Part shown: positions 1 through 19,599 of the stretch, one piece after another
How the letters are laid out: each line of letters starts with the position of its first letter
How positions within the stretch are numbered: the first letter of the stretch is position 1
Origin: a virus
Lineage: Duplodnaviria > Heunggongvirae > Uroviricota > Caudoviricetes
Virus record (IMG/VR): IMGVR_UViG_2617270964_000006
Coordinates: 1-19,599 of that record
Strand: one strand, 5' to 3'
DNA: 19,599 nucleotides
Made by a program: the position numbers and the translations under genes
Notes under the pieces: model-generated
Seen by the model: the letters and a program-made list of their open reading frames with translations, nothing else
Databases searched by the model: none
Told to the model about the DNA's origin: nothing

Positions 1-1667
1 CTGTAATTCCCGAACTCGCCCAACTTTGTGTTTCCGGCTTTCTTGTGATGCATCAGATTCAGTTTGCCGCCTGTGGTCTGGGTGAAGAACGACATCAGGA
101 ACGGGTTACCAGTCCCGGTCATCACCACGACGTCAGGTAACGCTACATCGGTATACAGATAAATTCCCAGACCGAACTGGTTGTTGGTCAGTGCGCCTGA
201 CAGTCGAAACTTACAGCTCAGTCTGCCACCCCGTGTCAGCAGGGAGACTGCGTCATCCACCGGATGCATCAGGGACCAGGTTTTATTGCTCTGCTTGGTA
301 ACCTTAAACACACCATCTTCCAGCGCAACACTGCCGCCGGTGATGGTCCAGCCCTGCGCAGCAGCCTCTCCGGCTGTCGGCAGCAGGGAGACTGTACGAA
401 CGGATGTGTCACCATCAGACGGCCCCGATGGAGTGTCGCCGCCGGGCGAGGGTTTGATTTCCGGTGCCTTACCACTGATGAAGGCTGAGGTGCGCCCGGC
501 TGCGTTCAGAATAGCGGTTGCCATACGATCCGGAATAATGCTCCTGCGCGCCCATGAACTGAAATGTGTCGGGCGGTTTGATGATACCCAATTGCCATTA
601 CTACGGGATTGCGCGCCGTAATAACCTGCATCAGCAATATCCGGGTCTTCTGCCGGTAAGTTGGTGGGCGTGTTGTTGCCGTTACCGTCGGTCATGAACG
701 GCACAAAGAAAACGTTGTCGCTCTCCCTGTTTTTGTACGCGCCATAGACGGAGTCATACTGTGTGCCGTATGTGTTTTTCCAGTAATACGTCGTGTCGCC
801 ACAAATCCACGGTACAACTGCAGCACTGCCGCCATGGCACTGCGCGTTAAATCCGGAAAGGTCAGTACGGAACTGCTTCAGCATGGCCGTGAACAGGTCC
901 GGTTGCTGTGCGTAGGTGGCAGCGCTCATGTCAAATTCGCCCTGCATCCAGCACACCGCCAGCAACACATTTTTCGGGTTCTTCTGTAATGCCGCTTTGG
1001 TGCGTGCGATCAGGTCCTGATATAACGGTTTACCCACACCCCAGCGTGCCGAATCCTGGCTGGCCCCCGTGTCCGCACTGAATGTCCCCTCCGCGCCCTG
1101 GGTGAATGCCGAACCACCACGACAGCATGGTACCAGCAGGATCCCCGCGTTATTCGGGATATACGGAAGCAGTTTTTTGGCAATATGTAAGCCCTGGCCG
1201 ACACAGCCGTACTGCCCTTTGCTCAGGTCTGCCTTCGGATGATTCAGTGCGCTCATATCCTGAACATCATGCAGGCAGTGGTCTGCCGGAATGATGTCGT
1301 TAAATGCGCATGCTTTACCACCGGGAGTCACTGTGTTGCGACGGGCCAGTTGCTTAATGCGTGGGTGGGGCGCATCGTAAGAATCCGGCAGCGGCATTCC
1401 CTCACCATATGACATGGCATTGGATTGACCAGCAAGTACCACCACGTAATACCACTCCGGCACGCTGCCGTGCTGGGGGGAATCAGGTGAGATGTCTGTA
1501 GTGCCATCGGCCACCATTGCCTGCATTAGATACCACGGGGTGCCGGGTTCGTAGGCAACCCGCGTCTCCCCCTGAAGATGCCACCCTTTCGCAAGATGTT
1601 CATTCACCTTTTGAGTCAGTTCAGCCTGTGTCATGGCTGTAATCAGTGCAAAGTTCTTACTGGTCAT
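1..1667 (-). CDS. NanS-p-like sialate O-acetylesterase (DUF1737-like N-terminus + SGNH/SASA esterase domain); 3' end runs off the window
   Basis: Minus-strand frame open from ATG at 1667..1665 to position ~1 by manual translation (about 555 codons; not in the ORF track because it is truncated). N-terminus MTSKNFALITAMTQAELTQKVNEHLAKGWHLQGE; esterase block VVVLAGQSNAMSYGEG resembling the GQSNMxG serine motif. SD GGGAG 8 nt upstream; ATG overlaps the o-spanin stop (ATGA). Confidence 0.65.
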   Translation of the reverse strand, partial: MTSKNFALITAMTQAELTQKVNEHLAKGWHLQGETRVAYEPGTPWYLMQAMVADGTTDISPDSPQHGSVPEWYYVVVLAGQSNAMSYGEGMPLPDSYDAPHPRIKQLARRNTVTPGGKACAFNDIIPADHCLHDVQDMSALNHPKADLSKGQYGCVGQGLHIAKKLLPYIPNNAGILLVPCCRGGSAFTQGAEGTFSADTGASQDSARWGVGKPLYQDLIARTKAALQKNPKNVLLAVCWMQGEFDMSAATYAQQPDLFTAMLKQFRTDLSGFNAQCHGGSAAVVPWICGDTTYYWKNTYGTQYDSVYGAYKNRESDNVFFVPFMTDGNGNNTPTNLPAEDPDIADAGYYGAQSRSNGNWVSSNRPTHFSSWARRSIIPDRMATAILNAAGRTSAFISGKAPEIKPSPGGDTPSGPSDGDTSVRTVSLLPTAGEAAAQGWTITGGSVALEDGVFKVTKQSNKTWSLMHPVDDAVSLLTRGGRLSCKFRLSGALTNNQFGLGIYLYTDVALPDVVVMTGTGNPFLMSFFTQTTGGKLNLMHHKKAGNTKLGEFGNY

Positions 1668-1945
1668 TGTGTTACTCCCGTCTGGTGTGTCAGTTCGGCT
1701 ATTCTCTTATCCAGTTCAGCAATGGCCCGTTTATCCGCGTTACAGGTTTCCAGTGCATCCAGAAGGCGGTCGCCCCATATTCCGAGGTTTCCCCATGTGG
1801 GTGGGTCAGGGAAGGGGGGAGGCGTTACCGGCATGGTCAGCGTCTGCGGTATAAGCCGGACTGACGGCGCTGGCCCTGGCGCGTTCTGCGTGCCTGCGCA
1901 ACCTGTCAGTAAAACGAGCGTCAGGCAAAGCGTGGGCGCATTCAT
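1664..1945 (-). CDS. o-spanin (Rz1-like outer-membrane lipoprotein)
   Basis: ATG at 1945 gives MNAPTLCLTLVLLTGCAG with lipobox LLTGC, followed by a proline-rich stretch (PVTPPPFPDPP). Starts inside the i-spanin gene in another frame and extends past its stop. The track start at 1975 is a GTG. Confidence 0.65.
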   Translation of the reverse strand: MNAPTLCLTLVLLTGCAGTQNAPGPAPSVRLIPQTLTMPVTPPPFPDPPTWGNLGIWGDRLLDALETCNADKRAIAELDKRIAELTHQTGVTQ

Positions 1946-2201
1946 CTTTTGCAATATCGTTGCGTAGCTGTTCACGTCTTACCTCTCCGTCCTGATTGCG
2001 TTGCTGATTTTCCGCGCGGAGCTGAGCCAGCACCTGCTGCATATCCTGTACCCCGGCGCTGATGATATTCAGTGTGTCGACGGTACTTTTCAGGGTGCTG
2101 GCCTGCGCTTCGTTTCTGGCGTTCTCCCGGCCCAGCGACCACGACAGACGCATGGATGTAATCAGAAGGAAAGCGACGCCAAGCGTGGGCCAGAGCTTCA
2201 T
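1806..2201 (-). CDS. i-spanin (Rz-like, N-terminal membrane anchor)
   Basis: ATG at 2201 (MKLWPTLGVAFLLITSM...) preceded by GGAG; overlaps the endolysin stop as ATGA. N-terminal hydrophobic anchor then charged/Q-rich helical region. The track's upstream extension to 2345 would overlap the endolysin. Confidence 0.6.
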   Translation of the reverse strand: MKLWPTLGVAFLLITSMRLSWSLGRENARNEAQASTLKSTVDTLNIISAGVQDMQQVLAQLRAENQQRNQDGEVRREQLRNDIAKDECAHALPDARFTDRLRRHAERARASAVSPAYTADADHAGNASPLP

Positions 2202-2590
2202 GCCGGATAGGCTCCGTGTGGTAACTGAAAATGCGGTCCGTCTTTCAGGGTCTTCCAGTCGCCGCCCCATTCCACCGGAATATTCAGTTCCTGGCTGGCC
2301 TGTCTGAATGCTGCTGCGATTTTTTCGTACAGCGGCCATTCCCATGACACCTGGTTGCCGACATAAGCCACAACATCCACGGCATGCCCTGTGAGATGGC
2401 GACTGTTCATGGTCTGGCTCTTGCCTGTGGTCACGAGCTGCTTCTGACGATAACGACTGCGCAATCCTTCGGTGATACCAAAATCCACTTCCGAGATTTC
2501 CAGCGCCCGTCGGGTCACTTTCACCAGATCAGGATTTACACCCTGCAAATTCTTTTCGCTCCGGCTGCTGAATTTAAATGTGTTGCTCAT
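2198..2590 (-). CDS. endolysin, peptidase M15-type (L-alanyl-D-glutamate endopeptidase-like)
   Basis: 130 aa; zinc-ligand pattern SRHLTGHAVDV ... DGPHFQLPHG typical of small M15/VanY-like phage endolysins. ATG overlaps the holin stop (ATGA). Confidence 0.8.
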   Translation of the reverse strand: MSNTFKFSSRSEKNLQGVNPDLVKVTRRALEISEVDFGITEGLRSRYRQKQLVTTGKSQTMNSRHLTGHAVDVVAYVGNQVSWEWPLYEKIAAAFRQASQELNIPVEWGGDWKTLKDGPHFQLPHGAYPA

Positions 2591-2910
2591 TCGTTCCTCT
2601 CCTTCACCCTGCGATCAAATATTGCAATAACCTTGTCGCGTGCTTTCTCTGCGCCCATAAAACCGATTGAGGCACCAAAAAACGTCACTGCATCCTCAGG
2701 GATCCCGAAGAAGCGCAGCGACCCGGCCACGGCCATGGCAAGAACGCCGCACGCCAGCGATCCCGTTACGGTCTGAACCAGTGTTCGTCCGTCATAAAGA
2801 CTCATCAGCGCGGAAATGCTGACCGCCGCGCCTACTGCATACACCGTTGGCAGGTGGTCAAAGAGCCACGCAATAACCTGCTCTGTGATCCCTGTTTGAA
2901 TGGTGCTCAC
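2587..2910 (-). CDS. holin (three predicted TM segments)
   Basis: Hydrophobic segments VIAWLFDHLPTVYAVGAAVSISALMSLY, LVQTVTGSLACGVLAMAVAGSL, AVTFFGASIGFMGA. Likely GTG start at 2910 preceded by GGGGGAG; the track start at 2925 is also GTG with no SD. Sits directly upstream of the endolysin. Confidence 0.6.
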   Translation of the reverse strand: MSTIQTGITEQVIAWLFDHLPTVYAVGAAVSISALMSLYDGRTLVQTVTGSLACGVLAMAVAGSLRFFGIPEDAVTFFGASIGFMGAEKARDKVIAIFDRRVKERNE

Positions 2911-2912
2911 TG

Positions 2913-3113
2913 CTACTCCCCCCACAACTGAATCATTTCTCGTTTCTTCTTCTCCGGCTCCGGCATCTCCACTTCCTGCCCGGTGTCCAGAAATACCTGC
3001 TGACAGAGTCCGGGGTTGGCATCCAGCACCTTTTCGGTGACGCCCTGTGTCGTGCCGTAGTACCGGAAACAGAGCGAATCCACGGTGTCACCTTCCAGTG
3101 CCTTCACTTTCAT
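2913..3113 (-). CDS. X: P2 gpX-like tail protein
   Basis: ATG at 3113 gives MKVKALEGDTVDSLCFRYYGTTQGVTEKVLDANPGL, recalled as close to the P2 gpX N-terminus. Track start at 3119 is GTG. Confidence 0.8.
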   Translation of the reverse strand: MKVKALEGDTVDSLCFRYYGTTQGVTEKVLDANPGLCQQVFLDTGQEVEMPEPEKKKREMIQLWGE

Positions 3114-3607
3114 CAGCACAGCTCCGCAAACATTCGCGGTCGTCCCAGAATGTCAGAGATGGCCCAGCTCACATCGCGCCACAAATCCGATGTCTGTATA
3201 TCCAGTGCGTCCGCCCGGCGGTCGCCCTTGTCCGTTGTGTCCGCATCGCGGTAACGCTCCAGAATCAGGGCGCGTGTGGCGGTATAAACAGCATTGCGCC
3301 AGTGCCAGAGATTGACGCTTTCTCCGTTAATTACAGGGGCCGGAACATCGGCCAGCGTCTGATAGCCAGCCGCCTGTTGTTCCTGCTGCCATGCTTCCAG
3401 CTCGCGGGTAACGTGTGCTATGGCCCCGGTGGCGGTATGCAGCAGGCGGGAGGTGGTCACGCGGCCCGGCAGTCGTACCGCCAGACGCAGCTCGCGCAGC
3501 ACAATATCCGGCCAGAATGCACCCGCTGAAATACGGGTATCGCCATCATCGGTGTCGGTGATGTCGTCCTCTGCGGGGCCGGGGTTAGTTCTGGCAACCA
3601 TACTCAT
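3113..3607 (-). CDS. L: P2 gpL-like head completion/stabilisation protein
   Basis: About 164 aa in the conserved position between M and X; first ATG at 3607 preceded by AGGAG. Family assigned from synteny and size. Confidence 0.7.
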   Translation of the reverse strand: MSMVARTNPGPAEDDITDTDDGDTRISAGAFWPDIVLRELRLAVRLPGRVTTSRLLHTATGAIAHVTRELEAWQQEQQAAGYQTLADVPAPVINGESVNLWHWRNAVYTATRALILERYRDADTTDKGDRRADALDIQTSDLWRDVSWAISDILGRPRMFAELC

Positions 3608-3621
3608 GGGGTTCACTCCTG

Positions 3622-3692
3622 AAAAAATCGGGCGGTGGGTGCGCGGTGTAAACGGTCACGGAGTCAAACCGGAACACCGCGCACGCCGCCCG
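3622..3692 (-). terminator. long imperfect hairpin plus U-tract between M and L (putative intra-operon terminator/attenuator)
   Basis: Arms 3629-3649 (CGGGCGGTGGGTGCGCGGTGT) and 3674-3692 (ACACCGCGCACGCCGCCCG), about 18 bp paired; on the minus strand followed by ATTTTTT (3628-3622), then the L RBS. Confidence 0.45.
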
Positions 3693-3708
3693 CTGACGGG
3701 GTCAGTCG

Positions 3709-4509
3709 TTAACCGCGCTTTGCCTTCTGCGTCGCGGTGGTTTTTCGTGTTGCAGGCTTCTGCGTTGTCTTTTTACTTTTGCTGCTTTCGTCCTGCGTCT
3801 GCTGTGCGCTGGCGTCTTCTGGTGCGGCTGCGGAATCGGCTTTTTTCAGGGCGCGGGAAAGGGTTGCAATCTCGCGTTTCACACCTGCGTTCGGGTTCAG
3901 GTGCATCGCTTCGCGCAGCAGCTTCAGTGATGAGGCCATGTTGTCTGCATCGGTCAGGCCACGACGGGCAAAGGCACACGCCTTGCATAATTTGGCGCGC
4001 ACTTCGTCCGGCATGTCCTGGTTGGCGACAATTTCCCAAAGTGTGTCCAGTGGTTCGATAAAGGCGGATAAATCCGCGTCGGCATCCGTCCCGGCCTGCG
4101 TCAGTACCGGGTTGCAGATTTCTTCGGTCAGTACCGTGGCAGCAGTACGGCCAAAGTTATCCGGCATGATGAGGTTGTGACGGACCACATATGCACCAAT
4201 ACGCAGCGCCAGCGGAAGATCGCCGCAGTCAATCGCCCACACCATCAGCGTGGCAATTACTTCGTCCTGTTGCCCGCCGTCAGTCTCCAGCGTTCCCTCA
4301 ATCCAGCCGGAAAAGTCCGGCAACAACTCTTTTTTGATGGCGGCTTTCGCGCTTCTGGCCTGTACGCCCTTTAGCCTGGCCTGTGCCAGACGCAGACGAT
4401 ACAGCACCTCTTCATGCGCGGTACGCGCGGCGTGGTCCACACCTTCATTCGCCCGGCCTGCGCGCTGTGCCATCACGTTCTGCCAGTGTTGTTGTGCAGG
4501 AGTAATCAT
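3709..4509 (-). CDS. M: P2 gpM-like terminase small (endonuclease) subunit
   Basis: 266 aa, ATG with GGAGAG RBS, basic K/T-rich C-terminal tail; position between N and L. Confidence 0.8.
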   Translation of the reverse strand: MITPAQQHWQNVMAQRAGRANEGVDHAARTAHEEVLYRLRLAQARLKGVQARSAKAAIKKELLPDFSGWIEGTLETDGGQQDEVIATLMVWAIDCGDLPLALRIGAYVVRHNLIMPDNFGRTAATVLTEEICNPVLTQAGTDADADLSAFIEPLDTLWEIVANQDMPDEVRAKLCKACAFARRGLTDADNMASSLKLLREAMHLNPNAGVKREIATLSRALKKADSAAAPEDASAQQTQDESSKSKKTTQKPATRKTTATQKAKRG

Positions 4510-4526
4510 TTTTTCTCTCCGTTACA

Positions 4527-4545
4527 GGCGGGCATGATGCCCGCC
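4527..4545 (-). other. perfect 9-bp palindrome/hairpin in the N-M intergenic spacer
   Basis: GGCGGGCAT-G-ATGCCCGCC; no U-tract on the transcribed strand, so more likely an RNA processing/stability element or pause site than a terminator. Confidence 0.35.
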
Positions 4546-4554
4546 GTGAGTTGA

Positions 4555-5607
4555 TTAGCTGTCGGCGAACTTCAGGCCAGTGATCATCGCGCACTTGCCA
4601 TAGTCTTCAACGACATAAGCGTCATTGATGGACTGGTAGGTGGCGATGCGGTTGTATTCCGGCTCGTCTTTCATCAGGCGACGCATTGAACCTTTCTGCC
4701 AGTAAATCGACAGGTTGTTGAACGAGGTGATAAGCATCGTTGCATCCGGGAAGAACGGCGCAAGGAACACGCCCAGCCCGCCAATGGTGCGCGATGACAG
4801 GATGAGCTGCCCGGCAAGTAATTCCGCATTGGGATTCTGGCCGCTGATGCTGTTCAGCACGGGCAGACGCAGCGAGTTAAACAGGTTGCGCCCCATAATC
4901 ACCGCGAGGTCGTCAGCTTCCTTGTGCCATTCATCCAGCAGGGATGAGCGCGCATCCTGTACCAGAGCATCGGCATTCGCATACTTACCCACGTGCGCCA
5001 CAGTGTTGTCCATGTTGCGGGAGGTCAGCGTCACGTCATTCATTACGCGCTCGCTGGCATCGGTTCTGATGTGCTCCAGCCAGCCCACGTTAACGTCCTG
5101 AAGCAGCTTGTTGGTGTGAAAATCAGACTCGTAGGCGTGGGATGTGCCGTTAAAGCCAATCATGATGCGATCAAGCGCTACCTGCCGGGCGATCTGTGTA
5201 CTGATACGGGACTGAAAATCGCTGTGGGCCGCCCAGGTATCAAGCTGTGGGTACGAAATAAAGGTATCGTAGTTCACCTGTTCGCACTGGTACTGACGAG
5301 ACTTCATATCGATCACGTTATTCGGGTTACGGCGTTTGATGCCGTCATAACTGCTATTCGTGCGCGCAATTGGCCCGGTGGTGTCCAGGAGGATTTTTTC
5401 GCCTTTCTGGTCGGTCACGCCGATCACGTTAATTCTTTTCGTAAATTCGGTACTTTCCTTTGAGGCGTTTTCAAAACGCTGCTGCACCGCGGGTTCCACG
5501 GTAAATCGCGATACCAGTGCAGATACCGGGATATTGTTAAGCGACGCCTGCTGCGCCATATAGCAACCCAGCTTGTTGCGGGTAATATCTGACATCACCA
5601 GATTCAT
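4555..5607 (-). CDS. N: P2 gpN-like major capsid protein
   Basis: 350 aa; ATG with AAGGAG RBS; size and position (after scaffold O) match the P2 head module. Confidence 0.9.
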   Translation of the reverse strand: MNLVMSDITRNKLGCYMAQQASLNNIPVSALVSRFTVEPAVQQRFENASKESTEFTKRINVIGVTDQKGEKILLDTTGPIARTNSSYDGIKRRNPNNVIDMKSRQYQCEQVNYDTFISYPQLDTWAAHSDFQSRISTQIARQVALDRIMIGFNGTSHAYESDFHTNKLLQDVNVGWLEHIRTDASERVMNDVTLTSRNMDNTVAHVGKYANADALVQDARSSLLDEWHKEADDLAVIMGRNLFNSLRLPVLNSISGQNPNAELLAGQLILSSRTIGGLGVFLAPFFPDATMLITSFNNLSIYWQKGSMRRLMKDEPEYNRIATYQSINDAYVVEDYGKCAMITGLKFADS

Positions 5608-5630
5608 AAAAAATTTGCTCCTTTGTCTTA

Positions 5631-6467
5631 TCAGAAGTCAGCCAGCTGGTCGGAGGCTGCGCCCGTTGCGGTGAAGCGGTTCTGCGGATCGCCGTCCTGC
5701 GTGCGCAGTTTTTCCTTCAATGCTGTCAGCTCTGTGGTCAGTGACGTGATTTTCTGGCGGTCCTGCTGATGGCGGGTTTCCAGCACATTAAAACGGTCGA
5801 TAATGTCGGCCTGTGACGTTGCAACGCCTTCCACCGCTTCCTGAATTCGGGAGAAACTGGCGTCATCCGCTTTGCGGCCACGACCAATAATCCCCATTAC
5901 GCGGTTAAACCACTGGGTGCCTTCTTCCTGGCGTTGTTCTGCCATTTCGATGATTTCAGACTCGATGGCTTCGGAGATAAGCGGTGCTTCACCCTGGATA
6001 CTGTTGAACGTCATCACCGCCTGACGTTGCTGTGCCGTGAATTTCAGGCGCTCAGTGCCCAGGCTTGCCGGGGTGTCGGTCATCGCCAGCCCGACCAGAT
6101 AGGCGCGCCCGTTAACGGAGAACTGCGGGTGCAGTTCGATACTGGAATAGATTTTCTTGCCGTCCGCGACAAGCTGCTTCATGCGTTCGGTAGGTTCGAT
6201 TTCTGCATACAGCGCAGTACGTCCGGCCAGCGGACCTTCCGTAATGTCTTCCGTACTCAGTGCGGTGACATCGCCCATTGCGGAAAATTCGCTTGACGGG
6301 CATGGCGAGAGATAGTGCTCAACGTTCACACGGGCAGCGTAAACATCCGGGTTGAAGTTCTCGGCGGCTTCACGCAGATGCACCGGGCTGATTTCGCGGC
6401 CATCAACAGTTGATCCGGAGACAGCCACGCGAAACTTTTTGCGGGATGTCTTTTTTTCATTAGCCAT
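5631..6467 (-). CDS. O: P2 gpO-like capsid scaffolding protein
   Basis: Start at ATG 6467 (GAGGGG RBS) gives MANEKKTSRKKFRVAVSGSTVDGREI..., recalled as matching the P2 gpO N-terminus. The track start at 6500 has no SD. Confidence 0.85.
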   Translation of the reverse strand: MANEKKTSRKKFRVAVSGSTVDGREISPVHLREAAENFNPDVYAARVNVEHYLSPCPSSEFSAMGDVTALSTEDITEGPLAGRTALYAEIEPTERMKQLVADGKKIYSSIELHPQFSVNGRAYLVGLAMTDTPASLGTERLKFTAQQRQAVMTFNSIQGEAPLISEAIESEIIEMAEQRQEEGTQWFNRVMGIIGRGRKADDASFSRIQEAVEGVATSQADIIDRFNVLETRHQQDRQKITSLTTELTALKEKLRTQDGDPQNRFTATGAASDQLADF

Positions 6468-6621
6468 AGTTTTTGCCCCTCTGACTGGTTCTTCAGTCAT
6501 GATGGCAAAGCGTAACAGGCTGATACAAAGGGCTTTTGTTGTAAGAAAACGGCCAGAACAGGGGGTTAAGGAGAACGGTTTCGCGCGCGGGTAATCTTCC
6601 TGTAATTACTCAGGGGGAGCA
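6468..6621. promoter_or_regulatory. divergent late promoter region for the O operon and the P-Q operon
   Basis: 154-bp spacer between divergent O and P starts, with imperfect dyad ACAAAG-GGC-TTTTGT (6525-6539) about 90 bp upstream of the P ATG. Confidence 0.4.
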
Positions 6622-8373
6622 ATGATTCAGGACGCTTTTGTGCGCCAGCGTGCGCGGCAACTTTACTGGCAGGGTTATCCGCCCGCAGAAATATCACGTC
6701 TGATGGGAATAAACCCGAACACGATTTATGCGTGGAAAAAACGCGACCAGTGGGATGAAACGCCACCCGTGCAGCGTGTCACGCAGTCCATCGATGCGCG
6801 CCTCATCCAGCTTACTGAAAAACAGAATAAAACAGGCGGTGACTTTAAGGAAATAGACCTGCTGACCCGGCAGCTTAAAAAAATGCATGATGGCCAGCCG
6901 GATGCGACGGCCACAGGAAAGAAAGGCCGGGCGAAAAAACTCAAAAATCATTTCACGCCGGAACAGATTGCCGCACTGCGGGAAAAAATCATCAGCAGGC
7001 TGGAGTGGCATCAGCGGGGCTGGTTTGACTCCCTGACCCTTTGCAGGGAAGCCGGGATACGTAACAGGATGATCCTGAAATCCCGACAGATTGGCGCGAC
7101 CTGGTATTTTGCACAGGAAGCACTGCTGATGGCGCTGCGTGACGATGTGGCGCAACCTTACCAGCGTAACCAGATTTTTTTGTCTGCGTCGCGTCGTCAG
7201 GCGTTCCAGTTTAAAAGCATTATTCAGAAGGCTGCGGCTGAAGTTGATGTGGAGCTGAAAGGGGGCGATAAAATCATCCTCTCCAACGGCGCAGAGCTGC
7301 ATTTTCTTGGTACTTCTGCTGCGACGGCACAGTCCTACACGGGCAATTTTTATTTTGATGAATTTTTCTGGGTCAGTCGCTTTGCTGAACTGCGCAAGGT
7401 GGCTGGCGCTATGGCAACCCTCAGCGGACTGCGGCGCACCTACTTCTCCACGCCATCCACCGAAACGCACGAGGCATACGCCTACTGGAACGGCGACCGC
7501 TGGAACGAGAAAAAGGCCACGCATAAACGCCAGCGTTTTTCTGTGGACTGGAAAACGCTGCATAACGGGCTTATCTGCCCTGACCGGACGTGGCGGCAAA
7601 TTGTCACGCTGGAAGATGTGGTTAAACACGGCTGGAAACACACCGATATCGACGAAATTCGTGATGAAAACACCGAAGACGAGTTCCTCAATCTCTATAT
7701 GTGTGAGTTTGTCCGCGAAGGGGAATCGGCATTTAACCTGAATATCCTGATTGGCTGTGGTGTTGACGGATACGACGACTGGAAAGACTGGAAACCTTTT
7801 GCTCCCCGCCCGATGGGGAATCGTCCGGTATGGATTGGGTATGACGCAAACGGCAGTAGTGGCAACGGCGACAGCGGCGCTGTGTCCGTGGTGGTTCCTC
7901 CGGCTGTTCCTGGAGGCCGTTTTCGAACGGTGGAGACGCGACGCGTTCAGGGGCTGGAGTTTGAAGAACAGGCCAGAGTCATTGAAGAGTTCACGTGTCG
8001 CTACAACGTGGAACACATCGGCATTGATGTGACAGGCGGGAACGGGGAGGCTGTTTATCAGATAGTGAAACGGTTTTTCCCTGCTGCTATTCCGTACACC
8101 TTCACGCTGTCATCAAAACGGTCGCTGGTACTGAAAATGCTGCAAATAATGCGTGCCGGGCGGTGGGAATACGATCGCGCCGAACGCGAGCTGGTCGCGG
8201 CCTTTAACGCCGTGCGTAAGGTGAAAACACCGGGCGGCTTTATCACTTACGAAACGGACCGAGCGAGGGGGATCAGCCACGGCGACCTTGCGTGGGCAAC
8301 CATGCTTGCTGTCATTAACGAACCGATTGGCGGCGAAGGAGAAAACGAGCGTTTCACGGTTATGGAGTTCTGA
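6622..8373 (+). CDS. P: P2 gpP-like terminase ATPase (large) subunit
   Basis: 583 aa; GGGGGAG RBS; N-terminal HTH-like LYWQGYPPAEISRLMGINPNTIYAWKK and ATPase core; stop overlaps the Q start (TGATG). Confidence 0.95.
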   Translation: MIQDAFVRQRARQLYWQGYPPAEISRLMGINPNTIYAWKKRDQWDETPPVQRVTQSIDARLIQLTEKQNKTGGDFKEIDLLTRQLKKMHDGQPDATATGKKGRAKKLKNHFTPEQIAALREKIISRLEWHQRGWFDSLTLCREAGIRNRMILKSRQIGATWYFAQEALLMALRDDVAQPYQRNQIFLSASRRQAFQFKSIIQKAAAEVDVELKGGDKIILSNGAELHFLGTSAATAQSYTGNFYFDEFFWVSRFAELRKVAGAMATLSGLRRTYFSTPSTETHEAYAYWNGDRWNEKKATHKRQRFSVDWKTLHNGLICPDRTWRQIVTLEDVVKHGWKHTDIDEIRDENTEDEFLNLYMCEFVREGESAFNLNILIGCGVDGYDDWKDWKPFAPRPMGNRPVWIGYDANGSSGNGDSGAVSVVVPPAVPGGRFRTVETRRVQGLEFEEQARVIEEFTCRYNVEHIGIDVTGGNGEAVYQIVKRFFPAAIPYTFTLSSKRSLVLKMLQIMRAGRWEYDRAERELVAAFNAVRKVKTPGGFITYETDRARGISHGDLAWATMLAVINEPIGGEGENERFTVMEF

Positions 8374-9419
8374 TGAGCAGAAAAAATAAAAAAGTGCGCA
8401 TGAGTTCACGCATTGATCTCGCTGATGCGCTCAGGAAAGAATCATCGCTCAGTGCATTCACTTTTGATGGTCCTTATCGCCTGACCGGGCATGATTTGCT
8501 GGACAATATGTACTGTGCTGATAACGGGCGGTGGTATGAAACCCCGGTGGACTGGTACGGTCTGGCAAGAGCCGCCCGGCAAACGTCCTGGCATCAGTCT
8601 GCGCTTTACTTTAAGCGCAATGTATTGCTCGGTTGCTATATTCCGCACCCGCTGCTTTCCCGGCAGGATTTCTCGGCGCTGGCGCTGGACTGGTTTGTGT
8701 TCGGTAATGCATTCCTTGAGCTTCGAAGCAATATGCTCGGCGAACCGCTTAAATTACGGCACGCCCTGGCGAAATACATGCGACGCGGAAGCGATCTTGA
8801 ATCATGGTGGTATGTGCAGGATGGTAAGGACGCGTTTCAGTTTCGCCCTGGCAAAGTGTGCCACCTGATGAATCCGGATATTAACCAGGAAATCTACGGC
8901 ATGCCGGAATATCTCGGCGCATTACTCTCGGCCAGCCTGTCTCATTCGGCGGACATGTTCAGAAAACTGTACTACGACAACGGATCCCACGCCGGGTGCA
9001 TCATCTACATCGGTGCAGCGCAGGTAAACCGCGAAAGCATGGACTCCCTGAAAGAAACGCTACAGGGGGCACGTGGTGGTGGTGCGTTTAAAAACGTGCT
9101 CATTCATGCGCCCAACGGGGGCAAAGAGGGGGTGCAAATTTTGCCGTTCCAGCAGATCACCGCAAAAGATGAATTCATGAATGTTAAGGCGGCATCCCGT
9201 GATGATGTGCTGGCTGCGCACCGCGTTCCGCCGCAACTGATGGGGGCGATGCCGGGCGAAAAAAGTGCGTTTGGCGATGTGGAGAAGGCAGCGCGGGTTT
9301 ACGCAATTAACGAGCTGATGCCCGTCATGGAGGCTATGAAGCACATCAATGGCTGGCTTGGCGAAGAGGTGATCCGTTTTAACTCTTATGCTCTTCTTGA
9401 TGAAAAAACAGCCCCGTGA
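8373..9419 (+). CDS. Q: P2 gpQ-like portal protein
   Basis: 348 aa, translationally coupled to P; P-then-Q order on one strand, convergent with A, as in P2. Confidence 0.95.
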   Translation: MSRKNKKVRMSSRIDLADALRKESSLSAFTFDGPYRLTGHDLLDNMYCADNGRWYETPVDWYGLARAARQTSWHQSALYFKRNVLLGCYIPHPLLSRQDFSALALDWFVFGNAFLELRSNMLGEPLKLRHALAKYMRRGSDLESWWYVQDGKDAFQFRPGKVCHLMNPDINQEIYGMPEYLGALLSASLSHSADMFRKLYYDNGSHAGCIIYIGAAQVNRESMDSLKETLQGARGGGAFKNVLIHAPNGGKEGVQILPFQQITAKDEFMNVKAASRDDVLAAHRVPPQLMGAMPGEKSAFGDVEKAARVYAINELMPVMEAMKHINGWLGEEVIRFNSYALLDEKTAP

Positions 9420-9436
9420 TGGGGCTGTCCTTTTTA
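9402..9436. terminator. bidirectional intrinsic terminator between Q and the convergent 174-aa gene
   Basis: Stem ACAGCCCC (9408-9415) / GGGGCTGT (9421-9428), loop GTGAT, flanked by an A-run on one side and TTTTT on the other, so a U-tract follows the stem on either strand. Confidence 0.6.
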
Positions 9437-9958
9437 CCAGAGTTGAACCATTTTCTGGGTGCCGTCAGGCTTGAGATTATCAATTTCAGAGAGAACGTAA
9501 TATTGAATGGCTTCACAAACGGTGGTGTAGGGTGAATTACCTTCTTTAAGTGGCACGATATTATTATTAACGCGAACCTGTATTTCATCGTTATACATTG
9601 CGATCGAAACAGGAGTGTGCACGAACGCGACTTCGCCAGGTGTGTCGTCAACCACCGTTTCAATACTAAAAGTCAGTTTTCGCTCATCATTGCTGCCCCG
9701 TGCTTTGGGGGTAGCGGCAGGGATCTGGGATAAAGGCATTCTGCGAAATCCTTCGGCTGCTTCCAGTCCGCATGAAACGTAATGCTGGCGATTACCGTCG
9801 CTATCTGTCCAGGTCTGTGATGGCAGCTCCAGCGAGATTTCATAAGCATCAACAATGCCCTGGGCAAGGCGCACAAGCGGGGTCAGATCTTCATTGCGGC
9901 GAAAGCTCTCCTTTACCTGCTCCCGTTTTTCTCTTAACTGCTTGTAATTAATGACCAT
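9434..9958 (-). CDS. hypothetical protein (174 aa), orphan cargo gene next to the portal gene
   Basis: ATG at 9958 preceded by GGAGG 9 nt upstream; MVINYKQLREKREQVKESFRR...; no motif I recognise; composition visibly more AT-rich than the flanking structural genes. Confidence 0.6.
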   Translation of the reverse strand: MVINYKQLREKREQVKESFRRNEDLTPLVRLAQGIVDAYEISLELPSQTWTDSDGNRQHYVSCGLEAAEGFRRMPLSQIPAATPKARGSNDERKLTFSIETVVDDTPGEVAFVHTPVSIAMYNDEIQVRVNNNIVPLKEGNSPYTTVCEAIQYYVLSEIDNLKPDGTQKMVQLW

Positions 9959-10057
9959 AAGACAGCCTCCATTGATTTCTTTGCTCGTATTTTGCACTTA
10001 TGAAGTATGGTCGGCAAGGTGCCGTATCGCTGACGCGCTTCGCTTGTCTGCTGCTTC

Positions 10058-10086
10058 GCCGGGGCATAAAAAATTTATGCCCCGGC
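10058..10086. repeat. perfect 13-bp inverted repeat with 3-nt spacer
   Basis: GCCGGGGCATAAA-aaa-TTTATGCCCCGGC; no U-tract on either side, so a protein-binding palindrome or structural element rather than a terminator. Confidence 0.5.
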
Positions 10087-10385
10087 TCTCCAGCTCCTGT
10101 ATCAATCAGATAATTTCACGACGCCTTCCAGTTTATCGCCACCATCGACGGTCAGACTCTTACGCAATTCCACCGCGTTGACTGTATGTTCTCGCTGCCT
10201 CAGTGCGATTTTGACGGCCTTACCTTTCACCCCATCAAATCAAAAGCCCTCACGCCTTTTTCATGCTCAGCGTGAGAAATATGGCCATTCTGTTGTGTCT
10301 CTGCGACATCGTTCAGGGAATGCTATTTACCCCCTGAAACGCGGGCTGTTCCCCCGTCACCTGCGCGCAGAAAAAATGCGTTTTT

Positions 10386-10491
10386 TTGTGCACGCACGGA
10401 TCCTTGACGGATCCAGCCACCATGCGGGCTGGAAGGGTAAAAAGTCGTTCAAAAAAATTGTGCAAATTTGTGCACAATTGTGCATTGCGCA
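10386..10491. repeat. array of TTGTGCA heptamers with embedded palindromes
   Basis: TTGTGCA at 10386, 10458, 10468, 10478 (last three phased at exactly 10 bp); the latter two lie in the perfect palindrome TGCACAATTGTGCA (10471-10484); also GGATCC-TTGAC-GGATCC (10398-10414). Confidence 0.5.
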
Positions 10492-10507
10492 CTTGTTATA
10501 AATAAAC

Positions 10508-10532
10508 AAAAAAAGAGCCGCTATTGCGGCTC
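10508..10532 (-). terminator. intrinsic terminator of the HTH-peptidase/PIN operon
   Basis: Stem GAGCCGC / GCGGCTC, loop TATT; on the minus strand followed by TTTTTTT; about 35 nt downstream of the PIN stop. Confidence 0.65.
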
Positions 10533-10565
10533 AATATAATCCAATATGGCAAGAGAGATTTGGAT

Positions 10566-11084
10566 TCATTCGAAACTGGCAAGAATCTGTTCTCGAACAG
10601 AAGATTTCATCGTTAACCCACGATCTAGGAAAAATTGGAAATGCATTAAGGCTTGTTGTTTGTGGATAAGTCTCCTGTGCACAGCCTCTTGAAGTAGCCC
10701 TCCGTGGCGGGCGGCTTTTACACCGCGTTCCGCACACGTTTTATAAACCGCATTATCCGCCGAAAGACATGTTGCATCATGTATTCTCGCGTTAACAACG
10801 CAGCTTATGTCCGCATACTTCAATGCTCTCCTGCGATTTTTTATCTCAGCCATTTCAATAAAATGTTCAGGTTCGTAATCATTGGTGAAATTGTATGGAA
10901 GTTGCAGGCGTGTAAGCTGTTCCTGAACATCAAGATTGTATTTAGCTTTTAGTTCCTCGCAGACATAGGGGTCAATCCACACACCACCCGGGTAAATTTG
11001 CCAGATAAGATCTAAGCATTTACCTTCGTAAAAATCAGACAGTACATTCGTATCGATAACACATCTGGGGCATTCAAACGGCAT
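10566..11084 (-). CDS. PIN-like nuclease domain protein (candidate toxin/effector)
   Basis: ATG at 11084 with AGGAGG RBS, overlapping the upstream gene's end by 11 nt. MPFECPRCVIDTNVLSDFYEG... has the PIN strand-1 motif (V-I-D-T-N-V-L) and further acidic residues (CEEL, YADIS, IHDAT). About 172 aa. Confidence 0.6.
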   Translation of the reverse strand: MPFECPRCVIDTNVLSDFYEGKCLDLIWQIYPGGVWIDPYVCEELKAKYNLDVQEQLTRLQLPYNFTNDYEPEHFIEMAEIKNRRRALKYADISCVVNARIHDATCLSADNAVYKTCAERGVKAARHGGLLQEAVHRRLIHKQQALMHFQFFLDRGLTMKSSVREQILASFE

Positions 11085-12219
11085 CCTCTCCGGCCTCCTG
11101 TTCGTCGTACCATTCATCCAGAAGATTGCTGAGAGCTTTTCTGTCTAATTCTAAAAGTTCAGATATGAAGGTTTCCGACGCGGAACCGGCTTCCCATGCT
11201 TTACGCGATAAGACGGTTAGGCGGCCTTTATAATTTAGTGCTTCCCTAATGGGATTTGGCTCGTGTCTCTTCCAACCTTTACGATTGGCGGTTGCCCATA
11301 GGTATCTAGTGTTTTGTTGATTAATTAAATTACATTTACTAAGACGATCGATGATGCAAGTGGCTGATACTCTGAAAATGCTTTTTAGTCTAAGGACGGT
11401 TTCCTCATACGCCCATCCACCACCTTGCATGACGAATTGTTTTCGCAATGCGCTTTCTGGTACCAAAAAACAAGCAGCAAAGTGATTAGCAACTTTTTCT
11501 TCCGGTGAAATTGCTTTGCCATTGGTTTTATAGCTTTTAGCAGGGCCATCATACTCATCACGGTGGAAGATAAGATGAGCATATTCATGGCAAATACTGA
11601 AGATTTGACGTTCTATTGAAATGCTATCGTGAACATTTACATAAATCGCGGTACCGTATTTGTTCGAAAACGCAGAAAATCCGAATACCATCCCTTTATC
11701 AGTTTCTTCGCGATTGAACGGGATTACTCGAATATCCGATGCTTCCAAAATGGCTACAATGTCACCAACGCAAGTAGCGTTTCCTATACCAAGACGGAAA
11801 CGTTCTTCCATAGCCTTATCTTCGACTCTTCGCAAATCTTCTGCTTTGGCGGTAAAAATAGGCATTGAGTTAGGAAGATCTTCTGGCAAATTAGCATCTG
11901 CAGCTTCCTCAATTGCATTGATATTTTTTAACTTTTCAATCAACTCATTGCGAAGTTTGGCATCCAACAAATCCGGACTATCTGCTCGCATTGCAAAACG
12001 AAACTCGCCATCATCTTGCTCATAAAAATACCCGATAGGCTTATCGAAAATCTTGCAGAGCATGATGAGTTGGGTAACGCTTGGGACGCCTAGCGCCTGC
12101 TCAAACTTACTGTAGGTTTGACGAACAACACCGATCGCATCTGCGACGGCGCTTGCACTCATTCCTGCGTCGTTTCTGGCCTGAACCAAGCGTTCTGCTA
12201 TACGCTGTTGAATGTTCAT
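11074..12219 (-). CDS. XRE-family HTH fused to ImmA/IrrE-type (M78, COG2856) zinc metallopeptidase
   Basis: 381 aa; N-terminal HTH (RIAERLVQARNDAGMSASAVADAIGVVRQTYSKFEQ); HEXXH zinc site in SICHEYAHLIFH; AGGTGA RBS; AT-rich coding sequence. Confidence 0.85.
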   Translation of the reverse strand: MNIQQRIAERLVQARNDAGMSASAVADAIGVVRQTYSKFEQALGVPSVTQLIMLCKIFDKPIGYFYEQDDGEFRFAMRADSPDLLDAKLRNELIEKLKNINAIEEAADANLPEDLPNSMPIFTAKAEDLRRVEDKAMEERFRLGIGNATCVGDIVAILEASDIRVIPFNREETDKGMVFGFSAFSNKYGTAIYVNVHDSISIERQIFSICHEYAHLIFHRDEYDGPAKSYKTNGKAISPEEKVANHFAACFLVPESALRKQFVMQGGGWAYEETVLRLKSIFRVSATCIIDRLSKCNLINQQNTRYLWATANRKGWKRHEPNPIREALNYKGRLTVLSRKAWEAGSASETFISELLELDRKALSNLLDEWYDEQEAGEDAV

Positions 12220-12340
12220 ACGTCACCTGAATTTAACAATGGTGGCTCTTATGGGTTTAGATTGGTTAATTATTACTAACATTATGAATGGAGAGTTGCA
12301 AAAATCATAGTTAAATTATGCAAATTTCATGGAGCGTGAT
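12220..12340 (-). promoter_or_regulatory. AT-rich upstream region of the HTH-peptidase operon (putative sigma70 promoter/operator)
   Basis: Read on the minus strand: TTGCAA-17 nt-TAGTAAT candidate -35/-10, plus TTGCA/TGCAA partial inverted repeats. No experimental support. Confidence 0.3.
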
Positions 12341-12447
12341 GTGGTGTGGGTTCACACTCTCTGCTGATTACATCTAGGGCGGTTTCCGCCCTGGCTCTGC
12401 TTACTCAGGAAATAGCGCCCGGATATTTCCGGCCATCTGACTGGTTA

Positions 12448-12552
12448 TCTGTGCGGTTGGTACTGGCTGTGACACGGGGCGTTCTGTCCTGGGCCGTTCT
12501 CAGTCCATGCCAGCTTGATGTTGGTGGAGCCGTCATCGATACAAATTTTCAT
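12448..12552 (-). pseudogene. 34-codon remnant resembling the N-terminus of a ParM/StbA-like actin ATPase
   Basis: MKICIDDGSTNIKLAWTENG... versus the R1 ParM start MLVFIDDGSTNIKLQW as I recall it; AAGGAAAA RBS; in-frame TAA after 34 codons, with no continuation in any frame. Confidence 0.4.
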
Positions 12553-12583
12553 GTCGCTTTTCCTTATGTTGATTAATTAATCG

Positions 12584-12693
12584 TTTACGGGATTCTGAAA
12601 TCCCGTTTTCGCCTGTTTTGCGCGCGCTTCATATATCGCGGCGCGTTTTTTGCTCATTTACGGGATTTGTGAATCCCGTTTCTGTCTGTTTTT
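12584..12693. repeat. duplicated ~37-bp hairpin elements at the 3' end of gene A
   Basis: Copy 1 12584-12619 TTTACGGGATTCTGAAATCCCGTTTTCGCCTGTTTT; copy 2 12657-12693 TTTACGGGATTTGTGAATCCCGTTTCTGTCTGTTTTT (overlaps the last A codons); between them a GC-clamped AT-core hairpin followed by TTTTTT. Confidence 0.5.
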
Positions 12694-15450
12694 GTTTCCA
12701 CTGGTCAGGACACCCCGCAGCAGGTCTGCTTTGCGGCGGGCGCGTTCAGTGGTTTCACTGATTCTCTGTGCGTGCTCTGCGTCACGGATGGCGCGCAGCA
12801 TGTCAGAAAGCACGGTAACGGGAGTTTTCATGGTGTTCTGGTCCTGCTGAATTGTGGATGCCAGGCGTGCAGCGGCTTCAGGGTCTGATGCCCCGAGCTG
12901 TTTCAGATAGCTGGAAATCGGGTTATGGCGGATTTCCGTGCTGTTTACGCCGTGATTACGGCTCAGGCGCTGCCAGAGCTGCGTGATTCGGCTGTCCGGT
13001 CGGGTATCTGGTTTGCGTACAATTTCAAATCCCTGCGGTGCAATGATGCTGCCGTCAACGTACAGACTGCCGCCTCGTAACAGGTGCTGCATCTGCTGTT
13101 CACCGATATGCAGGCCGAGAGATTCGGCAGATTCCCGCCATTCTTTAGCGAGTAATTCGTGGTTATCAGGCAAAGGCCGCTGATGTTTGCGGCTCTGTGT
13201 CCAGCTCTGCATTTCATCGCTGCTGTTTTTTGTCTGTTTGTCACGAAGCGAACGCATCAGCGCCCGGCGTTCGTGTCGTTTCAGTGAGCGCATCCATTCG
13301 TTCACTTCAACGCCGTCAGGGAGCTGCGGCCACGGTGCTGGCCGTTCTTCCGGCTGTTCTGTCCCGTTGTTGTCCGTTTCCTGTACACGGGGACAGTTAT
13401 TGCCACGAGTCCAAGGGGCGGCAGGGCCGCCCTGAAGGTCAAAACCATTTTCGCGGGAGCTATCTTCCGCTTCCGGTTTGCGTCTTACCAGCTTCCAGTT
13501 ATCCGGATGCGTGCATACGCGGGAAGACTCCCCGATGAGCGGCGACCAGATCCCGTAAATCTGTACACTCTGCTCACCGTAATCGTTCAGTTCATCTGCG
13601 AGGTCGTAGGCGGTGCGAATCAGGTAGTCTTTGCGTGGAACAAGCACGCCACCCTGTTTTTCAATGTAGGTGGCAAAACACCCGGCATCAGCGGCAGCGA
13701 GTACCGCATCCATTGCGTCATCCTTCAGCCGTTGCGGGCCTTCCGGGTTGCGTGCCATCTGGCTGGCAAGGCGGCGCAGTTCACGCCACACCTGACGGGA
13801 GGGGATACCAAAGAACTGGAACTGGCGGATTCGGTGAAGGCGCGCCCAGCCGATGGCGCGTTCCACGCTCTCGGCCATTGATTTTCCGGTTTCGTGGTCA
13901 ACGCGTGGCTTGCCCGTTTTCGGGTCGATGCCATCCACGGCGCGGCTGTCCAGGTTCTTTCCGATGTAGGTGGCGATGTAGCTGGTTGGCGTGCCTTTTG
14001 AGCCGTCGACGTACTCCGCCTTAAAACGCGGAGTTATGTCATCGCCCAGCTCGTGGCGGTCTTCCTGAATGGCAATATCGCAGACGTGGGACACGATGGT
14101 TTCAATCTCGTCCGGATGTGCAAAGACCATCATATGCCAGTGCACAGTGCCGTCATGGTGAGGCTCCACCGTGCGGATGCCATACCAGCGCAGACCGTCG
14201 CGGTTCAGTTTTTTGCGGACCGCCGCAAAAAACGTGTTAACCAGATAATCGCTGGAGTCGCGCATGGTGGCCCCGTTCCATTTGGGGTTCGGATGACCGT
14301 TCTCTGTTGTAGCGTGGTATTTTGACGGGCAGGTGACAGTCAGAAACACCGCTCTGTCGCCACGGGCTTCGGCCAGAAGTTCCAGCCCCTTCATGGTGGC
14401 CATCATTTCTGCCTTACGGTGAACCGGGTTACTTACTCCCGCGTAATACACTGTCTCGAGATCAATCGTGAACCCGTCTTCGTTTTCCAGCATGAAACTT
14501 TTCAGGAAATCGCGTGTTTTCTCGCGCTGTGCGCGAAACTCGCTTAACGCGTCCTGGCTCAGATAGGGCGATGTTTTTCTGGAAACCAGACAGGCGGCGC
14601 GGAGTTGTTCTTCTCTCCACTCGCAACGTAACAGCCACAGTTTGCGTTTCCACCATTCCGCACAGGTCAGGCGAAGGATTGCGCCCGGCAGCAGTTCTGT
14701 GTCCGGTTCGTTCCTCCGGTCTTTGTCTGTTGTCAGTGCGTCATAATGCGGAGGCATGGCGTGCAAGTGTAACGCCATGCGGGCCAGCATCTGATACGCC
14801 TTCAGCGTTACATCCATGGTCAGCTCGCCATCAGTCGCGCCAAAACCATCGCAGAGTTTTTCGAAGGTGCTGCTGAACATCGCCGCCGTCATGGTGGCCA
14901 GCGTCTGTATCTGGTGTTTGTTGAGTTGCGGCAGGGAAAGCAAATCGTCCAGGCGTTCACGTCCGGCAAGGGACCGATAACCCGGTGTCAGCCAACGGCT
15001 GTCGGTGCGGTCCAGACGTACGAATATTTTGCGCAGGGTTCCGCGTGCATAGCGTTCCGCCTGCCAGCTCTTTTTGCCTTTCCGGCGATCGGCTTCCTGT
15101 TTTTTGCGCAGGAAGGAGAGGTGGCGAATAAGCGGATCGCGCAGATAGGACGGCAGCAGGCGCAGCGAGGCCATGGCTTCATCCACCGCGCCACGTGCCT
15201 GTTTTCTGGCTTCTCTGGCCAGTGTGATGGTTTTGTCCTGTTTTTCCTGTGCGTCCAGGCTTTTATTAATCAGGTTGCCCAGCGGCGTGGCGGAGAACGC
15301 CGCATCAGCCATTTCCTGGCGGCGCTCGTTCTCTGCCCGGTAGGCATCCAGCCAGGAGGAAAGCTCGGATTCAGGAGCGGGGATTCCCGTTCCTTCACGA
15401 CCCACTGCGTGGCGCGGTTGTTGCCAGTCCCTGATGTACTCTGCCGTCAT
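12658..15450 (-). CDS. A: P2 gpA-like rolling-circle replication initiator (HUH endonuclease)
   Basis: 930 aa; HUH motif in VEPHHDGTVHWHMMVF; convergent with Q across the cargo locus, as in P2. Longer than the ~760 aa I recall for P2 A, implying an extra C-terminal region. Confidence 0.9.
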   Translation of the reverse strand: MTAEYIRDWQQPRHAVGREGTGIPAPESELSSWLDAYRAENERRQEMADAAFSATPLGNLINKSLDAQEKQDKTITLAREARKQARGAVDEAMASLRLLPSYLRDPLIRHLSFLRKKQEADRRKGKKSWQAERYARGTLRKIFVRLDRTDSRWLTPGYRSLAGRERLDDLLSLPQLNKHQIQTLATMTAAMFSSTFEKLCDGFGATDGELTMDVTLKAYQMLARMALHLHAMPPHYDALTTDKDRRNEPDTELLPGAILRLTCAEWWKRKLWLLRCEWREEQLRAACLVSRKTSPYLSQDALSEFRAQREKTRDFLKSFMLENEDGFTIDLETVYYAGVSNPVHRKAEMMATMKGLELLAEARGDRAVFLTVTCPSKYHATTENGHPNPKWNGATMRDSSDYLVNTFFAAVRKKLNRDGLRWYGIRTVEPHHDGTVHWHMMVFAHPDEIETIVSHVCDIAIQEDRHELGDDITPRFKAEYVDGSKGTPTSYIATYIGKNLDSRAVDGIDPKTGKPRVDHETGKSMAESVERAIGWARLHRIRQFQFFGIPSRQVWRELRRLASQMARNPEGPQRLKDDAMDAVLAAADAGCFATYIEKQGGVLVPRKDYLIRTAYDLADELNDYGEQSVQIYGIWSPLIGESSRVCTHPDNWKLVRRKPEAEDSSRENGFDLQGGPAAPWTRGNNCPRVQETDNNGTEQPEERPAPWPQLPDGVEVNEWMRSLKRHERRALMRSLRDKQTKNSSDEMQSWTQSRKHQRPLPDNHELLAKEWRESAESLGLHIGEQQMQHLLRGGSLYVDGSIIAPQGFEIVRKPDTRPDSRITQLWQRLSRNHGVNSTEIRHNPISSYLKQLGASDPEAAARLASTIQQDQNTMKTPVTVLSDMLRAIRDAEHAQRISETTERARRKADLLRGVLTSGNKNRQKRDSQIP

Positions 15451-15456
15451 AGTGAT

Positions 15457-15822
15457 TTACTTCGTCATGCCATTCAGGGTGTCGCGGCAGACTGTAGCCA
15501 GCCGCTGAATTTCCAGCACGGTGTCTTCTGTGTCGGCATGGCGATGTGTGATGCGGATGCTGTCGGCAATCACATCGACGATTGCAGAGGATGGGCGCTG
15601 GTAAATGCCAATAACGGACGGGGTGCCACCTTCAATGCGGTAAAGCCTGTAATTTTCCTCATGGCTGTCAATCATGTAGCGACCATCAATAACAATCTTT
15701 CCGTCAGCGAGCTGCGGTACAGGCAGGGATTTCAGGTACATGTCATAACGATCACGCACGCGAGCGGCAAGATCACGTTCTGTGTTGAGCAGGTATTCAA
15801 GAAAGTCGTTGGCGAGAATCAT
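15457..15822 (-). CDS. hypothetical early-operon protein (121 aa)
   Basis: ATG with AGAGGA RBS; ends 6 nt before the A start. Confidence 0.55.
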   Translation of the reverse strand: MILANDFLEYLLNTERDLAARVRDRYDMYLKSLPVPQLADGKIVIDGRYMIDSHEENYRLYRIEGGTPSVIGIYQRPSSAIVDVIADSIRITHRHADTEDTVLEIQRLATVCRDTLNGMTK

Positions 15823-15894
15823 TGCGGCAATCCTCTTGCTACAGATGTGCGAAGGCCTCCCGCCGCAAGGTGCAGGAAAGGCCTGGAACAGGAA

Positions 15895-16125
15895 TTAATG
15901 GAGTTTGTTTTGCTGCTGGATGAGCTGCTGAAGCTCGCGCAGATCATCCGCCAGATAGCTGAAAACAGAGGCGGAATAAATGTTTGATAGTGCGTGGCTG
16001 CGCTCATGCAGCATATTGATGTGCATGATTTGCGCGACGCGTGATGCGCGGAAAAGTCTGCGGTTGATTTCAGTCTGGATGTGACGACGCTCCGCGATAG
16101 CGCGGTGCTGTTTGCGGTTTGCCAT
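15895..16125 (-). CDS. hypothetical early-operon protein (76 aa, basic N-terminus)
   Basis: ATG with AGAGAGG RBS; MANRKQHRAIAERRHIQTEINRR...; no recognisable motif. Confidence 0.5.
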   Translation of the reverse strand: MANRKQHRAIAERRHIQTEINRRLFRASRVAQIMHINMLHERSHALSNIYSASVFSYLADDLRELQQLIQQQNKLH

Positions 16126-16302
16126 GATGTGGCCTCTCTGTTAGTTAGTTTTGAAAACTCACCATCCAGAGGTTCCAAGCTCGGGGTGGTGAGACGTACA
16201 GGGTTGGAACTACCGGCTAACAGAGGACCCGGCCCAGCTGATGCTGGCCCTGTACGCCCCACCATAATTCTGACGCGAAAAAGACGTGGCGATACGGCAC
16301 GC

Positions 16303-16325
16303 ACAAAAAAACCGCTGGCGCGGTT
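16303..16325 (-). terminator. intrinsic terminator-like hairpin
   Basis: AACCGC-TGGC-GCGGTT (16310-16325); on the minus strand followed by TTTTTTT (16309-16303). Confidence 0.45.
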
Positions 16326-16443
16326 GTGCGCTCTGTTAGTCTGCGGGGTTCCAATCCCGGCACCCGTTTTATGAGGTGCAGCGGAAATGTAACCTGACTG
16401 ATTGCGGCATGGCAAGCGGTTTTTTTGTGAGAACGGCATACTA

Positions 16444-16486
16444 AAAAATCCTGATACTGCTCCGGCCAGCGGTTTTCACTGGCCGG
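16444..16486 (-). terminator. hairpin downstream of the SPFH gene stop
   Basis: CCGGCCAG (16462-16469) / CTGGCCGG (16479-16486) with 9-nt loop; T-run (16449-16444) 12 nt further on the minus strand. Confidence 0.4.
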
Positions 16487-16492
16487 GTTTAA

Positions 16493-17323
16493 TTACTTCA
16501 CCGGAACAAACGGAACAGCGGTGTTACTGGTCATGTATTGCGGTAGCGTGCCGTTCCATTTGTTAATCGCTTCCAGCTCCATAACGCCGGGATTCTGGCG
16601 CAGAGCTTCACCGCGTAAACGAATGGCGTCGGCTTCAGCCTGGGCTTTTGTGCGAATGGCATCGGCTTGTCCGGCAGCTTCTGCGCGCAGCATGTTGGCT
16701 TCAGCTTCGCGTTGCTTGACTTCCTGTTCACGTTGCAGGGTTTTCTGGTTTGCCGTGACTTTGGCATTAATGCTGTCGATAACGGTTGGCGGGTATTCCG
16801 GCTTACCCACATAAGAGAGGCTCATTACCTGAATGCCGATAGGTGTCATTTCTGCCTGAATGTCTTTAAGTGCTGAATCCAGCAGTTCAGACTTGCCACC
16901 GTCGATAAATTTATCGGTGGTCATTTTGCTGGCCAGTCGGTTGAGTGCGTCGGCGATCTTCTGGCGCAGGTCAGTGTCGGTAATGTCATCCACGCCTTTG
17001 CGGTAGGTCTGAAACACTATAGTAACTTTGGATGGATCAACCTTGTAGGCCACACCGATGTGATAGCCGATGGTTGTGCCGTCACTCATCTGAAAGCTGA
17101 ACGGCTCATTGTAGGTCTTCATTTGTTTGAAGGTCGGGAAGATGTAAACCTCGGTATTCCAGCCAGTCCAGTAGCGGCCAACGCCAACCACTTCGCCAAC
17201 GCCTTTGTCGTCGCCCAGCTTGTTGACTTTGATGCCCACATTACCTGGCTCAACGCGATCGCAGCCAACCAGCAGGATGGCGGCAAAAAGCGGGAGAATC
17301 TGAAAGAGTTTGAATTTCTTCAT
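16493..17323 (-). CDS. SPFH/band-7 (prohibitin/stomatin-like) lipoprotein
   Basis: 276 aa; signal peptide with lipobox LLVGCD; C-terminal A/E/R-rich coiled coil (QREQEVKQREAEANMLRAEAAGQADAIRTKAQAEADAIRLRGEAL); AAGGAAA RBS; start overlaps the upstream gene's stop (ATGA). Confidence 0.8.
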   Translation of the reverse strand: MKKFKLFQILPLFAAILLVGCDRVEPGNVGIKVNKLGDDKGVGEVVGVGRYWTGWNTEVYIFPTFKQMKTYNEPFSFQMSDGTTIGYHIGVAYKVDPSKVTIVFQTYRKGVDDITDTDLRQKIADALNRLASKMTTDKFIDGGKSELLDSALKDIQAEMTPIGIQVMSLSYVGKPEYPPTVIDSINAKVTANQKTLQREQEVKQREAEANMLRAEAAGQADAIRTKAQAEADAIRLRGEALRQNPGVMELEAINKWNGTLPQYMTSNTAVPFVPVK

Positions 17324-17523
17324 TGTTTAATTTCCTTGATGTACTTACTGAAAAGGCGAACAACGCCTGCCGGGTACAGCATGGCAATGAAAATGCCCAG
17401 CAATACCAGGAAAGAGCTGTCTGATGAAATCATTCGGGGGAGTACCCCTACATACAGAATGAGAGAGACGAGGACGCATACCAGCGCCCATGCATATGCA
17501 CGAAACCATGTCTTGTTGTTCAT
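17320..17523 (-). CDS. small membrane protein (67 aa, two predicted TM helices), partner of the SPFH gene
   Basis: ATG at 17523; WFRAYAWALVCVLVSLILYVGVL and FLVLLGIFIAMLYPAGVV hydrophobic segments; translationally coupled to the SPFH gene. The track's longer N-terminus is basic, low-complexity. Confidence 0.55.
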   Translation of the reverse strand: MNNKTWFRAYAWALVCVLVSLILYVGVLPRMISSDSSFLVLLGIFIAMLYPAGVVRLFSKYIKEIKQ

Positions 17524-17533
17524 GTTGCGGCCC

Positions 17534-17746
17534 TTACTGGTTAAGGAAAAAATCGAAAACCTTGTCAATGCGTTGCAGCAGCTCTTGCTGTATTGCTTCC
17601 GGCGTTTCCGGTTCGCCTGGCGCCTCCAACGTCGCGCAGAAATCAGCGATTTCATGATGGAGTGTCAGGCGAATGGCAGGGGCCGTGGTTCTGGCGTGCT
17701 CCAACTCATCCAGCAGTGCCAACACCACTGACGGTTGTAAGCTCAC
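17534..17746 (-). CDS. hypothetical acidic protein (70 aa)
   Basis: ORF-track call; GTG start with no clear SD; ends 11 nt before the small membrane protein gene. Confidence 0.3.
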   Translation of the reverse strand: MSLQPSVVLALLDELEHARTTAPAIRLTLHHEIADFCATLEAPGEPETPEAIQQELLQRIDKVFDFFLNQ

Positions 17747-17825
17747 GCGAGATGGTAGTGATTCATGGGGGGTATTCTTTGCACGGCAGTCGCCAGTTCG
17801 CGTAGTTCCTGGTGGTTGATGATGC

Positions 17826-18077
17826 TCATGCTCTGGCTTCCTTCAGTAACTGGTTAAACATATTGGTAAGTGGATTGCCGCACCCGAACGGCATCGGGTT
17901 TACCTGGTAAGAGAAGCGACCACCTGTTTTGCGCTCTTTTCTTATGACTGAACCGCTACGCCAGAGTCGGCGTAACTCCGCATTAATAGCTGTGGTTGGG
18001 GTATTCAGTGCTGCGGCGATTTCTCCACCGCTACACCCCGGATTGGCGGCGATATAGTCCAGAATGGTCATCTGCAT
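17826..18077 (-). CDS. small winged-helix-like DNA-binding protein (83 aa)
   Basis: ATG with CAGGAG RBS; ILDYIAANPGCSGGEIAAALNTPTTAINAELRRLWRSGSVIRKER resembles a wHTH recognition region. Confidence 0.5.
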   Translation of the reverse strand: MQMTILDYIAANPGCSGGEIAAALNTPTTAINAELRRLWRSGSVIRKERKTGGRFSYQVNPMPFGCGNPLTNMFNQLLKEARA

Positions 18078-18271
18078 GACTCCTGTACCTGTCGGATAAG
18101 GTTCACCCGCACCACGTTGGTGGCGCAGAAGTAAGTGCCGTCAGTGAGGTAGATGTGGTGAGCATCCTTTTCTGAACGGTGTTTGTCGATTGTGGTAATC
18201 AGGCGTTCGTCGACTTCGTATTCACGTCCTCTGGAGGTAAAACGAACGACAGGAAAGTGCTTAATTGCCAT
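18068..18271 (-). CDS. hypothetical early-operon protein (67 aa)
   Basis: ATG at 18271 overlaps the upstream gene's stop by 11 nt; the longer track start would overlap by 71 nt. Confidence 0.45.
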   Translation of the reverse strand: MAIKHFPVVRFTSRGREYEVDERLITTIDKHRSEKDAHHIYLTDGTYFCATNVVRVNLIRQVQESCR

Positions 18272-18578
18272 TGCGCCCACTGTTCTGTTTCTGGCGACGG
18301 ATGCGGGATAGCTGGATTTCCAGCTCTTCAATGTGGTCGTGCAACTCGTCTATTTCGGCGAAAAGCGAATCAAGGGTTGATGAGAGTTCCGTTAACAGGG
18401 CCTTTGCCGCCAGTGCAACAGTAAACGTGCCGATGTCGCGTTCCGGGTCAATTTCACTAACAAGTGTTCTGGTTAGTTCAAGAGCGACGGGTAGCGCCTC
18501 TTCCAGTTTGCAATCCTGGAGATGAGCAAGAATAGTTAATGCGTCGCATTGAATTTTGTCTTCTTTATTTTGTTTCAT
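18261..18578 (-). CDS. hypothetical early-operon protein (105 aa, acidic/helical)
   Basis: ATG start with an AAGGCGG SD-like sequence; no recognisable motif. Confidence 0.5.
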   Translation of the reverse strand: MKQNKEDKIQCDALTILAHLQDCKLEEALPVALELTRTLVSEIDPERDIGTFTVALAAKALLTELSSTLDSLFAEIDELHDHIEELEIQLSRIRRQKQNSGRNGN

Positions 18579-18668
18579 CGTTGCCGCCTTATTTGAATGT
18601 ACAAAGCCCTCCGCGAGTGCGGATTGTTTTCATGTTTTCTTATTTAATCGTGTGTTTTATTTGTGCTG

Positions 18669-18782
18669 TTATTCTTCAGTGAAAAAACGCTCAATCTTTT
18701 TTACTGAATGAATAATTCGCACAATGCCAATTGCGCAGACCACTGAAATAATCAGAACAATCCATGACATAAATATACTCAT
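18669..18782 (-). CDS. small hydrophobic peptide (37 aa), not in the ORF track
   Basis: ATG 18782..18780 overlaps the stop of the 80-aa gene (ATGA); MSIFMSWIVLIISVVCAIGIVRIIHSVKKIERFFTEE = one TM helix plus charged tail. Confidence 0.35.
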   Translation of the reverse strand: MSIFMSWIVLIISVVCAIGIVRIIHSVKKIERFFTEE

Positions 18783-19021
18783 GCGATATTCCCCAGCTTA
18801 TACGGTTCAATATGTTCTCCGCATTCTGCGGCACAGATCAGCTCGGAAAGTTCGTTAAGTGCATCCAGATCATCAGCGTAAAAAGCCACGTCATACAGAC
18901 TCCGGATTGCCCTGGTCAATGAGTCACGGGCTGCACGTTCAGCATGAACGCCTGATGCGCTTAAGCGAAAATAAAAACGCTCAAGTGCTTTGTTGATGAG
19001 TGTTTTATATTCTTTGTCCAT
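18779..19021 (-). CDS. hypothetical early-operon protein (80 aa)
   Basis: ATG with AAAGGGTG RBS; no recognisable motif. Confidence 0.5.
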   Translation of the reverse strand: MDKEYKTLINKALERFYFRLSASGVHAERAARDSLTRAIRSLYDVAFYADDLDALNELSELICAAECGEHIEPYKLGNIA

Positions 19022-19032
19022 TGCAACACCCT

Positions 19033-19265
19033 TTAATCTGCTTTCTGGATTTCAGCTTCTGAATCCATGCAAATAATTTCGATATAGGGTTCATTGCCAT
19101 TAACCTGACGTGCCTTTTCAGCTTCGCTAATGATTTCGCGTACAGTCTGGTACGGAAGTTCTACGGTCAGGCGCGTGCCGTTCAGATAAACGTAAGTAGC
19201 TGCATTTTTTTCTGATGGGACGACGCCATCAGTAGCTGATGCGCGTAATAACAGTTCACCGCGAA
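19033..19265 (-). pseudogene. C-terminal 77 codons of an early-operon gene truncated at the IS1 boundary
   Basis: Open minus-strand frame running from the IS1 end at 19265/19266 to TAA at 19035..19033 (...LRGELLLRASATDGVVPSEKNAATYVYLNGTRLTVELPYQTVREIISEAEKARQVNGNEPYIEIICMDSEAEIQKAD); no start codon on this side of the IS. Confidence 0.5.
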
Positions 19266-19599
19266 GGTAATGACTCCAACTTATTGATAGTGTTTTATGT
19301 TCAGATAATGCCCGATGACTTTGTCATGCAGCTCCACCGATTTTGAGAACGACAGCGACTTCCGTCCCAGCCGTGCCAGGTGCTGCCTCAGATTCAGGTT
19401 ATGCCGCTCAATTCGCTGCGTATATCGCTTGCTGATTACGTGCAGCTTTCCCTTCAGGCGGGATTCATACAGCGGCCAGCCATCCGTCATCCATATCACC
19501 ACGTCAAAGGGTGACAGCAGGCTCATAAGACGCCCCAGCGTCGCCATAGTGCGTTCACCGAATACGTGCGCAACAACCGTCTTCCGGAGCCTGTCATAC
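19266..19599 (-). mobile_element. IS1 insertion sequence, partial (terminal inverted repeat at 19266; continues past the window end)
   Basis: Begins GGTAATGACTCCAACTTATTGATAGTGTTTTATGTTCAGATAATGCCCGATGAC, which I recognise as an IS1 end; followed by the insB coding sequence. Confidence 0.9.
19281..19599 (-). CDS. insB: IS1 transposase InsB (C-terminal part; 5' end beyond the window)
   Basis: Translation ...[88 protein letters not shown] matches IS1 InsB as I recall it. Confidence 0.85.

Follow-up and report, generated by a model that had tools for sequence, protein, structure and literature searches.

A NanS-p-type sialate O-acetylesterase homologue carried as optional late-operon cargo by a P88-like, P2-family prophage of Escherichia coli

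Work on NanS-p has dealt almost entirely with EHEC prophages, namely Shiga-toxin prophages and other lambdoid ones. In EDL933 and O104:H4, these enzymes are active esterases on Neu5,9Ac2 and mucin that allow growth on Neu5,9Ac2, and their induction accompanies that of the late genes (PMC8065619; PMC10462455). The chromosomal enzyme NanS (YjhS, PDB:3PT5), encoded in the nanCMS locus, is a single domain with the blocks GQSN (containing the Ser), RGGS, QGE(F)D and xHFS (containing the His), and the catalytic acid of the family is a main-chain oxygen and not an Asp side chain (PMC10792757). In a 2026 preprint on phage phi24B, the NanS-p homologue gp84 was reported to decorate the capsid through its DUF1737 domain. 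Here, a NanS-p-like gene was analysed in a window of 19,599 nucleotides (IMG/VR record IMGVR_UViG_2617270964_000006), and it was found to extend the known NanS-p family to a P2-like phage type; it is no new kind of system.

The NanS-p-like ORF that the first-pass annotation had placed at positions 1-1667 was confirmed to be real. On the minus strand, the ATG at 1667 begins a frame that stayed open for 555 codons up to the left window edge, which ended it with no stop codon inside 1-1667. The missing 3' end, which was to be sought in flanking sequence, was recovered from near-identical E. coli genomes (99.8% over window positions 1-3200, nanS-p itself differing by 2 nt and 1 aa), giving a full product of 626 aa of the WP_097365139.1 type, of which the final 71 aa, the end of the lectin-like module, fall beyond the window. 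This 626-codon frame was unbroken in hundreds of E. coli genomes. The features of the region are listed in Table 1.

Table 1. Features of the nanS-p region in the window (aa, residues of the nanS-p product)
Feature	Position (nt)	Strand	Evidence
nanS-p-like ORF, codons 1-555 of 626	1..1667	-	PHROG_143 E 1.6e-297; full length from L002:21534-23414
DUF1737 domain, P2-specific subtype (aa 4-53), loop motif EPGxP[WF]YLMQA	1509..1658	-	Pfam PF08410, 30.9 bits (cut-off 24)
S/P-rich linker after DUF1737 (aa 54-69)	1461-1508	-	
NanS-like SGNH/SASA esterase domain (aa 69-388)	504..1463	-	PDB 3PT5 E 2.6e-122 across aa 69-388; Pfam SASA, aa 75-271, 50 bits (cut-off 24.8)
GQSNA (aa 80-84), nucleophile Ser82	1422-1424 (Ser82)	-	
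RGGSAF (aa 183-188); MQGEFD (aa 241-246)	within esterase domain	-	
THFS (aa 367-370), His368	564-566 (His368)	-	
S/P-rich linker before lectin-like module (aa 389-430)	378-503	-	
Lectin-like jelly-roll module, start (aa 431-555, DUF6645)	3..377	-	6YP6 E 5.5e-17; Pfam DUF6645, aa 477-555, 45 bits (cut-off 27), E 1.2e-11 for the window-limited part of the protein
ATGA overlap, nanS-p ATG (1667-1665) / lysC TGA (1666-1664)	1664..1667	-	read from sequence
Shine-Dalgarno-like GGGAG within lysC, 7 nt 5' of nanS-p ATG	1675..1679	-	read from sequence
lysC / o-spanin lipoprotein (MNAPTLCLTLVLLTGC...), lipobox LLTGC	1664..1945	-	
lysB / i-spanin (DUF2570)	1806..2201	-	
M15 metallopeptidase endolysin	2198..2590	-	
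Holin	2587..2910	-	
gpN, P2-family major capsid protein	4555..5607	-	Pfam Phage_cap_P2 E 2.5e-115

Three Pfam domains, DUF1737, SASA and DUF6645, scored above their curated cut-offs. The search therefore found both parts expected earlier, DUF1737 and a GQSN-type SGNH/SASA esterase with the sialate O-acetylesterase fold (Pfam; PDB:3PT5), but the architecture is not two-part as had been described, since a third, lectin-like C-terminal domain follows. This module matched PDB:6YP6, the C-terminal domain of a NanS-p, and a Foldseek search with the model of a full-length homologue returned the same structure (E 2.1e-23, TM 0.84, rmsd 2.0); resemblance to sialic-acid-binding modules, e.g. 2w68, was also seen. 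At the proposed sugar site of 6YP6, formed by four aromatics, three of the four positions are aromatic in the window protein and the fourth is Leu. The linkers joining the domains are rich in Ser and Pro (ISPDSP, KPSPGG).

Careful examination of the esterase domain, with catalytic residues and family blocks defined after PMC10792757, revealed GQSNA, RGGSAF, MQGEFD and THFS, which were kept in four aligned family members and invariant among 35 diverse homologues. Together with the DUF1737, SASA and 3PT5 matches, these four motifs bear out the assignment as a NanS-p-type sialate O-acetylesterase homologue. It had been held that a protein with no Ser/His/Asp arrangement would contradict this assignment; the motifs with Ser82 and His368 are present, and the demand for Asp was mis-specified, the acid being a main-chain oxygen (PMC10792757). 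The AlphaFold2 model of a full-length homologue had a mean pLDDT of 65, with values below 50 for much of aa 56-207, so that the predicted active-site geometry of the catalytic domain is drawn solely from sequence identity to 3PT5. The DUF1737 fold has one helix and three antiparallel strands. For DUF1737, the model predicted a strand-helix-strand-strand topology (E5-11, H14-26, E30-38 and E46-53, pLDDT 58-82); the domain is described here by this predicted topology, no solved DUF1737 reference to superpose having been found among the PDB entries searched.

The host element is a P88-like (Xuanwuvirus), P2-family E. coli prophage, with lysB, the M15 endolysin, the holin, gpX, gpL, gpM, gpN, gpO, gpP, gpQ and gpA as P2-type neighbours, and gpN is transcribed in the same late direction as nanS-p. 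The gene constitutes a 1.9-kb insertion between lysC and gpR. Phage P88 is without it; there, as in at least six more phages of the Xuanwuvirus type, R comes directly after lysC, the flanks being 96% identical; the last ~17 codons of lysC, unlike those of P88, mark the left junction of the insertion. In identical loci, RefSeq names the lipoprotein ORF lysC and uses as its start codon a CTG that corresponds to window position 1924. Among 5426 complete E. coli genomes, the site was occupied in ~375 (~7%) and empty in ~688, and nanS-p was absent from about two thirds of P88-like prophages. These counts, together with the empty site in P88, agree with the earlier description of an accessory gene in a P2-type backbone. 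Many of the carrier genomes listed are from human isolates, including the ST131 strain EC958.

Overlap of the nanS-p ATG with the o-spanin stop, as stated in the first-pass annotation, was seen as the ATGA in Table 1. The gene does not, however, take the place of the P2 tail-completion genes as was claimed there, because R begins 23 nt past the nanS-p stop and S is next. The term moron, also used there, holds in one respect, that the gene is an optional insertion between conserved genes, and not in the others. Promoter-like sites (3 vs 4.8 expected from shuffled sequence) and terminator-like sites (11 vs 10.4 expected) were at chance level, two weak promoter-like matches (9/12) overlapped the two ends of nanS-p, and no plus-strand terminator-like site was present in the lysC-nanS-p overlap (4 nt) or in the 23-nt spacer before R. 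A foreign origin judged by base composition was dropped as well, because the GC content of nanS-p (55.4% vs 52.9-60.8% in neighbour genes) and its GC3 match those of its neighbours. Lacking its own promoter, its own terminator and a composition shift, nanS-p is no classical moron but late cargo embedded in the operon.

In comparison, the lambdoid and Stx-phage NanS-p proteins (933W L0105/Z1466; phi24B vb_24B_21, i.e. gp84; yjhS of Stx1a phages) have the same three modules and the SGNH block variants found in the window protein, and the RPTH variant is reported from Stx prophage 86 too (PMC10462455). Copies of the Stx1a type and other lambdoid copies are 83-99% identical to the window protein in the catalytic and lectin domains, and the VT2-Sakai/phi24B type is ~50% identical overall. 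Both groups of genes are prophage-borne and lie in a late transcription unit beside lysis genes, but the backbone is that of a P2-like myovirus in the window and lambdoid in the Stx type, and nanS-p and the lysis genes come in opposite order in the two. The window gene follows the spanins and precedes R, whereas Stx phages have nanS-p upstream of their lysis genes, with stxB on one side and the holin on the other, and not downstream as the first-pass annotation had it for EHEC. The window locus lacks the small DUF1378 gene that is found 3' of nanS-p in lambdoid, Mu-like and other P2-like loci. Chromosomal NanS is homologous to the catalytic domain over its full length, with GQSN, RGGS, QGEFD and xHFS common to both; the prophage-borne window protein adds DUF1737 and the lectin-like module and, unlike NanS, appears to begin with a folded domain and no export signal.

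A NanS-p-like gene of the same three-domain layout was found at the same lysC-gpR position in other P2-like prophages (NCTC9112, P0106 and P0095 types). Their DUF1737 is of the P2 subtype (49-64% identity, with invariant EPGxP.YLMQ), but overall identity to the window protein is only 54-58% and the backbones are diverged, with gpN ~61% identical, a lysozyme-type endolysin and a DUF1378 gene after the esterase; unlike in the window lineage, the enzyme parts have no near-identical lambdoid counterparts. The P2-like prophage of EC958 encodes, also between lysC and R, a 625-aa protein (965,829-967,706) which is 91.8% identical to the full-length window-type protein. With lambdoid copies of 617 aa it shares 84% identity, a value near the 82.7% identity to EC958_1546 that has been published (PMC5425062). 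Matching the locus tag by position and identity, EC958_1029 is probably the orthologue of the window gene; in the single overexpression test published for it, a motility assay, it had no effect (PMC5425062).

Alignment with a lambdoid copy (L015) revealed a mosaic, with 33% identity in the N-terminus against 98% in both the catalytic and the C-terminal part. Similarly, the window DUF1737 was 33-35% identical to Stx-phage N-termini and had a loop longer by 4 residues, carrying Tyr39, Trp45 and Tyr46. The P2 subtype was found nowhere but in the lysC-gpR interval of P2-like prophages, always at this site in at least five diverged lineages (gpN ~61% identical), and a Mu-like prophage had the same enzyme with another, non-DUF1737 N-terminus. 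Comparison of the window with L010 showed that the core of the N-terminal domain is conserved while the neighbouring linker is free to vary. The mosaic is best explained by recombination with lambdoid nanS-p that swaps the catalytic and lectin parts and leaves the N-terminal domain with the P2 backbone. Contig chimeras across nanS-p (L008, L009 and L072) and assemblies that break within it show that the gene behaves as a recombination and repeat hotspot. It was also noticed that in one genome (P0021) the gene was fused to a tail-fibre collar domain.

Searches with the N-terminus gave few leads. A phmmer search with aa 1-57 against 1.84 billion representatives returned 10 matches with one informative lead (P0011), and the 71-aa N-terminus matched only contig-end fragments in a large protein index. 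The genomic contexts of two small standalone DUF1737 proteins (P0015 and P0016) were not found in IMG/VR, two scans of genome contigs gave no match, so that the P2 subtype is mapped here within Escherichia, and for the L087 and L091 loci megablast found no counterpart in the phage collection; L087-type loci, suspected of belonging to another genus, were shown to be E. coli.

Taken together, the homology and the gene order make it likely that the product of the ORF is a functional sialate O-acetylesterase of the NanS-p family, carried as optional cargo in the late (P_O-type) operon of a P88-like prophage. It would be made only during prophage late expression, along with the lysis and virion proteins, and its translation would be partly coupled to that of lysC. 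Since the N-terminus is predicted to fold as a domain rather than to act as a signal peptide, the enzyme would remain cytoplasmic until holin, endolysin and spanins lyse the cell. Once outside, the lectin-like module may direct it to sialoglycans, where the esterase would strip 7/8/9-O-acetyl groups off mucin sialic acids such as Neu5,9Ac2, and the de-acetylated sialic acids would then be open to use by sialidases and, in sibling lysogens that survive, by the Nan catabolic pathway, an effect demonstrated in experiments with the Stx-phage paralogues. We count against this explanation the motility result for EC958_1029, the Leu in the sugar site and the low-confidence catalytic domain of the AlphaFold2 model, as well as the phi24B data, which suggest that members of the family are possibly virion-bound and not simply released.

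With the phi24B finding, a tail-associated or other structural role, named in the first-pass annotation as what would speak against its reading, has become a live possibility. The protein may also be a virion component, its P2-subtype DUF1737 docking on gpN hexamers of the capsid much as gp84 is reported to dock in phi24B, so that the P2-like particle would carry a sialoglycan-binding esterase, or be loaded with it and shed it later by linker cleavage, and would be aided in persisting in or crossing mucus; this is compatible with a released enzyme and overlaps with it, but we consider it rather unlikely. According to the preprint, residues 2-57 of gp84 (DUF1737) form hexamers on central hexons with a loop tyrosine as anchor, and gp84 is processed at S/P-rich linkers, which the window protein has too. 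The location of nanS-p within a virion-morphogenesis operon and the predicted strand-helix-strand-strand topology with an aromatic-rich loop (YEPGTPWY) are consistent with such docking. So is the distribution of N-termini, as this module follows the phage family whereas the enzyme part is shared among several, the P2 subtype and the Mu-like pairing being examples; linkage by itself could nevertheless account for an N-terminus that stays with its backbone. Strict matching of DUF1737 variant to capsid type was rejected, because in lambdoid prophages one identical variant was paired with capsid proteins of both the lambda-E type and the protease-HK97 fusion type, and two variants occurred with one family, so that there the variant does not follow the capsid type. 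Also at odds with docking, nanS-p is missing from about two thirds of P88-like prophages and from the plaque-forming phage P88. P2 capsids are T=7, without a flat facet-centre hexon. A shell of this kind offers no hexon of the type bound by gp84, which in a T=9 shell occupies no hexons but the flat ones at the facet centres, and the tooth residue Tyr42 that plugs the hexon pore in phi24B (preprint) is Thr in the aligned column of the window protein, although the longer loop of that protein carries Tyr39, Trp45 and Tyr46. A general form of the proposal, in which the NanS-p N-terminal module is a phage-family-specific virion anchor and the P2 subtype docks the enzyme on the gpN capsid, is held to be equally doubtful.

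The substrate might instead be bacterial, such as O-acetylated polysialic acid (K1-type) capsule or O-antigen, the enzyme then aiding adsorption or escape of progeny on encapsulated E. coli. De-O-acetylation of surface polysaccharide by NanS-p has been raised as an open possibility (PMC8065619), and the human isolates among the carriers, EC958 included, and the resemblance of the lectin-like domain to 2w68 would fit; but the substrate of the characterised paralogues is Neu5,9Ac2, both free and bound to mucin (PMC8065619), and catalytic and lectin parts that are 98% identical in lambdoid prophages with unrelated tails argue against a role tuned to the adsorption of one phage, which leaves this proposal quite improbable. 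Least credible of all is a decaying or inert passenger, retained only through overwriting by other nanS-p copies. The contig chimeras, the assemblies broken inside the gene and the collar-domain fusion could be read in that way, but hundreds of genomes keep the frame unbroken, none of the catalytic motifs varies among the 35 homologues, and the N-terminal core is conserved while the adjoining linker varies.

The NanS-p enzyme is a common feature of P2-like prophages in human isolates of E. coli, the ST131 reference strain EC958 among them, where it forms optional late-operon cargo whose enzyme part is exchanged between lambdoid and P2-like prophages. That the N-terminal module differs by phage family yields a testable prediction on DUF1737, a capsid anchor versus another role, and because their flanks are 96% identical, P88-like phages with and without nanS-p are natural controls for it. 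If the anchor were true, ~7% of complete E. coli genomes would carry a myovirus that displays, and later sheds, an esterase binding mucus sialoglycans, the capsid decoration of phi24B would extend to an unrelated capsid lineage, and a supposed metabolic gene of lysogen benefit would be recast as a device for virion-mucus interaction.

In the window, the minus-strand frame beginning with the ATG at position 1667 was open for 555 codons and reached the left edge. This ATG shares bases, as ATGA at 1664-1667, with the stop codon (TGA) of the ORF before it, a small lipoprotein gene (lipobox LLTGC) named lysC (Rz1-like o-spanin) by RefSeq in identical loci, and a GGGAG was located 7 nt 5′ of it. Upstream in the same orientation were genes for lysB (DUF2570), an M15 endolysin, a holin, gpX, gpL, gpM, gpN (a P2-family capsid protein), and gpO, with the terminase and portal genes divergent from this late operon; this gene order bears out the P2-type backbone proposed in the first-pass annotation. 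It was also noticed that the lysC start is ambiguous (1664-1975, minus strand): the RefSeq CTG is equivalent to 1924, starting instead from the upstream ATG at 1945 yields MNAPTLCLTLVLLTGC, which is closer to a typical lipoprotein signal, and the mechanical ORF call begins at a GTG at 1975.

The region was present in complete E. coli genomes at up to 99.8% identity. In one of these, NZ_AP045820, the esterase gene was 1,881 nt long (626 aa; annotated as "DUF6645 domain-containing protein"), with 2 nucleotide differences and 1 amino-acid difference relative to the window copy, and was followed 23 nt after its stop codon by the tail completion gene gpR and then by gpS, V, W, J, and I. Since gpR and gpS lie 3′ of the esterase gene, they have not been replaced by it, contrary to the earlier view that it takes the place of tail-completion genes. 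In phage P88 (Xuanwuvirus) and at least 6 related phages, the same lysis cassette and R/S genes (96% identity) were found without the esterase, lysC abutting R; in the alignment, one edge of the insertion fell within the final ~17 lysC codons and the other within the opening codons of R. Among 5426 complete genomes, this site was empty in 688 and occupied in 375. Promoter-like and terminator-like sites in the esterase region were no more numerous than in shuffled sequence, no terminator-like site was found at either junction, and GC and GC3 were similar to those of the neighbouring genes. The gene is therefore optional cargo within the late operon; of the moron originally proposed, the optional insertion holds and the autonomy does not. 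Within this lineage, three phage accessions (ON470599.1, ON470623.1, and PV468777.1) stop inside the esterase gene, which suggests that assembly and prophage prediction fail where nanS-p is present in multiple copies.

Three Pfam domains of the esterase scored above the curated thresholds (see table). In comparison with solved structures, residues 69-388 matched E. coli NanS/YjhS (3PT5; E 2.6e-122) and residues 431-554 matched the C-terminal domain of phi24B NanS-p (6YP6; E 5.5e-17). In NanS, the SGNH blocks read GQSNA, RGGSAF, MQGEFD, and R-x-SHFS, with a main-chain oxygen, not an Asp side chain, as the catalytic acid (PMC10792757). All four were present, at residues 80-84 (Ser82), 183-188, 241-246, and 367-370 (THFS; His368), and were conserved when the protein was aligned with another P2-type copy and with those of a Stx1a phage and VT2-Sakai, as well as across 35 diverse homologues. 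In the structural model of a full-length homologue with 95% identity, the C-terminal jelly roll was confident, superposed on 6yp6 (TM 0.84), and resembled legume-type and sialidase-associated lectin domains; the catalytic part was poor and was left unused. The esterase was correctly recognised as belonging to the known NanS-p family; what is new is the phage context, and its N-terminal subtype is distinct.

A survey of 80 IMG/VR loci revealed that the N-terminus MTSKNFALITAMTQAEL... occurred only where the upstream flank was P2-like, and M.FKHYDVVRAASPSDL... only with lambdoid flanks, except in the chimeric contig L072. Between the full-length window-type protein and a lambdoid copy (L015), the N-terminal 69 aa were 33% identical, whereas the catalytic and C-terminal domains were each 98% identical. 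As judged from these identities, prophages of different families have recently exchanged the enzyme part, each backbone keeping its own N-terminal domain. A search of 1.84 billion representatives for the nearest relative of this domain pointed to additional P2-like lineages of E. coli (NCTC9112 type, L091/L093, P0106, and P0095), with gpN ~61% identical to that of the window, a 54-58%-identical esterase in the same lysC-R slot, and a DUF1737 of the window's subtype (invariant EPGxP.YLMQ). These lineages, like lambdoid phages, carry a DUF1378 gene 3′ of the esterase, in contrast to the P88-like lineage of the window.

The same SASA+DUF6645 enzyme was also found in a Mu-like prophage (L101, Logan SRR10138179 contig) with an unrelated, non-DUF1737 N-terminus of ~110 aa (MSDSQWKMLSAMPGEF...), after a Gin-like invertase gene and before DUF1378, DUF826, and DNA methylase genes. 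In lambdoid and Mu-like loci and in most P2-like ones, the esterase gene is succeeded by the DUF1378 gene (50-60 aa), often accompanied by DUF826; the DUF1378 gene looks like a putative companion gene. Three IMG/VR contigs join a P2-like to a lambdoid flank across nanS-p: L008 and L009 run from gpN to lysC and the P2-type N-terminus, then into lambdoid holin and endolysin genes, and in L072 gpR, S, and V come after the lambdoid-type N-terminus. These joins stem either from chimeric assembly at a repeated gene or from genuine inter-prophage recombination. One NCBI genome encodes a 752-aa protein in which a P2-type NanS-p runs in frame into a C-terminal phage tail-collar domain (PF07484), probably through a deletion joining the esterase to a tail-fibre gene in a decaying prophage.

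Nor do the nanS-p genes of enterohaemorrhagic E. coli lie downstream of the lysis genes, as had been supposed: Stx1a phages and VT2-Sakai carry the homologue upstream of them, between stxB and the holin gene, an arrangement also described in PMC10462455, whereas that of the window is downstream of lysC. In the literature searched, no paper describing a NanS-p in a P2-like phage was found; the one nanS paper also naming P2-like prophages does so for the cdt-V toxin operon (PMC8065619). ST131 strain EC958 has the same esterase arrangement, its gene probably being EC958_1029, which a 2017 paper recorded as a NanS-like paralogue whose overexpression left motility unchanged.

Other genes of the prophage were also noticed. 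Genes Q (portal) and A (replication) flank a variable hotspot in which two overlapping ORFs resemble, by their domains and a PADLOC match, a Rosmer-type (RmrT/RmrA) defence pair; in related prophages the hotspot holds DUF4760 and hypothetical protein genes (EC958) or an ead/Ea22-like gene (L002).

Features of the esterase, putative companion genes, and other prophage genes
Feature	Location	Strand	Remarks
DUF1737	aa 4-53 of esterase		Pfam
SASA	aa 75-271 of esterase		Pfam
DUF6645	aa 477-555 of esterase		Pfam
PIN-domain ORF	10566-11117	minus	183 aa; downstream of and overlapping the 11074-12219 ORF
HTH_3 + Peptidase_M78 ORF	11074-12219	minus	381 aa; PADLOC RmrA match, E 2.8e-35
Ash-family protein	15819-16439	minus	early region
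SPFH/Band-7 family protein	16493-17323	minus	E 5.4e-31; early region
Mu-like esterase	L101:10001-12049
DUF1378 gene	L094:12602-12766
DUF1378 gene	L097:12195-12368
DUF1378 gene	L100:12105-12257
DUF1378 gene	L101:12183-12365
DUF1378 gene	L102:12084-12266
DUF1378 gene	L104:12088-12264

According to a 2026 preprint, the NanS-p of phage phi24B (gp84) decorates the T=9 capsid, where residues 2-57 (DUF1737) form hexamers confined to the flat facet-centre hexons via a loop tyrosine, the remainder being cleaved off at S/P-rich linkers. Because of this decoration, a structural role, named in the first-pass annotation as speaking against its reading, is relevant here. That the P2-type NanS-p is likewise anchored to the virion appears rather improbable to us, even though its gene is located in a morphogenesis operon, its linkers are S/P-rich, and its N-terminal module is phage-family-specific, with a predicted strand-helix-strand-strand topology and an aromatic-rich loop. 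Among lambdoid prophages, capsid family and N-terminal variant do not go together, one identical variant occurring with both lambda-E-type and protease-HK97-fusion capsids and two variants with one capsid type, so that linkage can account for the phage-family pattern. Moreover, phi24B Tyr42 aligns with a Thr in the window protein, and most P88-like prophages have no esterase gene. P2 capsids have T=7 geometry and are not known to contain flat facet-centre hexons, which also counts against such anchoring. The interest of the esterase is modest, and would be higher if the anchoring were confirmed.

The anatomy of the gene was observed directly, and for its expression and activity we infer, as most likely, a role as a released enzyme from characterised paralogues (PMC8065619; PMC10462455). 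By this analogy, it would be transcribed with the late operon following induction, with translation partly coupled to lysC. The product would be kept in the cytoplasm, because its N-terminus is predicted to be a folded domain rather than an export signal, until the neighbouring holin, endolysin, and spanins set it free. Its lectin-like module would then direct the enzyme to mucin sialic acids, whose de-O-acetylation would supply sialidases and the Nan catabolic pathway of sibling lysogens.

Follow-up and report, generated by a model that had tools for sequence, protein, structure and literature searches.

A conserved two-hairpin RNA element predicted between the M and L genes of P2-family phages, and its terminator-like tail in the branch of a P88-like prophage

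The long hairpin that separates genes M and L in the late operon of a P88-like Escherichia coli prophage is, as judged by comparative alignment, the local copy of an approximately 83-nt two-hairpin cis-acting RNA element of most P2-family phages, and the pattern of substitutions among these phages has shown the hairpin to be maintained by compensatory changes. In the window (the whole 19,599-nt stretch of viral DNA that was analysed) the element is followed by a short run of U residues, and the most economical reading of this arrangement is that in the window's branch an old hairpin now supplies the stem for a leaky terminator inside the operon.

Similarity over the late genes identifies the window as a P88-like (P2-family) E. 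coli prophage, its M-L region being 99% identical to that of phages vB_EcoM-705R2 and 569R5 and approximately 96% identical to that of P88 (genus Xuanwuvirus). Open reading frames and Pfam matches place the late genes on the minus strand in the order N, M, L, tail protein X, holin and M15 endolysin (Table 1). Gene O starts at 6500, and the M-L element thus lies more than 2.8 kb into the operon. The assigned start of L is supported by gpL N-termini that remain alignable across the P2 family. No tRNA or tmRNA gene was found in the window by ARAGORN.

Table 1. Features of the M-L region and its flanking genes, in window coordinates, listed in the direction of transcription
Feature	Position	Strand	Basis or remark
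N	5607-4555	-	Pfam Phage_cap_P2
M, small terminase subunit	3709..4509	-	ORF list; Pfam Phage_term_smal, E = 1.4e-36
M stop codon TAA	3711-3709	-	3 nt (CGA) before HP1 start
Whole M-L intercistronic RNA element (HP1 + HP2)	3630..3712	-	covariance model R1 match
HP1, 5-bp hairpin CUGAC/GUCAG with CCC loop	3693..3705	-	predicted fold
HP2 lower stem, 5' strand GGGCGG	3686..3691	-	pairs with 3635-3630
HP2 internal loop, 5' side, unpaired C	3685	-	alignment A3
HP2 upper stem, 5' strand GUGCGCGGUGU	3674..3684	-	predicted fold; covariation
HP2 variable tip, 24 nt, with 5-bp inner helix	3650..3673	-	fold; sequence not conserved
HP2 upper stem, 3' strand ACACCGCGCAC	3639..3649	-	pairs with 3684-3674
HP2 internal loop, 3' side, unpaired CCA	3636..3638	-	alignment
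HP2 lower stem, 3' strand CCGCCC	3630..3635	-	predicted fold; pairing in alignment
U6 run	3622..3627	-	after G3629 and A3628; followed by C3621
L Shine-Dalgarno AGGAG	3616..3620	-	8 nt upstream of ATG; from sequence
L start ATG	3607-3605	-	
L, head completion protein / head-tail adaptor Ad1	3113..3607	-	Pfam Phage_GPL, E = 2.7e-47

In its predicted fold HP2 spans 62 nt (3691-3630) and consists of a 6-bp lower stem, a 1x3 internal loop (C opposite CCA, hereafter C / CCA) and an 11-bp upper stem. This amounts to 17 stem pairs, or 18 if C3692 is taken to pair with G3629, and the '18-bp' stem of the initial annotation matches the count with this optional pair included. The U6 run follows 2 nt from the modelled stem, or 1 nt if the same C3692-G3629 pair forms, and only 22 nt lie between the end of the hairpin and the ATG of L. 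Folding of the 116-nt M-L RNA yields -53.7 kcal/mol, compared with -36.0 +/- 3.4 kcal/mol for 200 dinucleotide shuffles (z = -5.1), none of which was as stable as the native RNA. The hairpin and U-tract had been annotated between M and L with the correct place, strand and size, and the described succession of a strong stem and a U-run, on the transcribed strand and directly before the L ribosome-binding site, is indeed present in the sequence.

Phages of the P2 family were sampled by gpL protein similarity, a procedure blind to the intergenic DNA. In 15 annotated loci, among them P2, 186, SEN5, SEN8, Klebsiella ST15-OXA48phi14.1, Cartapus, Yersinia MLG42 and YenM_201.16, as well as Burkholderia AP3, KL3 and ST79, Ralstonia RSA1, Halomonas vB_HboP_4908 and Mannheimia PHL101, the M-L gap measures 92-115 nt (99 nt in P2, 92 nt in 186), and the other genes of the operon abut or overlap. 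Phages infecting nine further genera (Salmonella, Klebsiella, Yersinia, Citrobacter, Burkholderia, Ralstonia, Pseudomonas, Halomonas and Mannheimia) keep both the gap and the fold. Zymomonas pZM41, in which M and L overlap, has no element. The fold common to these gaps is a short hairpin with a C-rich loop, HP1, followed by the long hairpin HP2, the latter composed of a G-rich lower stem (usually GGCGG/CCGCC), an unpaired C on the 5' side, an unpaired CCA on the 3' side and an upper stem that is phage-specific. HP1 is predicted in all 71 unique homologues, its loop mostly C-rich and its stem diverse (GUCG/CGAC, GCGC/GCGC, GCUC/GAGC, GCGU/ACGC, GCAC/GUGC, CGAC/GUCG, CUGAC/GUCAG and others).

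Evidence that HP2 is maintained as a paired structure comes from alignment A2, a set of 32 sequences in which 13 pairs were specified, six in the lower and seven in the upper stem. Standard pairs occupy 99.0% of its cells, compared with 73% in shuffles, and sliding the 3' partner by 1-3 columns leaves only 38-54% pairing. Two-sided changes occur at 11 of the 13 pairs (6.3 in shuffles) and the covariation score reaches 0.65 (0.13 in shuffles), values attained by none of 500 shuffles. All seven modelled upper-stem pairs carry compensatory changes, the first of them appearing as A-U, G-C, U-A and C-G. The lower stem is paired in 100% of cells, and its closing pair occurs as G-C, A-U, C-G and U-A. 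The few departures from the usual lower stem covary as well, as in GCCGG/CCGGC of phiCTX, GGGGG/CCCCC of the Halomonas type and GGGG/CCCC of the Mannheimia phages. A similar result was obtained from the pattern used to search viral contigs, which left two positions on each side unconstrained: in true elements these are always complementary, in the combinations AC/GT, GT/AC, TC/GA, CC/GG, GC/GC and AG/CT, plus one U.G.

The unpaired positions behave quite differently from the helices that enclose them. In alignment A3 the 5' C is found in 71 of 71 unique sequences (one locus, L146, has AC), and CCA has a single exception among the 71, UCA in Klebsiella phage Kp4872-3. Both C and CCA are unchanged in the phages with altered lower stems (phiCTX, Halomonas-type and Mannheimia).

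Folding energy was initially considered as a means of deciding which strand folds, and was dropped, since the antisense strand proved slightly more stable on average (-34.8 compared with -32.7 kcal/mol for the sense strand) and the test is therefore uninformative. From inspection of the window sequence, this advantage is tentatively ascribed to the UGG/G loop of the complementary strand, which can form one more U.G pair. The energy comparison was replaced by counting G.U against A.C juxtapositions in the upper stem, where 26 distinct G.U contexts, five A.C and five others were observed. Because an A.C on one strand would be a G.U on the opposite strand, this count favours the mRNA-sense strand as the one under selection to pair; the call rests on the count, and the energies lend it no support. 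As a separate observation, the placement of the element, a few nt past the M stop codon and leading into the ribosome-binding site of L, agrees with the mRNA strand.

The element is also specific to its place. Covariance model R1 finds one match in the window (54.3 bits, E = 8e-10), with the next best scoring 9.8 bits, and exactly one match in each of 93 sources, always just upstream of L. In a viral test set of about 1.2 Mb, fetched with a deliberately loose pattern, all matches of at least 41 bits fall among 36 sense-orientation sites between M and L homologues, and the other 86 pattern matches score below 21 bits. A bacterial set of about 0.9 Mb, likewise assembled from a loose pattern, contained 120 matches, mostly from high-GC actinobacteria; the model accepts one of them, in Pseudomonas capeferrum WCS358, and this one lies between M and L homologues. 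In sets collected by gpL alone, the element occurs just upstream of L in eight of eight Mannheimia-type loci and in 31 of 31 Halomonas-type loci having enough upstream sequence. Of 5426 complete E. coli genomes, 1077 contain the window's own 97 nt, at a median of one copy per genome, and inspection of two of these loci placed each between the M and L genes of a P2-like prophage. REP/BIME-type repeats differ in this respect, being present as many scattered chromosomal copies, whereas the M-L element occurs once in the window and at a median of one per E. coli genome. Searches of Rfam 15 gave only chance microRNA and snoRNA matches far below gathering scores for the window, and no match at E <= 1 for 18 homologous loci.

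Covariation proves an intramolecular hairpin and not the type of nucleic acid that forms it, and DNA also tolerates G.T pairs. P2 replicates by the rolling-circle mode, and the hairpin could in principle serve this process as single-stranded DNA, for example in priming of the displaced strand, rather than as RNA. This reading is highly improbable. The element begins 3-8 nt beyond the M stop, ends about 20 nt short of the L start and is followed by a conserved box that leads into the Shine-Dalgarno site, a tight placement that points to mRNA, and model R1 detects no other copy or partner site in the window.

Loci beyond the reach of the model retain the general plan. Divergent loci were fetched with gpL of Vibrio 919TP; they give no match to R1, and a long hairpin is still found in the gap. 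One clade is marked by a poly-C segment: its M stop TAA is followed by CCGACUA, a run of 5-9 C, a long hairpin of the form GCGGGGA.../...UCCCCGC (with variants that include GCAGGG/CCUGC), and then CCCUAUUUGAG. In a Vibrio group the order is GGCUCCUAAGCC, a hairpin of 22 predicted pairs, nine of which carry compensatory changes, and then CACCUAUUUAGAG. The three groups share a C-rich segment downstream of the M stop codon, a long and stable hairpin, and a CCYAUUY box leading into the Shine-Dalgarno site; the C / CCA loop is a mark of the largest group only.

The U-run has a far narrower distribution. Among 73 unique element-plus-tail variants, seven have at least five consecutive U within 12 nt of the stem and five have at least six. 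The tail of P2 contains U4, and a U-run is absent from 186, AP3, KL3, RSA1, ST79, phiCTX and the AT-rich Mannheimia PHL101. In the window, U6 occupies the position held in the family by the box ACCYAUUC, just before the Shine-Dalgarno site. Relatives of the window extend the run across considerable divergence. L081, whose gpL is 96% identical to that of the window, has U7 after the stem; L260, another E. coli prophage (gpL 75%), has U8 directly after a stem whose upper part has been rebuilt by compensatory changes; and L088 (gpL 53%) has U7. At about 48% gpL identity L002, L003 and L004 carry the ordinary box (GACCUACC, CCUAUUC and GACUUAUAC, respectively), and in L114 (gpL 28%) U7 makes an apparently separate appearance. 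Retention of the run over such divergence while flanking bases differ suggests that it is under selection in the window's branch, and its absence from about 90% of variants rules out intrinsic termination as the conserved function of the element. The initial interpretation of the hairpin as a terminator is hence plausible for the window's own branch only, in which U7, U8 and U7 are kept while the stems covary, the outcome to be expected if a leaky intrinsic terminator were under selection; as an account of the element at large it does not hold, the hairpin being a family-wide element with conserved features of sequence and not a terminator peculiar to one lineage.

Comparison with known terminators leads to a similarly mixed picture. 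The window has a GC-rich stem-loop on the transcribed strand, its lower stem made of six G-C pairs, and a U-run right after the stem, a trait of the branch and not of the family. With 6-7 G-C pairs at the stem base and U6 within 1-2 nt of it, the site resembles leaky intrinsic terminators and attenuators found inside operons, and differs from them in being conserved in sequence across a family, in the middle of an operon, with some nine tenths of its homologues devoid of the run. It is also atypical of terminators in general, which have compact hairpins with loops of about 3-8 nt, being an irregular 62-nt hairpin with a 24-nt tip and a 1-2 nt spacer, located mid-operon with essential genes downstream. 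A consensus terminator scan of the window does not list the M-L site, an omission attributed, on our reading of the scan rule, to its 3-8 nt loop limit. Existing annotation of the region varies: in Mannheimia phage PHL101 the corresponding gap is annotated with a 'terminator' and a promoter (GenBank), and the record of P2 has a putative attenuator further down the same operon and no annotation between M and L.

A different attenuation mechanism would invoke Rho, for which the untranslated gap of about 100 nt would expose C-rich single-stranded segments (the HP1 loop, the bulges, the 3' tail and, where present, the poly-C run), exerting polarity on L and later genes, with the branch U-run as an intrinsic replacement. 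Unpaired bases of the element are indeed C/A-rich and G-poor (C makes up 47% and G 13% of them in the 5' part; within HP2 the figures are 36% and 10%), a run of 5-9 C comes directly after the M stop codon in one clade, and the apparently separate U-runs of distant lineages would fit a selected attenuation site. Rho needs tens of nucleotides of unstructured RNA, whereas very stable helices take up most of the gap, so that the long, C-rich, G-poor and unstructured stretch of a rut site is not found here; bulged bases within helices are unlikely ligands, and the covarying long stem is left without explanation. Rho entry is therefore an improbable account of the element, notwithstanding the documented Rho-dependent polarity of P2 morphogenetic operons, which is relieved by P4 Psu (PMC11718236).

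Taken as a whole, the account that best fits these observations, and to which we would give about an even chance of being right, is that of a conserved two-hairpin M-L RNA element with a post-transcriptional ancestral role, to which a leaky terminator has been added in the window's branch. The element occupies the untranslated M-L gap of the late O-operon mRNA. Within the branch of the window, a run of 6-8 U would have replaced the pyrimidine box that follows the hairpin, turning the hairpin most likely into a leaky intrinsic terminator and 3'-end-forming hairpin in this prophage. Some polymerases would stop around 3622-3627 and produce an O-N-M message capped by a very stable hairpin, and thereby resistant to 3' exonucleases, while the remaining polymerases would continue into L, X and the lysis and tail-completion genes, the net effect being an excess of head-gene over downstream message. 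Such a terminator would have to be leaky, since L and later genes are needed and the 22 nt before L leave no room for a promoter. That the ancestral role in the family would be post-transcriptional follows from the same scarcity of U-runs among its variants.

The protective part of this scheme has precedents in the REP sequences of malEFG and in the puf and pap stem-loops. Like these, the M-L hairpin is very stable, lies at a gene boundary and could block 3' exonucleases in favour of upstream genes; unlike them, it is single-copy and phage-specific, with invariant unpaired bases that a passive barrier does not need. Neither a passive barrier nor a terminator accounts for HP1, for the constancy of the C / CCA loop or for a lower stem fixed as GGCGG/CCGCC, and the core must therefore serve some other purpose. 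It is most likely a structure that is read by a trans-acting factor, either marking a processing or stability boundary, or setting L translation, or both. In terms of function, it probably takes part in mRNA processing or stability, or lets a bound factor control L translation. In our order of preference, a factor-recognised boundary comes first among candidate roles, followed by an operator for L, an RNase E or RNase III site, Rho entry, a put-like RNA, and a single-stranded DNA signal.

Translational control could conceivably operate by internal pairing. The window fold suggests that the 5' and 3' flanks might pair, hiding the L ribosome-binding site and coupling L translation to M, but in 65 variants the flanks pair less well than shuffled controls (mean z = +0.76, with z < -2 in only one), and this idea was abandoned. 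The 3' flank thus tends to avoid the 5' flank, so that the ribosome-binding site would stand open and be controlled from outside. This is one argument for an operator at which a trans-acting phage or host protein, contacting the C / CCA loop and the lower stem some 20-30 nt ahead of the L start, would set L translation, for instance in feedback by free gpL or terminase. Nearly invariant unpaired nucleotides flanked by freely covarying pairs are the usual signature of protein contact, the distance from the element to the L Shine-Dalgarno and ATG is fixed and short, and the internal loops differ in the divergent clades, as expected of RNA-protein co-evolution. A conserved bulged nucleotide in a covarying hairpin near a ribosome-binding site likewise recalls the operators of MS2/PP7 coat protein, T4 regA and gene 32, and P22 scaffold. 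The M-L hairpin differs from these in having neither the Shine-Dalgarno site nor the start codon inside it, a candidate binder, the basic C-terminal tail of gpM, which was also considered as a cis-binding partner and rejected, is not conserved, and an operator does not explain the branch-specific U-run. On balance we regard this as a minor possibility.

Slightly more doubtful still is an endonuclease signal, in which RNase E would cut the A/U-rich box 3' of HP2, or RNase III the internal loop, yielding a stable O-N-M message and an L-S message of different stability with no termination involved. Like the M-L hairpin, the RNase III sites of phage T7 are irregular hairpins with an asymmetric internal loop that lie between cistrons of a polycistronic message; they are conserved among relatives and comprise about two helical turns of double-stranded RNA. 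The M-L hairpin has a 1x3 loop, 17-18 stem pairs plus the 5-bp tip helix, and very high G-C. A single-stranded pyrimidine or A-U box, ACCYAUUC, follows the hairpin in all three clades, the Vibrio type included. Both RNases are presumably common to all host genera concerned, and if so this would fit the deep conservation of sequence. Where the M-L hairpin departs from the T7 sites is in its lower stem of only 6-7 bp and in helices that are almost pure G-C, a composition likely to be unfavourable for E. coli RNase III; in addition, the model does not require HP1.

The possibility that the transcript binds the elongating RNA polymerase, rendering it resistant to pauses and terminators down a long operon as do the put RNAs of HK022, finds some encouragement in the overall shape. 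Put RNAs are about 70 nt long, with two bulged stems, and lie 0-270 nt downstream of promoters (PMC9378689). The M-L element, with its two stem-loops, conserved bulges and length of about 80 nt, fits this cis-acting form loosely, its conserved unpaired bases would suit a conserved host target, and the P2 record has its putative attenuator further along the operon. A position more than 2.8 kb into the operon is, however, far from any such distance to a promoter, HP1 has only 4-5 bp, and the U-run that follows the element in the window's lineage is the opposite of what an antiterminator needs. The element thus falls outside the put definition, and this role is as improbable as that of Rho entry.

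Three further ideas were set aside. A pseudoknot between the HP1 loop and unpaired HP2 bases would require a complement of 4 nt, found in none of 71 variants. Attenuator-style pairing of the 3' half of HP1 with the 5' strand of the HP2 lower stem fits GGCGG, and is lost, by eye, where this strand is GGGGG (Halomonas, Mannheimia). Finally, a likeness of GGCGGC... to the RfaH ops element, which we take to be GGCGGTAGCGTG, extends over the first five bases only, the key T being C here.

All features by which the M-L element is defined, namely HP1 with its C-rich loop and HP2 with its G-rich lower stem, C / CCA loop and covarying upper stem, are present in the window. No description of the M-L hairpin was found in the literature searched, although an early mention of a stem-loop in the 1991 P2 sequence paper is possible, and intergenic structures go unmentioned in a 2026 survey of 5945 P2-like genomes. 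A covariation-supported M-L family with defined invariant features thus appears to be undescribed; in kind, as an intercistronic regulatory hairpin with a terminator tail in one branch, it is a variation on what is already known. A bolder and distinctly tentative proposal is that the two-hairpin C / CCA element represents an undescribed class of phage cis-regulatory RNA with a conserved trans partner (a ribonuclease of the host, RNA polymerase, or one of the phage's core late proteins), which would partition the late head/lysis operon and to which several lineages would have added an intrinsic terminator.

The late operons of the P2 family are commonly presented as simple units that are driven by an activator and lack internal control. 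A deeply conserved RNA structure at one constant gene junction suggests a level of control, either post-transcriptional or by attenuation, that has gone unrecognised and would separate head and packaging genes from those for head completion, lysis and tail completion, with consequences for the balance of virion parts and the timing of lysis. P2-family prophages are common, the element being present in about a fifth of complete E. coli genomes, and it may, on general grounds, have some bearing on the tuning of late expression by P4-type satellites and on engineered P2/P4 particles. It also offers a compact experimental target, with one bulge and one U-run, and a candidate new RNA family for databases.

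A second structure had been noted at the N-M junction (4527-4545), and this palindrome is a real 8-bp GC hairpin, GGCGGGCAUCAUGCCCGCC, with z = -3.1 and no U-run. The suggestion that it acts jointly with the M-L hairpin as RNA punctuation of the late transcript finds no support, as the N-M hairpin is confined to close relatives of P88; the N-M gap itself spans 45 nt in L261 but only 2 nt in L260 and 3 nt in P2.

Immediately 5′ of the Shine-Dalgarno site of L, a conserved single-stranded box, (C/G)ACCYAUUC, occurs among loci L001–L258 and is common to the three clades, including the Vibrio-type group despite its different hairpin (CACCUAUUUAGAG, CCCUAUUUGAG). The corresponding position in the window is taken by the U6 run instead. 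An RNase E site and a translation enhancer are candidate roles that this box could fill.

The length of the U-run differs among close relatives, from U6 in the window to U7 in L081 and U8 in L260. Some E. coli matches to the window element extend over 98 nt vs 97, which, judged by match length alone, is consistent with one extra base, and the U homopolymer may be prone to such length shifts. The intergenic element itself is missing from Zymomonas mobilis pZM41 (L016), whose M and L genes share 4 nt, so at least one replicon of the P2-like type can do without it.

Coordinates of features in and around the N-M and M-L gaps
Feature	Replicon	Position	Strand	Description
N-M hairpin	window	4527-4545	-	8-bp GC hairpin, GGCGGGC-AUC-AUGCCCGCC, z = -3.1
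gpM C-terminus	window	3709-3800		Lys/Arg-rich tail
U-run	window	3622-3627		U6
U-run	L260	1581-1588		U8
Box equivalent	window	3621-3629		
M/L overlap	L016 (pZM41)	1135-1138		
Holin gene	L261	2299-2622		annotated pseudogene

In a clade of P2-like viral contigs (L171–L227), a homopolymer of 5–9 C replaces HP1, the small hairpin of the element, some 90–100 nt 5′ of L, and directly follows TAA-CCGACUA. Because its length differs among near-identical contigs, this run may be hypervariable; poly-C is an ideal ligand for Rho. In some Halomonas-type loci (L235–L240, L245, L249, L254, L258) the gap is made longer by an extra small hairpin, CGCGC-CCGACCCC-GCGCG, which lies between the long hairpin HP2 and L, is followed by an A-run, and looks like a second HP1.

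The hairpin in the N-M gap is restricted to close P88 relatives, and no U-run is present at this hairpin in the window. At 45 nt in both the window and L261, the gap is far longer than in L260 (2 nt) or P2 (3 nt).

Upstream of the element, the window, P2, 186 and SEN5 each encode a gpM with a long C-terminal tail rich in Lys and Arg, a tail absent from the homologues of Burkholderia, Ralstonia, Halomonas and Mannheimia phages; on sequence comparison, its presence is not correlated with the RNA element. By eye, no recognisable Shine-Dalgarno site is found in the ~20 nt 5′ of the L ATG in Burkholderia AP3 (L005), Ralstonia RSA1 (L010) and Burkholderia KL3 (L018), where the start is preceded by sequences such as ...GAACCCGACC-AUG and ...CAAGACC-AUG. 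The annotated L starts of these three phages line up with the family N-terminus, and their L initiation may rely on a non-Shine-Dalgarno feature. In E. coli O157:H7 PV15-279 (L261), the annotation treats the holin gene 3′ of this RNA element as a pseudogene interrupted by an internal stop; the prophage copy may thus be lysis-defective.

Follow-up and report, generated by a model that had tools for sequence, protein, structure and literature searches.

A 174-aa gene of the phrog_5091 family is the payload of an accessory cassette beside the portal gene of a P88-like prophage

Results

Gene organization of the locus

The window analyzed in this study, meaning the whole stretch of 19,599 nucleotides from IMG/VR virus record IMGVR_UViG_2617270964_000006, represents a P2-type prophage that belongs with the P88-like phages (Xuanwuvirus, Peduoviridae). 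A gene encoding a protein of 174 aa lies on its minus strand, convergent with the portal gene gpQ, and a hairpin is located between the two. The features of the region are listed below.

6622-8373: large terminase gene gpP; GC 53.9%
8373..9419, plus strand: portal gene gpQ (Phage_portal match); GC 53.0%
9402-10029: whole inserted cassette, 628 bp, defined against P88 and comprising a 5-codon portal tail, terminator, gene, RBS and predicted promoter
9408-9428, both strands: terminator hairpin common to the 174-aa gene and the portal gene (terminator scan, inverted repeat)
9434..9958, minus strand: CDS of 174 aa, ATG at 9958 and stop at 9436-9434 (MVINYKQL...VQLW), member of phrog_5091
9966..9970, minus strand: RBS GGAGG, 7 nt ahead of the ATG (sequence reading)
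9989..10017, minus strand: predicted sigma-70 promoter, -35 TTGCCG at 10017..10012, 17-nt spacer, -10 CAAAAT at 9994..9989
10030-10484: conserved non-coding block of 455 bp, probable cos region and not part of the cassette (conservation in relatives)
10566-12219, minus strand: cargo module of two genes, for an HTH-M78 protein and then a PIN-domain protein
12658-15450, minus strand: replication gene gpA (Phage_GPA, E 1.6e-129)

The interval from gpA to the 174-aa gene consists of the two-gene cargo on the minus strand and the conserved non-coding block. The first cargo gene encodes a 381-aa protein with HTH and M78 peptidase domains, which matches the PADLOC models of RmrA, the RosmerTA antitoxin, at E 2.8e-35, and the NCBIfam spr1629 repressor/antitoxin at E 2.7e-24, a value under the family cut-off. 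The second, overlapping the first by 44 nt, encodes a 183-aa PIN-domain protein (Pfam PIN, E 4e-5) with weak matches to PDC-S70. The cargo resembles a Rosmer-like toxin-antitoxin or defence module in which the PIN protein would be the toxin. A total of 17 unrelated cargo types were found between gpA and the block in 35 loci with the 174-aa gene; many of these types include ParM/StbB partition genes, and the HTH-M78 and PIN pair of the window is unique among them. Directly after gpA, many relatives (loci L001-L003, L008-L010, L066 and L069) possess a partition pair of ParM/StbA and Plasmid_stab_B, which the window prophage lacks; about one quarter of P2-like phages have such a partition system (Rousset 2022, PMC9122126). 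Two Rfam matches on the minus strand that passed the gathering score, C4 antisense RNA at 16182-16269 (78.5 bits) and the Hfq-binding sRNA isrK at 16305-16379 (72.4 bits), occur next to each other in the prophage's early or regulatory region.

The block at 10030-10484 is 92-96% identical in P88, 520873, 500465-2, Shae_phiSM and P88_4B11, and was found in 1142 E. coli genomes. Its distal part, at approximately 10330-10490, is the only piece shared with Enterobacter phage phiT5282H and with P2-likes that are less closely related. The linear record of P88_4B11 starts and ends at the equivalent of 10439/10440. The P2 cos 19-mer GGCGAGGCGGGGAAAGCAC was not found with up to 3 mismatches allowed, and the position of cos is therefore estimated only from conservation and from the termini of this one linear record; the block is probably the cos region. 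A perfect palindrome with 13-bp arms is found within it at 10058-10086, and a palindrome rich in TGTGCA at 10461-10484. The original prediction had located the gene between the portal gene and the cargo locus. The gene is indeed beside the portal gene, but it does not adjoin the cargo, from which the 455-bp block separates it.

The gene, its start and its expression signals

The open reading frame and its translation at 9434-9958, with GGAGG and ATG, agree with the well-formed gene of 174 aa that had been proposed. The encoded protein has a mass of 19.8 kDa, a pI of 5.0 and a net charge of about -6. A longer alternative of 187 aa, starting from GTG at 9997, appears in the mechanical list of open reading frames. 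However, every homologue begins at the MVINY/MTITY position, and the ATG at 9958 is therefore taken as the start and the GTG, which falls inside the predicted promoter, as not used. After the hairpin at 9408-9428 there is a T-run on the plus strand (detected by the scan), and a direct reading of the minus strand shows another (GGACAGCCCCATCACGGGGCTGTTTTTT). T-runs on both strands denote a bidirectional terminator shared with gpQ, as had been described, and a hairpin with a T-run was also found after nearly all homologues. At 47.6% GC the gene is AT-richer than its structural neighbours (portal gene 53.0%, large terminase gene 53.9%), again in agreement with the earlier description.

Upstream of the gene, an alignment was made from E. 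coli alleles (85-100% protein identity) together with homologues of 60% identity, in which the remaining flank sequence is unalignable. Only three elements are invariant in this footprint, namely CTTGnC, GCAAAAT 17 nt further on, and GGAG of the RBS. The first two correspond to TTGCCG-17 nt-CAAAAT, which agrees with the consensus at 8 of 12 positions and is absent from the scan for consensus promoters. This conservation suggests that the cassette has its own weak sigma-70 promoter, which in P2-type phages would drive the gene independently of the late operons. Matches to the P2 late-promoter dyad TGT-N12-ACA are as frequent as expected by chance, with no exact copy in the true P/O late-promoter interval, and the dyad is thus uninformative on late regulation.

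Boundaries of the cassette

In the alignment with P88, the extra DNA starts within the portal gene at a point five codons short of the stop (...LLD|EKTAP* in the window, ...LLD|TQPTS* in P88), and its right edge is at about 10030. The last five portal codons (EKTAP*, 9402-9419) are thereby cassette DNA, and they encode half of the terminator stem. In P88, P88_4B11, 520873, 500465-2 and Citrobacter phage Shae_phiSM, where the cassette is absent, the portal stop adjoins the conserved block. The tail EK(T/I)AP* was found in all 46 loci with the gene, and (T/I)QPTS* in all four loci without it. This linkage between tail and gene is complete in the sample, and the 628-bp unit therefore moves as one piece. 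No direct repeats flanking the cassette were found, and a transposition signature was ruled out on this ground.

Distribution and selection

A total of 5426 complete E. coli genomes were analyzed, about 1146 of which possess this portal end and block. The full cassette arrangement is present in 397 of the latter (about 35%), and the remaining 750 or so (about 65%) have an empty junction, where in the sampled rows the flanks join directly over a span of about 437 bp. Carriers make up about 7% of all the complete genomes (397/5426) and include the pandemic ST131 (O25b:H4), O26 and O111 lineages. Only 4 of 50,697 phage records carry the gene. The slot was thus found variable across related E. coli prophages, the comparison that the original prediction had called for; among the sampled E. 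coli rows it is either filled or empty, with no third state. Prophages that are otherwise nearly identical either have the whole cassette or lack it entirely, and the cassette is independent of the variable cargo beyond the block. A second, highly divergent member of the family was found directly upstream of the 174-aa homologue in two P88-like prophage contigs (L066, 4354-4857; L067, 4355-4858). This tandem paralogue of 167 aa, which takes the place of part of the block, shares 25% identity with the protein of the window (BLASTP E 1e-8), and its two copies are only 57% identical to each other. It is rare, with 2 occurrences in the 5426 complete E. coli genomes.

A total of 23 distinct alleles were identified, all of them intact at 525 nt. 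Mean dN divided by mean dS gives 0.096, and the median is 0.09 for allele pairs with dS above 0.05. These substitution rates indicate that the gene is real and under strong purifying selection. A spurious or non-functional open reading frame would fit the lack of an annotated function in every source. It does not fit the 23 of 23 intact alleles with dN/dS of about 0.09, the conserved RBS and promoter elements, or the full-length homologues and the confident structure prediction described below. The conservation data refute this reading for practical purposes, and we leave it a negligible probability.

Protein family and predicted structure

The gene had been regarded as an orphan, which proved wrong. 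Residues 1-168 of the protein align with positions 1-164 of the 164 positions of phrog_5091 (PHROGs v4, E 1.4e-67), a family annotated as of unknown function. A word-indexed search returned close relatives only (E. coli, Salmonella, Trabulsiella). When 1.84 billion representatives were searched with a full HMMER profile, the yield was 89 clusters (50% identity) at E <= 0.001, most of them 155-175 aa in size and aligned end to end. Full-length homologues extend down to 23% identity in several genera, and all 47 aligned relatives match phrog_5091. Four distant family members were used to scan viral contigs and gave one locus only; tblastn of a distant member against isolated phages returned only the same four P88-like records. 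Every source names the homologues "hypothetical", and the accessions, PHROG id and FIG id of the gene are not mentioned in any paper found.

Conserved residues are Y39, S42, L43, L45, W50, G55, Y60, V61, F97 and T101, together with a TV-x-DD-x-P-x-GG hairpin that includes D104-D105 and a VC-x-x-IK helix. No catalytic or effector motif was recognised among the conserved positions of the aligned relatives. Scans of the protein and the 47 relatives against Pfam, NCBIfam and PADLOC gave noise only; in PADLOC-DB v2.0.0 the 174-aa protein has no match, and the relatives have single noise matches at E 0.009 or worse. A profile of the 47 sequences has no significant match among PDB sequences. The statement that the protein has no recognisable motif thus holds for Pfam, NCBIfam, PADLOC and PDB sequences. 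Note that a narrow profile of 11 close homologues matched designed helical-repeat proteins in the PDB (E 1.9e-10, positions 125-168); the match disappeared with the 47-sequence profile and was rejected as an artefact, which advises caution about spurious PDB matches from profiles of this kind.

The 174-aa protein is of a small acidic cytoplasmic type, with no signal peptide, transmembrane segment or toxin-like domain found in it. Its structure prediction is confident; by this model the gene would encode a two-layer alpha/beta protein, small, soluble and mildly acidic. The predicted fold would run from an N-terminal helical hairpin through an antiparallel sheet to a C-terminal helix. As modelled, it is not a recognisable fold, and no fold relative was detected.

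Genomic contexts of the family

All recovered contexts are temperate prophages, and on this sampling phrog_5091 is confined to temperate phages of Enterobacterales. The bacteria concerned are associated with animals or insects. In P2-type phages the gene is located beside the portal gene and convergent with it, including the Salmonella-type copies (60% identity) and that of Morganella (23%). It follows gpA directly in Trabulsiella, and in Edwardsiella it is found after the lysis genes and before the terminase. In lambdoid prophages the gene comes directly after the late antiterminator gene Q and before the holin gene, at four independent loci. These lambdoid copies lie downstream of a pR'-like TTGACA promoter right after Q. 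A terminator follows the gene in each of the three lambdoid loci scanned, and in loci L012 and L016 a terminator also precedes it. The scan of locus L019 found no other promoter-like match between the pR'-like promoter and the ATG; expression there would consequently be Q-dependent and late. The gene would be wired in the lambdoid relatives as the first Q-dependent late gene.

The original prediction held that the gene is not core phage content. This is borne out by the empty junction in P88, in four other sequenced relatives and in about 65% of the E. coli genomes with this portal type, and by homologues in lambdoid prophages with unrelated portals and terminases. Conservation of synteny, which would speak for a core gene, exists only in a weak form: the place beside the portal gene is kept in divergent P2-likes (60% and 23% identity), but core synteny is not. 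The recurrent portal-side placement reflects a repeated insertion slot. The test for a core P2 structural or packaging gene gave a negative result. A rival reading is an optional accessory of the virion, packaging or assembly, acting with the portal, the terminase or cos, or serving as an internal head protein delivered with the DNA like P1 DarA. Absence from P88, the other sequenced phages and most related prophages speaks against such an accessory. So does the presence of homologues alongside three unrelated portal families and different terminases, and next to gpA in Trabulsiella. Moreover, in the P2 context the gene is transcribed against the late PQ operon from a predicted promoter of the sigma-70 type, and the match to DarA is at noise level. 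We consider a role of this kind very doubtful.

The P2-type position beside the portal gene, the lambdoid position after Q and the position between lysis genes and terminase are all classic moron slots. The cosL-portal slot is where P2-like phages acquire foreign genes (PMC5694545, which cites Dodd & Egan 1996 and Nakayama 1999), and a Vgr-like gene is among the payloads found close to cosL in P2-likes of Ralstonia (PMC5694545). A factor of lysogenic conversion or host physiology outside phage conflict, for instance a virulence or fitness factor made or released on induction like stx or ctx, would suit these locations and also the animal- or insect-associated hosts. The slot between Q and the holin gene is the position of stx, and the cytotoxin gene ctx of phiCTX sits in the cosL-portal slot. 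The small acidic cytoplasmic type of the protein, with neither a secretion nor a membrane signal nor a toxin-like domain, argues against such a factor, as does the fact that no homologue carries a virulence annotation. This explanation is quite doubtful.

Discussion

Comparison with known systems

Morons, a concept of Juhala and Hendrix, are exemplified by lambda bor, lom and HK97 gp15. The 174-aa gene resembles them in being a single gene inserted between neighbours that are adjacent in related phages, in having its own terminator and in its deviating GC content. The fourth trait, an own promoter, is suggested by the phylogenetic footprint only, with 8 of 12 consensus positions. The gene is thus the payload of an autonomous, horizontally mobile accessory cassette, a moron, with three of the four defining features shown outright. 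The cassette differs from usual morons in that it replaces the last five codons of the portal gene and has half of its terminator stem coded there.

Compared with the cosL-portal hotspot of P2-likes, the slot is the same, flanking the probable cos block on the side of the portal gene, and its accessory character is shared too. Elsewhere this hotspot contains other payloads, whereas in E. coli P88-like prophages it is empty or holds this gene, with the rare paralogue added. The moron position between Q and the holin gene in lambdoid phages is occupied exactly by distant members of the family. By comparison, the copy in the window belongs to a P2-type phage, has its own predicted promoter and is transcribed against the adjacent late genes; and its product is not of a toxin-like or secreted type.

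The interval from gpA to gpQ has been defined as a defence hotspot with old and tin (Rousset 2022, PMC9122126) and was also mined by Vassallo 2022 (PMC9519451). The 174-aa gene is inside this interval, but it is split from the variable cargo by the block and does not co-vary with the cargo. Table S5A of Rousset 2022 (PMC9122126) has at least 167 occurrences of WP_000236495, named "hypothetical", among its entries, and the protein is absent from the table of tested systems in that paper. The Tai/Ati system of phi80, in which a soluble non-enzymatic protein from a moron locus near the packaging module binds a phage structural protein (PMC11364771), offers a model for the action of the protein, although the 174-aa gene has no adjacent partner immunity gene. 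Homology to Tai itself (orf63, TaiEcA) was rejected by hhalign (probability 0.2%, E 0.34), as was homology to phi80 orf66. A DNA-mimic anti-restriction protein of the Ocr/ArdA type was ruled out on charge, which is about -6 with no extreme negative surface.

Possible function in phage conflict

The original prediction raised a single-gene defence or anti-defence factor, and this idea is plausible on account of the cassette architecture and the locations. With no catalytic signature and no membrane or secretion signal, stoichiometric protein binding is the most likely mode of action. It would act on a partner protein and would probably be dimeric, as its nearest fold analogues are. Our best guess, held with low confidence, is that the protein serves in conflicts of phage with host or phage with phage as a binder of other proteins, without enzymatic activity.

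Such a factor might be expressed in the lysogen, constitutively from the cassette promoter, and act as a single-protein defence or exclusion factor that poisons a component of the superinfecting phage, in the manner of P2 Tin or phi80 Tai. The place of the gene within the gpA-gpQ hotspot of Rousset 2022 (PMC9122126) agrees with this, and so do its own terminator and predicted sigma-70-like promoter, its lower GC content and its patchy distribution; soluble non-enzymatic single-protein defences at moron loci also have a precedent in Tai (PMC11364771). However, the protein has no PADLOC model match and no effector, transmembrane or enzymatic domain, and hhalign gave below 1% for phi80 Tai. The lambdoid homologues lie behind a late terminator with no room for an own promoter, a poor wiring for the lysogen. 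Furthermore, the slot is only filled or empty and displays no multi-cargo turnover of the kind seen across the block. We regard defence of the lysogen as less likely than not and place it well short of even.

A counter-defence factor or an inhibitor of a host factor, acting in the lytic phase, is ranked above protection of the lysogen, since several lambdoid copies leave no space for a separate promoter and would be expressed late only. The whole chain of this argument, from conflict factor to lytic-phase counter-defence or host-factor inhibition, is tentative and stays somewhat below an even chance. On a broader view, phrog_5091 may constitute a new family of single-protein conflict factors without a detectable fold relative, small dimeric binders that would disable an immune sensor or effector of the host, or else a protein of a rival phage. 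The family may have spread horizontally between P2-type and lambdoid temperate phages of Enterobacterales, repeatedly reusing the slots of stx and ctx, and the tandem paralogues may reflect an ongoing arms race. This proposal comes close to an even chance without reaching it.

Significance

A moron in a P2 insertion slot is already known as a kind of feature, and the gene has been catalogued as hypothetical. New in this study are the exact boundaries of the cassette, the linked portal tail, the binary distribution (the cassette is present in 35% of the related prophages in E. coli), the footprint of the promoter, the connection with copies in lambdoid late operons and the absence of any fold relative. 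The 628-bp cassette, with natural plus and minus variants of near-identical prophages, makes a clean and compact test case, and a single deletion or cloning could be enough to reveal what a family spanning P2-type and lambdoid phages does. If the gene turned out to be neutral in phage conflict, it would be one more lysogenic-conversion moron. If it encodes a counter-defence or defence protein, the small cosL-portal slot, apart from the old/tin side of cos, would carry functional cargo, and phrog_5091 would add a new fold-level family to the arms race between phages and bacteria.

Follow-up and report, generated by a model that had tools for sequence, protein, structure and literature searches.

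Introduction

Between the portal gene and the replication gene of a P2-family prophage lies a short stretch of DNA with several copies of one heptamer, TTGTGCA, and the question is what these repeats are for. The DNA analysed here, which we call the window, is the whole stretch of 19,599 nucleotides. A preliminary description, made from its letters, proposed either an operator for the HTH protein of the neighbouring cassette or a packaging signal close to cos. We show that the offsets of the repeats from a P2-type cos are fixed and that the repeats are also present in P2, 186, Fels-2, the Pseudomonas P2-like phages and the satellite P4. This comparison strongly supports reading them as a packaging signal. 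The copies are probably the two parts of a helically phased, putative recognition element on the right-end flank of cos, and the distal array is best read as the distal half of a two-part candidate terminase recognition site, by analogy cosB-like.

Results

The window and its genes

The prophage is P88-like, and its nearest annotated relatives are the P88-like phages (Xuanwuvirus and allies). Its map is reversed relative to that of P2, since the portal gene gpQ is found at 8373..9419 on the plus strand. The TTGTGCA array is placed between Q and A, the location of cos and of the old/tin cargo in P2. The features are listed below in their order along the window; the cos segment at 10345-10363 is an alignment-based prediction.

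3709..4509, minus strand: small terminase, gpM homologue (Pfam Phage_term_smal, 1.4e-36)
4555-5607, minus strand: capsid gene gpN
5631-6500, minus strand: scaffold gpO
6622..8373, plus strand: large terminase, gpP homologue (Pfam Terminase_5, HTH_23, Terminase_6N, Terminase_6C)
8373..9419, plus strand: portal, gpQ homologue (Pfam Phage_portal; 99.7% identity to the annotated portal of vB_EcoM-569R5)
10345..10363: predicted cohesive-end segment of cos, GCTGTTCCCCCGTCACCTG (MAFFT alignment to the reverse complement of the P2 19-nt cos)
10362..10396: inverted repeat and T-run, TGCGCGCAGAAAAAA / TTTTTTGTGCACGCA, linking cos to the proximal repeat
10386..10392, plus strand: proximal TTGTGCA (TGCA at +37 from the CCCCG anchor; invariant in alignment A1)
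10393..10457: spacer, holding ACGGATCC twice, a GC dyad and an A-tract (10450-10457)
10458..10484, plus strand: distal array of three TTGTGCA with 10-nt phasing (TGCA at +109, +119 and +129)
10485..10565: beginning of cargo-specific DNA (homology break in A1)
10485-10491: degenerate TTGCGCA inside the cargo-specific DNA
10515-10532, minus strand: terminator of the cargo operon (terminator scan)
10566..12219, minus strand: cargo cassette, separate from the repeat element
10566-11117, minus strand: PIN-domain protein of the cassette (Pfam PIN, 4e-5; weak PADLOC PDC-S70 match)
11074-12219, minus strand: Xre-HTH/M78 peptidase of the cassette (Pfam; PADLOC RmrA, 2.8e-35)
12658-15450, minus strand: replication protein gpA

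The Xre-HTH/M78 peptidase gene overlaps the downstream PIN gene by 44 nt, and the two form a RosmerTA-like pair with a PIN-type partner. In P88, Shae_phiSM, Chuche and 569R5, parM/parR-like genes separate gene A from the cargo. None is present at 12220-12657 of the window, whose variable region therefore extends from the end of gene A up to the array. Across cos from the array there is a 187-aa ORF (9434-9997, minus strand; phrog_5091) with no match in Pfam or PADLOC. It lies within an insert of about 610 bp between the portal stop codon and the conserved region left of cos, which is present in 569R5 and absent from P88, Shae_phiSM and Chuche, and which looks like a second cargo site on the opposite flank of cos.

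A local cluster of repeats in non-coding DNA

On the plus strand TTGTGCA starts at 10386, 10458, 10468 and 10478, and on the minus strand at 10471. This agrees with the four copies, three of them at exact 10-bp spacing, of the preliminary description, and the arrangement is far beyond chance. A search for the heptamer elsewhere in the prophage, also suggested there, revealed no enrichment across the whole window, either for exact copies (6 against 5.1 expected) or with one mismatch (58 against 85 expected). Five of the six exact copies cluster within 100 nt, for about 0.026 expected per 100 nt, and we estimate the probability of such clustering by chance at less than 1e-7. Because the window-wide count is near or under expectation, the cluster is a local feature. 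In the distal array a 9-nt unit, AATTGTGCA or ATTTGTGCA, recurs at exactly 10-nt spacing, and the overlap of the plus-strand copy at 10478 with the minus-strand copy at 10471 forms the palindrome TGCACAATTGTGCA at 10471-10484. The GGATCC dyad, ACGGATCC-N3-ACGGATCC, occupies 10396-10414 and the GC dyad TCCAGCC/GGCTGGA occupies 10412-10433 of the spacer. A-tracts lie ahead of both the proximal and the distal TTGTGCA sites. A GC-rich inverted repeat (CGCCAGnnCTGGCG-like) recurs in mid-spacer in P4, 186, Fels-2-like and many P2-like loci, though not in P2.

The region had been described as apparently non-coding, and this holds: the ORFs in 10000-10560 have no Pfam match and the array is conserved as DNA, at fixed offsets. 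Three kinds of candidate were rejected. Coding sequence is one, as the ORFs at 9951-10181, 10178-10501 and 10313-10492 match nothing in Pfam and the array is kept as DNA in non-homologous contexts. A known RNA is another: no Rfam family reaches its threshold in the repeat region, and the only two sub-threshold matches score about 26 bits against gathering scores of 100-134. The last is a late-promoter dyad of the Ogr/delta type, TGT-N12-ACA. The window has TGTgcaaatttgtgcACA, but its relatives read ACT instead of ACA, and the TGT is missing in P2, P4 and 186.

The array belongs to the phage backbone

The P88-like set consists of 80 IMG/VR loci with a portal 98-100% identical to that of the window, and the array is retained in this set; its variants and junctions were counted over 78 related loci. 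Conservation in related elements, whose lack the preliminary description named among the grounds for refutation, proved very high: the array is near-invariant in these 78 prophages, with variation nearly confined to the three bases between pentamers, and its layout is kept in P2, 186 and P4. In eight annotated relatives the DNA from 10030 to 10484 is 92-99% identical to the window, and the similarity stops exactly past the third GTGCA. Because homology to other phages ends at the repeats, these are part of the phage backbone and not of the cassette. Downstream, the cargo junctions of the 78 loci fall into at least 34 different classes, all starting at the same nucleotide (10484/10485), with a few cutting into the third repeat (TTGTGCG, CTTGCA). 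The junction of the window is common to only one other locus among the 78 (L045). About half of the classes open with an inward-pointing terminator right after the array (16 of the 34 by the scan, plus the class of L015 by reading).

These junctions bear directly on the proposal of an operator, according to which the HTH-M78 peptidase (RmrA-like) would bind the repeats to regulate the adjacent PIN/HTH cassette. Phased direct repeats are typical of cooperative repressor binding, so the arrangement would suit the Xre-type HTH protein encoded 600 nt away. Yet the same repeats remain when the cargo changes across at least 34 junctions, and they are found in P2, 186 and P4, which lack the cassette. 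They also stand at the wrong end of it, past its terminator and at its 3' end instead of its promoter, and not a single copy of TTGTGCA occurs upstream of the HTH gene, in 12220-12657. As parts of the backbone, at which homology to other phages ends, the repeats are scarcely credible as an operator of the cassette, and this half of the preliminary proposal has to be abandoned.

Two other elements of that proposal were seen in the window, at the positions given above, and turn out to be of narrow distribution. The perfect palindrome occurs in just one of the 78 related loci, the others having TGCACTATTGTGCA, TGCACTTTTGTGCA or TGCACTATCGTGCA. The GGATCC dyad is restricted to the P88-like lineage and is missing in phiT5282H, Kp4877-2, L536 and L539. 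By this comparison, both are lineage-specific and neither is the conserved feature, so the emphasis once put on the two was misplaced.

One might also speculate that the array is a parC-like centromere for the ParM/ParR genes of P88-like phages. Phased direct repeats of about 10 bp are the kind of site that ParR proteins bind, and parM/parR-like genes are annotated within 1-2 kb in P88, Shae_phiSM, Chuche and 569R5. But the array is intact in the window, where no parM/parR separates it from gpA (12658-15450) and where the only large ORFs of that interval encode the PIN protein and the HTH-M78 peptidase, none of them parM-sized. The annotated cos-adjacent regions of P2, 186 and P4 list no partition genes and have the same architecture. 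Finally, the array keeps fixed offsets from cos, while variable cargo separates it from the par genes. We attach almost no weight to this reading.

A fixed layout beside cos

The alignment to the cos regions of P2 and 186 that had been proposed as a check, here made with P4 as well, revealed a cos-like core with the same layout. Positions 10345-10363, downstream of Q, align with the reverse complement of the P2 19-nt cos as the homologue of GGCGAGGCGGGGAAAGCAC, only about 10 of the 19 positions being identical between the window and P2 in this MAFFT alignment of cos cores. An nhmmer profile built from 8 cores found the core in 77/80 P88-like, 79/80 P2-like and 74/80 Fels-2-like loci; for the Pseudomonas set only 13 of the 80 contigs were usable, most ending near cos. 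ST13-OXA48phi12.1, YenM_42.18 and FLC5 are outside these counts; the 2 kb that follow their portal yielded no cos core. The record of phage Chuche (L005) lacks 7 nt (CTGTTCC) inside the predicted cohesive-end segment, at columns 323-329 of A1. Misassembly at the virion termini may account for the gap and would be consistent with where cos is predicted.

Outward from cos come an inverted repeat and T-run ending in the first TTGTGCA, then the spacer, then the distal triple array. The first TTGTGCA lies about 25 nt from the cos-like core, and the proximal GTGCA is separated from the first distal GTGCA by 72 nt, start to start. In the passages of PMC9594776, PMC5694545, PMC3931495 and PMC9122126 that cite Ziermann & Calendar 1990, the cos of P2/P4 is given as 19-nt cohesive ends in a 55-bp core. 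We found that, at a minimum of 94% identity, the longest stretch common to P2 and P4 measures exactly 55 nt (GCGCGC...TTTTAATGCA) and ends at the proximal ATGCA. The window block 10339-10392, ending in TTTTTTTGTGCA, is collinear with it, and the inverted repeat and T-run at 10362..10396 are the positional equivalent of the hairpin plus TTTTAATGCA in this core. After the 55 nt, P2, P4 and 186 are mutually unrelated for about 67 nt, until the ATGCA island; the distal array starts 67 nt past the end of the core. On this alignment it is outside the 55-bp P2/P4 core as quoted by PMC9594776, PMC5694545 and PMC3931495.

The layout is thus not peculiar to the window. In P2, 186 and P4, TTTTAATGCA adjoins cos, and 72 nt further on comes ATGCA-N5-ATGCA followed by a third ATGCA. 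The 72-nt spacing between proximal and distal sites and the 10-nt phasing of the latter are found in P2, 186, P4, phiT5282H and Kp4877-2. The last two, of which phiT5282H has 72% DNA identity and Kp4877-2 a portal 68% identical, carry the GTGCA version, the partner at 72 nt in Kp4877-2 being a degenerate GTGCG. The pentamer follows the clade: GTGCA in P88-like, ATGCA or ATGCG in Fels-2-like and CTGCA in Pseudomonas P2-like phages, with the pentamers of the latter two at the same offsets as in other P2-family loci. Counting from the CCCCG anchor, TGCA is found at +37, +109 and +119 in the P88-like, P2-like and P4-like sets and at +37, +119 and +132 in the Fels-2-like set, where +109 is usually ATGCG. 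A third distal TGCA follows at +129 (or +132) across clades. For comparison, the background frequency of TGCA in these anchored sets is about 0.02 per position.

Between clades the length of the spacer is conserved and its sequence is not. Across 66 unique P2-like sequences, per-column information drops to nearly zero past the core, and the distal pentamers are the only place where it recovers. An exact RTGCA-N4-6-RTGCA stands at the distal position in 31 of 48 unrelated spacer clusters, against a background of 0.3%, and most of the remaining clusters have one-mismatch versions (ACGCA, ATTCA) with the same phasing. In P2-like loci the DNA is variable on both sides of the array, which persists as an island. 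Short repeats beside cos, at positions conserved across clades and with clade-specific pentamers, are what a cosB-like element would be expected to present.

This geometry matters for a further alternative, control of the transcription of the hotspot cargo, with the last repeat acting as the -35 element of an outward promoter. There is a precedent in P2. Its old-tin transcripts have mapped starts 30-32 nt beyond the third ATGCA, and TTGAAT, suitably spaced from these starts to be the -35 hexamer of the old promoter, overlaps this third copy. Moreover, TTGTGC resembles TTGACA, and the cargo genes of some relatives point away from cos. However, a scan of 9900-10700 found no sigma-70-like promoter in the window, where the feature that follows the array is a convergent terminator, and inward terminators likewise follow the array in about half of the junction classes. 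P4-like elements have no gene downstream of the array, which they carry in the interval from the end of psu to cos. A promoter would also leave the fixed 72-nt distance and the conserved offsets from cos unexplained. A transcriptional role in some phages, secondary in P2, is possible; as the account of the array itself, we regard promoter function as very unlikely.

Satellites and elements sharing only the signal

The satellite P4 shares nothing with P2 except cos. All 61 of the 61 unique P4-like sequences have ATGCA-N5-ATGCA-N8-ATGCA at the same offsets as P2. In them the array is flanked by psu on one side and cos on the other, and the P4 hotspot lies beyond cos. To these we can add elements with the GTGCA version. 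An exact-match scan for TTGTGCAAAYTTGTGCAC gave 120 loci, 105 of them with a P2-type portal match, and in 103 of these 105 a P88-type cos core is found just upstream of the array. Where distances are listed, the portal gene precedes the array by about 340-1000 nt (mostly about 370). The matches of L434 and L514 to this 18-mer are two-copy and inside AT-rich coding DNA, and were set aside as due to chance.

Two loci are of particular interest here. L539 (928-13613) is a satellite-like element and encodes an integrase, a gpO-like protease/scaffold, a gpN-like capsid, a gpM-like small terminase and a P4-alpha-like primase, and no portal or large terminase was found in its 13.6 kb. It has a cos-like core plus the GTGCA array, with 71 nt between the proximal and distal sites, and its only blastn similarity to the cos region of the window is the 34-bp distal array. 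Its gpO-N-terminal-like protease/scaffold is 44% identical to the gpO of the window, and its gpM-like protein is 29% identical to gpM while the array is identical. L536 (1-4500), with no portal in the 4 kb upstream, combines a P88-type cos and array with genes for a gpN-like capsid protein and a MazF-like protein. Its DNA matches the window from cos onward, and the match breaks off exactly where the array ends. Together, P4, L536 and L539 present the pattern expected of a cis-acting packaging signal copied by hitch-hiking elements.

Could the array instead be a recombination target, or another structural element, that drives the exchange of cargo, or else a site for a host nucleoid protein, and not a contact of terminase? 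The hotspots of P2 and P4 both abut cos, and recombination there has been speculated (Rousset et al. 2022, PMC9122126). All our cargo junctions begin at one nucleotide position, right behind the third repeat, with a few cutting into it, and the A-tracts ahead of both groups of sites would fit as well. Yet in P4 the hotspot and the array are on opposite sides of cos, and an island between two stretches of variable DNA, as in P2-like loci, is expected from selection and not from a crossover point. A common host protein is difficult to reconcile with a first base, A, G or C, that is specific to each clade, which argues for a reader encoded by the phage. We consider these possibilities unlikely, though less so than the other alternatives.

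If the repeats are a packaging element, the array would be the outermost required cis-sequence, and we infer that for this reason it fixes the inner boundary of the cos-adjacent cargo (defence) hotspot. Selection on the array would explain why this boundary does not lie further in. It would not explain why the cargo keeps no extra shared bases.

Which protein would read the repeats

The fixed separation of 72 bp, the 10-bp phasing and the clade-specific first base suggest, taken together, that an oligomeric DNA-binding protein encoded by the phage acts at both sites. P2, P4 and the other satellites have no machinery in common other than terminase, which makes it the obvious candidate. Its large subunit, gpP, has an N-terminal HTH at residues 6-63 (Terminase_5/HTH_23). 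Over residues 1-50 the protein of the window is 92% identical to that of GTGCA-type genera with an overall gpP identity of about 77%, and only 34-40% identical to that of the ATGCA-type P2 and Fels-2. The HTH (residues 1-60, window 6622-6800) is the most conserved part of gpP among phages with the GTGCA array, and among the least conserved parts in comparison with ATGCA-type phages. Such a pattern is the one expected of a specificity domain. Naturally, it must be interpreted with care, since the pentamer classes coincide with clades and the covariation of protein and site is therefore confounded by phylogeny.

The small subunit gpM is the alternative. A domain-wise comparison found no class-specific conservation at its N-terminus, and the L539 protein, only 29% identical next to an identical array, argues against it. 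No solved structural homologue was found for either gpP or gpM. The HTH of gpP is most plausibly the reader and our leading candidate, with gpM in second place. A more specific proposal, which we put forward tentatively and think has the lesser chance of being right, is a two-part TGCA code, with one site at +37 and a 10-bp-phased array at +109/+119/+129 from cos, kept exactly 72 bp apart. It would be read by the HTH of the large subunit and not by the small subunit, and the first base (A, G or C) would define the packaging-specificity group. Satellites, both P4 and the type with capsid and small-terminase genes of its own, would have to copy little beyond this code for a given group of helpers to package them.

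Discussion

From the computed position, phasing, conservation, pentamer classes and sharing with satellites, we infer how protein binding, a reader and a role in packaging might fit together. One site lies about 25 nt from the predicted cohesive-end sequence and three more 72 bp further out. As 72 bp are roughly seven helical turns, these sites are on nearly the same side of the helix. The phage terminase would bind the TTGTGCA sites through several DNA-binding domains, probably the HTH at the N-terminus of gpP or else those of gpM, with the spacer bent or wrapped between the proximal and distal ones. As with lambda cosB, such binding would bring the nuclease to cos and label the DNA for packaging. 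What may be new in this proposal is an element beyond the quoted 55-bp core, its strict geometry and, maybe, its reading through an HTH of the large subunit of terminase.

If the distal array is required, the functional packaging signal of P2 and P4 would be about 150 bp long and not the 55 bp usually quoted. This would bear on the design of P2/P4 cosmids and phage-like particles. Large and unexplained differences in transduction efficiency have been described between cos fragments of different length (PMC9594776). A required array would also explain mechanistically why the P2 defence hotspot (Rousset et al. 2022, PMC9122126) has its inner boundary exactly where it does. The packaging compatibility of helpers and satellites might then be predictable from sequence, through the ATGCA, GTGCA and CTGCA classes, and a terminase family with no solved structure would gain a candidate reader domain.

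How does this element compare with known systems? With the cos of P2/P4 it shares the location beside the portal gene Q, a homologous GC-rich cohesive-end core, and a hairpin, T-run and proximal NTGCA that match the end of the 55-bp core. It differs in having GTGCA instead of ATGCA as its pentamer and in the distal array beyond the quoted 55 bp.

As a kind of element, it would be a cos accessory recognition element analogous to lambda cosB, i.e. to the gpNu1-binding sites R3-I1-R2-R1 beside cosN. Both consist of short repeats split into a nick-proximal site and a distal cluster, with a spacer that would have to bend, and both are specific to a phage group and adjoin the nicking site (here the predicted cos). 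There is, however, no relationship in sequence: the window has direct repeats of 5-7 nt with strict 10-bp phasing, and no IHF consensus was identified in its element. The reader of cosB is a winged helix of the small subunit, whereas the candidate here may be an HTH fused to the large subunit. Location differs too, the element of the window being on the right-end flank, away from the packaging genes. Since cosB is on the side that is packaged first, the analogy would be imperfect if the right end of P2 is packaged last, as in the older literature. The P2-type terminase, for its part, cuts monomeric circles (PMC2231350).

The closest parallel for the sharing of the signal is P4 itself, which is packaged by the P2 terminase through a common cos. 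P4-like elements carry the ATGCA version at identical offsets, and L536 and L539 carry the GTGCA version. Neither of the latter two is P4-like in gene content: a portal and a large terminase are missing from both, P2-type capsid genes are present in both, and L539 has a scaffold-protease and a small terminase besides.

Follow-up and report, generated by a model that had tools for sequence, protein, structure and literature searches.

The short reading frame directly downstream of the replication gene A, in the 19,599-nucleotide stretch of viral DNA analyzed here (IMG/VR record IMGVR_UViG_2617270964_000006, hereafter the window), is with a probability of about 95% an ordinary pseudogene remnant, a scar that arose by one internal 1,124-bp deletion in a parM-stbB partition module at a time when the neighboring cargo was already present. 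The breakpoints lie at nt 60 of parM and nt 221 of stbB, and the same cargo occurs behind intact modules, which together argue for an internal deletion in a cargo-bearing phage. The features of the window are the following, with the strand given where one applies.

8373-9419, plus strand: portal gene, convergent with the genes on the gene A side
9434-9997 (piece 9402-10025), minus strand: 187-aa ORF between the PIN and portal genes, matching PHROG 5091 (E = 1.8e-67)
10566..12219, minus strand: cargo spared by the deletion, made up of an RmrA-like HTH + M78 peptidase gene (11074-12219) and an overlapping PIN-domain gene (10566-11117)
12376..12392: hairpin shortly past the stbB stop codon, with a 7-bp stem and the minus-strand sequence AGGGCGG-AAA-CCGCCCT
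12401..12492, minus strand: 3' remnant of a ParR/StbB-type adaptor gene, its last 92 nt, encoding RTERPVSQPVPTAQITSQMAGNIRALFPE and a stop in its own frame
12445..12552, minus strand: fusion ORF of 35 codons plus stop, with ParM codons 1-20 followed by 15 out-of-frame codons of the stbB 3' end
12492..12493: deletion junction, 1,124 bp absent relative to strain N50; blunt, with 0 nt of microhomology
12493..12552, minus strand: parM 5' stump, nt 1-60, residues MKICIDDGSTNIKLAWTENG, identified by colinearity with N50, tblastn and Pfam StbA_N
12561..12565, minus strand: native parM ribosome-binding site AAGGA, 8 nt before the ATG
12587..12606: proximal copy of the palindrome ACGGGATTnnnnAATCCCGT, ~35 nt ahead of the start of parM; candidate operator or centromere for ParR
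12658..15450, minus strand: replication gene A, 930 aa, Phage_GPA E = 1.6e-129; upstream neighbor of the scar
12660..12679: second copy of the palindrome, inside the last gene A codons

The fused reading frame and its junction

The predicted 35-codon product is MKICIDDGSTNIKLAWTENGPGQNAPCHSQYQPHR. It is matched by Pfam StbA_N over profile positions 1-24 (E = 2e-7; 31.5 bits, where the curated cut-off is 24.6 bits) and by PHROG 691, 'partition protein' (E = 5e-4). Residues 1-20 are identical to those of ParM in P88-like prophages, and 13 of these 20 residues are shared with ParM of plasmid R1. At the DNA level, the best-matching complete E. coli genomes listed agree with 12493-12760 at 98.1% identity, across the 3' end of gene A and the 5' end of parM, and the AAGGA ribosome-binding site is invariant across 8 related loci. 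The stump holds the phosphate-1 loop DDGSTNIK, the DxGxxxxK pattern of the first beta-hairpin being present as IDDGSTNIK at residues 5-13. Of the full two-domain actin fold (~320 aa), which comprises the rest of StbA_N and a C-terminal domain with phosphate-2 and adenosine motifs, residues 1-20 are all that remain; a local tblastn search of the window with the full-length 319-aa ParM of a relative found no further ParM segments, its sole match being 12552-12478 (E = 9.5e-10). Because the rest of the ParM fold is gone, the ORF is a pseudogene of the family and not a member protein.

The initial annotation had described a ParM/StbA-like N-terminal fragment at 12448-12552, which is this same ORF without its stop codon. 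The ORF is real, it has a ribosome-binding site as proposed, and the ParM match, above the StbA_N cut-off, is well beyond chance; protein and translated searches had been suggested as a check, and those with StbA_N, PHROG 691 and tblastn find the resemblance. The accompanying statement that there is no continuation in any frame is correct for ParM, as judged by tblastn, but StbB residues 75-103 follow in another frame.

The deletion can be placed to the base by DNA alignment with the prophage locus of strain N50, in which the gene order is gene A, parM, stbB, the HTH/M78 gene, the PIN gene and the portal gene. Window 16364-12493 corresponds to positions 1-3876 of the N50 locus and window 12492-10026 to positions 5001-7466, leaving 3877-5000 absent; with the N50 parM start at 3817, the missing 1,124 bp consist of parM nt 61-960, a 4-nt spacer and stbB nt 1-220. 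The sequence reads ...GAGAACGGC up to the junction and CCAGGACAG... beyond it, with no base common to both sides. No microhomology abuts the breakpoints. The near-repeat AGAACG(G/C)C is found in the vicinity of both, and we rejected it as the cause of the endpoints because it is not flush with either. Past the junction, the parM frame reads the 3' end of stbB out of register to give PGQNAPCHSQYQPHR and then a stop. In the proper frame, 12490-12404 encodes StbB residues 75-103 with 100% identity (local tblastn, E = 1e-15), and tblastn detected no other par sequence in the window beyond ParM 1-20 and StbB 75-103. The adaptor gene expected of a type II partition locus is thus reduced in the window to 29 codons and a stop, without a start codon.

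The course of events most likely began with an ancestor that already carried the HTH/M78 + PIN cargo and in which a single illegitimate, blunt deletion joined parM nt 60 to stbB nt 221; the deletion mechanism was presumably non-homologous. Translation from the intact parM ribosome-binding site and ATG would then proceed through 20 ParM codons, cross the junction one base out of register and continue for 15 more codons in the 3' end of stbB before reaching a stop. On the known structure of ParM, the partition module is predicted to be dead in the window: 20 of the ~320 residues of the actin fold should support neither nucleotide binding nor polymerization, and a 20-residue stump together with 29 C-terminal StbB codons that lack a start would leave the module inactive.

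Intact modules and the cargo behind them

The ancestral arrangement is common among E. coli prophages. A megablast search with 12230-12760 matched 1,307 of 5,426 complete E. coli genomes, the best matches listed being annotated as 'replication endonuclease' and 'plasmid segregation protein ParM', and a parM-stbB query was covered to at least 80% in 1,242 of the 1,307. In intact loci with RefSeq annotation, gene A is followed by parM (960 nt) and then by a ParR/StbB-type adaptor gene (312 nt), which RefSeq names 'plasmid partitioning/stability family protein'. The intact ParM (319 aa) matches StbA_N (E = 6.9e-82), the ParM C-terminal domain (E = 6.1e-69) and the crystal structures of R1 ParM in the PDB (E = 4.7e-93, ~46% identity); the intact adaptor (103 aa) matches Pfam Plasmid_stab_B of the StbB/ParR family (E = 1.6e-24) and directly follows parM in N50, DA33135, phage P88 and one further relative.

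ParM is found at 95% identity or above in 14 phage records, among them P88, P884B11, 520873, 503458, Shae_phiSM, Chuche and PhiR44_2. These are exactly the 14 records with a gene A at least 80% identical to that of the window; P2-like phages outside this set have a gpA at most 43% identical to the window's and are absent among the ParM matches. The module is chromosomal at 1,453 of its 1,455 locations in E. coli, and where a type II locus is carried on low-copy plasmids, this one sits inside a chromosomally integrated prophage of the P2 family. The variation in presence and absence among close relatives that marks swappable cargo is not seen for parM-stbB within the genus. Judged by this distribution, parM-stbB behaves within the P88-like genus as backbone and not as swappable cargo. 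Rousset et al. (2022, PMC9122126) noted 'a putative plasmid partitioning system' at the gpA-gpQ locus in roughly one in four P2-like phages. ParM and StbB match no known defense system: no NCBIfam or PADLOC model reaches its cut-off, and there are 0 defense-family matches.

Two relatives stand out. In phage 503458 (NC_049341, locus 601-1474), the annotation divides parM into two 'partition protein' CDSs and the tblastn match falls into 4 pieces, which may reflect another disrupted parM or sequencing errors in the record. The prophage of AR_0119 (NZ_CP021535, locus 7461-11153) is heavily degraded, with partial portal, capsid and tail genes, and has kept parM, stbB and the HTH/M78 + PIN pair intact despite this degradation, a pattern of decay opposite to that of the window.

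Upstream of the stump, both 20-nt palindromes sit in 39-nt direct repeats 73 nt apart (12581-12692). The repeats are conserved in all P88-like loci examined (7 intact relatives) and are still present in the window. Across the 8 loci the palindromes vary little; in one locus, two changes preserve G-U pairing, and other loci have disruptive changes, a pattern compatible with an RNA or DNA structure as well as with a binding site. We regard the palindromes as candidate adaptor-binding (parC-like) sites. The 73 bp between the repeats have been lost in 2013C-3181 and in some other scar-bearing loci. A simple scan of 12200-12900, which is weak evidence, found no sigma-70-like promoter between gene A and the stump and nothing that would indicate a parC promoter of the R1 style; terminator-like signals in the same interval occur on the antisense strand only, at no more than their frequency in shuffled sequences. 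The position of parM directly after gene A, across a gap in which the scan found no promoter, would fit co-expression with the replication genes.

On the other side of the junction, the RmrA-like protein is matched by PADLOC RmrA (E = 2.8e-35) and, below its cut-off, by the NCBIfam spr1629 antitoxin family, and the PIN-domain protein by Pfam PIN (E = 4e-5). The HTH/M78 + PIN pair looks like a RosmerTA-type toxin-antitoxin or defense candidate, with PIN as the putative toxin, and is present in 32 of 5,426 complete E. coli genomes. The 187-aa ORF that lies between this pair and the portal gene is absent from 2013C-3181 and N50. In 397 complete E. coli genomes it adjoins the portal gene, and in DA33135 the cargo found with it is a different one; it seems to form a mosaic unit of the hotspot in its own right.

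The origin of the scar turns on the relation between this cargo and the module. According to the initial annotation, the current cassette had replaced a ParM-like occupant, which would mean that an incoming cassette was inserted or recombined at the parM gene and overwrote all but its first codons. The scar does adjoin the gpA-gpQ variable hotspot of P2-like phages (PMC9122126) and is tied to one particular cassette in every instance found, both of which would suit such a displacement. Between the stump and the cassette, however, lie 92 nt of stbB with its stop codon and the hairpin, so that the distal breakpoint falls within stbB and not at the edge of the cassette. Prophages with other cargo match the window past the junction as far as ~12371, that is, through the end of stbB and the hairpin, and the homology common to all parMR-bearing prophages stops there (DA33135 matches 12492-12371 only), which indicates that the variable region begins after stbB. 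In P88-like prophages, the left boundary of the variable cargo should accordingly be drawn at this point and not after gene A.

Displacement is also contradicted by relatives that carry both parts. A search with 10500-12500 found the same cassette, at 97.9-99.4% identity, in 31 further complete E. coli genomes. In those 31, homology begins at query base 9 or 10, equivalent to window 12492/12491, which is the junction, and the adaptor gene is annotated as intact; the two loci inspected, N50 and AR_0119, both have intact parM and stbB. With the same cassette standing behind an intact module in 31 complete genomes, we consider it very improbable that the cassette's arrival removed parM. The alignment to prophages with an intact actin-like gene, proposed earlier as a check, does place parM after gene A as anticipated, but it also places the cargo already behind the intact module. 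What stands of the earlier interpretation is that the fragment is the non-functional remnant of a once-intact ParM/StbA gene after gene A; displacement by cargo does not.

Spread, age and prophage background of the scar

By gene order and protein similarity, the element that carries the scar is a P88-like E. coli prophage (genus Xuanwuvirus, Peduoviridae, P2 family). The window has the P2-type order of terminase, portal, variable region, gene A and early genes, with Pfam matches for the portal and gpA; the genes from gene A to the portal gene belong to the gpA-gpQ region of a P2-family prophage. P88 gpA and the window's gene A are 97.5% identical at the protein level, and the prophage of strain DA33135 is colinear with the whole window at 97.7% identity.

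Among complete E. coli genomes, the scar is found in 2013C-3181 (NZ_CP027312) only. There it is already known, as RefSeq has annotated both pseudogenes in this sister genome: PGAP lists MJ73_RS25565 as 'parM ... missing C-terminus' and MJ73_RS27195 as 'plasmid partitioning/stability ... missing N-terminus'. The identity between 2013C-3181 and the window is 100% over 12500-10500, with one mismatch in 12594-10477, and drops to about 94-95% in gene A. An exact-sequence look-up across isolate assemblies and public read sets returned the identical 35-aa product on at least 18 contigs, where it is always followed by the same cassette. The 2,041-nt block that starts at the ribosome-binding site and runs through the PIN gene has 5 variable columns in 11 loci (the window and ten others); over this interval, the window and the intact locus of N50 differ at ~12 positions. 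A 26-nt exact pattern spanning the junction had 0 matches among the GTDB species representatives, the viral contigs of IMG/VR and the metagenome contigs of JGI, which indicates that the scar is a rarity beyond isolate data from E. coli.

Compared with the window's gene A protein, those of scar-bearing loci reach identities of 99.8%, 97.5%, 96.1% and 89%, and one block, comprising the 3' end of gene A, the scar and the RmrA-like/PIN cargo, is found with at least four gene A alleles. Scar and cargo have thus been inherited as one nearly invariant ~2 kb block in several P88-like backbones, which also means that the prophage persists without the partition module. These patterns are best accommodated by a single deletion event, probably of old date, after which the block would have moved into several P88-like backbones by homologous recombination.

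The conservation of the ORF could also be read as that of a selected small gene, for example, one for a phosphate-1-loop peptide that interferes with ParM filaments, whether of plasmids or of other phages. Both the native ribosome-binding site and the ATG have been kept, the ORF is identical on all of the contigs above, and gene callers predict it with its StbA_N match. That identity, however, is part of the near-invariance of the whole 2-kb block, which reflects recent common descent and not selection; the 15 C-terminal residues are out-of-frame stbB, and there are no diverged homologues of such length. A 20-residue N-terminal strand and loop of the ParM/actin fold is not known to function by itself. 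We give a selected peptide hardly any credence. No greater weight attaches to a recurrent deletion at a hotspot or a misassembly in place of a single inherited event: the gene A alleles of scar-bearing loci do differ (89-99.8% identical), but a blunt junction has no repeat that could bring about identical endpoints time and again, a closed chromosome and many independent read sets contain the junction, and the flanking 2 kb are nearly identical in all instances while intact relatives differ at ~12 sites, which fits one event followed by backbone recombination.

Comparison of window 5500-18500 with the 2013C-3181, N50 and DA33135 loci gives a picture of mosaicism. DA33135 is ~99-100% identical to the window over much of the early region (e.g. 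18500-17251) and beside the portal gene, and its identity falls to 88-97% in parts of 17250-16001; 2013C-3181 is nearly identical to the window in the scar and cargo block only; and across the 3' two-thirds of gene A, the window's identity to each of the three is ~94-96%. An A-tract at ~12688-12692, close to the gene A 3' end on the minus strand, is 5 A long in the window and in those four scar-bearing loci that were compared for gene A; most relatives have 6 A there, and phage Chuche has 7. The length of the tract shifts the frame of the last few gene A codons, giving 930 aa here and 940 or 946 aa elsewhere, and the 5-A allele travels with the scar block.

The window is closed by an IS1 copy (19266-19599), whose terminal inverted repeat begins exactly at 19266 and whose InsB C-terminus matches Pfam DDE_Tnp_IS1 (E = 7.7e-57). 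It breaks the early region of the prophage, and colinearity with related prophages stops at 19265. Because of this IS1 copy, a whole-window search matched 9,914 records, many of them plasmids. Taken together, the IS1 interruption and the par scar indicate a prophage decaying at no fewer than two places.

Implications and comparison with known systems

These findings support annotating 12401-12552 as two adjoining pseudogene fragments, parM 5' and parR/stbB 3', and as neither a small gene nor evidence of cassette exchange. The remnant is of a type ordinary in P2-like prophages, and its wider value is limited to the fact that scar-bearing prophages are natural parMR-null variants for a module otherwise fixed in the genus. 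That the loss of the module was selected, and not a matter of neutral decay, we consider unlikely. Were it true, a module carried genus-wide would be dispensable or even costly in some hosts, a possible cost being partition incompatibility with resident R1/IncF-type plasmids, and the scar-bearing prophages would serve as natural knock-outs for an actin-type segregation pair acting in phage DNA positioning during lytic replication, in the manner of AlpAC, or in episomal maintenance.

The closest reference for the intact state is phage P88 (NC_026014), in which parM (gp17) and a partition protein (gp18) occupy the same place directly after gene A. The first 60 nt of its parM and the last 92 nt of its adaptor gene are identical or nearly identical to those of the window, and it has the same ribosome-binding site and both palindromes, whereas the window lacks the 1,124 bp between and neither protein can be made. 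The pseudogene pair of 2013C-3181 has a junction and cargo identical to those of the window, while also lacking the 73 bp between the palindrome repeats, having a frameshifted gene A and carrying no 187-aa ORF.

Plasmid R1 ParMRC (StbA/StbB of NR1/R100) has the same two protein families in the same order as the ancestral module. The phage version differs in lying after gene A of an integrated P2-family prophage and, in the window, in having been deleted. In plasmid R1, parC is an array of ten 11-bp iterons; no iteron array of this type is seen upstream of the stump, where the two 20-nt palindromes stand instead.

For the role of ParM in P88 and other P2-like phages, the literature holds annotations and one speculative remark on plasmid-like maintenance (PMC9122126). 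A prophage-encoded actin-like protein with a DNA-binding adaptor is known from AlpAC of the Corynebacterium glutamicum prophage CGP3 (PMC4446434, PMC5539076), and offers a precedent in which such a pair serves the replication or transport of phage DNA rather than plasmid inheritance. A role of the intact P88-like module like that of AlpAC would fit, by analogy only; the host and phage type are different.

Among P2-like prophages, 98% are reported to carry at least one pseudogene. Intergenic remnants of very small size make up ~90% of the pseudogenes, about half occur in defense-associated loci, and few derive from defense genes (PMC13586616). The par scar fits this description of small remnants, and differs from it in that both the ancestral state and the deletion have been reconstructed here base by base.

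Follow-up and report, generated by a model that had tools for sequence, protein, structure and literature searches.

A probable parC-type partition site overlapping the end of replication gene A in P88-like P2 phages, present as an orphan relic in a P2-family prophage

The duplicated palindromic repeats that straddle the stop codon of the replication gene A in a P2-family prophage probably constitute a parC-type site, i.e., a 112-bp centromere and likely operator belonging to a type II partition cassette (ParM/ParR) of P88-like P2 phages, which subsists here as an orphan relic. The DNA analysed, hereafter the window, is a stretch of 19,599 nt of a virus of the class Caudoviricetes (IMG/VR record IMGVR_UViG_2617270964_000006), where the P2-family prophage lies in reverse orientation respective to the P2 map, with the capsid and terminase genes on the left. 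The binding of ParR to this element is inferred from its position, its architecture and the analogy with known partition loci. The features considered are given below by coordinates in the window, strand and nature, the sense strand of A and of the par genes being the minus strand.

12376-12392, no strand: hairpin AGGGCGG-TTT-CCGCCCT, directly after the parR stop; right end of the par module
12401-12492, minus strand: parR 3' remnant, the last ~30 codons (...ERPVSQPVPTAQITSQMAGNIRALFPE*), in a frame that differs from the parM remnant; found by ParR and DNA alignments
12445-12552, minus strand: parM remnant of 35 aa, ATG at 12552; codons 1-20 (MKICIDDGSTNIKLAWTENG) homologous to ParM, then out of frame up to the stop
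12553-12580, minus strand: parM leader with its ribosome-binding site AAGGAAAA (12558-12565), near-invariant and resembling the R1 parM leader CATAAGGAG
12581-12619, minus strand: downstream unit D, sense strand AAAACAGGCGAAAACGGGATTTCAGAATCCCGTAAACGA; nearly identical in a Hafnia relative
12587-12606, no strand: palindrome D, ACGGGATT-N4-AATCCCGT, proposed ParR binding site; intergenic, 73 bp from palindrome U
12620-12653, minus strand: central core of 34 bp, with a GC-stemmed hairpin (ATATAT loop, ~12620-12646) and an A6 tract
12654-12692, minus strand: upstream unit U, sense strand AAAACAGACAGAAACGGGATTCACAAATCCCGTAAATGA; member of the 39-nt direct-repeat family, kept in 83 loci
12660-12679, no strand: palindrome U, two inverted AATCCCGT half-sites, proposed ParR binding site
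12658-15450, minus strand: gene A, HUH rolling-circle replication initiator of 930 aa (Phage_GPA, E 1.6e-129), apparently intact
13393-13430, minus strand: homologue of the P2 ori nick region, GCGGCCCTGCCGCCCCTTGGACTCGTGGCAATAACTGT, inside A; 30 of 38 positions identical to P2

A repeat search delimited two direct repeats of 39 nt (12581-12619 and 12654-12692), 79% identical and 73 bp apart from start to start, each holding a dyad-symmetric core of 20 nt, namely ACGGGATTCTGAAATCCCGT at 12587-12606 and ACGGGATTTGTGAATCCCGT at 12660-12679. Both copies obey the same 20-bp formula, ACGGGATT-N4-AATCCCGT, where the four AATCCCGT half-sites form two inverted pairs, one pair in each unit, and the whole element covers 112 bp (12581-12692), i.e., the two 39-nt units around a 34-bp core. 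The original prediction had described two near-identical stem-loop units about 73 bp apart at 12584-12693, one in the last codons of A and the other just downstream, with a GC-clamped hairpin of AT-rich core between them; both units were indeed found, their coordinates being right to within 1-3 nt, the positions of the stop codon and palindromes agree with the proposed layout, and the central hairpin is present at ~12620-12646 in the sequence as well as in the folds. This arrangement exceeds what chance would produce. The octamer AATCCCGT occurs 6 times in the window against 0.56 expected (~tenfold over), a count reached by none of 200 shuffles, and CGGGATT-N4-AATCCCG finds perfect matches at the two palindromes only throughout the 19.6-kb window. 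The arrangement further recurs in 83 related loci, including that of a Hafnia relative where the 73-bp spacing is identical. This spacing corresponds to 7 helical turns. On the sense strand, the periodicity of AAA tracts, taken as a sequence proxy for bending, peaks at 10.5 bp (13 of 5000 shuffles reach the peak), and the Hafnia element behaves similarly with a peak at 10.75 bp (7 of 3000 shuffles).

What lies downstream is the key to the identity of these repeats, namely a remnant of parM, which had been missed in the original prediction. When the region 12230-12760 was submitted to megablast against phage records, it matched 14 genomes of Xuanwuvirus (P88-like) phages, only from position 12493 rightward and with 94-98% identity. 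In P88, Shae_phiSM and other relatives, A is followed by parM (319 aa), then by a gene for a partition protein of 103 aa, i.e., parR, and the repeats fill the space from the A stop to the parM start. The alignment of the window with P88 runs from the 3' end of A through codon 20 of parM and breaks at 12492|12493, where, through a deletion of ~1.2 kb, codon 20 of parM is followed directly by what remains of parR, its last ~30 codons, with a microhomology of at most 1 nt. With parM and parR fused by this deletion, neither ParM nor ParR can be made; the cognate pair is adjacent to the site in the relatives and, since the window retains fragments only, the element stands here as an orphan site, a relic with no complete locus. 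A sister prophage, in E. coli 2013C-3181, exhibits the same deletion junction and the same downstream cargo, and its parM and parR fragments are annotated as pseudogenes by PGAP. The right end of the par module is marked by the hairpin at 12376-12392; in P88, a hairpin of different sequence occupies the same post-parR position and homology between the phages stops there. Beyond this hairpin begins the variable cargo, which in the window comprises a protein with HTH and M78-peptidase domains (PADLOC RmrA, E 2.8e-35) and a PIN-domain protein.

Regarding the proteins of the cassette, the ParM of P88 exhibits StbA_N and ParM domains and matches the R1 ParM in the PDB at E 9e-93 with ~50% identity. 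The phage ParR (103 aa) belongs to the Pfam family PF10784 (Plasmid_stab_B, E 1.6e-24), which is also matched by the R1-type ParR of one collected locus (L011, with a ParM score of 710 bits against 1mwk) as well as by the ParRs of IncFIA, IncL/M and IncI plasmids. When phage and plasmid ParRs are aligned, they have in common an N-terminal strand motif, R..F...P, and a C-terminal tail, N[IAV]xx[LFM]F, which in the phage proteins take the form of an invariant N-terminal strand PTRRISFYLKP and of a conserved tail NIRALFPE. The search of the PDB with the ParR sequence returned no significant match, and the ribbon-helix-helix fold was not supported by an AlphaFold2 model of the monomer (15-sequence alignment; pLDDT 57, pTM 0.37), in which the N-terminus is disordered. 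The strand of a ribbon-helix-helix protein forms only in the dimer. The N-terminal DNA-reading strand of ParR being invariant in 85 of 85 loci, the test of covariation between ParR and the palindromes gives no signal either way. As for position, 28 nt separate the end of the repeats from the parM ATG (12552), the position being the same in the loci of P88, Shae_phiSM, pC-Ec2-KPC and Hafnia with a full-length parM, and being directly upstream of parM the repeats stand exactly where the centromere/operator parC is located in type II partition loci.

The overlap with gene A appears incidental, the A frame simply running into the par module. The stop codon of A (TAA) stands at 12660-12658, unit U overlaps the last 11 codons of A and its stop, and palindrome U spans the final six codons and reaches the first base of the stop, while palindrome D lies 52-71 nt downstream of it. 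The A proteins of the window and of P2 are 31% identical, and for the C-terminal 250 aa of the former, matches are confined to Xuanwuvirus phages. In P88, the TAA is mutated to CAA and A extends ten codons into the core. In all, 97 loci were collected, of which 83 hold the region and were aligned (63 unique sequences); 80 of these show the 3' end of A, the two repeats and parM in collinear order. In the other three (L035, L064 and L074), the left edge of unit U is precisely where homology to the window begins. A terminates earlier in L064 and L035, and a separate ORF of 145-155 aa (MIKYCRQCGREL...) is found between A and parM, with its 3' end over palindrome U. This intervening ORF reads the palindrome in the frame of the window in L064 (...KRDSQIP*), and the same bases are read in another frame in L035 and L074 (...TGFTNPVNEQKTR..DI*). 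The palindrome is kept as DNA whatever protein, frame or stop overlies it, and it stays attached to parM, not to A.

The collection is close-knit, ParR identity being no lower than 93% in any of the best 80 IMG/VR loci, and the Hafnia locus (ParR 74% identical) is the only clearly divergent comparator; a contig search for distant ParR relatives added 4 loci, two of which are probable contaminants. In Hafnia, the element consists of two 42-nt units with a 73-bp spacing and GGGATT-N4-AATCCC cores, and its A-tracts are kept; the outer base pairs and much of the central core differ from the window. A comparison of P88 with Hafnia gives a gap-free identity of 76% for the element, the four-fold sites of parM standing at 61%. 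Within E. coli, the nucleotide diversity of the element (pi 0.051) compares with 0.064 at parM and 0.021 at A four-fold sites, i.e., no excess of conservation over synonymous sites at this scale.

The manner in which the palindromes vary fits dyad-symmetric protein sites on duplex DNA better than strands selected to fold, as judged from the alignments. The GGGA and TCCC positions are invariant in the 63 unique sequences, and variation is confined to the N4 spacer, the outermost pair and one inner position per palindrome. In a 45-sequence alignment, no pair of palindromes U and D had changed on both sides, the pair 26-33 of palindrome U is broken in 13 of the 45 sequences, and the covariation score (0.061) equals in essence the shuffled mean (0.060), being reached by 119 of 500 shuffles. 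Where changes are single-sided, they are wobble-compatible on opposite strands for U and for D. The central GC stem shows three double changes, each in a single sequence, which is weak evidence at best. Since compensatory covariation is missing from the palindromes, there is no sign that a folded single strand has been under selection. RNA folding assigns both strands the same stability, as the two palindromes pair with each other, and is as such uninformative; a scan of 11900-13100 against Rfam at a permissive threshold gave no match at or near a gathering score, the only hit being a spurious IRES of 16.8 bits.

Among characterised type II partition loci, the parC of plasmid R1 offers the closest frame of comparison. 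It spans 159 bp, with two sets of five 11-bp iterons on both sides of a 39-bp core carrying the promoter, is strongly curved and accommodates about one ParR dimer per iteron (PMC2241845); a sequence of this type is visible in L011, where the R1-type parC gives an AAA signal at 10-11 bp (72 of 3000 shuffles reach it). Like R1 parC, the phage element sits directly upstream of parM, in the company of a ParM about 50% identical to that of R1 and a ParR of the same Pfam family, comprises two repeat arms around a core (34 bp here, 39 bp in R1), and has an A-rich sense strand with phased A-tracts suggestive of curved DNA. The half-site AAATCCC also resembles the R1 iteron core AAACCC, as a resemblance only. 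The differences are nonetheless marked: (i) the phage element has four inverted half-sites over 112 bp instead of ten direct 11-bp iterons over 159 bp, (ii) the promoter has been mapped in the R1 core and no consensus promoter was detected here, and (iii) the phage element extends into the 3' end of the gene before it and belongs to an integrated phage, not to a plasmid, with parM and parR deleted in the window. The parC regions of the other PF10784 plasmid ParRs are made of unrelated T-rich or A/C-rich direct repeats, with no homology in sequence at the level of the site.

Two other systems enlarge the comparison. The srpC site of the SXT/R391 elements, located upstream of a ParM homologue, consists of four short repeats, direct and inverted, bound by an adaptor (PMC4489591), and from this precedent mixed direct and inverted repeats do occur among type II centromeres. 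The likeness extends to the context, srpMRC being also a type II partition locus on a normally integrated element beside the replication functions of an HUH-type relaxase. The repeat sequences are however unrelated, SrpR has no recognisable similarity to known ParRs whereas the phage ParR is a clear member of PF10784, and the function of srpC was shown experimentally whereas that of the phage site is inferred. As for the prophage CGP3 of Corynebacterium, it encodes an actin-like filament system with a DNA-binding adaptor and specific cis sites, alpS; this AlpAC system has been reported to act in the transport and replication of the viral DNA, not in the inheritance of plasmids (PMC5539076, PMC4446434). 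AlpAC/alpS could provide a model for a role of ParMRC in a phage, although its proteins are unrelated in sequence and the host and type of phage differ.

A working scheme can be proposed for the intact relatives. Dimers of ParR would bind the four AATCCCGT half-sites of the two 20-bp palindromes, which, at 7 turns from each other, would be presented on the same face of the helix; the phasing of the A-tracts, at 10.5 bp, makes a bend in the DNA probable. The ParR-DNA complex would then cap ParM filaments through the C-terminal tail NIRALFPE of ParR and would move or position the phage DNA, and it probably also controls the expression of parMR. The orphan element of the window could be active only if another P88-like prophage provided ParR and ParM in trans.

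Several other explanations deserve to be weighed against a parC-type site, beginning with the one put forward in the original prediction, where the repeats would be origin sites, with A binding or nicking the hairpins and thereby initiating rolling-circle replication. Origins associated with hairpins are frequent targets of HUH enzymes. The A protein is indeed an initiator of the Phage_GPA/HUH type, one of the palindromes is inside A, and the P2 record bears out that a P2-type origin lies within the A gene, since its annotation puts the A nick at nt 29892, within A (28034..30319), whose stop comes 427 nt later. The alignment to this mapped P2 origin, however, leads away from the repeats: the consensus of the window and P2 nick regions has a unique match in the window, at 13393-13430, an unusually well conserved block that is likely, from its sequence, to be the real origin, ~750 bp from the repeats. 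The palindromes have no resemblance to the nick-region block and no palindrome of this kind lies near 13393-13430 in the window. While the P2 ori shares phage family and gene neighbourhood with the repeats, it precedes the A stop by ~430 nt (P2) or ~750 nt (window), bears no sequence relation to the palindromes and is not duplicated. The repeats are moreover absent from P2, which has A without parMR, with no P2-type matches in the megablast results, and they accompany parMR even where another gene or frame lies upstream (L035, L064 and L074). The claim of ori-related sites for A was thus not upheld, and an origin at the hairpins is extremely improbable. The second suggestion of the original prediction, a recombination hotspot marking the cargo junction, held in part. 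The repeats are the first bases of the accessory module parC-parM-parR attached behind A, and in L035, L064 and L074 the breakpoints of homology do coincide with the left edge of unit U as a mosaic edge; in the window itself, the breakpoints (12492|12493 and 12376-12392) fall outside the repeats. The repeats also recombine with each other, as in E. coli 2013C-3181, where they are collapsed by a precise 73-bp deletion (parMR being already deleted and A frameshifted), and in the IMG/VR locus L095, where the same precise collapse leaves a single hybrid repeat with parM and parR intact. Taken with a diversity within E. coli similar to that of synonymous sites, this could make the repeats functionless scars or hotspots of module exchange, e.g., a junction duplicated when illegitimate recombination joined the par cassette to A. 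Yet dyad symmetry, 73-bp spacing and half-site cores are kept in Hafnia despite the 61% identity at parM four-fold sites, both copies are retained in 83 of 85 loci, and a perfect 8+8 palindrome present twice is not what would be expected of a scar, which renders this explanation very improbable.

The remaining explanations involve transcription. Seen from the + strand, a T-rich run follows each of the three hairpins, T6 being directly after the central one, and a terminator scanner flags 12660-12679 together with both palindromes of Hafnia on the equivalent strand; the hairpins could then be intrinsic terminators, antisense to A and parM, that insulate A from transcription coming from the cargo side. 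On this antisense strand, the pattern of a hairpin and T-run is present, yet no + strand gene ends there in the intact phages, where 1.3 kb antisense of parR-parM would have to be transcribed before reaching it and a separate hairpin already follows the parR stop. The T-runs are besides the complement of the sense A-tracts, whose 10.5-bp phasing belongs with centromere bending, and the stem changes do not compensate each other consistently on either strand, so that insulating terminators are quite unlikely. On the sense strand, the hairpins are followed by A-rich sequence without a U-tail and do not qualify as a terminator for A or parM. With parM beginning 105 nt after A on the same strand and no sense-strand terminator in between, co-transcription of parM with A is plausible, and the element could be purely regulatory at the A-parM junction, either as an operator of ParR or of another repressor or as an RNA structure controlling processing or parM translation, devoid of any centromere role. 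The autoregulation of R1 ParR at parC (PMC2241845) speaks for it, as do the highly structured sense RNA that is predicted (z = -7) and the pairing potential of the central stem, which is kept in Hafnia through G-U pairs. Operator and centromere coincide, though, in known ParMRC loci, and a regulatory function is in this respect a subset of the parC-type site more than a rival to it; as for RNA, the covariation reported above is that of shuffled alignments (0.061 vs 0.060, 119/500), and the low folding energy is the trivial outcome of two palindromes similar enough to pair with each other. A solely regulatory element is accordingly unlikely. By analogy with R1 parC, the central core is where a par promoter would be expected; at the threshold of the scanner, no sigma-70 consensus promoter was detected in the core of either the window or Hafnia, and weak promoter-like candidates were picked out only by eye, namely TGAGCA-15-TATATG in the window and TGAACA-16-TATAAG in Hafnia, a transcript shared by A and parM being just as possible as a promoter in the core.

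If the parC-type site is accepted, the purpose of a ParMRC system in such a phage comes into question, whether for an episomal phase, the positioning of replicating DNA or the assistance of an HUH initiator. Partition genes have been noted in P88 by Pfeifer et al., who suggested that episomal and integrated states may both exist (PMC7969092), and the R1 ParM and ParR are known to stimulate the HUH relaxase TraI (PMC4949242). Our literature search found no paper describing the cis site of the P88-type cassette. It is conceivable, as a tentative extrapolation from these analogies, that the ParMRC behind A is a working part of the biology of P88-like phages instead of a leftover from plasmid maintenance, with a compact palindromic parC used by ParR and ParM. 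If so, ParR and ParM could (i) act in the positioning or separation of phage circles that replicate or have been excised, a role proposed for AlpAC and srpMRC, (ii) stimulate the neighbouring HUH initiator A, as in R1 with TraI, or (iii) help these normally integrated phages to exist as episomes, a state suggested for P88; orphan copies, in turn, could act as ParR sinks interfering with co-resident P88-like prophages. A candidate centromere as compact as 112 bp with four clear half-sites would permit a direct test of an R1-like ParMRC in an integrating phage, and the main interest of the element lies in this entry point to the role of an R1-like partition machine in integrated P2-like phages. 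For annotation purposes, the hairpins should not be labelled as an origin, the likely origin being at 13393-13430, and this prophage carries only a decayed par relic.

The A-parC-parM junction is far from rare, as it occurs in 1307 of 5426 complete E. coli genomes (about a quarter), at 1985 places that are almost all chromosomal, with up to five per genome. A mobile repeat such as a MITE was considered and rejected, the best-scoring places listed among these 1985 matches being all annotated between a replication endonuclease and ParM. Of note, one plasmid match (L004, from Shigella) is disrupted by an IS and uninformative. Among the matches listed, ParR relatives of the P88 type come from Escherichia, Salmonella, Citrobacter, Cronobacter and Hafnia only. 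In the E. coli survey, the deletion seen in the window was met in only one other genome. With its single hybrid repeat beside intact parM and parR, L095 hints that two copies of the repeat may not be required.

In the window, the partition genes parM and parR have undergone an internal deletion of ~1.2 kb, so that codon 20 of parM is now followed, in a different reading frame, by the final ~30 codons of parR. An identical deletion junction is present in the prophage of E. coli 2013C-3181 (L098), where both the parM fragment and the parR fragment are annotated as pseudogenes by PGAP. On the far side of this relic lies a hairpin, which has its counterpart at the matching position of phage P88, where a hairpin of different sequence is found. 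Between-phage similarity stops at this hairpin, which is probably a terminator as well as the right boundary of the par module. The features concerned, together with those of two related loci discussed below, are as follows.

Features of the window and of two related loci
Window 10566-12219, minus strand: cargo downstream of the par relic, two overlapping genes
Window 12376-12392: hairpin AGGGCGG-TTT-CCGCCCT, immediately 3' of the parR stop
Window 12401-12552: parM-parR fusion, junction at 12492|12493
Window 12661-13380: C-terminal part of A, ~240 residues (residues about 690-930)
L098 (E. coli 2013C-3181) 3173-3198: hybrid single repeat in a decaying prophage, with parMR deleted and A frameshifted
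L095 (IMG/VR locus) about 1480-1536: hybrid single repeat, with parM and parR intact

Of the two cargo proteins, the first (381 aa) carries HTH_3 and Peptidase_M78 domains and matches the PADLOC models for RmrA (E 2.8e-35), while the second (183 aa), encoded by the overlapping gene that comes after, is a PIN-domain protein. The same pair occurs in E. coli 2013C-3181 and has the appearance of a toxin-antitoxin or defence pair occupying the P2 variable region. As for parC, the proposed centromere/operator, its two 39-nt repeats have recombined into one hybrid copy, once in L098 and once in L095, by a precise deletion of 73 bp.

Within the gene for the replication initiator A, the block 13393-13430 (minus strand) is identical at 30/38 nt to the annotated nick region of the P2 ori, despite the A proteins of the window phage and P2 being only 31% identical; judging from this sequence match, the block is likely the real origin of the window phage. 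The C-terminal part of A gave no Pfam match and is confined, within the phage collection, to 14 Xuanwuvirus records, all of which possess parM; a functional link between this putative domain and ParMR is possible. At its very end, the A stop codon TAA, situated within the palindrome, is replaced by CAA in P88 (L001 4137-4170) and a few relatives (several IMG/VR loci), where A runs ten codons further into the central core between the repeats; the C-terminal residues of A are evidently unconstrained. In two other loci (L064 394-831 and L035 993-1460), A is shorter and followed, ahead of parM, by an additional ORF of 145-155 aa, which begins MIKYCRQCGRELHYKEKFYF, has a Cys-rich N-terminus, overlaps the upstream palindrome by its 3' end and returned no Pfam match.

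The A-parC-parM-parR region is also contained in NZ_CP148288.1 (E. coli, 34,461 bp), deposited as a non-mobilizable plasmid. Its size, 34.5 kb, equals that of a P88-like genome, and the record represents either a circular phage molecule, whether episomal or arising by induction, or an artefact of assembly; as such, it is relevant to the phage-plasmid question. An E. coli-type parR (92% identity) is also found in two Firmicute assemblies, namely a contig of Vagococcus sp. WN89Y (L014) and a 229-bp contig of Fredinandcohnia humi (L016), where it most likely reflects contamination.

What the first reader, a model, noticed from the sequence alone, without database searches (positions are those of the whole stretch)
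16493..17523. SPFH/band-7 lipoprotein plus small 2-TM protein embedded in the phage early operon
A translationally coupled membrane pair sits between small early genes and is followed by terminator-like hairpins, looking like an inserted moron. SPFH proteins scaffold membrane microdomains and regulate FtsH-type proteases (HflK/C is the E. coli example), so a phage-borne copy in the lysogeny/early region could modulate host proteolysis, superinfection exclusion or membrane-targeted defence.
Basis: partly seen in the sequence, partly recalled or inferred. Interest (0 to 1): 0.6.

Follow-up and report, generated by a model that had tools for sequence, protein, structure and literature searches.

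The report
Phage SPFH lipoprotein with membrane partner
A P88-like E. coli prophage carries an optional two-gene cassette, a small two-helix membrane protein plus a lipid-anchored SPFH scaffold protein, which also occurs in hundreds of other phages, including the virulent coliphage N4, and whose function is unknown.

Summary
On the minus strand, a 67-aa 2-TM ORF (17523..17320) overlaps by ATGA a 276-aa SPFH/Band-7 lipoprotein (17323..16493; lipobox LVGC, Asp at +2).

The pair is a clean ~1.09-kb insertion/deletion difference (about 16430..17532). P88-like phages 569R5 and P884B11 lack it, and Shae_phiSM has different cargo in the same slot. About 145 E. coli genomes carry it, against about 874 with the flanking block. 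It is therefore accessory cargo, not a core gene.

It is not an autonomous moron. Only 10 nt lie upstream, no promoter was found, and its 3' hairpin lacks a U-tract. The other "terminator hairpins" are the isrK and C4 sRNA genes.

The same module occurs in lambdoid, P1-like and SSU5-like phages and in many virulent phages (N4 gp19/gp20, PVP-SE1). The two proteins are fused into one ORF in several metagenomic phages.

The model matches full-length cage-forming SPFH proteins (HflK/C, prohibitin, erlin, stomatin). It fails the HflK/HflC equivalog cut-offs, and the partner is not NfeD.

Most likely it builds a periplasm-facing inner-membrane cage with a transmembrane "fence" during lytic growth. 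What the phage gains (FtsH modulation, exclusion or lysis control) is unresolved.

The parts
17320..17523 (-). Partner gene: a 67-aa protein with two TM helices, predicted N-in/C-in by the positive-inside rule. It has a conserved periplasmic-loop motif, LP-x-[ML]-[IV]-S. Its stop overlaps the SPFH start (ATGA).
   Evidence: ORF. phrog_1130, E = 1.6e-20. No Pfam or NfeD hit. Alignable with the lambdoid, phiP27, Cyrano and N4 gp19 partners. Present in 77 of 79 close loci.
16493..17323 (-). SPFH/Band-7 lipoprotein precursor, 276 aa. It has a signal peptide with lipobox LVGC (Cys21, Asp22), SPFH1 and SPFH2 domains, one long coiled-coil helix (residues 179-243) and a C-terminal KWNGxLP tail.
   Evidence: Pfam Band_7, 5.4e-31. 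phrog_200, 1.9e-111. AF2 model with pLDDT 73.6. Foldseek full-length matches to erlin, prohibitin, HflK/C, stomatin, flotillin and QmcA at E = 1e-13 to 1e-8.
17524..17533 (-). 10-nt spacer between the stop of the upstream 70-aa early gene (17534..17746) and the partner's ATG. It holds a Shine-Dalgarno-like AAGGG that overlaps that stop codon. There is no room for a promoter.
   Evidence: Sequence reading. No promoter-like site on this strand upstream.
16462..16486 (-). 10-bp GC-rich hairpin in the cassette's 3' untranslated end, 6 nt after the SPFH stop. The U-run follows only 13 nt later, so it is probably an RNA 3'-stabiliser or a weak pause site rather than an efficient terminator.
   Evidence: RNA fold. 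Not called by the terminator scan.
16430..17532 (-). Limits of the whole cassette as an insertion/deletion relative to P88-like phages that lack it. There, an 18-nt spacer replaces it.
   Evidence: BLAST and junction alignment against L005, L006 and L007.

Best explanation
The pair is a horizontally mobile, accessory phage module.

Components:
- One gene encodes a lipid-anchored SPFH protein that faces the periplasm from the inner membrane.
- The other encodes its dedicated 2-TM partner.
- Together they are the split form of a protein that in other phages is a single polypeptide: 2-TM domain, third TM helix, then SPFH.

Expression in this prophage:
- The module entered as a promoter-less cassette at the end of the early (Pe/cox) operon.
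- It sits just upstream of the isrK/C4 immunity-RNA promoter.
- It should therefore be transcribed and translated with the early lytic genes, not from a lysogenic promoter.

Proposed mechanism (inferred):
- Like every structurally solved full-length SPFH protein, it oligomerises into a ring or cage on the membrane.
- The partner's helices form the intramembrane 'fence' and dock through their conserved periplasmic loop.
- The cage walls off a patch of inner membrane during phage development.

What the phage gains is not resolved. My rough split is:
- control of inner-membrane integrity or lysis timing, about 0.25;
- capture or modulation of FtsH or another inner-membrane quality-control factor, about 0.2;
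- a general barrier to superinfecting DNA or to membrane-acting defence effectors, about 0.25;
- something else, about 0.3.

Shown here: gene structure, family, fold, accessory status, partner linkage and fusions, and distribution. Inferred: localisation, oligomerisation, timing of expression and the cellular target.
For: Gene pair and family.

Clean indel and alternative cargo in the same slot. Occupancy is about 145 versus about 874 E. coli genomes.

No promoter and a non-canonical hairpin.

The same module sits in unrelated phage backbones:
- lambdoid phiP27 and Stx2 phages, near int/xis or the cI side;
- P1-like RCS47, between tRNA genes;
- SSU5-like Cyrano;
- a Klebsiella prophage early-left operon;
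- virulent phages: N4 gp19/gp20 and PVP-SE1.
- In all, 412 phage records match.

Partner linkage:
- 77 of 79 close loci and 14 of 21 distant loci, including one with the reversed gene order.
- A partner HMM hits the N-termini of 16 of the 150 listed 50%-identity cluster representatives at E = 6e-10 to 5e-3.
- Fused ORFs were verified on DNA for three lineages. This fixes the partner's C-terminus in the cytoplasm and the SPFH domain in the periplasm.

Fold: full-length matches to cage-forming SPFH proteins.

Selection: strong purifying selection on SPFH, dN/dS 0.03-0.10. This fits a conserved target or assembly constraint rather than an arms race.

Literature: the role of phage SPFH proteins is described as unclear (PMC13239085; PMC8540360).
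Against: - There is no experimental datum for any family member in the searchable literature.
- Oligomerisation and localisation are inferred only.
- Asp at +2 is the E. coli inner-membrane retention signal, but its strength depends on +3, which here is Arg. Outside enterobacterial phages, +2 is mostly Ser or Thr.
- A prophage HflK/C-like protein of Pasteurella multocida was reported in outer-membrane vesicles (PMC9872710). Its homology to this family was not tested.
- The partner is missing next to the SPFH gene in some lineages (DL54, M7, Magneto).
- In this particular window an IS1 copy interrupts the early operon upstream, starting at 19266. Expression here may therefore be altered.
- In some phages the pair lies in tRNA arrays that may be late-expressed, so 'early' timing is not universal.
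Confidence: 0.55

Rival explanations
1. HflK/C mimic. The phage SPFH protein binds the periplasmic domain of FtsH, or co-assembles with HflK/C. It thereby changes FtsH proteolysis of phage or host membrane and regulatory proteins.
For: - HflK is the best PDB match by sequence, though weakly (E = 7e-4).
- HflK/C structures are among the top fold matches.
- Its predicted periplasm-facing topology matches my recollection of HflK/C (not tested here).
- The strongly conserved mature domain would fit a conserved host target.
- Most characterised SPFH proteins regulate membrane proteases or channels (established knowledge).
Against: - It fails the HflK and HflC equivalog models (23-25 bits against cut-offs of 134-159).
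- Fold similarity to erlin, prohibitin and stomatin is equal or better, so nothing points specifically to FtsH.
- There is one SPFH gene, not a K/C pair.
- It occurs in virulent phages and in P2-like phages, which have no CII/CIII-type FtsH-controlled switch.
Confidence: 0.2
2. Superinfection-exclusion or anti-phage defence cargo. The inner-membrane pair blocks DNA entry of other phages, or acts as a membrane-based abortive system that protects the lysogen.
For: - It is accessory cargo in a variable slot.
- PHROGs files the partner under 'moron, auxiliary metabolic gene and host takeover'.
- The small 2-TM protein plus periplasmic membrane protein resembles T4 Imm/Sp and other exclusion pairs (my own knowledge).
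Against: - PADLOC gives no hit for the SPFH protein and only a noise-level 20-residue match for the partner (E = 0.008).
- No own promoter was found, so expression in the repressed lysogen is unlikely.
- Nearly the same mature protein (76-93% identical) sits in P2-like, lambdoid, P1-like and SSU5-like phages, and at 61-80% in N4-like phages. Their entry routes differ, and dN/dS is low. That is unlike arms-race exclusion proteins.
Confidence: 0.17
3. Lysis-timing device. The 2-TM partner is a holin- or antiholin-like membrane protein, and the SPFH cage sequesters it or the phage holin to delay lysis.
For: - The partner has the size, topology and charged C-terminus of class II holins (sequence).
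- The module is common in phages with large genomes or, as far as I recall for N4, long latent periods: N4, rV5-like, phiCbK-like and Lak phages.
Against: - There is no significant homology to any holin family. The best is Phage_holin_3_6 at E = 0.038 for N4 gp19, below threshold.
- A closely related prophage (E. coli MS8345, 99.8% identical across the cassette query) has a complete holin/endolysin/spanin cassette annotated elsewhere.
- In natural fusions the partner is covalently tied 1:1 to SPFH. That fits an anchor better than a regulated client.
Confidence: 0.12
4. Lysogenic-conversion or virulence lipoprotein. The lipoprotein is exported in outer-membrane vesicles and acts on the animal host, as reported for the prophage-borne HflK/C-like PM0222 of Pasteurella multocida.
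For: PMC9872710 reports an OMV-associated, TLR1/2-stimulating prophage SPFH protein whose deletion attenuates virulence.
Against: - Homology of PM0222 to this family was not tested.
- The family is abundant in virulent phages of environmental and plant-associated bacteria.
- The obligate membrane partner and the fused 3-TM forms tie it to the inner membrane.
- No lysogenic promoter was found.
Confidence: 0.04

Closest known systems
E. coli HflK/HflC (FtsH-associated SPFH cage)
   Same: SPFH1-SPFH2, coiled-coil and C-terminal-tail architecture. HflK/C structures are among the top fold matches. By my recollection of HflK/C (not tested here) it is likewise anchored to the inner membrane with the SPFH body in the periplasm.
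   Different: About 17-18% identity. It fails the TIGR01932 and TIGR01933 cut-offs. It has a lipid anchor instead of an N-terminal TM helix, a single SPFH gene instead of a K/C hetero-pair, and a dedicated 2-TM partner. An FtsH link is untested.
SPFH-NfeD operons (e.g. QmcA-YbbJ, PDB 8z5g; YqiJ-YqiK; FloT-NfeD2)
   Same: An SPFH gene translationally coupled to a small membrane-protein gene in one operon. QmcA is among the fold matches.
   Different: The partner has no NfeD/OB-fold domain. It is only 67 aa, with no PF01957 hit at E <= 1. The predicted orientation is periplasmic, whereas I recall QmcA as cytoplasmic (not tested here). It is phage-borne.
Coliphage N4 gp19/gp20 and phage P88 gp11/gp12 (PHROG families 1130 and 200)
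   Same: The same two-gene module. P88 is 98.9% identical for the SPFH protein and 93% for the partner. N4 gp20 is 61% identical, and gp19 carries the partner motif.
   Different: None in kind. All are uncharacterised, and several GenBank records mislabel the SPFH gene 'serine protease' or 'transposase'. No protease domain is detectable.
Phage morons / P2 accessory cargo (old, tin, fun)
   Same: Presence/absence polymorphism between otherwise syntenic relatives, and alternative cargo in the same slot.
   Different: No own promoter and no canonical terminator. It is embedded in and coupled to the early operon, and it also occurs in virulent phages.

Membership tests
SPFH / Band 7 superfamily (PF01145) | Band_7 domain above the Pfam gathering score | tested here: met
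   108.4 bits against a cut-off of 23.6, E = 5.4e-31, residues 23-209.
SPFH / Band 7 superfamily (PF01145) | Full architecture of cage-forming members: SPFH1/2 alpha-beta domains, a long coiled-coil helix and a C-terminal tail | tested here: met
   AF2 model with mean pLDDT 73.6 and a helix at 179-243. Foldseek aligns 260-300 columns to erlin1/2, PHB1/2, HflK/C, stomatin and QmcA at E = 1e-13 to 1e-8.
SPFH / Band 7 superfamily (PF01145) | Assembly into a membrane-attached ring or cage | not testable with these tools
   Only monomer prediction is available. This needs native PAGE or cryo-EM.
Bacterial lipoprotein (signal peptidase II substrate) | N-terminal signal peptide ending in lipobox [LVI][ASTVI][GAS]C | tested here: met
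   MKKFK-LFQILPLFAAILLVG-C21. The Cys is kept in all close variants and is invariant even in the fused forms. Lipidation itself is not testable.
Bacterial lipoprotein (signal peptidase II substrate) | Inner-membrane retention signal (Asp at +2 in Enterobacteria) | tested here: inconclusive
   C-D-R is conserved in all enterobacterial variants. The effect of Arg at +3 is unknown, and other lineages have Ser, Thr or Gly at +2. The fused 3-TM forms independently argue for the inner membrane.
HflK / HflC (FtsH modulators) | Scores above the NCBIfam equivalog cut-offs (TIGR01933, TIGR01932) | tested here: not met
   23.3 and 24.8 bits against cut-offs of 159.4 and 134.4.
HflK / HflC (FtsH modulators) | Two paralogous SPFH subunits encoded together | tested here: not met
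   There is one SPFH gene. The adjacent gene is a 67-aa 2-TM protein.
HflK / HflC (FtsH modulators) | Physical association with FtsH | not testable with these tools
   No interaction data and no complex prediction are available.
SPFH-NfeD operon | Partner carries the NfeD C-terminal OB-fold domain (PF01957) | tested here: not met
   No NfeD hit at E <= 1 for four partner variants. 62-78 aa leaves no room for the domain.
SPFH-NfeD operon | Adjacent, co-oriented, translationally coupled membrane-protein gene | tested here: met
   ATGA overlap here. Overlap is conserved in 77 of 79 loci. Fusions exist in other lineages.
Moron (autonomous accessory transcription unit) | Present or absent between syntenic relatives | tested here: met
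   Absent from 569R5 and P884B11 and replaced in Shae_phiSM. About 145 against about 874 E. coli genomes.
Moron (autonomous accessory transcription unit) | Own promoter and own terminator | tested here: not met
   A 10-nt upstream spacer, no promoter-like site, and a hairpin without an adjacent U-tract. Consensus scans cannot exclude a weak or non-sigma-70 promoter.
Known anti-phage defence systems (PADLOC-DB v2) | Match to any defence-protein HMM | tested here: not met
   No hit for SPFH. For the partner, only a 20-residue match to PDC-M18B at E = 0.008.

The most novel reading that the evidence does not exclude
The 2-TM partner plus lipoprotein SPFH pair is a distinct, ancient, phage-specific membrane organelle. 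It would be a periplasm-facing cage with a transmembrane fence that phages from N4 to Lak megaphages use to wall off part of the host inner membrane. Its purpose could be to capture FtsH or another quality-control factor, or to shield the membrane from incoming phage DNA or pore-forming defence effectors. That would make it a new class of host-takeover or counter-defence machinery that is directly testable in N4 and P88.
Probability: 0.2. Interest if true: 0.75.

Novelty: new variant of a known kind. Interest (0 to 1): 0.45.

Why it matters
SPFH scaffolds are universal but poorly understood, and no function is known for their phage-encoded versions. This analysis shows four things about the copy in this prophage:
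- It belongs to a conserved two-component module, sometimes fused into one protein.
- The module matches 412 sequenced phage records, most of them virulent phages.
- It is under strong purifying selection.
- Model phage N4 carries it as gp19/gp20.

The question becomes experimentally tractable through knockouts in N4 or P88 and co-purification of the two proteins. It also removes the misleading 'serine protease' and lysogeny-control readings. If the cage targets FtsH or blocks membrane-acting defences, it would be a new principle of phage-host membrane warfare. If not, it is still a minimal, lipid-anchored SPFH cage with a defined partner, which would suit structural work.

Tried and rejected
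- PADLOC scan for known defence systems: nothing meaningful.
- NCBIfam HflK/HflC equivalogs: far below cut-off.
- Pfam at E <= 1 for the partner (NfeD, holins): only noise from TM segments.
- Sequence search for partner homologues: only close relatives were returned. Remote partners had to be found with a home-made HMM.
- Literature searches (SPFH with prophage, anti-phage, superinfection exclusion, phage-encoded, N4-like; N4 gp19/gp20; CRISPRi-ART with N4): no functional study of the family.
- A locus search with the alignment of fused forms failed because no stretch was conserved enough. The genome-collection scan with P0170 gave one irrelevant locus.
- Flanking direct repeats or a target-site duplication at the cassette ends: none found. 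The junctions look like recombinational module exchange.
- Rejected, 'serine protease' (GenBank labels in phiP27, Stx2 phages and RCS47): there is no protease domain.
- Rejected, a canonical terminator after the SPFH gene: not supported.
- Rejected, the 206-aa ORF 15819..16439 and the PGAP 'ash family protein' pseudogene as real genes: both overlie the isrK/C4 RNA genes.
Full report
**What is there**

The window is a P88-like (Xuanwuvirus, Peduoviridae) prophage of E. coli. The region of interest is 99.8% identical to the chromosome of strain MS8345 and 93% identical to phage P88.

Two ORFs occupy the reported interval on the minus strand.
- The first is 17523..17320. It encodes 67 aa with two hydrophobic helices, basic residues at both ends and a nine-residue loop.
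- The second is 17323..16493 and encodes 276 aa.
- They overlap as ATGA, and an AAGGA Shine-Dalgarno-like motif lies inside the end of the first gene.

The large protein has these properties.
- It hits Pfam Band_7/SPFH with 108 bits against a cut-off of 23.6, and phrog_200 'lipoprotein'.
- Its N-terminus, MKKFKLFQILPLFAAILLVG-C-DR, is a lipobox with Asp at +2. By established knowledge that is the E. coli Lol-avoidance signal. The strength of that signal with Arg at +3 is not known to me.
- Pfam detected no domain other than Band_7, so the 'serine protease' label on homologues in GenBank is a legacy error.

The small protein belongs to phrog_1130. It has no Pfam family, and in particular no NfeD domain.

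**Accessory cargo, but not an autonomous moron**

BLAST and junction alignment give exact limits for the cassette.
- Window 16430..17532 is missing from the P88-like phages vB_EcoM-569R5 and P884B11. There, 18 nt join the same flanks.
- In Citrobacter phage Shae_phiSM a 183-aa DNA-binding protein gene occupies the slot.
- The flanking block 15457-16429 is present at 80% coverage or more in 874 of 5,426 complete E. coli genomes. The cassette is present in 145.

So the pair is not a core early gene of the lineage.

The features expected of a self-contained moron are absent.
- Only 10 nt separate the stop of the preceding 70-aa early gene from the partner's ATG.
- The scan finds no sigma-70-like site on that strand between the pair and the end of phage homology.
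- The cassette ends in a strong 10-bp hairpin (16462-16486), but its U-run lies 13 nt downstream, so it is not a canonical intrinsic terminator.
Rfam places isrK at 16305-16379 (72 bits) and the P1-type C4 antisense RNA at 16182-16269 (78 bits).
- A promoter-like site, TTGCCA-18-TACATT, lies at 16415..16386, immediately after the cassette.

Gene A (replication endonuclease, 12658..15450) lies further downstream on the same strand. A non-terminating cassette end is therefore what one would expect of an insertion the phage can tolerate. That is an inference.

**The module is far more widespread than this lineage**

The mature SPFH coding sequence recurs in several backbones.
- Lambdoid phiP27 and Stx2 phages, at about 91% nucleotide identity.
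- The P1-like phage-plasmid RCS47, at 92% amino-acid identity.
- A Klebsiella prophage, at 82% amino-acid identity.
- SSU5-like phage-plasmids such as Cyrano, at about 75% nucleotide identity.

Each of the four I examined closely (phiP27, the IMG/VR contig L065, Cyrano and the Klebsiella prophage) has a small 2-TM ORF directly upstream. In phiP27 that ORF is unannotated.

Genomic positions differ between these phages.
- Between the cI side and xis/int in Stx2 phages.
- Next to int/xis in phiP27.
- Inside tRNA clusters in RCS47 and in IMG/VR contig L065.

A tblastn search of 50,697 phage records finds 412 with a relative, and most are virulent phages. They include:
- coliphage N4 (gp20, 61% identity), N4-like Erwinia and Klebsiella phages, and PVP-SE1/GAP31-like myoviruses;
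- Felix-O1-like Erwinia phages, Pseudomonas Bruynogheviruses, and Burkholderia BcepF1 and Maja;
- phiCbK-like Caulobacter phages and Lak megaphages.

In N4 the pair is gp19 (68 aa) and gp20. The two genes overlap by 8 nt, and the pair lies about 1.4 kb downstream of the RNAPII genes, after two intervening genes.

A library of 50%-identity clusters holds 2,846 relatives at E <= 1e-3 and 215 at E <= 1e-30.

**The partner is a true partner**

- The window, lambdoid, phiP27, Cyrano and N4 partners are 20-45% identical. They align with an invariant Pro and Ile-Ser in the loop (motif LP-x-[ML]-[IV]-S) and Gly, Ala and Pro in helix 2.
- Seventy-seven of 79 close IMG/VR loci keep the overlapping 2-TM ORF.
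- An HMM of five partners finds PVP-SE1 gene 116 (E = 3e-14, one gene away), the ORF upstream of the SPFH gene in Pseudomonas phage Ostro (5e-6) and, weakly, Maja gp114 (0.05).
- The same HMM finds nothing next to the DL54, M7 or Magneto genes.
- Among 21 distant metagenomic and viral loci the partner is detected in 14. In one it lies downstream with an ATGA overlap (L095).

The strongest evidence is a set of natural fusions.
- Sixteen of the 150 cluster representatives are 330-390 aa and hit the partner HMM at their N-terminus, at E = 6e-10 to 5e-3. Their alignment (A3, 15 of them) shows the partner domain followed by a basic linker, a third hydrophobic helix that retains the invariant Cys, and the SPFH body.
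- Three such fused ORFs were confirmed on their contigs: P0142 in three sequencing runs, P0170 in two, and P0154.
- Their neighbours look phage-like (PDDEXK exonuclease, HNH, RtcB, D5 primase).

This Rosetta-stone pattern argues for a physical complex. It also fixes the topology: partner N- and C-termini in the cytoplasm, SPFH domain in the periplasm, and the whole assembly on the inner membrane.

**Fold and evolution**

An AlphaFold2 model from 44 sequences (mean pLDDT 73.6) shows the SPFH beta/alpha domains, one long helix (residues 179-243) and a poorly predicted tail.

Foldseek aligns it over its full length to every class of cage-forming SPFH protein: erlin1/2, prohibitin, HflK/C, stomatin, flotillin, QmcA-YbbJ and the vault shoulder. 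E-values are 1e-13 to 1e-8 and identity is 14-18%. No class is preferred.

By sequence the best solved relative is HflK at E = 7e-4. The HflK and HflC equivalog models score 23-25 bits against cut-offs of 134-159.

Selection and mosaicism:
- The SPFH gene is under strong purifying selection (dN/dS 0.03-0.10).
- The partner evolves faster (0.15-0.28 where not saturated).
- Between the P88 and phiP27 types, the mature SPFH is about 91% identical in DNA, while the partner and signal peptide are exchanged for a distant homologue.
- The recombination joint lies at the conserved GCDRVEPGN junction.

**Interpretation**

Shown here:
- a mobile, accessory, two-component phage module;
- an SPFH fold of the cage-forming type;
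- a lipobox;
- a cognate 2-TM partner that is sometimes fused;
- presence in virulent phages;
- insertion here without an own promoter.

Inferred:
- The lipoprotein oligomerises on the periplasmic face of the inner membrane.
- The partner provides the transmembrane fence and docks through its conserved loop.
- The complex is made with the early lytic genes and isolates a membrane patch.

Because virulent phages carry it, a role confined to lysogeny or to the lysis-lysogeny decision is unlikely. Because nearly the same mature protein serves phages with different entry routes and shows no diversifying selection, a classical homotypic exclusion protein is also unlikely.

I cannot discriminate between control of membrane integrity or lysis timing, capture of FtsH or another quality-control factor, and a general barrier against incoming DNA or pore-forming effectors. 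I give each about 0.2-0.25.

The accessible literature calls the role of phage SPFH proteins unclear (PMC13239085; PMC8540360). The only experimental report on a prophage SPFH protein is PM0222 of Pasteurella multocida, which is OMV-associated and a TLR1/2 agonist (PMC9872710). It concerns a protein whose relation to this family I did not test.

**A caveat for this window**

Homology to P88 and MS8345 stops at 19265. Positions 19281-19547 encode the C-terminal part of the IS1 transposase. IS1 therefore interrupts an early gene upstream of the pair, on the same strand. In this strain, expression of the distal early operon, including the pair, may be uncoupled from Pe.

**Verdict**

The 'inserted cargo' reading is right, while the 'moron with terminators' and FtsH or defence readings are unproven or weakened.

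The element is already annotated in P88 and N4 and filed in PHROGs. What is new here is its characterisation as a conserved SPFH-plus-partner module of mostly virulent phages, with natural fusions. I rate it as a variant of the SPFH and SPFH-NfeD theme with unknown function, of moderate interest and readily testable.

Noticed in passing
window 16182-16429 (minus strand): isrK sRNA (16305-16379) and a P1-type C4 antisense RNA (16182-16269) sit in a P2-like prophage, just upstream of a 'derepression protein' gene (15895-16125, PF25738). They have their own promoter-like site at 16415..16386. The mechanical 206-aa ORF 15819..16439, and the RefSeq 'ash family protein' pseudogene in strain MS8345, overlie these RNA genes and are probably annotation artefacts.
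   Followed up: partly
window 16302-16319 / 16412-16429, and 16465-16476: An 18-nt inverted repeat (94% complementary) pairs the region upstream of the isrK promoter with the 3' arm and U-tract of the isrK terminator. It could act as an antiterminator for transcripts that read through from the early operon. The cassette's own hairpin also contains a 12-nt perfect complement to the same terminator arm, with about 0.06 such matches expected by chance. Neither was tested.
   Followed up: no
window 19266-19599: An IS1 copy interrupts the early operon. The transposase C-terminal part is at 19281-19547 (PF03400, E = 6e-48), on the same strand as the early genes. The insertion lies inside the homologue of P88 gp05. 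This prophage may be defective, or its distal early genes may be driven from IS1.
   Followed up: partly
L002 (phiP27) 3304-3492, minus strand: An unannotated 62-aa 2-TM ORF overlaps (ATGA) the start of phiP27 L05. It is the missing partner gene in the reference annotation. L05 and its Stx2-phage and RCS47 homologues are mislabelled 'serine protease'.
   Followed up: yes
L065 2783-5058; L122 (RCS47) 1202-3431: In one IMG/VR contig (L065) and in the P1-like phage RCS47 the pair is embedded in a tRNA gene cluster, with tRNA-Met immediately downstream. This suggests a different, possibly late, transcriptional context from the early-operon sites.
   Followed up: partly
L095 1294-2324; L116 2643-3641; L119 5001-6077; L121 5001-6149: Gene order and fusion state of the module vary. 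The partner is downstream of SPFH in L095. Single fused ORFs (2-TM, TM3 with the conserved Cys, then SPFH) occur in three metagenomic phage lineages. Whether the internal lipobox is still processed in the fusions is an open question.
   Followed up: partly
window 10566-12219 vs L004 12834-14112: In MS8345 the region upstream of gene A is annotated with ParM and a partition protein, and P88 likewise has ParM there. In the window that region differs, with 183-aa and 381-aa ORFs instead. This is another variable slot of this phage group.
   Followed up: no

Follow-up and report, generated by a model that had tools for sequence, protein, structure and literature searches.

The right end of the DNA studied here lies inside an IS1 element that adjoins the early genes of a P2-type prophage, which raises the question of whether IS1 has interrupted a gene of the early operon and what such an interruption would mean for the prophage and its cargo. 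The window, understood as the whole stretch of DNA analysed (19,599 bp), corresponds to the entire draft contig JHDG01000102.1 from assembly GCA_000601135.1 of Escherichia coli 1-176-05_S3_C1. A sibling colony of that stool sample, 1-176-05_S3_C2, has been treated as Escherichia ruysiae ST5792 (PMC10434276), so that the contig may come from a host other than E. coli sensu stricto. The window covers part of a P88-type prophage of the P2 family (Xuanwuvirus, Peduoviridae), in which the order from left to right is NanS-like esterase gene (truncated by the contig end), lysis genes, head genes, cargo, replication gene A and small early genes (Table 1). Repeated DNA was found at both contig ends: the left one lies in the conserved 3′ part of the NanS-like esterase gene, and the right one 334 nt into IS1. 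The two ends are assembly breaks, not biological boundaries.

Table 1. Features of the 19,599-bp window, numbered from its first nucleotide
Feature	Position	Strand	Remarks
NanS-like putative sialate O-acetylesterase gene	3-1667	minus	DUF1737, SASA, DUF6645; between lysis and tail genes
Head genes X, L, M, N, O		minus	
P and Q		plus	
Cargo region	9.4-12.3 kb		
PIN-domain protein gene	10566-11117	minus	DUF3368 (precomputed Pfam match); overlaps RmrA-like gene
RmrA-like protein gene	11074-12219	minus	381 aa; HTH_3 + Peptidase_M78; matches PADLOC RmrA models
Replication endonuclease gene A	12658-15450	minus	930 aa; Phage_GPA, PF05840 match
Early genes downstream of the insertion	15457-19021	minus	collinear with MS8345 and P88; DUF4754, 37-aa ORF, 105-aa ORF, 67-aa ORF, winged-HTH protein, frameshifted Ead/Ea22-like ORF, 67-aa ORF, SPFH/Band_7 protein, Ash/derepression region, 121-aa ORF
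Ash-domain ORF	15819-16439	minus	206 aa; overlaps the 76-aa ORF in another frame
76-aa ORF	15895-16125	minus	'derepression protein' (PF25738, P4 epsilon-like)
Terminator-like hairpin and T run	16325-16310	minus	in the early operon, upstream of A
Promoter-like match (pattern scan)	16415-16386	minus	weak; upstream of A
SPFH/Band_7 protein gene	16493-17323	minus	276 aa; in the early operon; P88 counterpart annotated as lipoprotein
Ead/Ea22-like early ORF	17534-17829	minus	frameshifted; 98 aa in relatives
3′ remnant of the P88 gp05-like early gene	19033-19265	minus	codons 16-92 and stop
A7 tract	~19206-19212		many broken gp05-like forms switch frame near it
String of small early genes	up to 19265	minus	
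CACCGCGAA, predicted copy of the 9-bp IS1 target	19257-19265		predicted from the usual 9-bp IS1 duplication
IS1 right terminal inverted repeat (IRR), GGTAATGACTCCAACTTATTGAT	19266-19288		exact 23/23
IS1 (IS1A family), right-hand 334 nt	19266-19599	minus	99.7% alignment and PF03400 match
Called 88-aa ORF	19281-19547	minus	C-terminal InsB′; PF03400, DDE_Tnp_IS1

The IS1 junction and the interrupted gene

Alignment of the window with the complete 768-bp IS1A-family element of strain p4A revealed a base-for-base correspondence over the 334 nt up to the contig end (positions 1-334 to 1-334, 99.7%). The IRR is located at the extreme end of the element and is the same as that of the p4A copy. The insA gene is outside the contig, and the assignment to IS1 comes from the 23-bp repeat, the 99.7% alignment and the DDE_Tnp_IS1 transposase. 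The direction of the transposase genes (insA to insB′) is the minus strand, which is also the direction of the phage early operon. On the phage side, the similarity to uninterrupted prophages ends exactly at 19265, the exact right terminus of IS1 being joined to nucleotide 47 of a gene similar to gp05 of phage P88. A join placed so precisely at the end of IS1 is a junction of the transposition type and neither a chance nor a chimeric one.

The remnant of the gp05-like gene amounts to 233 nt of a 279-nt gene (92 aa). Its last 77 codons are kept, up to the TAA at 19033-19035, but it lacks its first 46 nt together with the start codon and the ribosome-binding site. Strain MS8345 (99.7% DNA identity over 666 nt) and phage P88 both have an intact copy. 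An 83-aa protein that begins at an ATA inside IS1 is given for this position in the public record; it is not credible, since the sole canonical in-frame start in the remnant is an ATG situated 11 codons before the stop. The gp05-like gene belongs to phrog_3800, a narrow enterobacterial family of unknown function, and no Pfam family was matched by its product. The AlphaFold model of this protein was good (mean pLDDT 85), and its comparison with PDB structures gave no match at E ≤ 0.001 (best 0.048), with TM scores below 0.5.

The position of this gene in the operon was deduced from P88 and MS8345, where the order is int, C, cox, DUF4761, gp05-like, DUF4754 ... A, with the genes from cox onward divergent from int and C, and cox through A co-directional. 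The gp05-like gene thus occupies the third place in the early operon and precedes A, and the segment from its remnant to A in the window is collinear with both relatives, Pe and cox lying outside the window. P2-type early operons are read from the promoter Pe, which is repressed by C, and have cox as their first gene (PMC3936717). The first-pass annotation had described an IS1 terminal repeat abutting a frame devoid of its 5′ part, had assigned that frame to the early operon, and had situated IS1 between the early promoter and the downstream early genes, including A. These three points were borne out: the IRR at 19266 adjoins a remnant without its first 46 nt, the gene order and common direction in P88 and MS8345 identify the truncated frame as an early-operon gene, and the same operon order leaves a nearly intact A separated by IS1 from the expected Pe.

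Age of the event and state of the rest of the prophage

Several observations bear on the age of the insertion. The junction-spanning 83-aa ORF was present only on JHDG01000102.1 among all gene positions on record, and the exact A protein of the window was also restricted to one contig. None of 5,426 complete E. coli genomes carried this junction, the sole genome with IS1 in the gene being p4A, at a different position. In addition, the exact phage-IS1 junction 35-mer had no match among the GTDB representative genomes, a collection that the source assembly is outside of. Finally, the 4 kb beside the junction showed about nine differing positions with regard to MS8345. The confinement of the junction ORF and of the A allele to one contig, the lack of a complete genome sharing the junction, and a flank ~99.8% identical to that of an intact relative suggest, from sequence comparison, that the junction is a recent private accident and not an old domesticated state.

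Two additional private differences were found in the early region, both of them deletions of one nucleotide in homopolymers, which may represent early decay or sequencing error. The first one (G7 to G6 at ~17767) frameshifts the Ead/Ea22-like ORF, and a longer run was observed in 15 of the 15 complete genomes covering the segment. The second one (T6 to T5 at ~12693) leaves A with 8 residues in place of its final 18 (930 vs 940 aa); the full-length A matches listed, among 389 records, carry the longer T run. In the 9.4 kb of late genes, no indels were detected in comparison with MS8345, and all ORFs have the expected length.

As to the cargo, a terminator-like hairpin follows the RmrA-like/PIN pair, and the 381-aa RmrA-like protein is identical to an allele present on at least 1,000 contigs. 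The cargo hotspot (9434-12219), located between the portal gene Q and A, also holds a 187-aa ORF of unknown function. The first-pass annotation had proposed a domesticated or defective prophage with intact accessory cassettes. The statement on the cassettes is right for the RmrA-like/PIN pair, which is whole, and not for the NanS-like esterase gene, from which the left contig end removes the last 214 nt. The term domesticated had to be abandoned, as the lesion found at the junction is confined to a single assembly and is not a lineage-wide inherited one, with the junction ORF and the A allele on a single contig and the junction in 0 of the 5,426 complete genomes.

Expected effect on the early operon and competing explanations

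A recent simple insertion of IS1, polar on the early operon, is in our opinion a reasonably probable explanation of the locus. In such an insertion, the other end of IS1 would be followed, on another contig, by the 55 nt that begin the gene (46 nt and the 9-bp duplication) and by DUF4761, cox, Pe, C and int. The insertion would also repeat CACCGCGAA at the junction with the left inverted repeat (IRL). On the plus strand, this other junction would be read as IS1 ...GGCAGCATCACC, then CACCGCGAA, then AATCAATAAAACGG, and the left end of IS1 would be joined to the phage as ...AGTTGGCAGCATCACC + CACCGCGAA + AATCAATAAAACGGATAAATACACC.

Strong polarity in either orientation is a classical property of IS1, whose own promoter is weak and subject to auto-repression. 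A scan of the full IS1 in the direction of the operon revealed no intrinsic terminator, and therefore any block exerted by the element would be Rho-dependent polarity. Transcripts from Pe entering IS1 would lose translational coupling and would be stopped by Rho within the element. After derepression, Cox would still be made, whereas the ~11 downstream early genes and the cis-acting A would not be expressed. On the basis of textbook IS1 polarity, the insertion probably blocks phage replication and leaves the prophage crippled. No particles would be produced by the prophage alone, because P2-type late transcription depends on replication and would not start. The genes for C (immunity), Cox and Int are upstream of IS1 and would be unaffected. 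Since the lysis and structural genes are intact, as is the RmrA-like/PIN cargo, immunity and the cargo functions would be kept, and possibly also the capacity to act as helper for P4-like satellites. This helper capacity could survive because P4-type satellites switch on the late genes of the helper without helper replication. It has to be noted that the crippled state is something that we infer, since a prophage of defective appearance can nevertheless undergo induction and packaging (PMC2669165).

The loss of the gp05-like product seems to be of minor weight. Broken forms (truncated, frameshifted or fused) make up 74 of the 108 protein clusters of its family, and about 15 such forms were found among the 120 clusters of the neighbour DUF4761. 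Since frameshifts in the gene are frequent among other prophages, its product is probably dispensable, and this frequent natural breakage indicates that polarity, rather than product loss, is likely what matters.

An IS at a contig end reveals only half of the event, and IS1 could instead be the edge of an adjacent deletion, or of an inversion between IS1 copies. In that case the promoter-proximal end of the prophage, comprising the 5′ part of the gene, DUF4761, cox, Pe, C, int and the attachment site, would have been lost or moved, and the remnant, lacking both immunity and excision functions, would be locked in. Such IS-driven deletions and inversions are common, IS1 is numerous in E. coli (the complete-genome search gave a median of 10 matching sites per genome), the junction ORF is unique, and a single IS1 junction is visible in a contig that stops inside the element. 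We nevertheless consider this origin unlikely: rearrangements are far rarer than simple insertions, the IS1 of p4A, a comparable event, entered by simple insertion with a 9-bp duplication, and the window shows no sign that the other side was lost. A search for the partner junction through the DUF4761 protein located the MS8345 allele on 8 contigs, with none from GCA_000601135.1 among the two matches listed.

We give somewhat less credit to a real insertion without crippling, in which read-through, the IS1 promoter or an internal promoter would supply enough A, and only a dispensable gene would be lost. The only promoter-like site in the full IS1 in the operon direction is the element's own promoter in IRL, which drives the transposase and faces the downstream early genes, so that it could provide some repressor-independent transcription of them. 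The frequent breakage of the interrupted gene in other prophages and the weak promoter-like match upstream of A are also consistent with such an outcome, as is the activity of prophages that seem defective (PMC2669165). However, the pattern scan for sigma-70-like promoters between the junction and A gave 3 sites vs 4.5 expected by chance, and no hybrid promoter formed by IS1 and its flank was above chance at the junction. Furthermore, the established polarity of IS1 in both orientations, together with the weakness and auto-repression of its promoter, argues against a sufficient supply of A.

The recurrence of IS1 in this gene was also considered. In p4A (NZ_CP049085.2), a complete IS1 (4543-5310 of the examined locus) is inserted into the homologous gene with the orientation seen in the window, flanked by the 9-bp duplication CGGAAGTTC and with the remaining prophage on both sides, and illustrates the form that a simple insertion takes here; the insertion point of this copy corresponds to codon 53, vs nt 46/47 in the gene of the window. 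The metagenome contig ERZ27295894 k141_332 (6001-6299 of the examined locus) also carries IS1 in the homologous gene, and it ends in IS1. The insertions of p4A and k141_332 share the 9-mer GAACTTCCG and differ in orientation and in IS1 isoform. Altogether, there are at least three independent IS1 insertions in the gp05-like gene (window, p4A and k141_332), and GAACTTCCG may be a local IS1 hot spot. These events, along with the broken state of about two thirds of the protein clusters, mostly around the A7 tract, are the basis for a further reading, which we regard as doubtful: that the gp05-like gene is a preferred site for the silencing of P88-like prophages, the gene or read-through of the early operon being costly to the lysogen and its breakage selected instead of neutral. 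The recurrent breakage is a small lead on expendable or costly early genes of P2-family prophages.

A chimeric contig end, for which the draft short-contig assembly and the repeated sequences at both ends might speak, is scarcely credible and was rejected, since the last nucleotide of the IS1 inverted repeat is exactly where the join falls, in the manner of transposition, and the same contig is listed for two samples.

With a simple polar insertion as the preferred explanation, the P88-like prophage of this isolate would be scored as probably replication-defective, still immune and still endowed with the RmrA-like/PIN cassette, and P4-like satellites might still be able to use it as a helper. 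The event is of an ordinary and already known kind, an IS1 insertion in a well-known prophage type, and its significance goes little beyond annotation.

Comparison with known systems

Phage P88 (NC_026014) and the MS8345 prophage resemble the prophage of the window in the early order cox, DUF4761, gp05-like, DUF4754 ... A, and the DNA identity between the window and the MS8345 prophage is 98-99.8% outside the cargo region. On the other hand, gp05 is intact in both relatives and truncated in the window, and the place between portal and A is occupied by ParM/ParR-like cargo in P88 and MS8345, whereas the window has the RmrA-like/PIN pair.

At the level of the insertion, the IS1 of p4A (IS1A family) is alike in its identical 23-bp IRR, in the 334 nt at 99.7%, in the homologous gene and in the orientation. 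It differs in its site, codon 53 instead of nt 46/47, and in that both of its ends were seen, compared with one visible end in the window. The classical polar insertions of IS1 in gal and lac provide the precedent for the expected effect, as IS1 in a promoter-proximal gene is expected to abolish distal expression through Rho. The likeness resides in the promoter-proximal position within a polycistronic operon.

Finally, the IS-disrupted prophages of E. coli O157 Sakai are similar in that they combine IS insertions and frameshifts with the retention of accessory genes (PMC2669165). The lesions of the Sakai prophages are multiple and lineage-wide (PMC2669165), whereas the IS1 junction described here is private to one assembly and the visible structural genes are intact.
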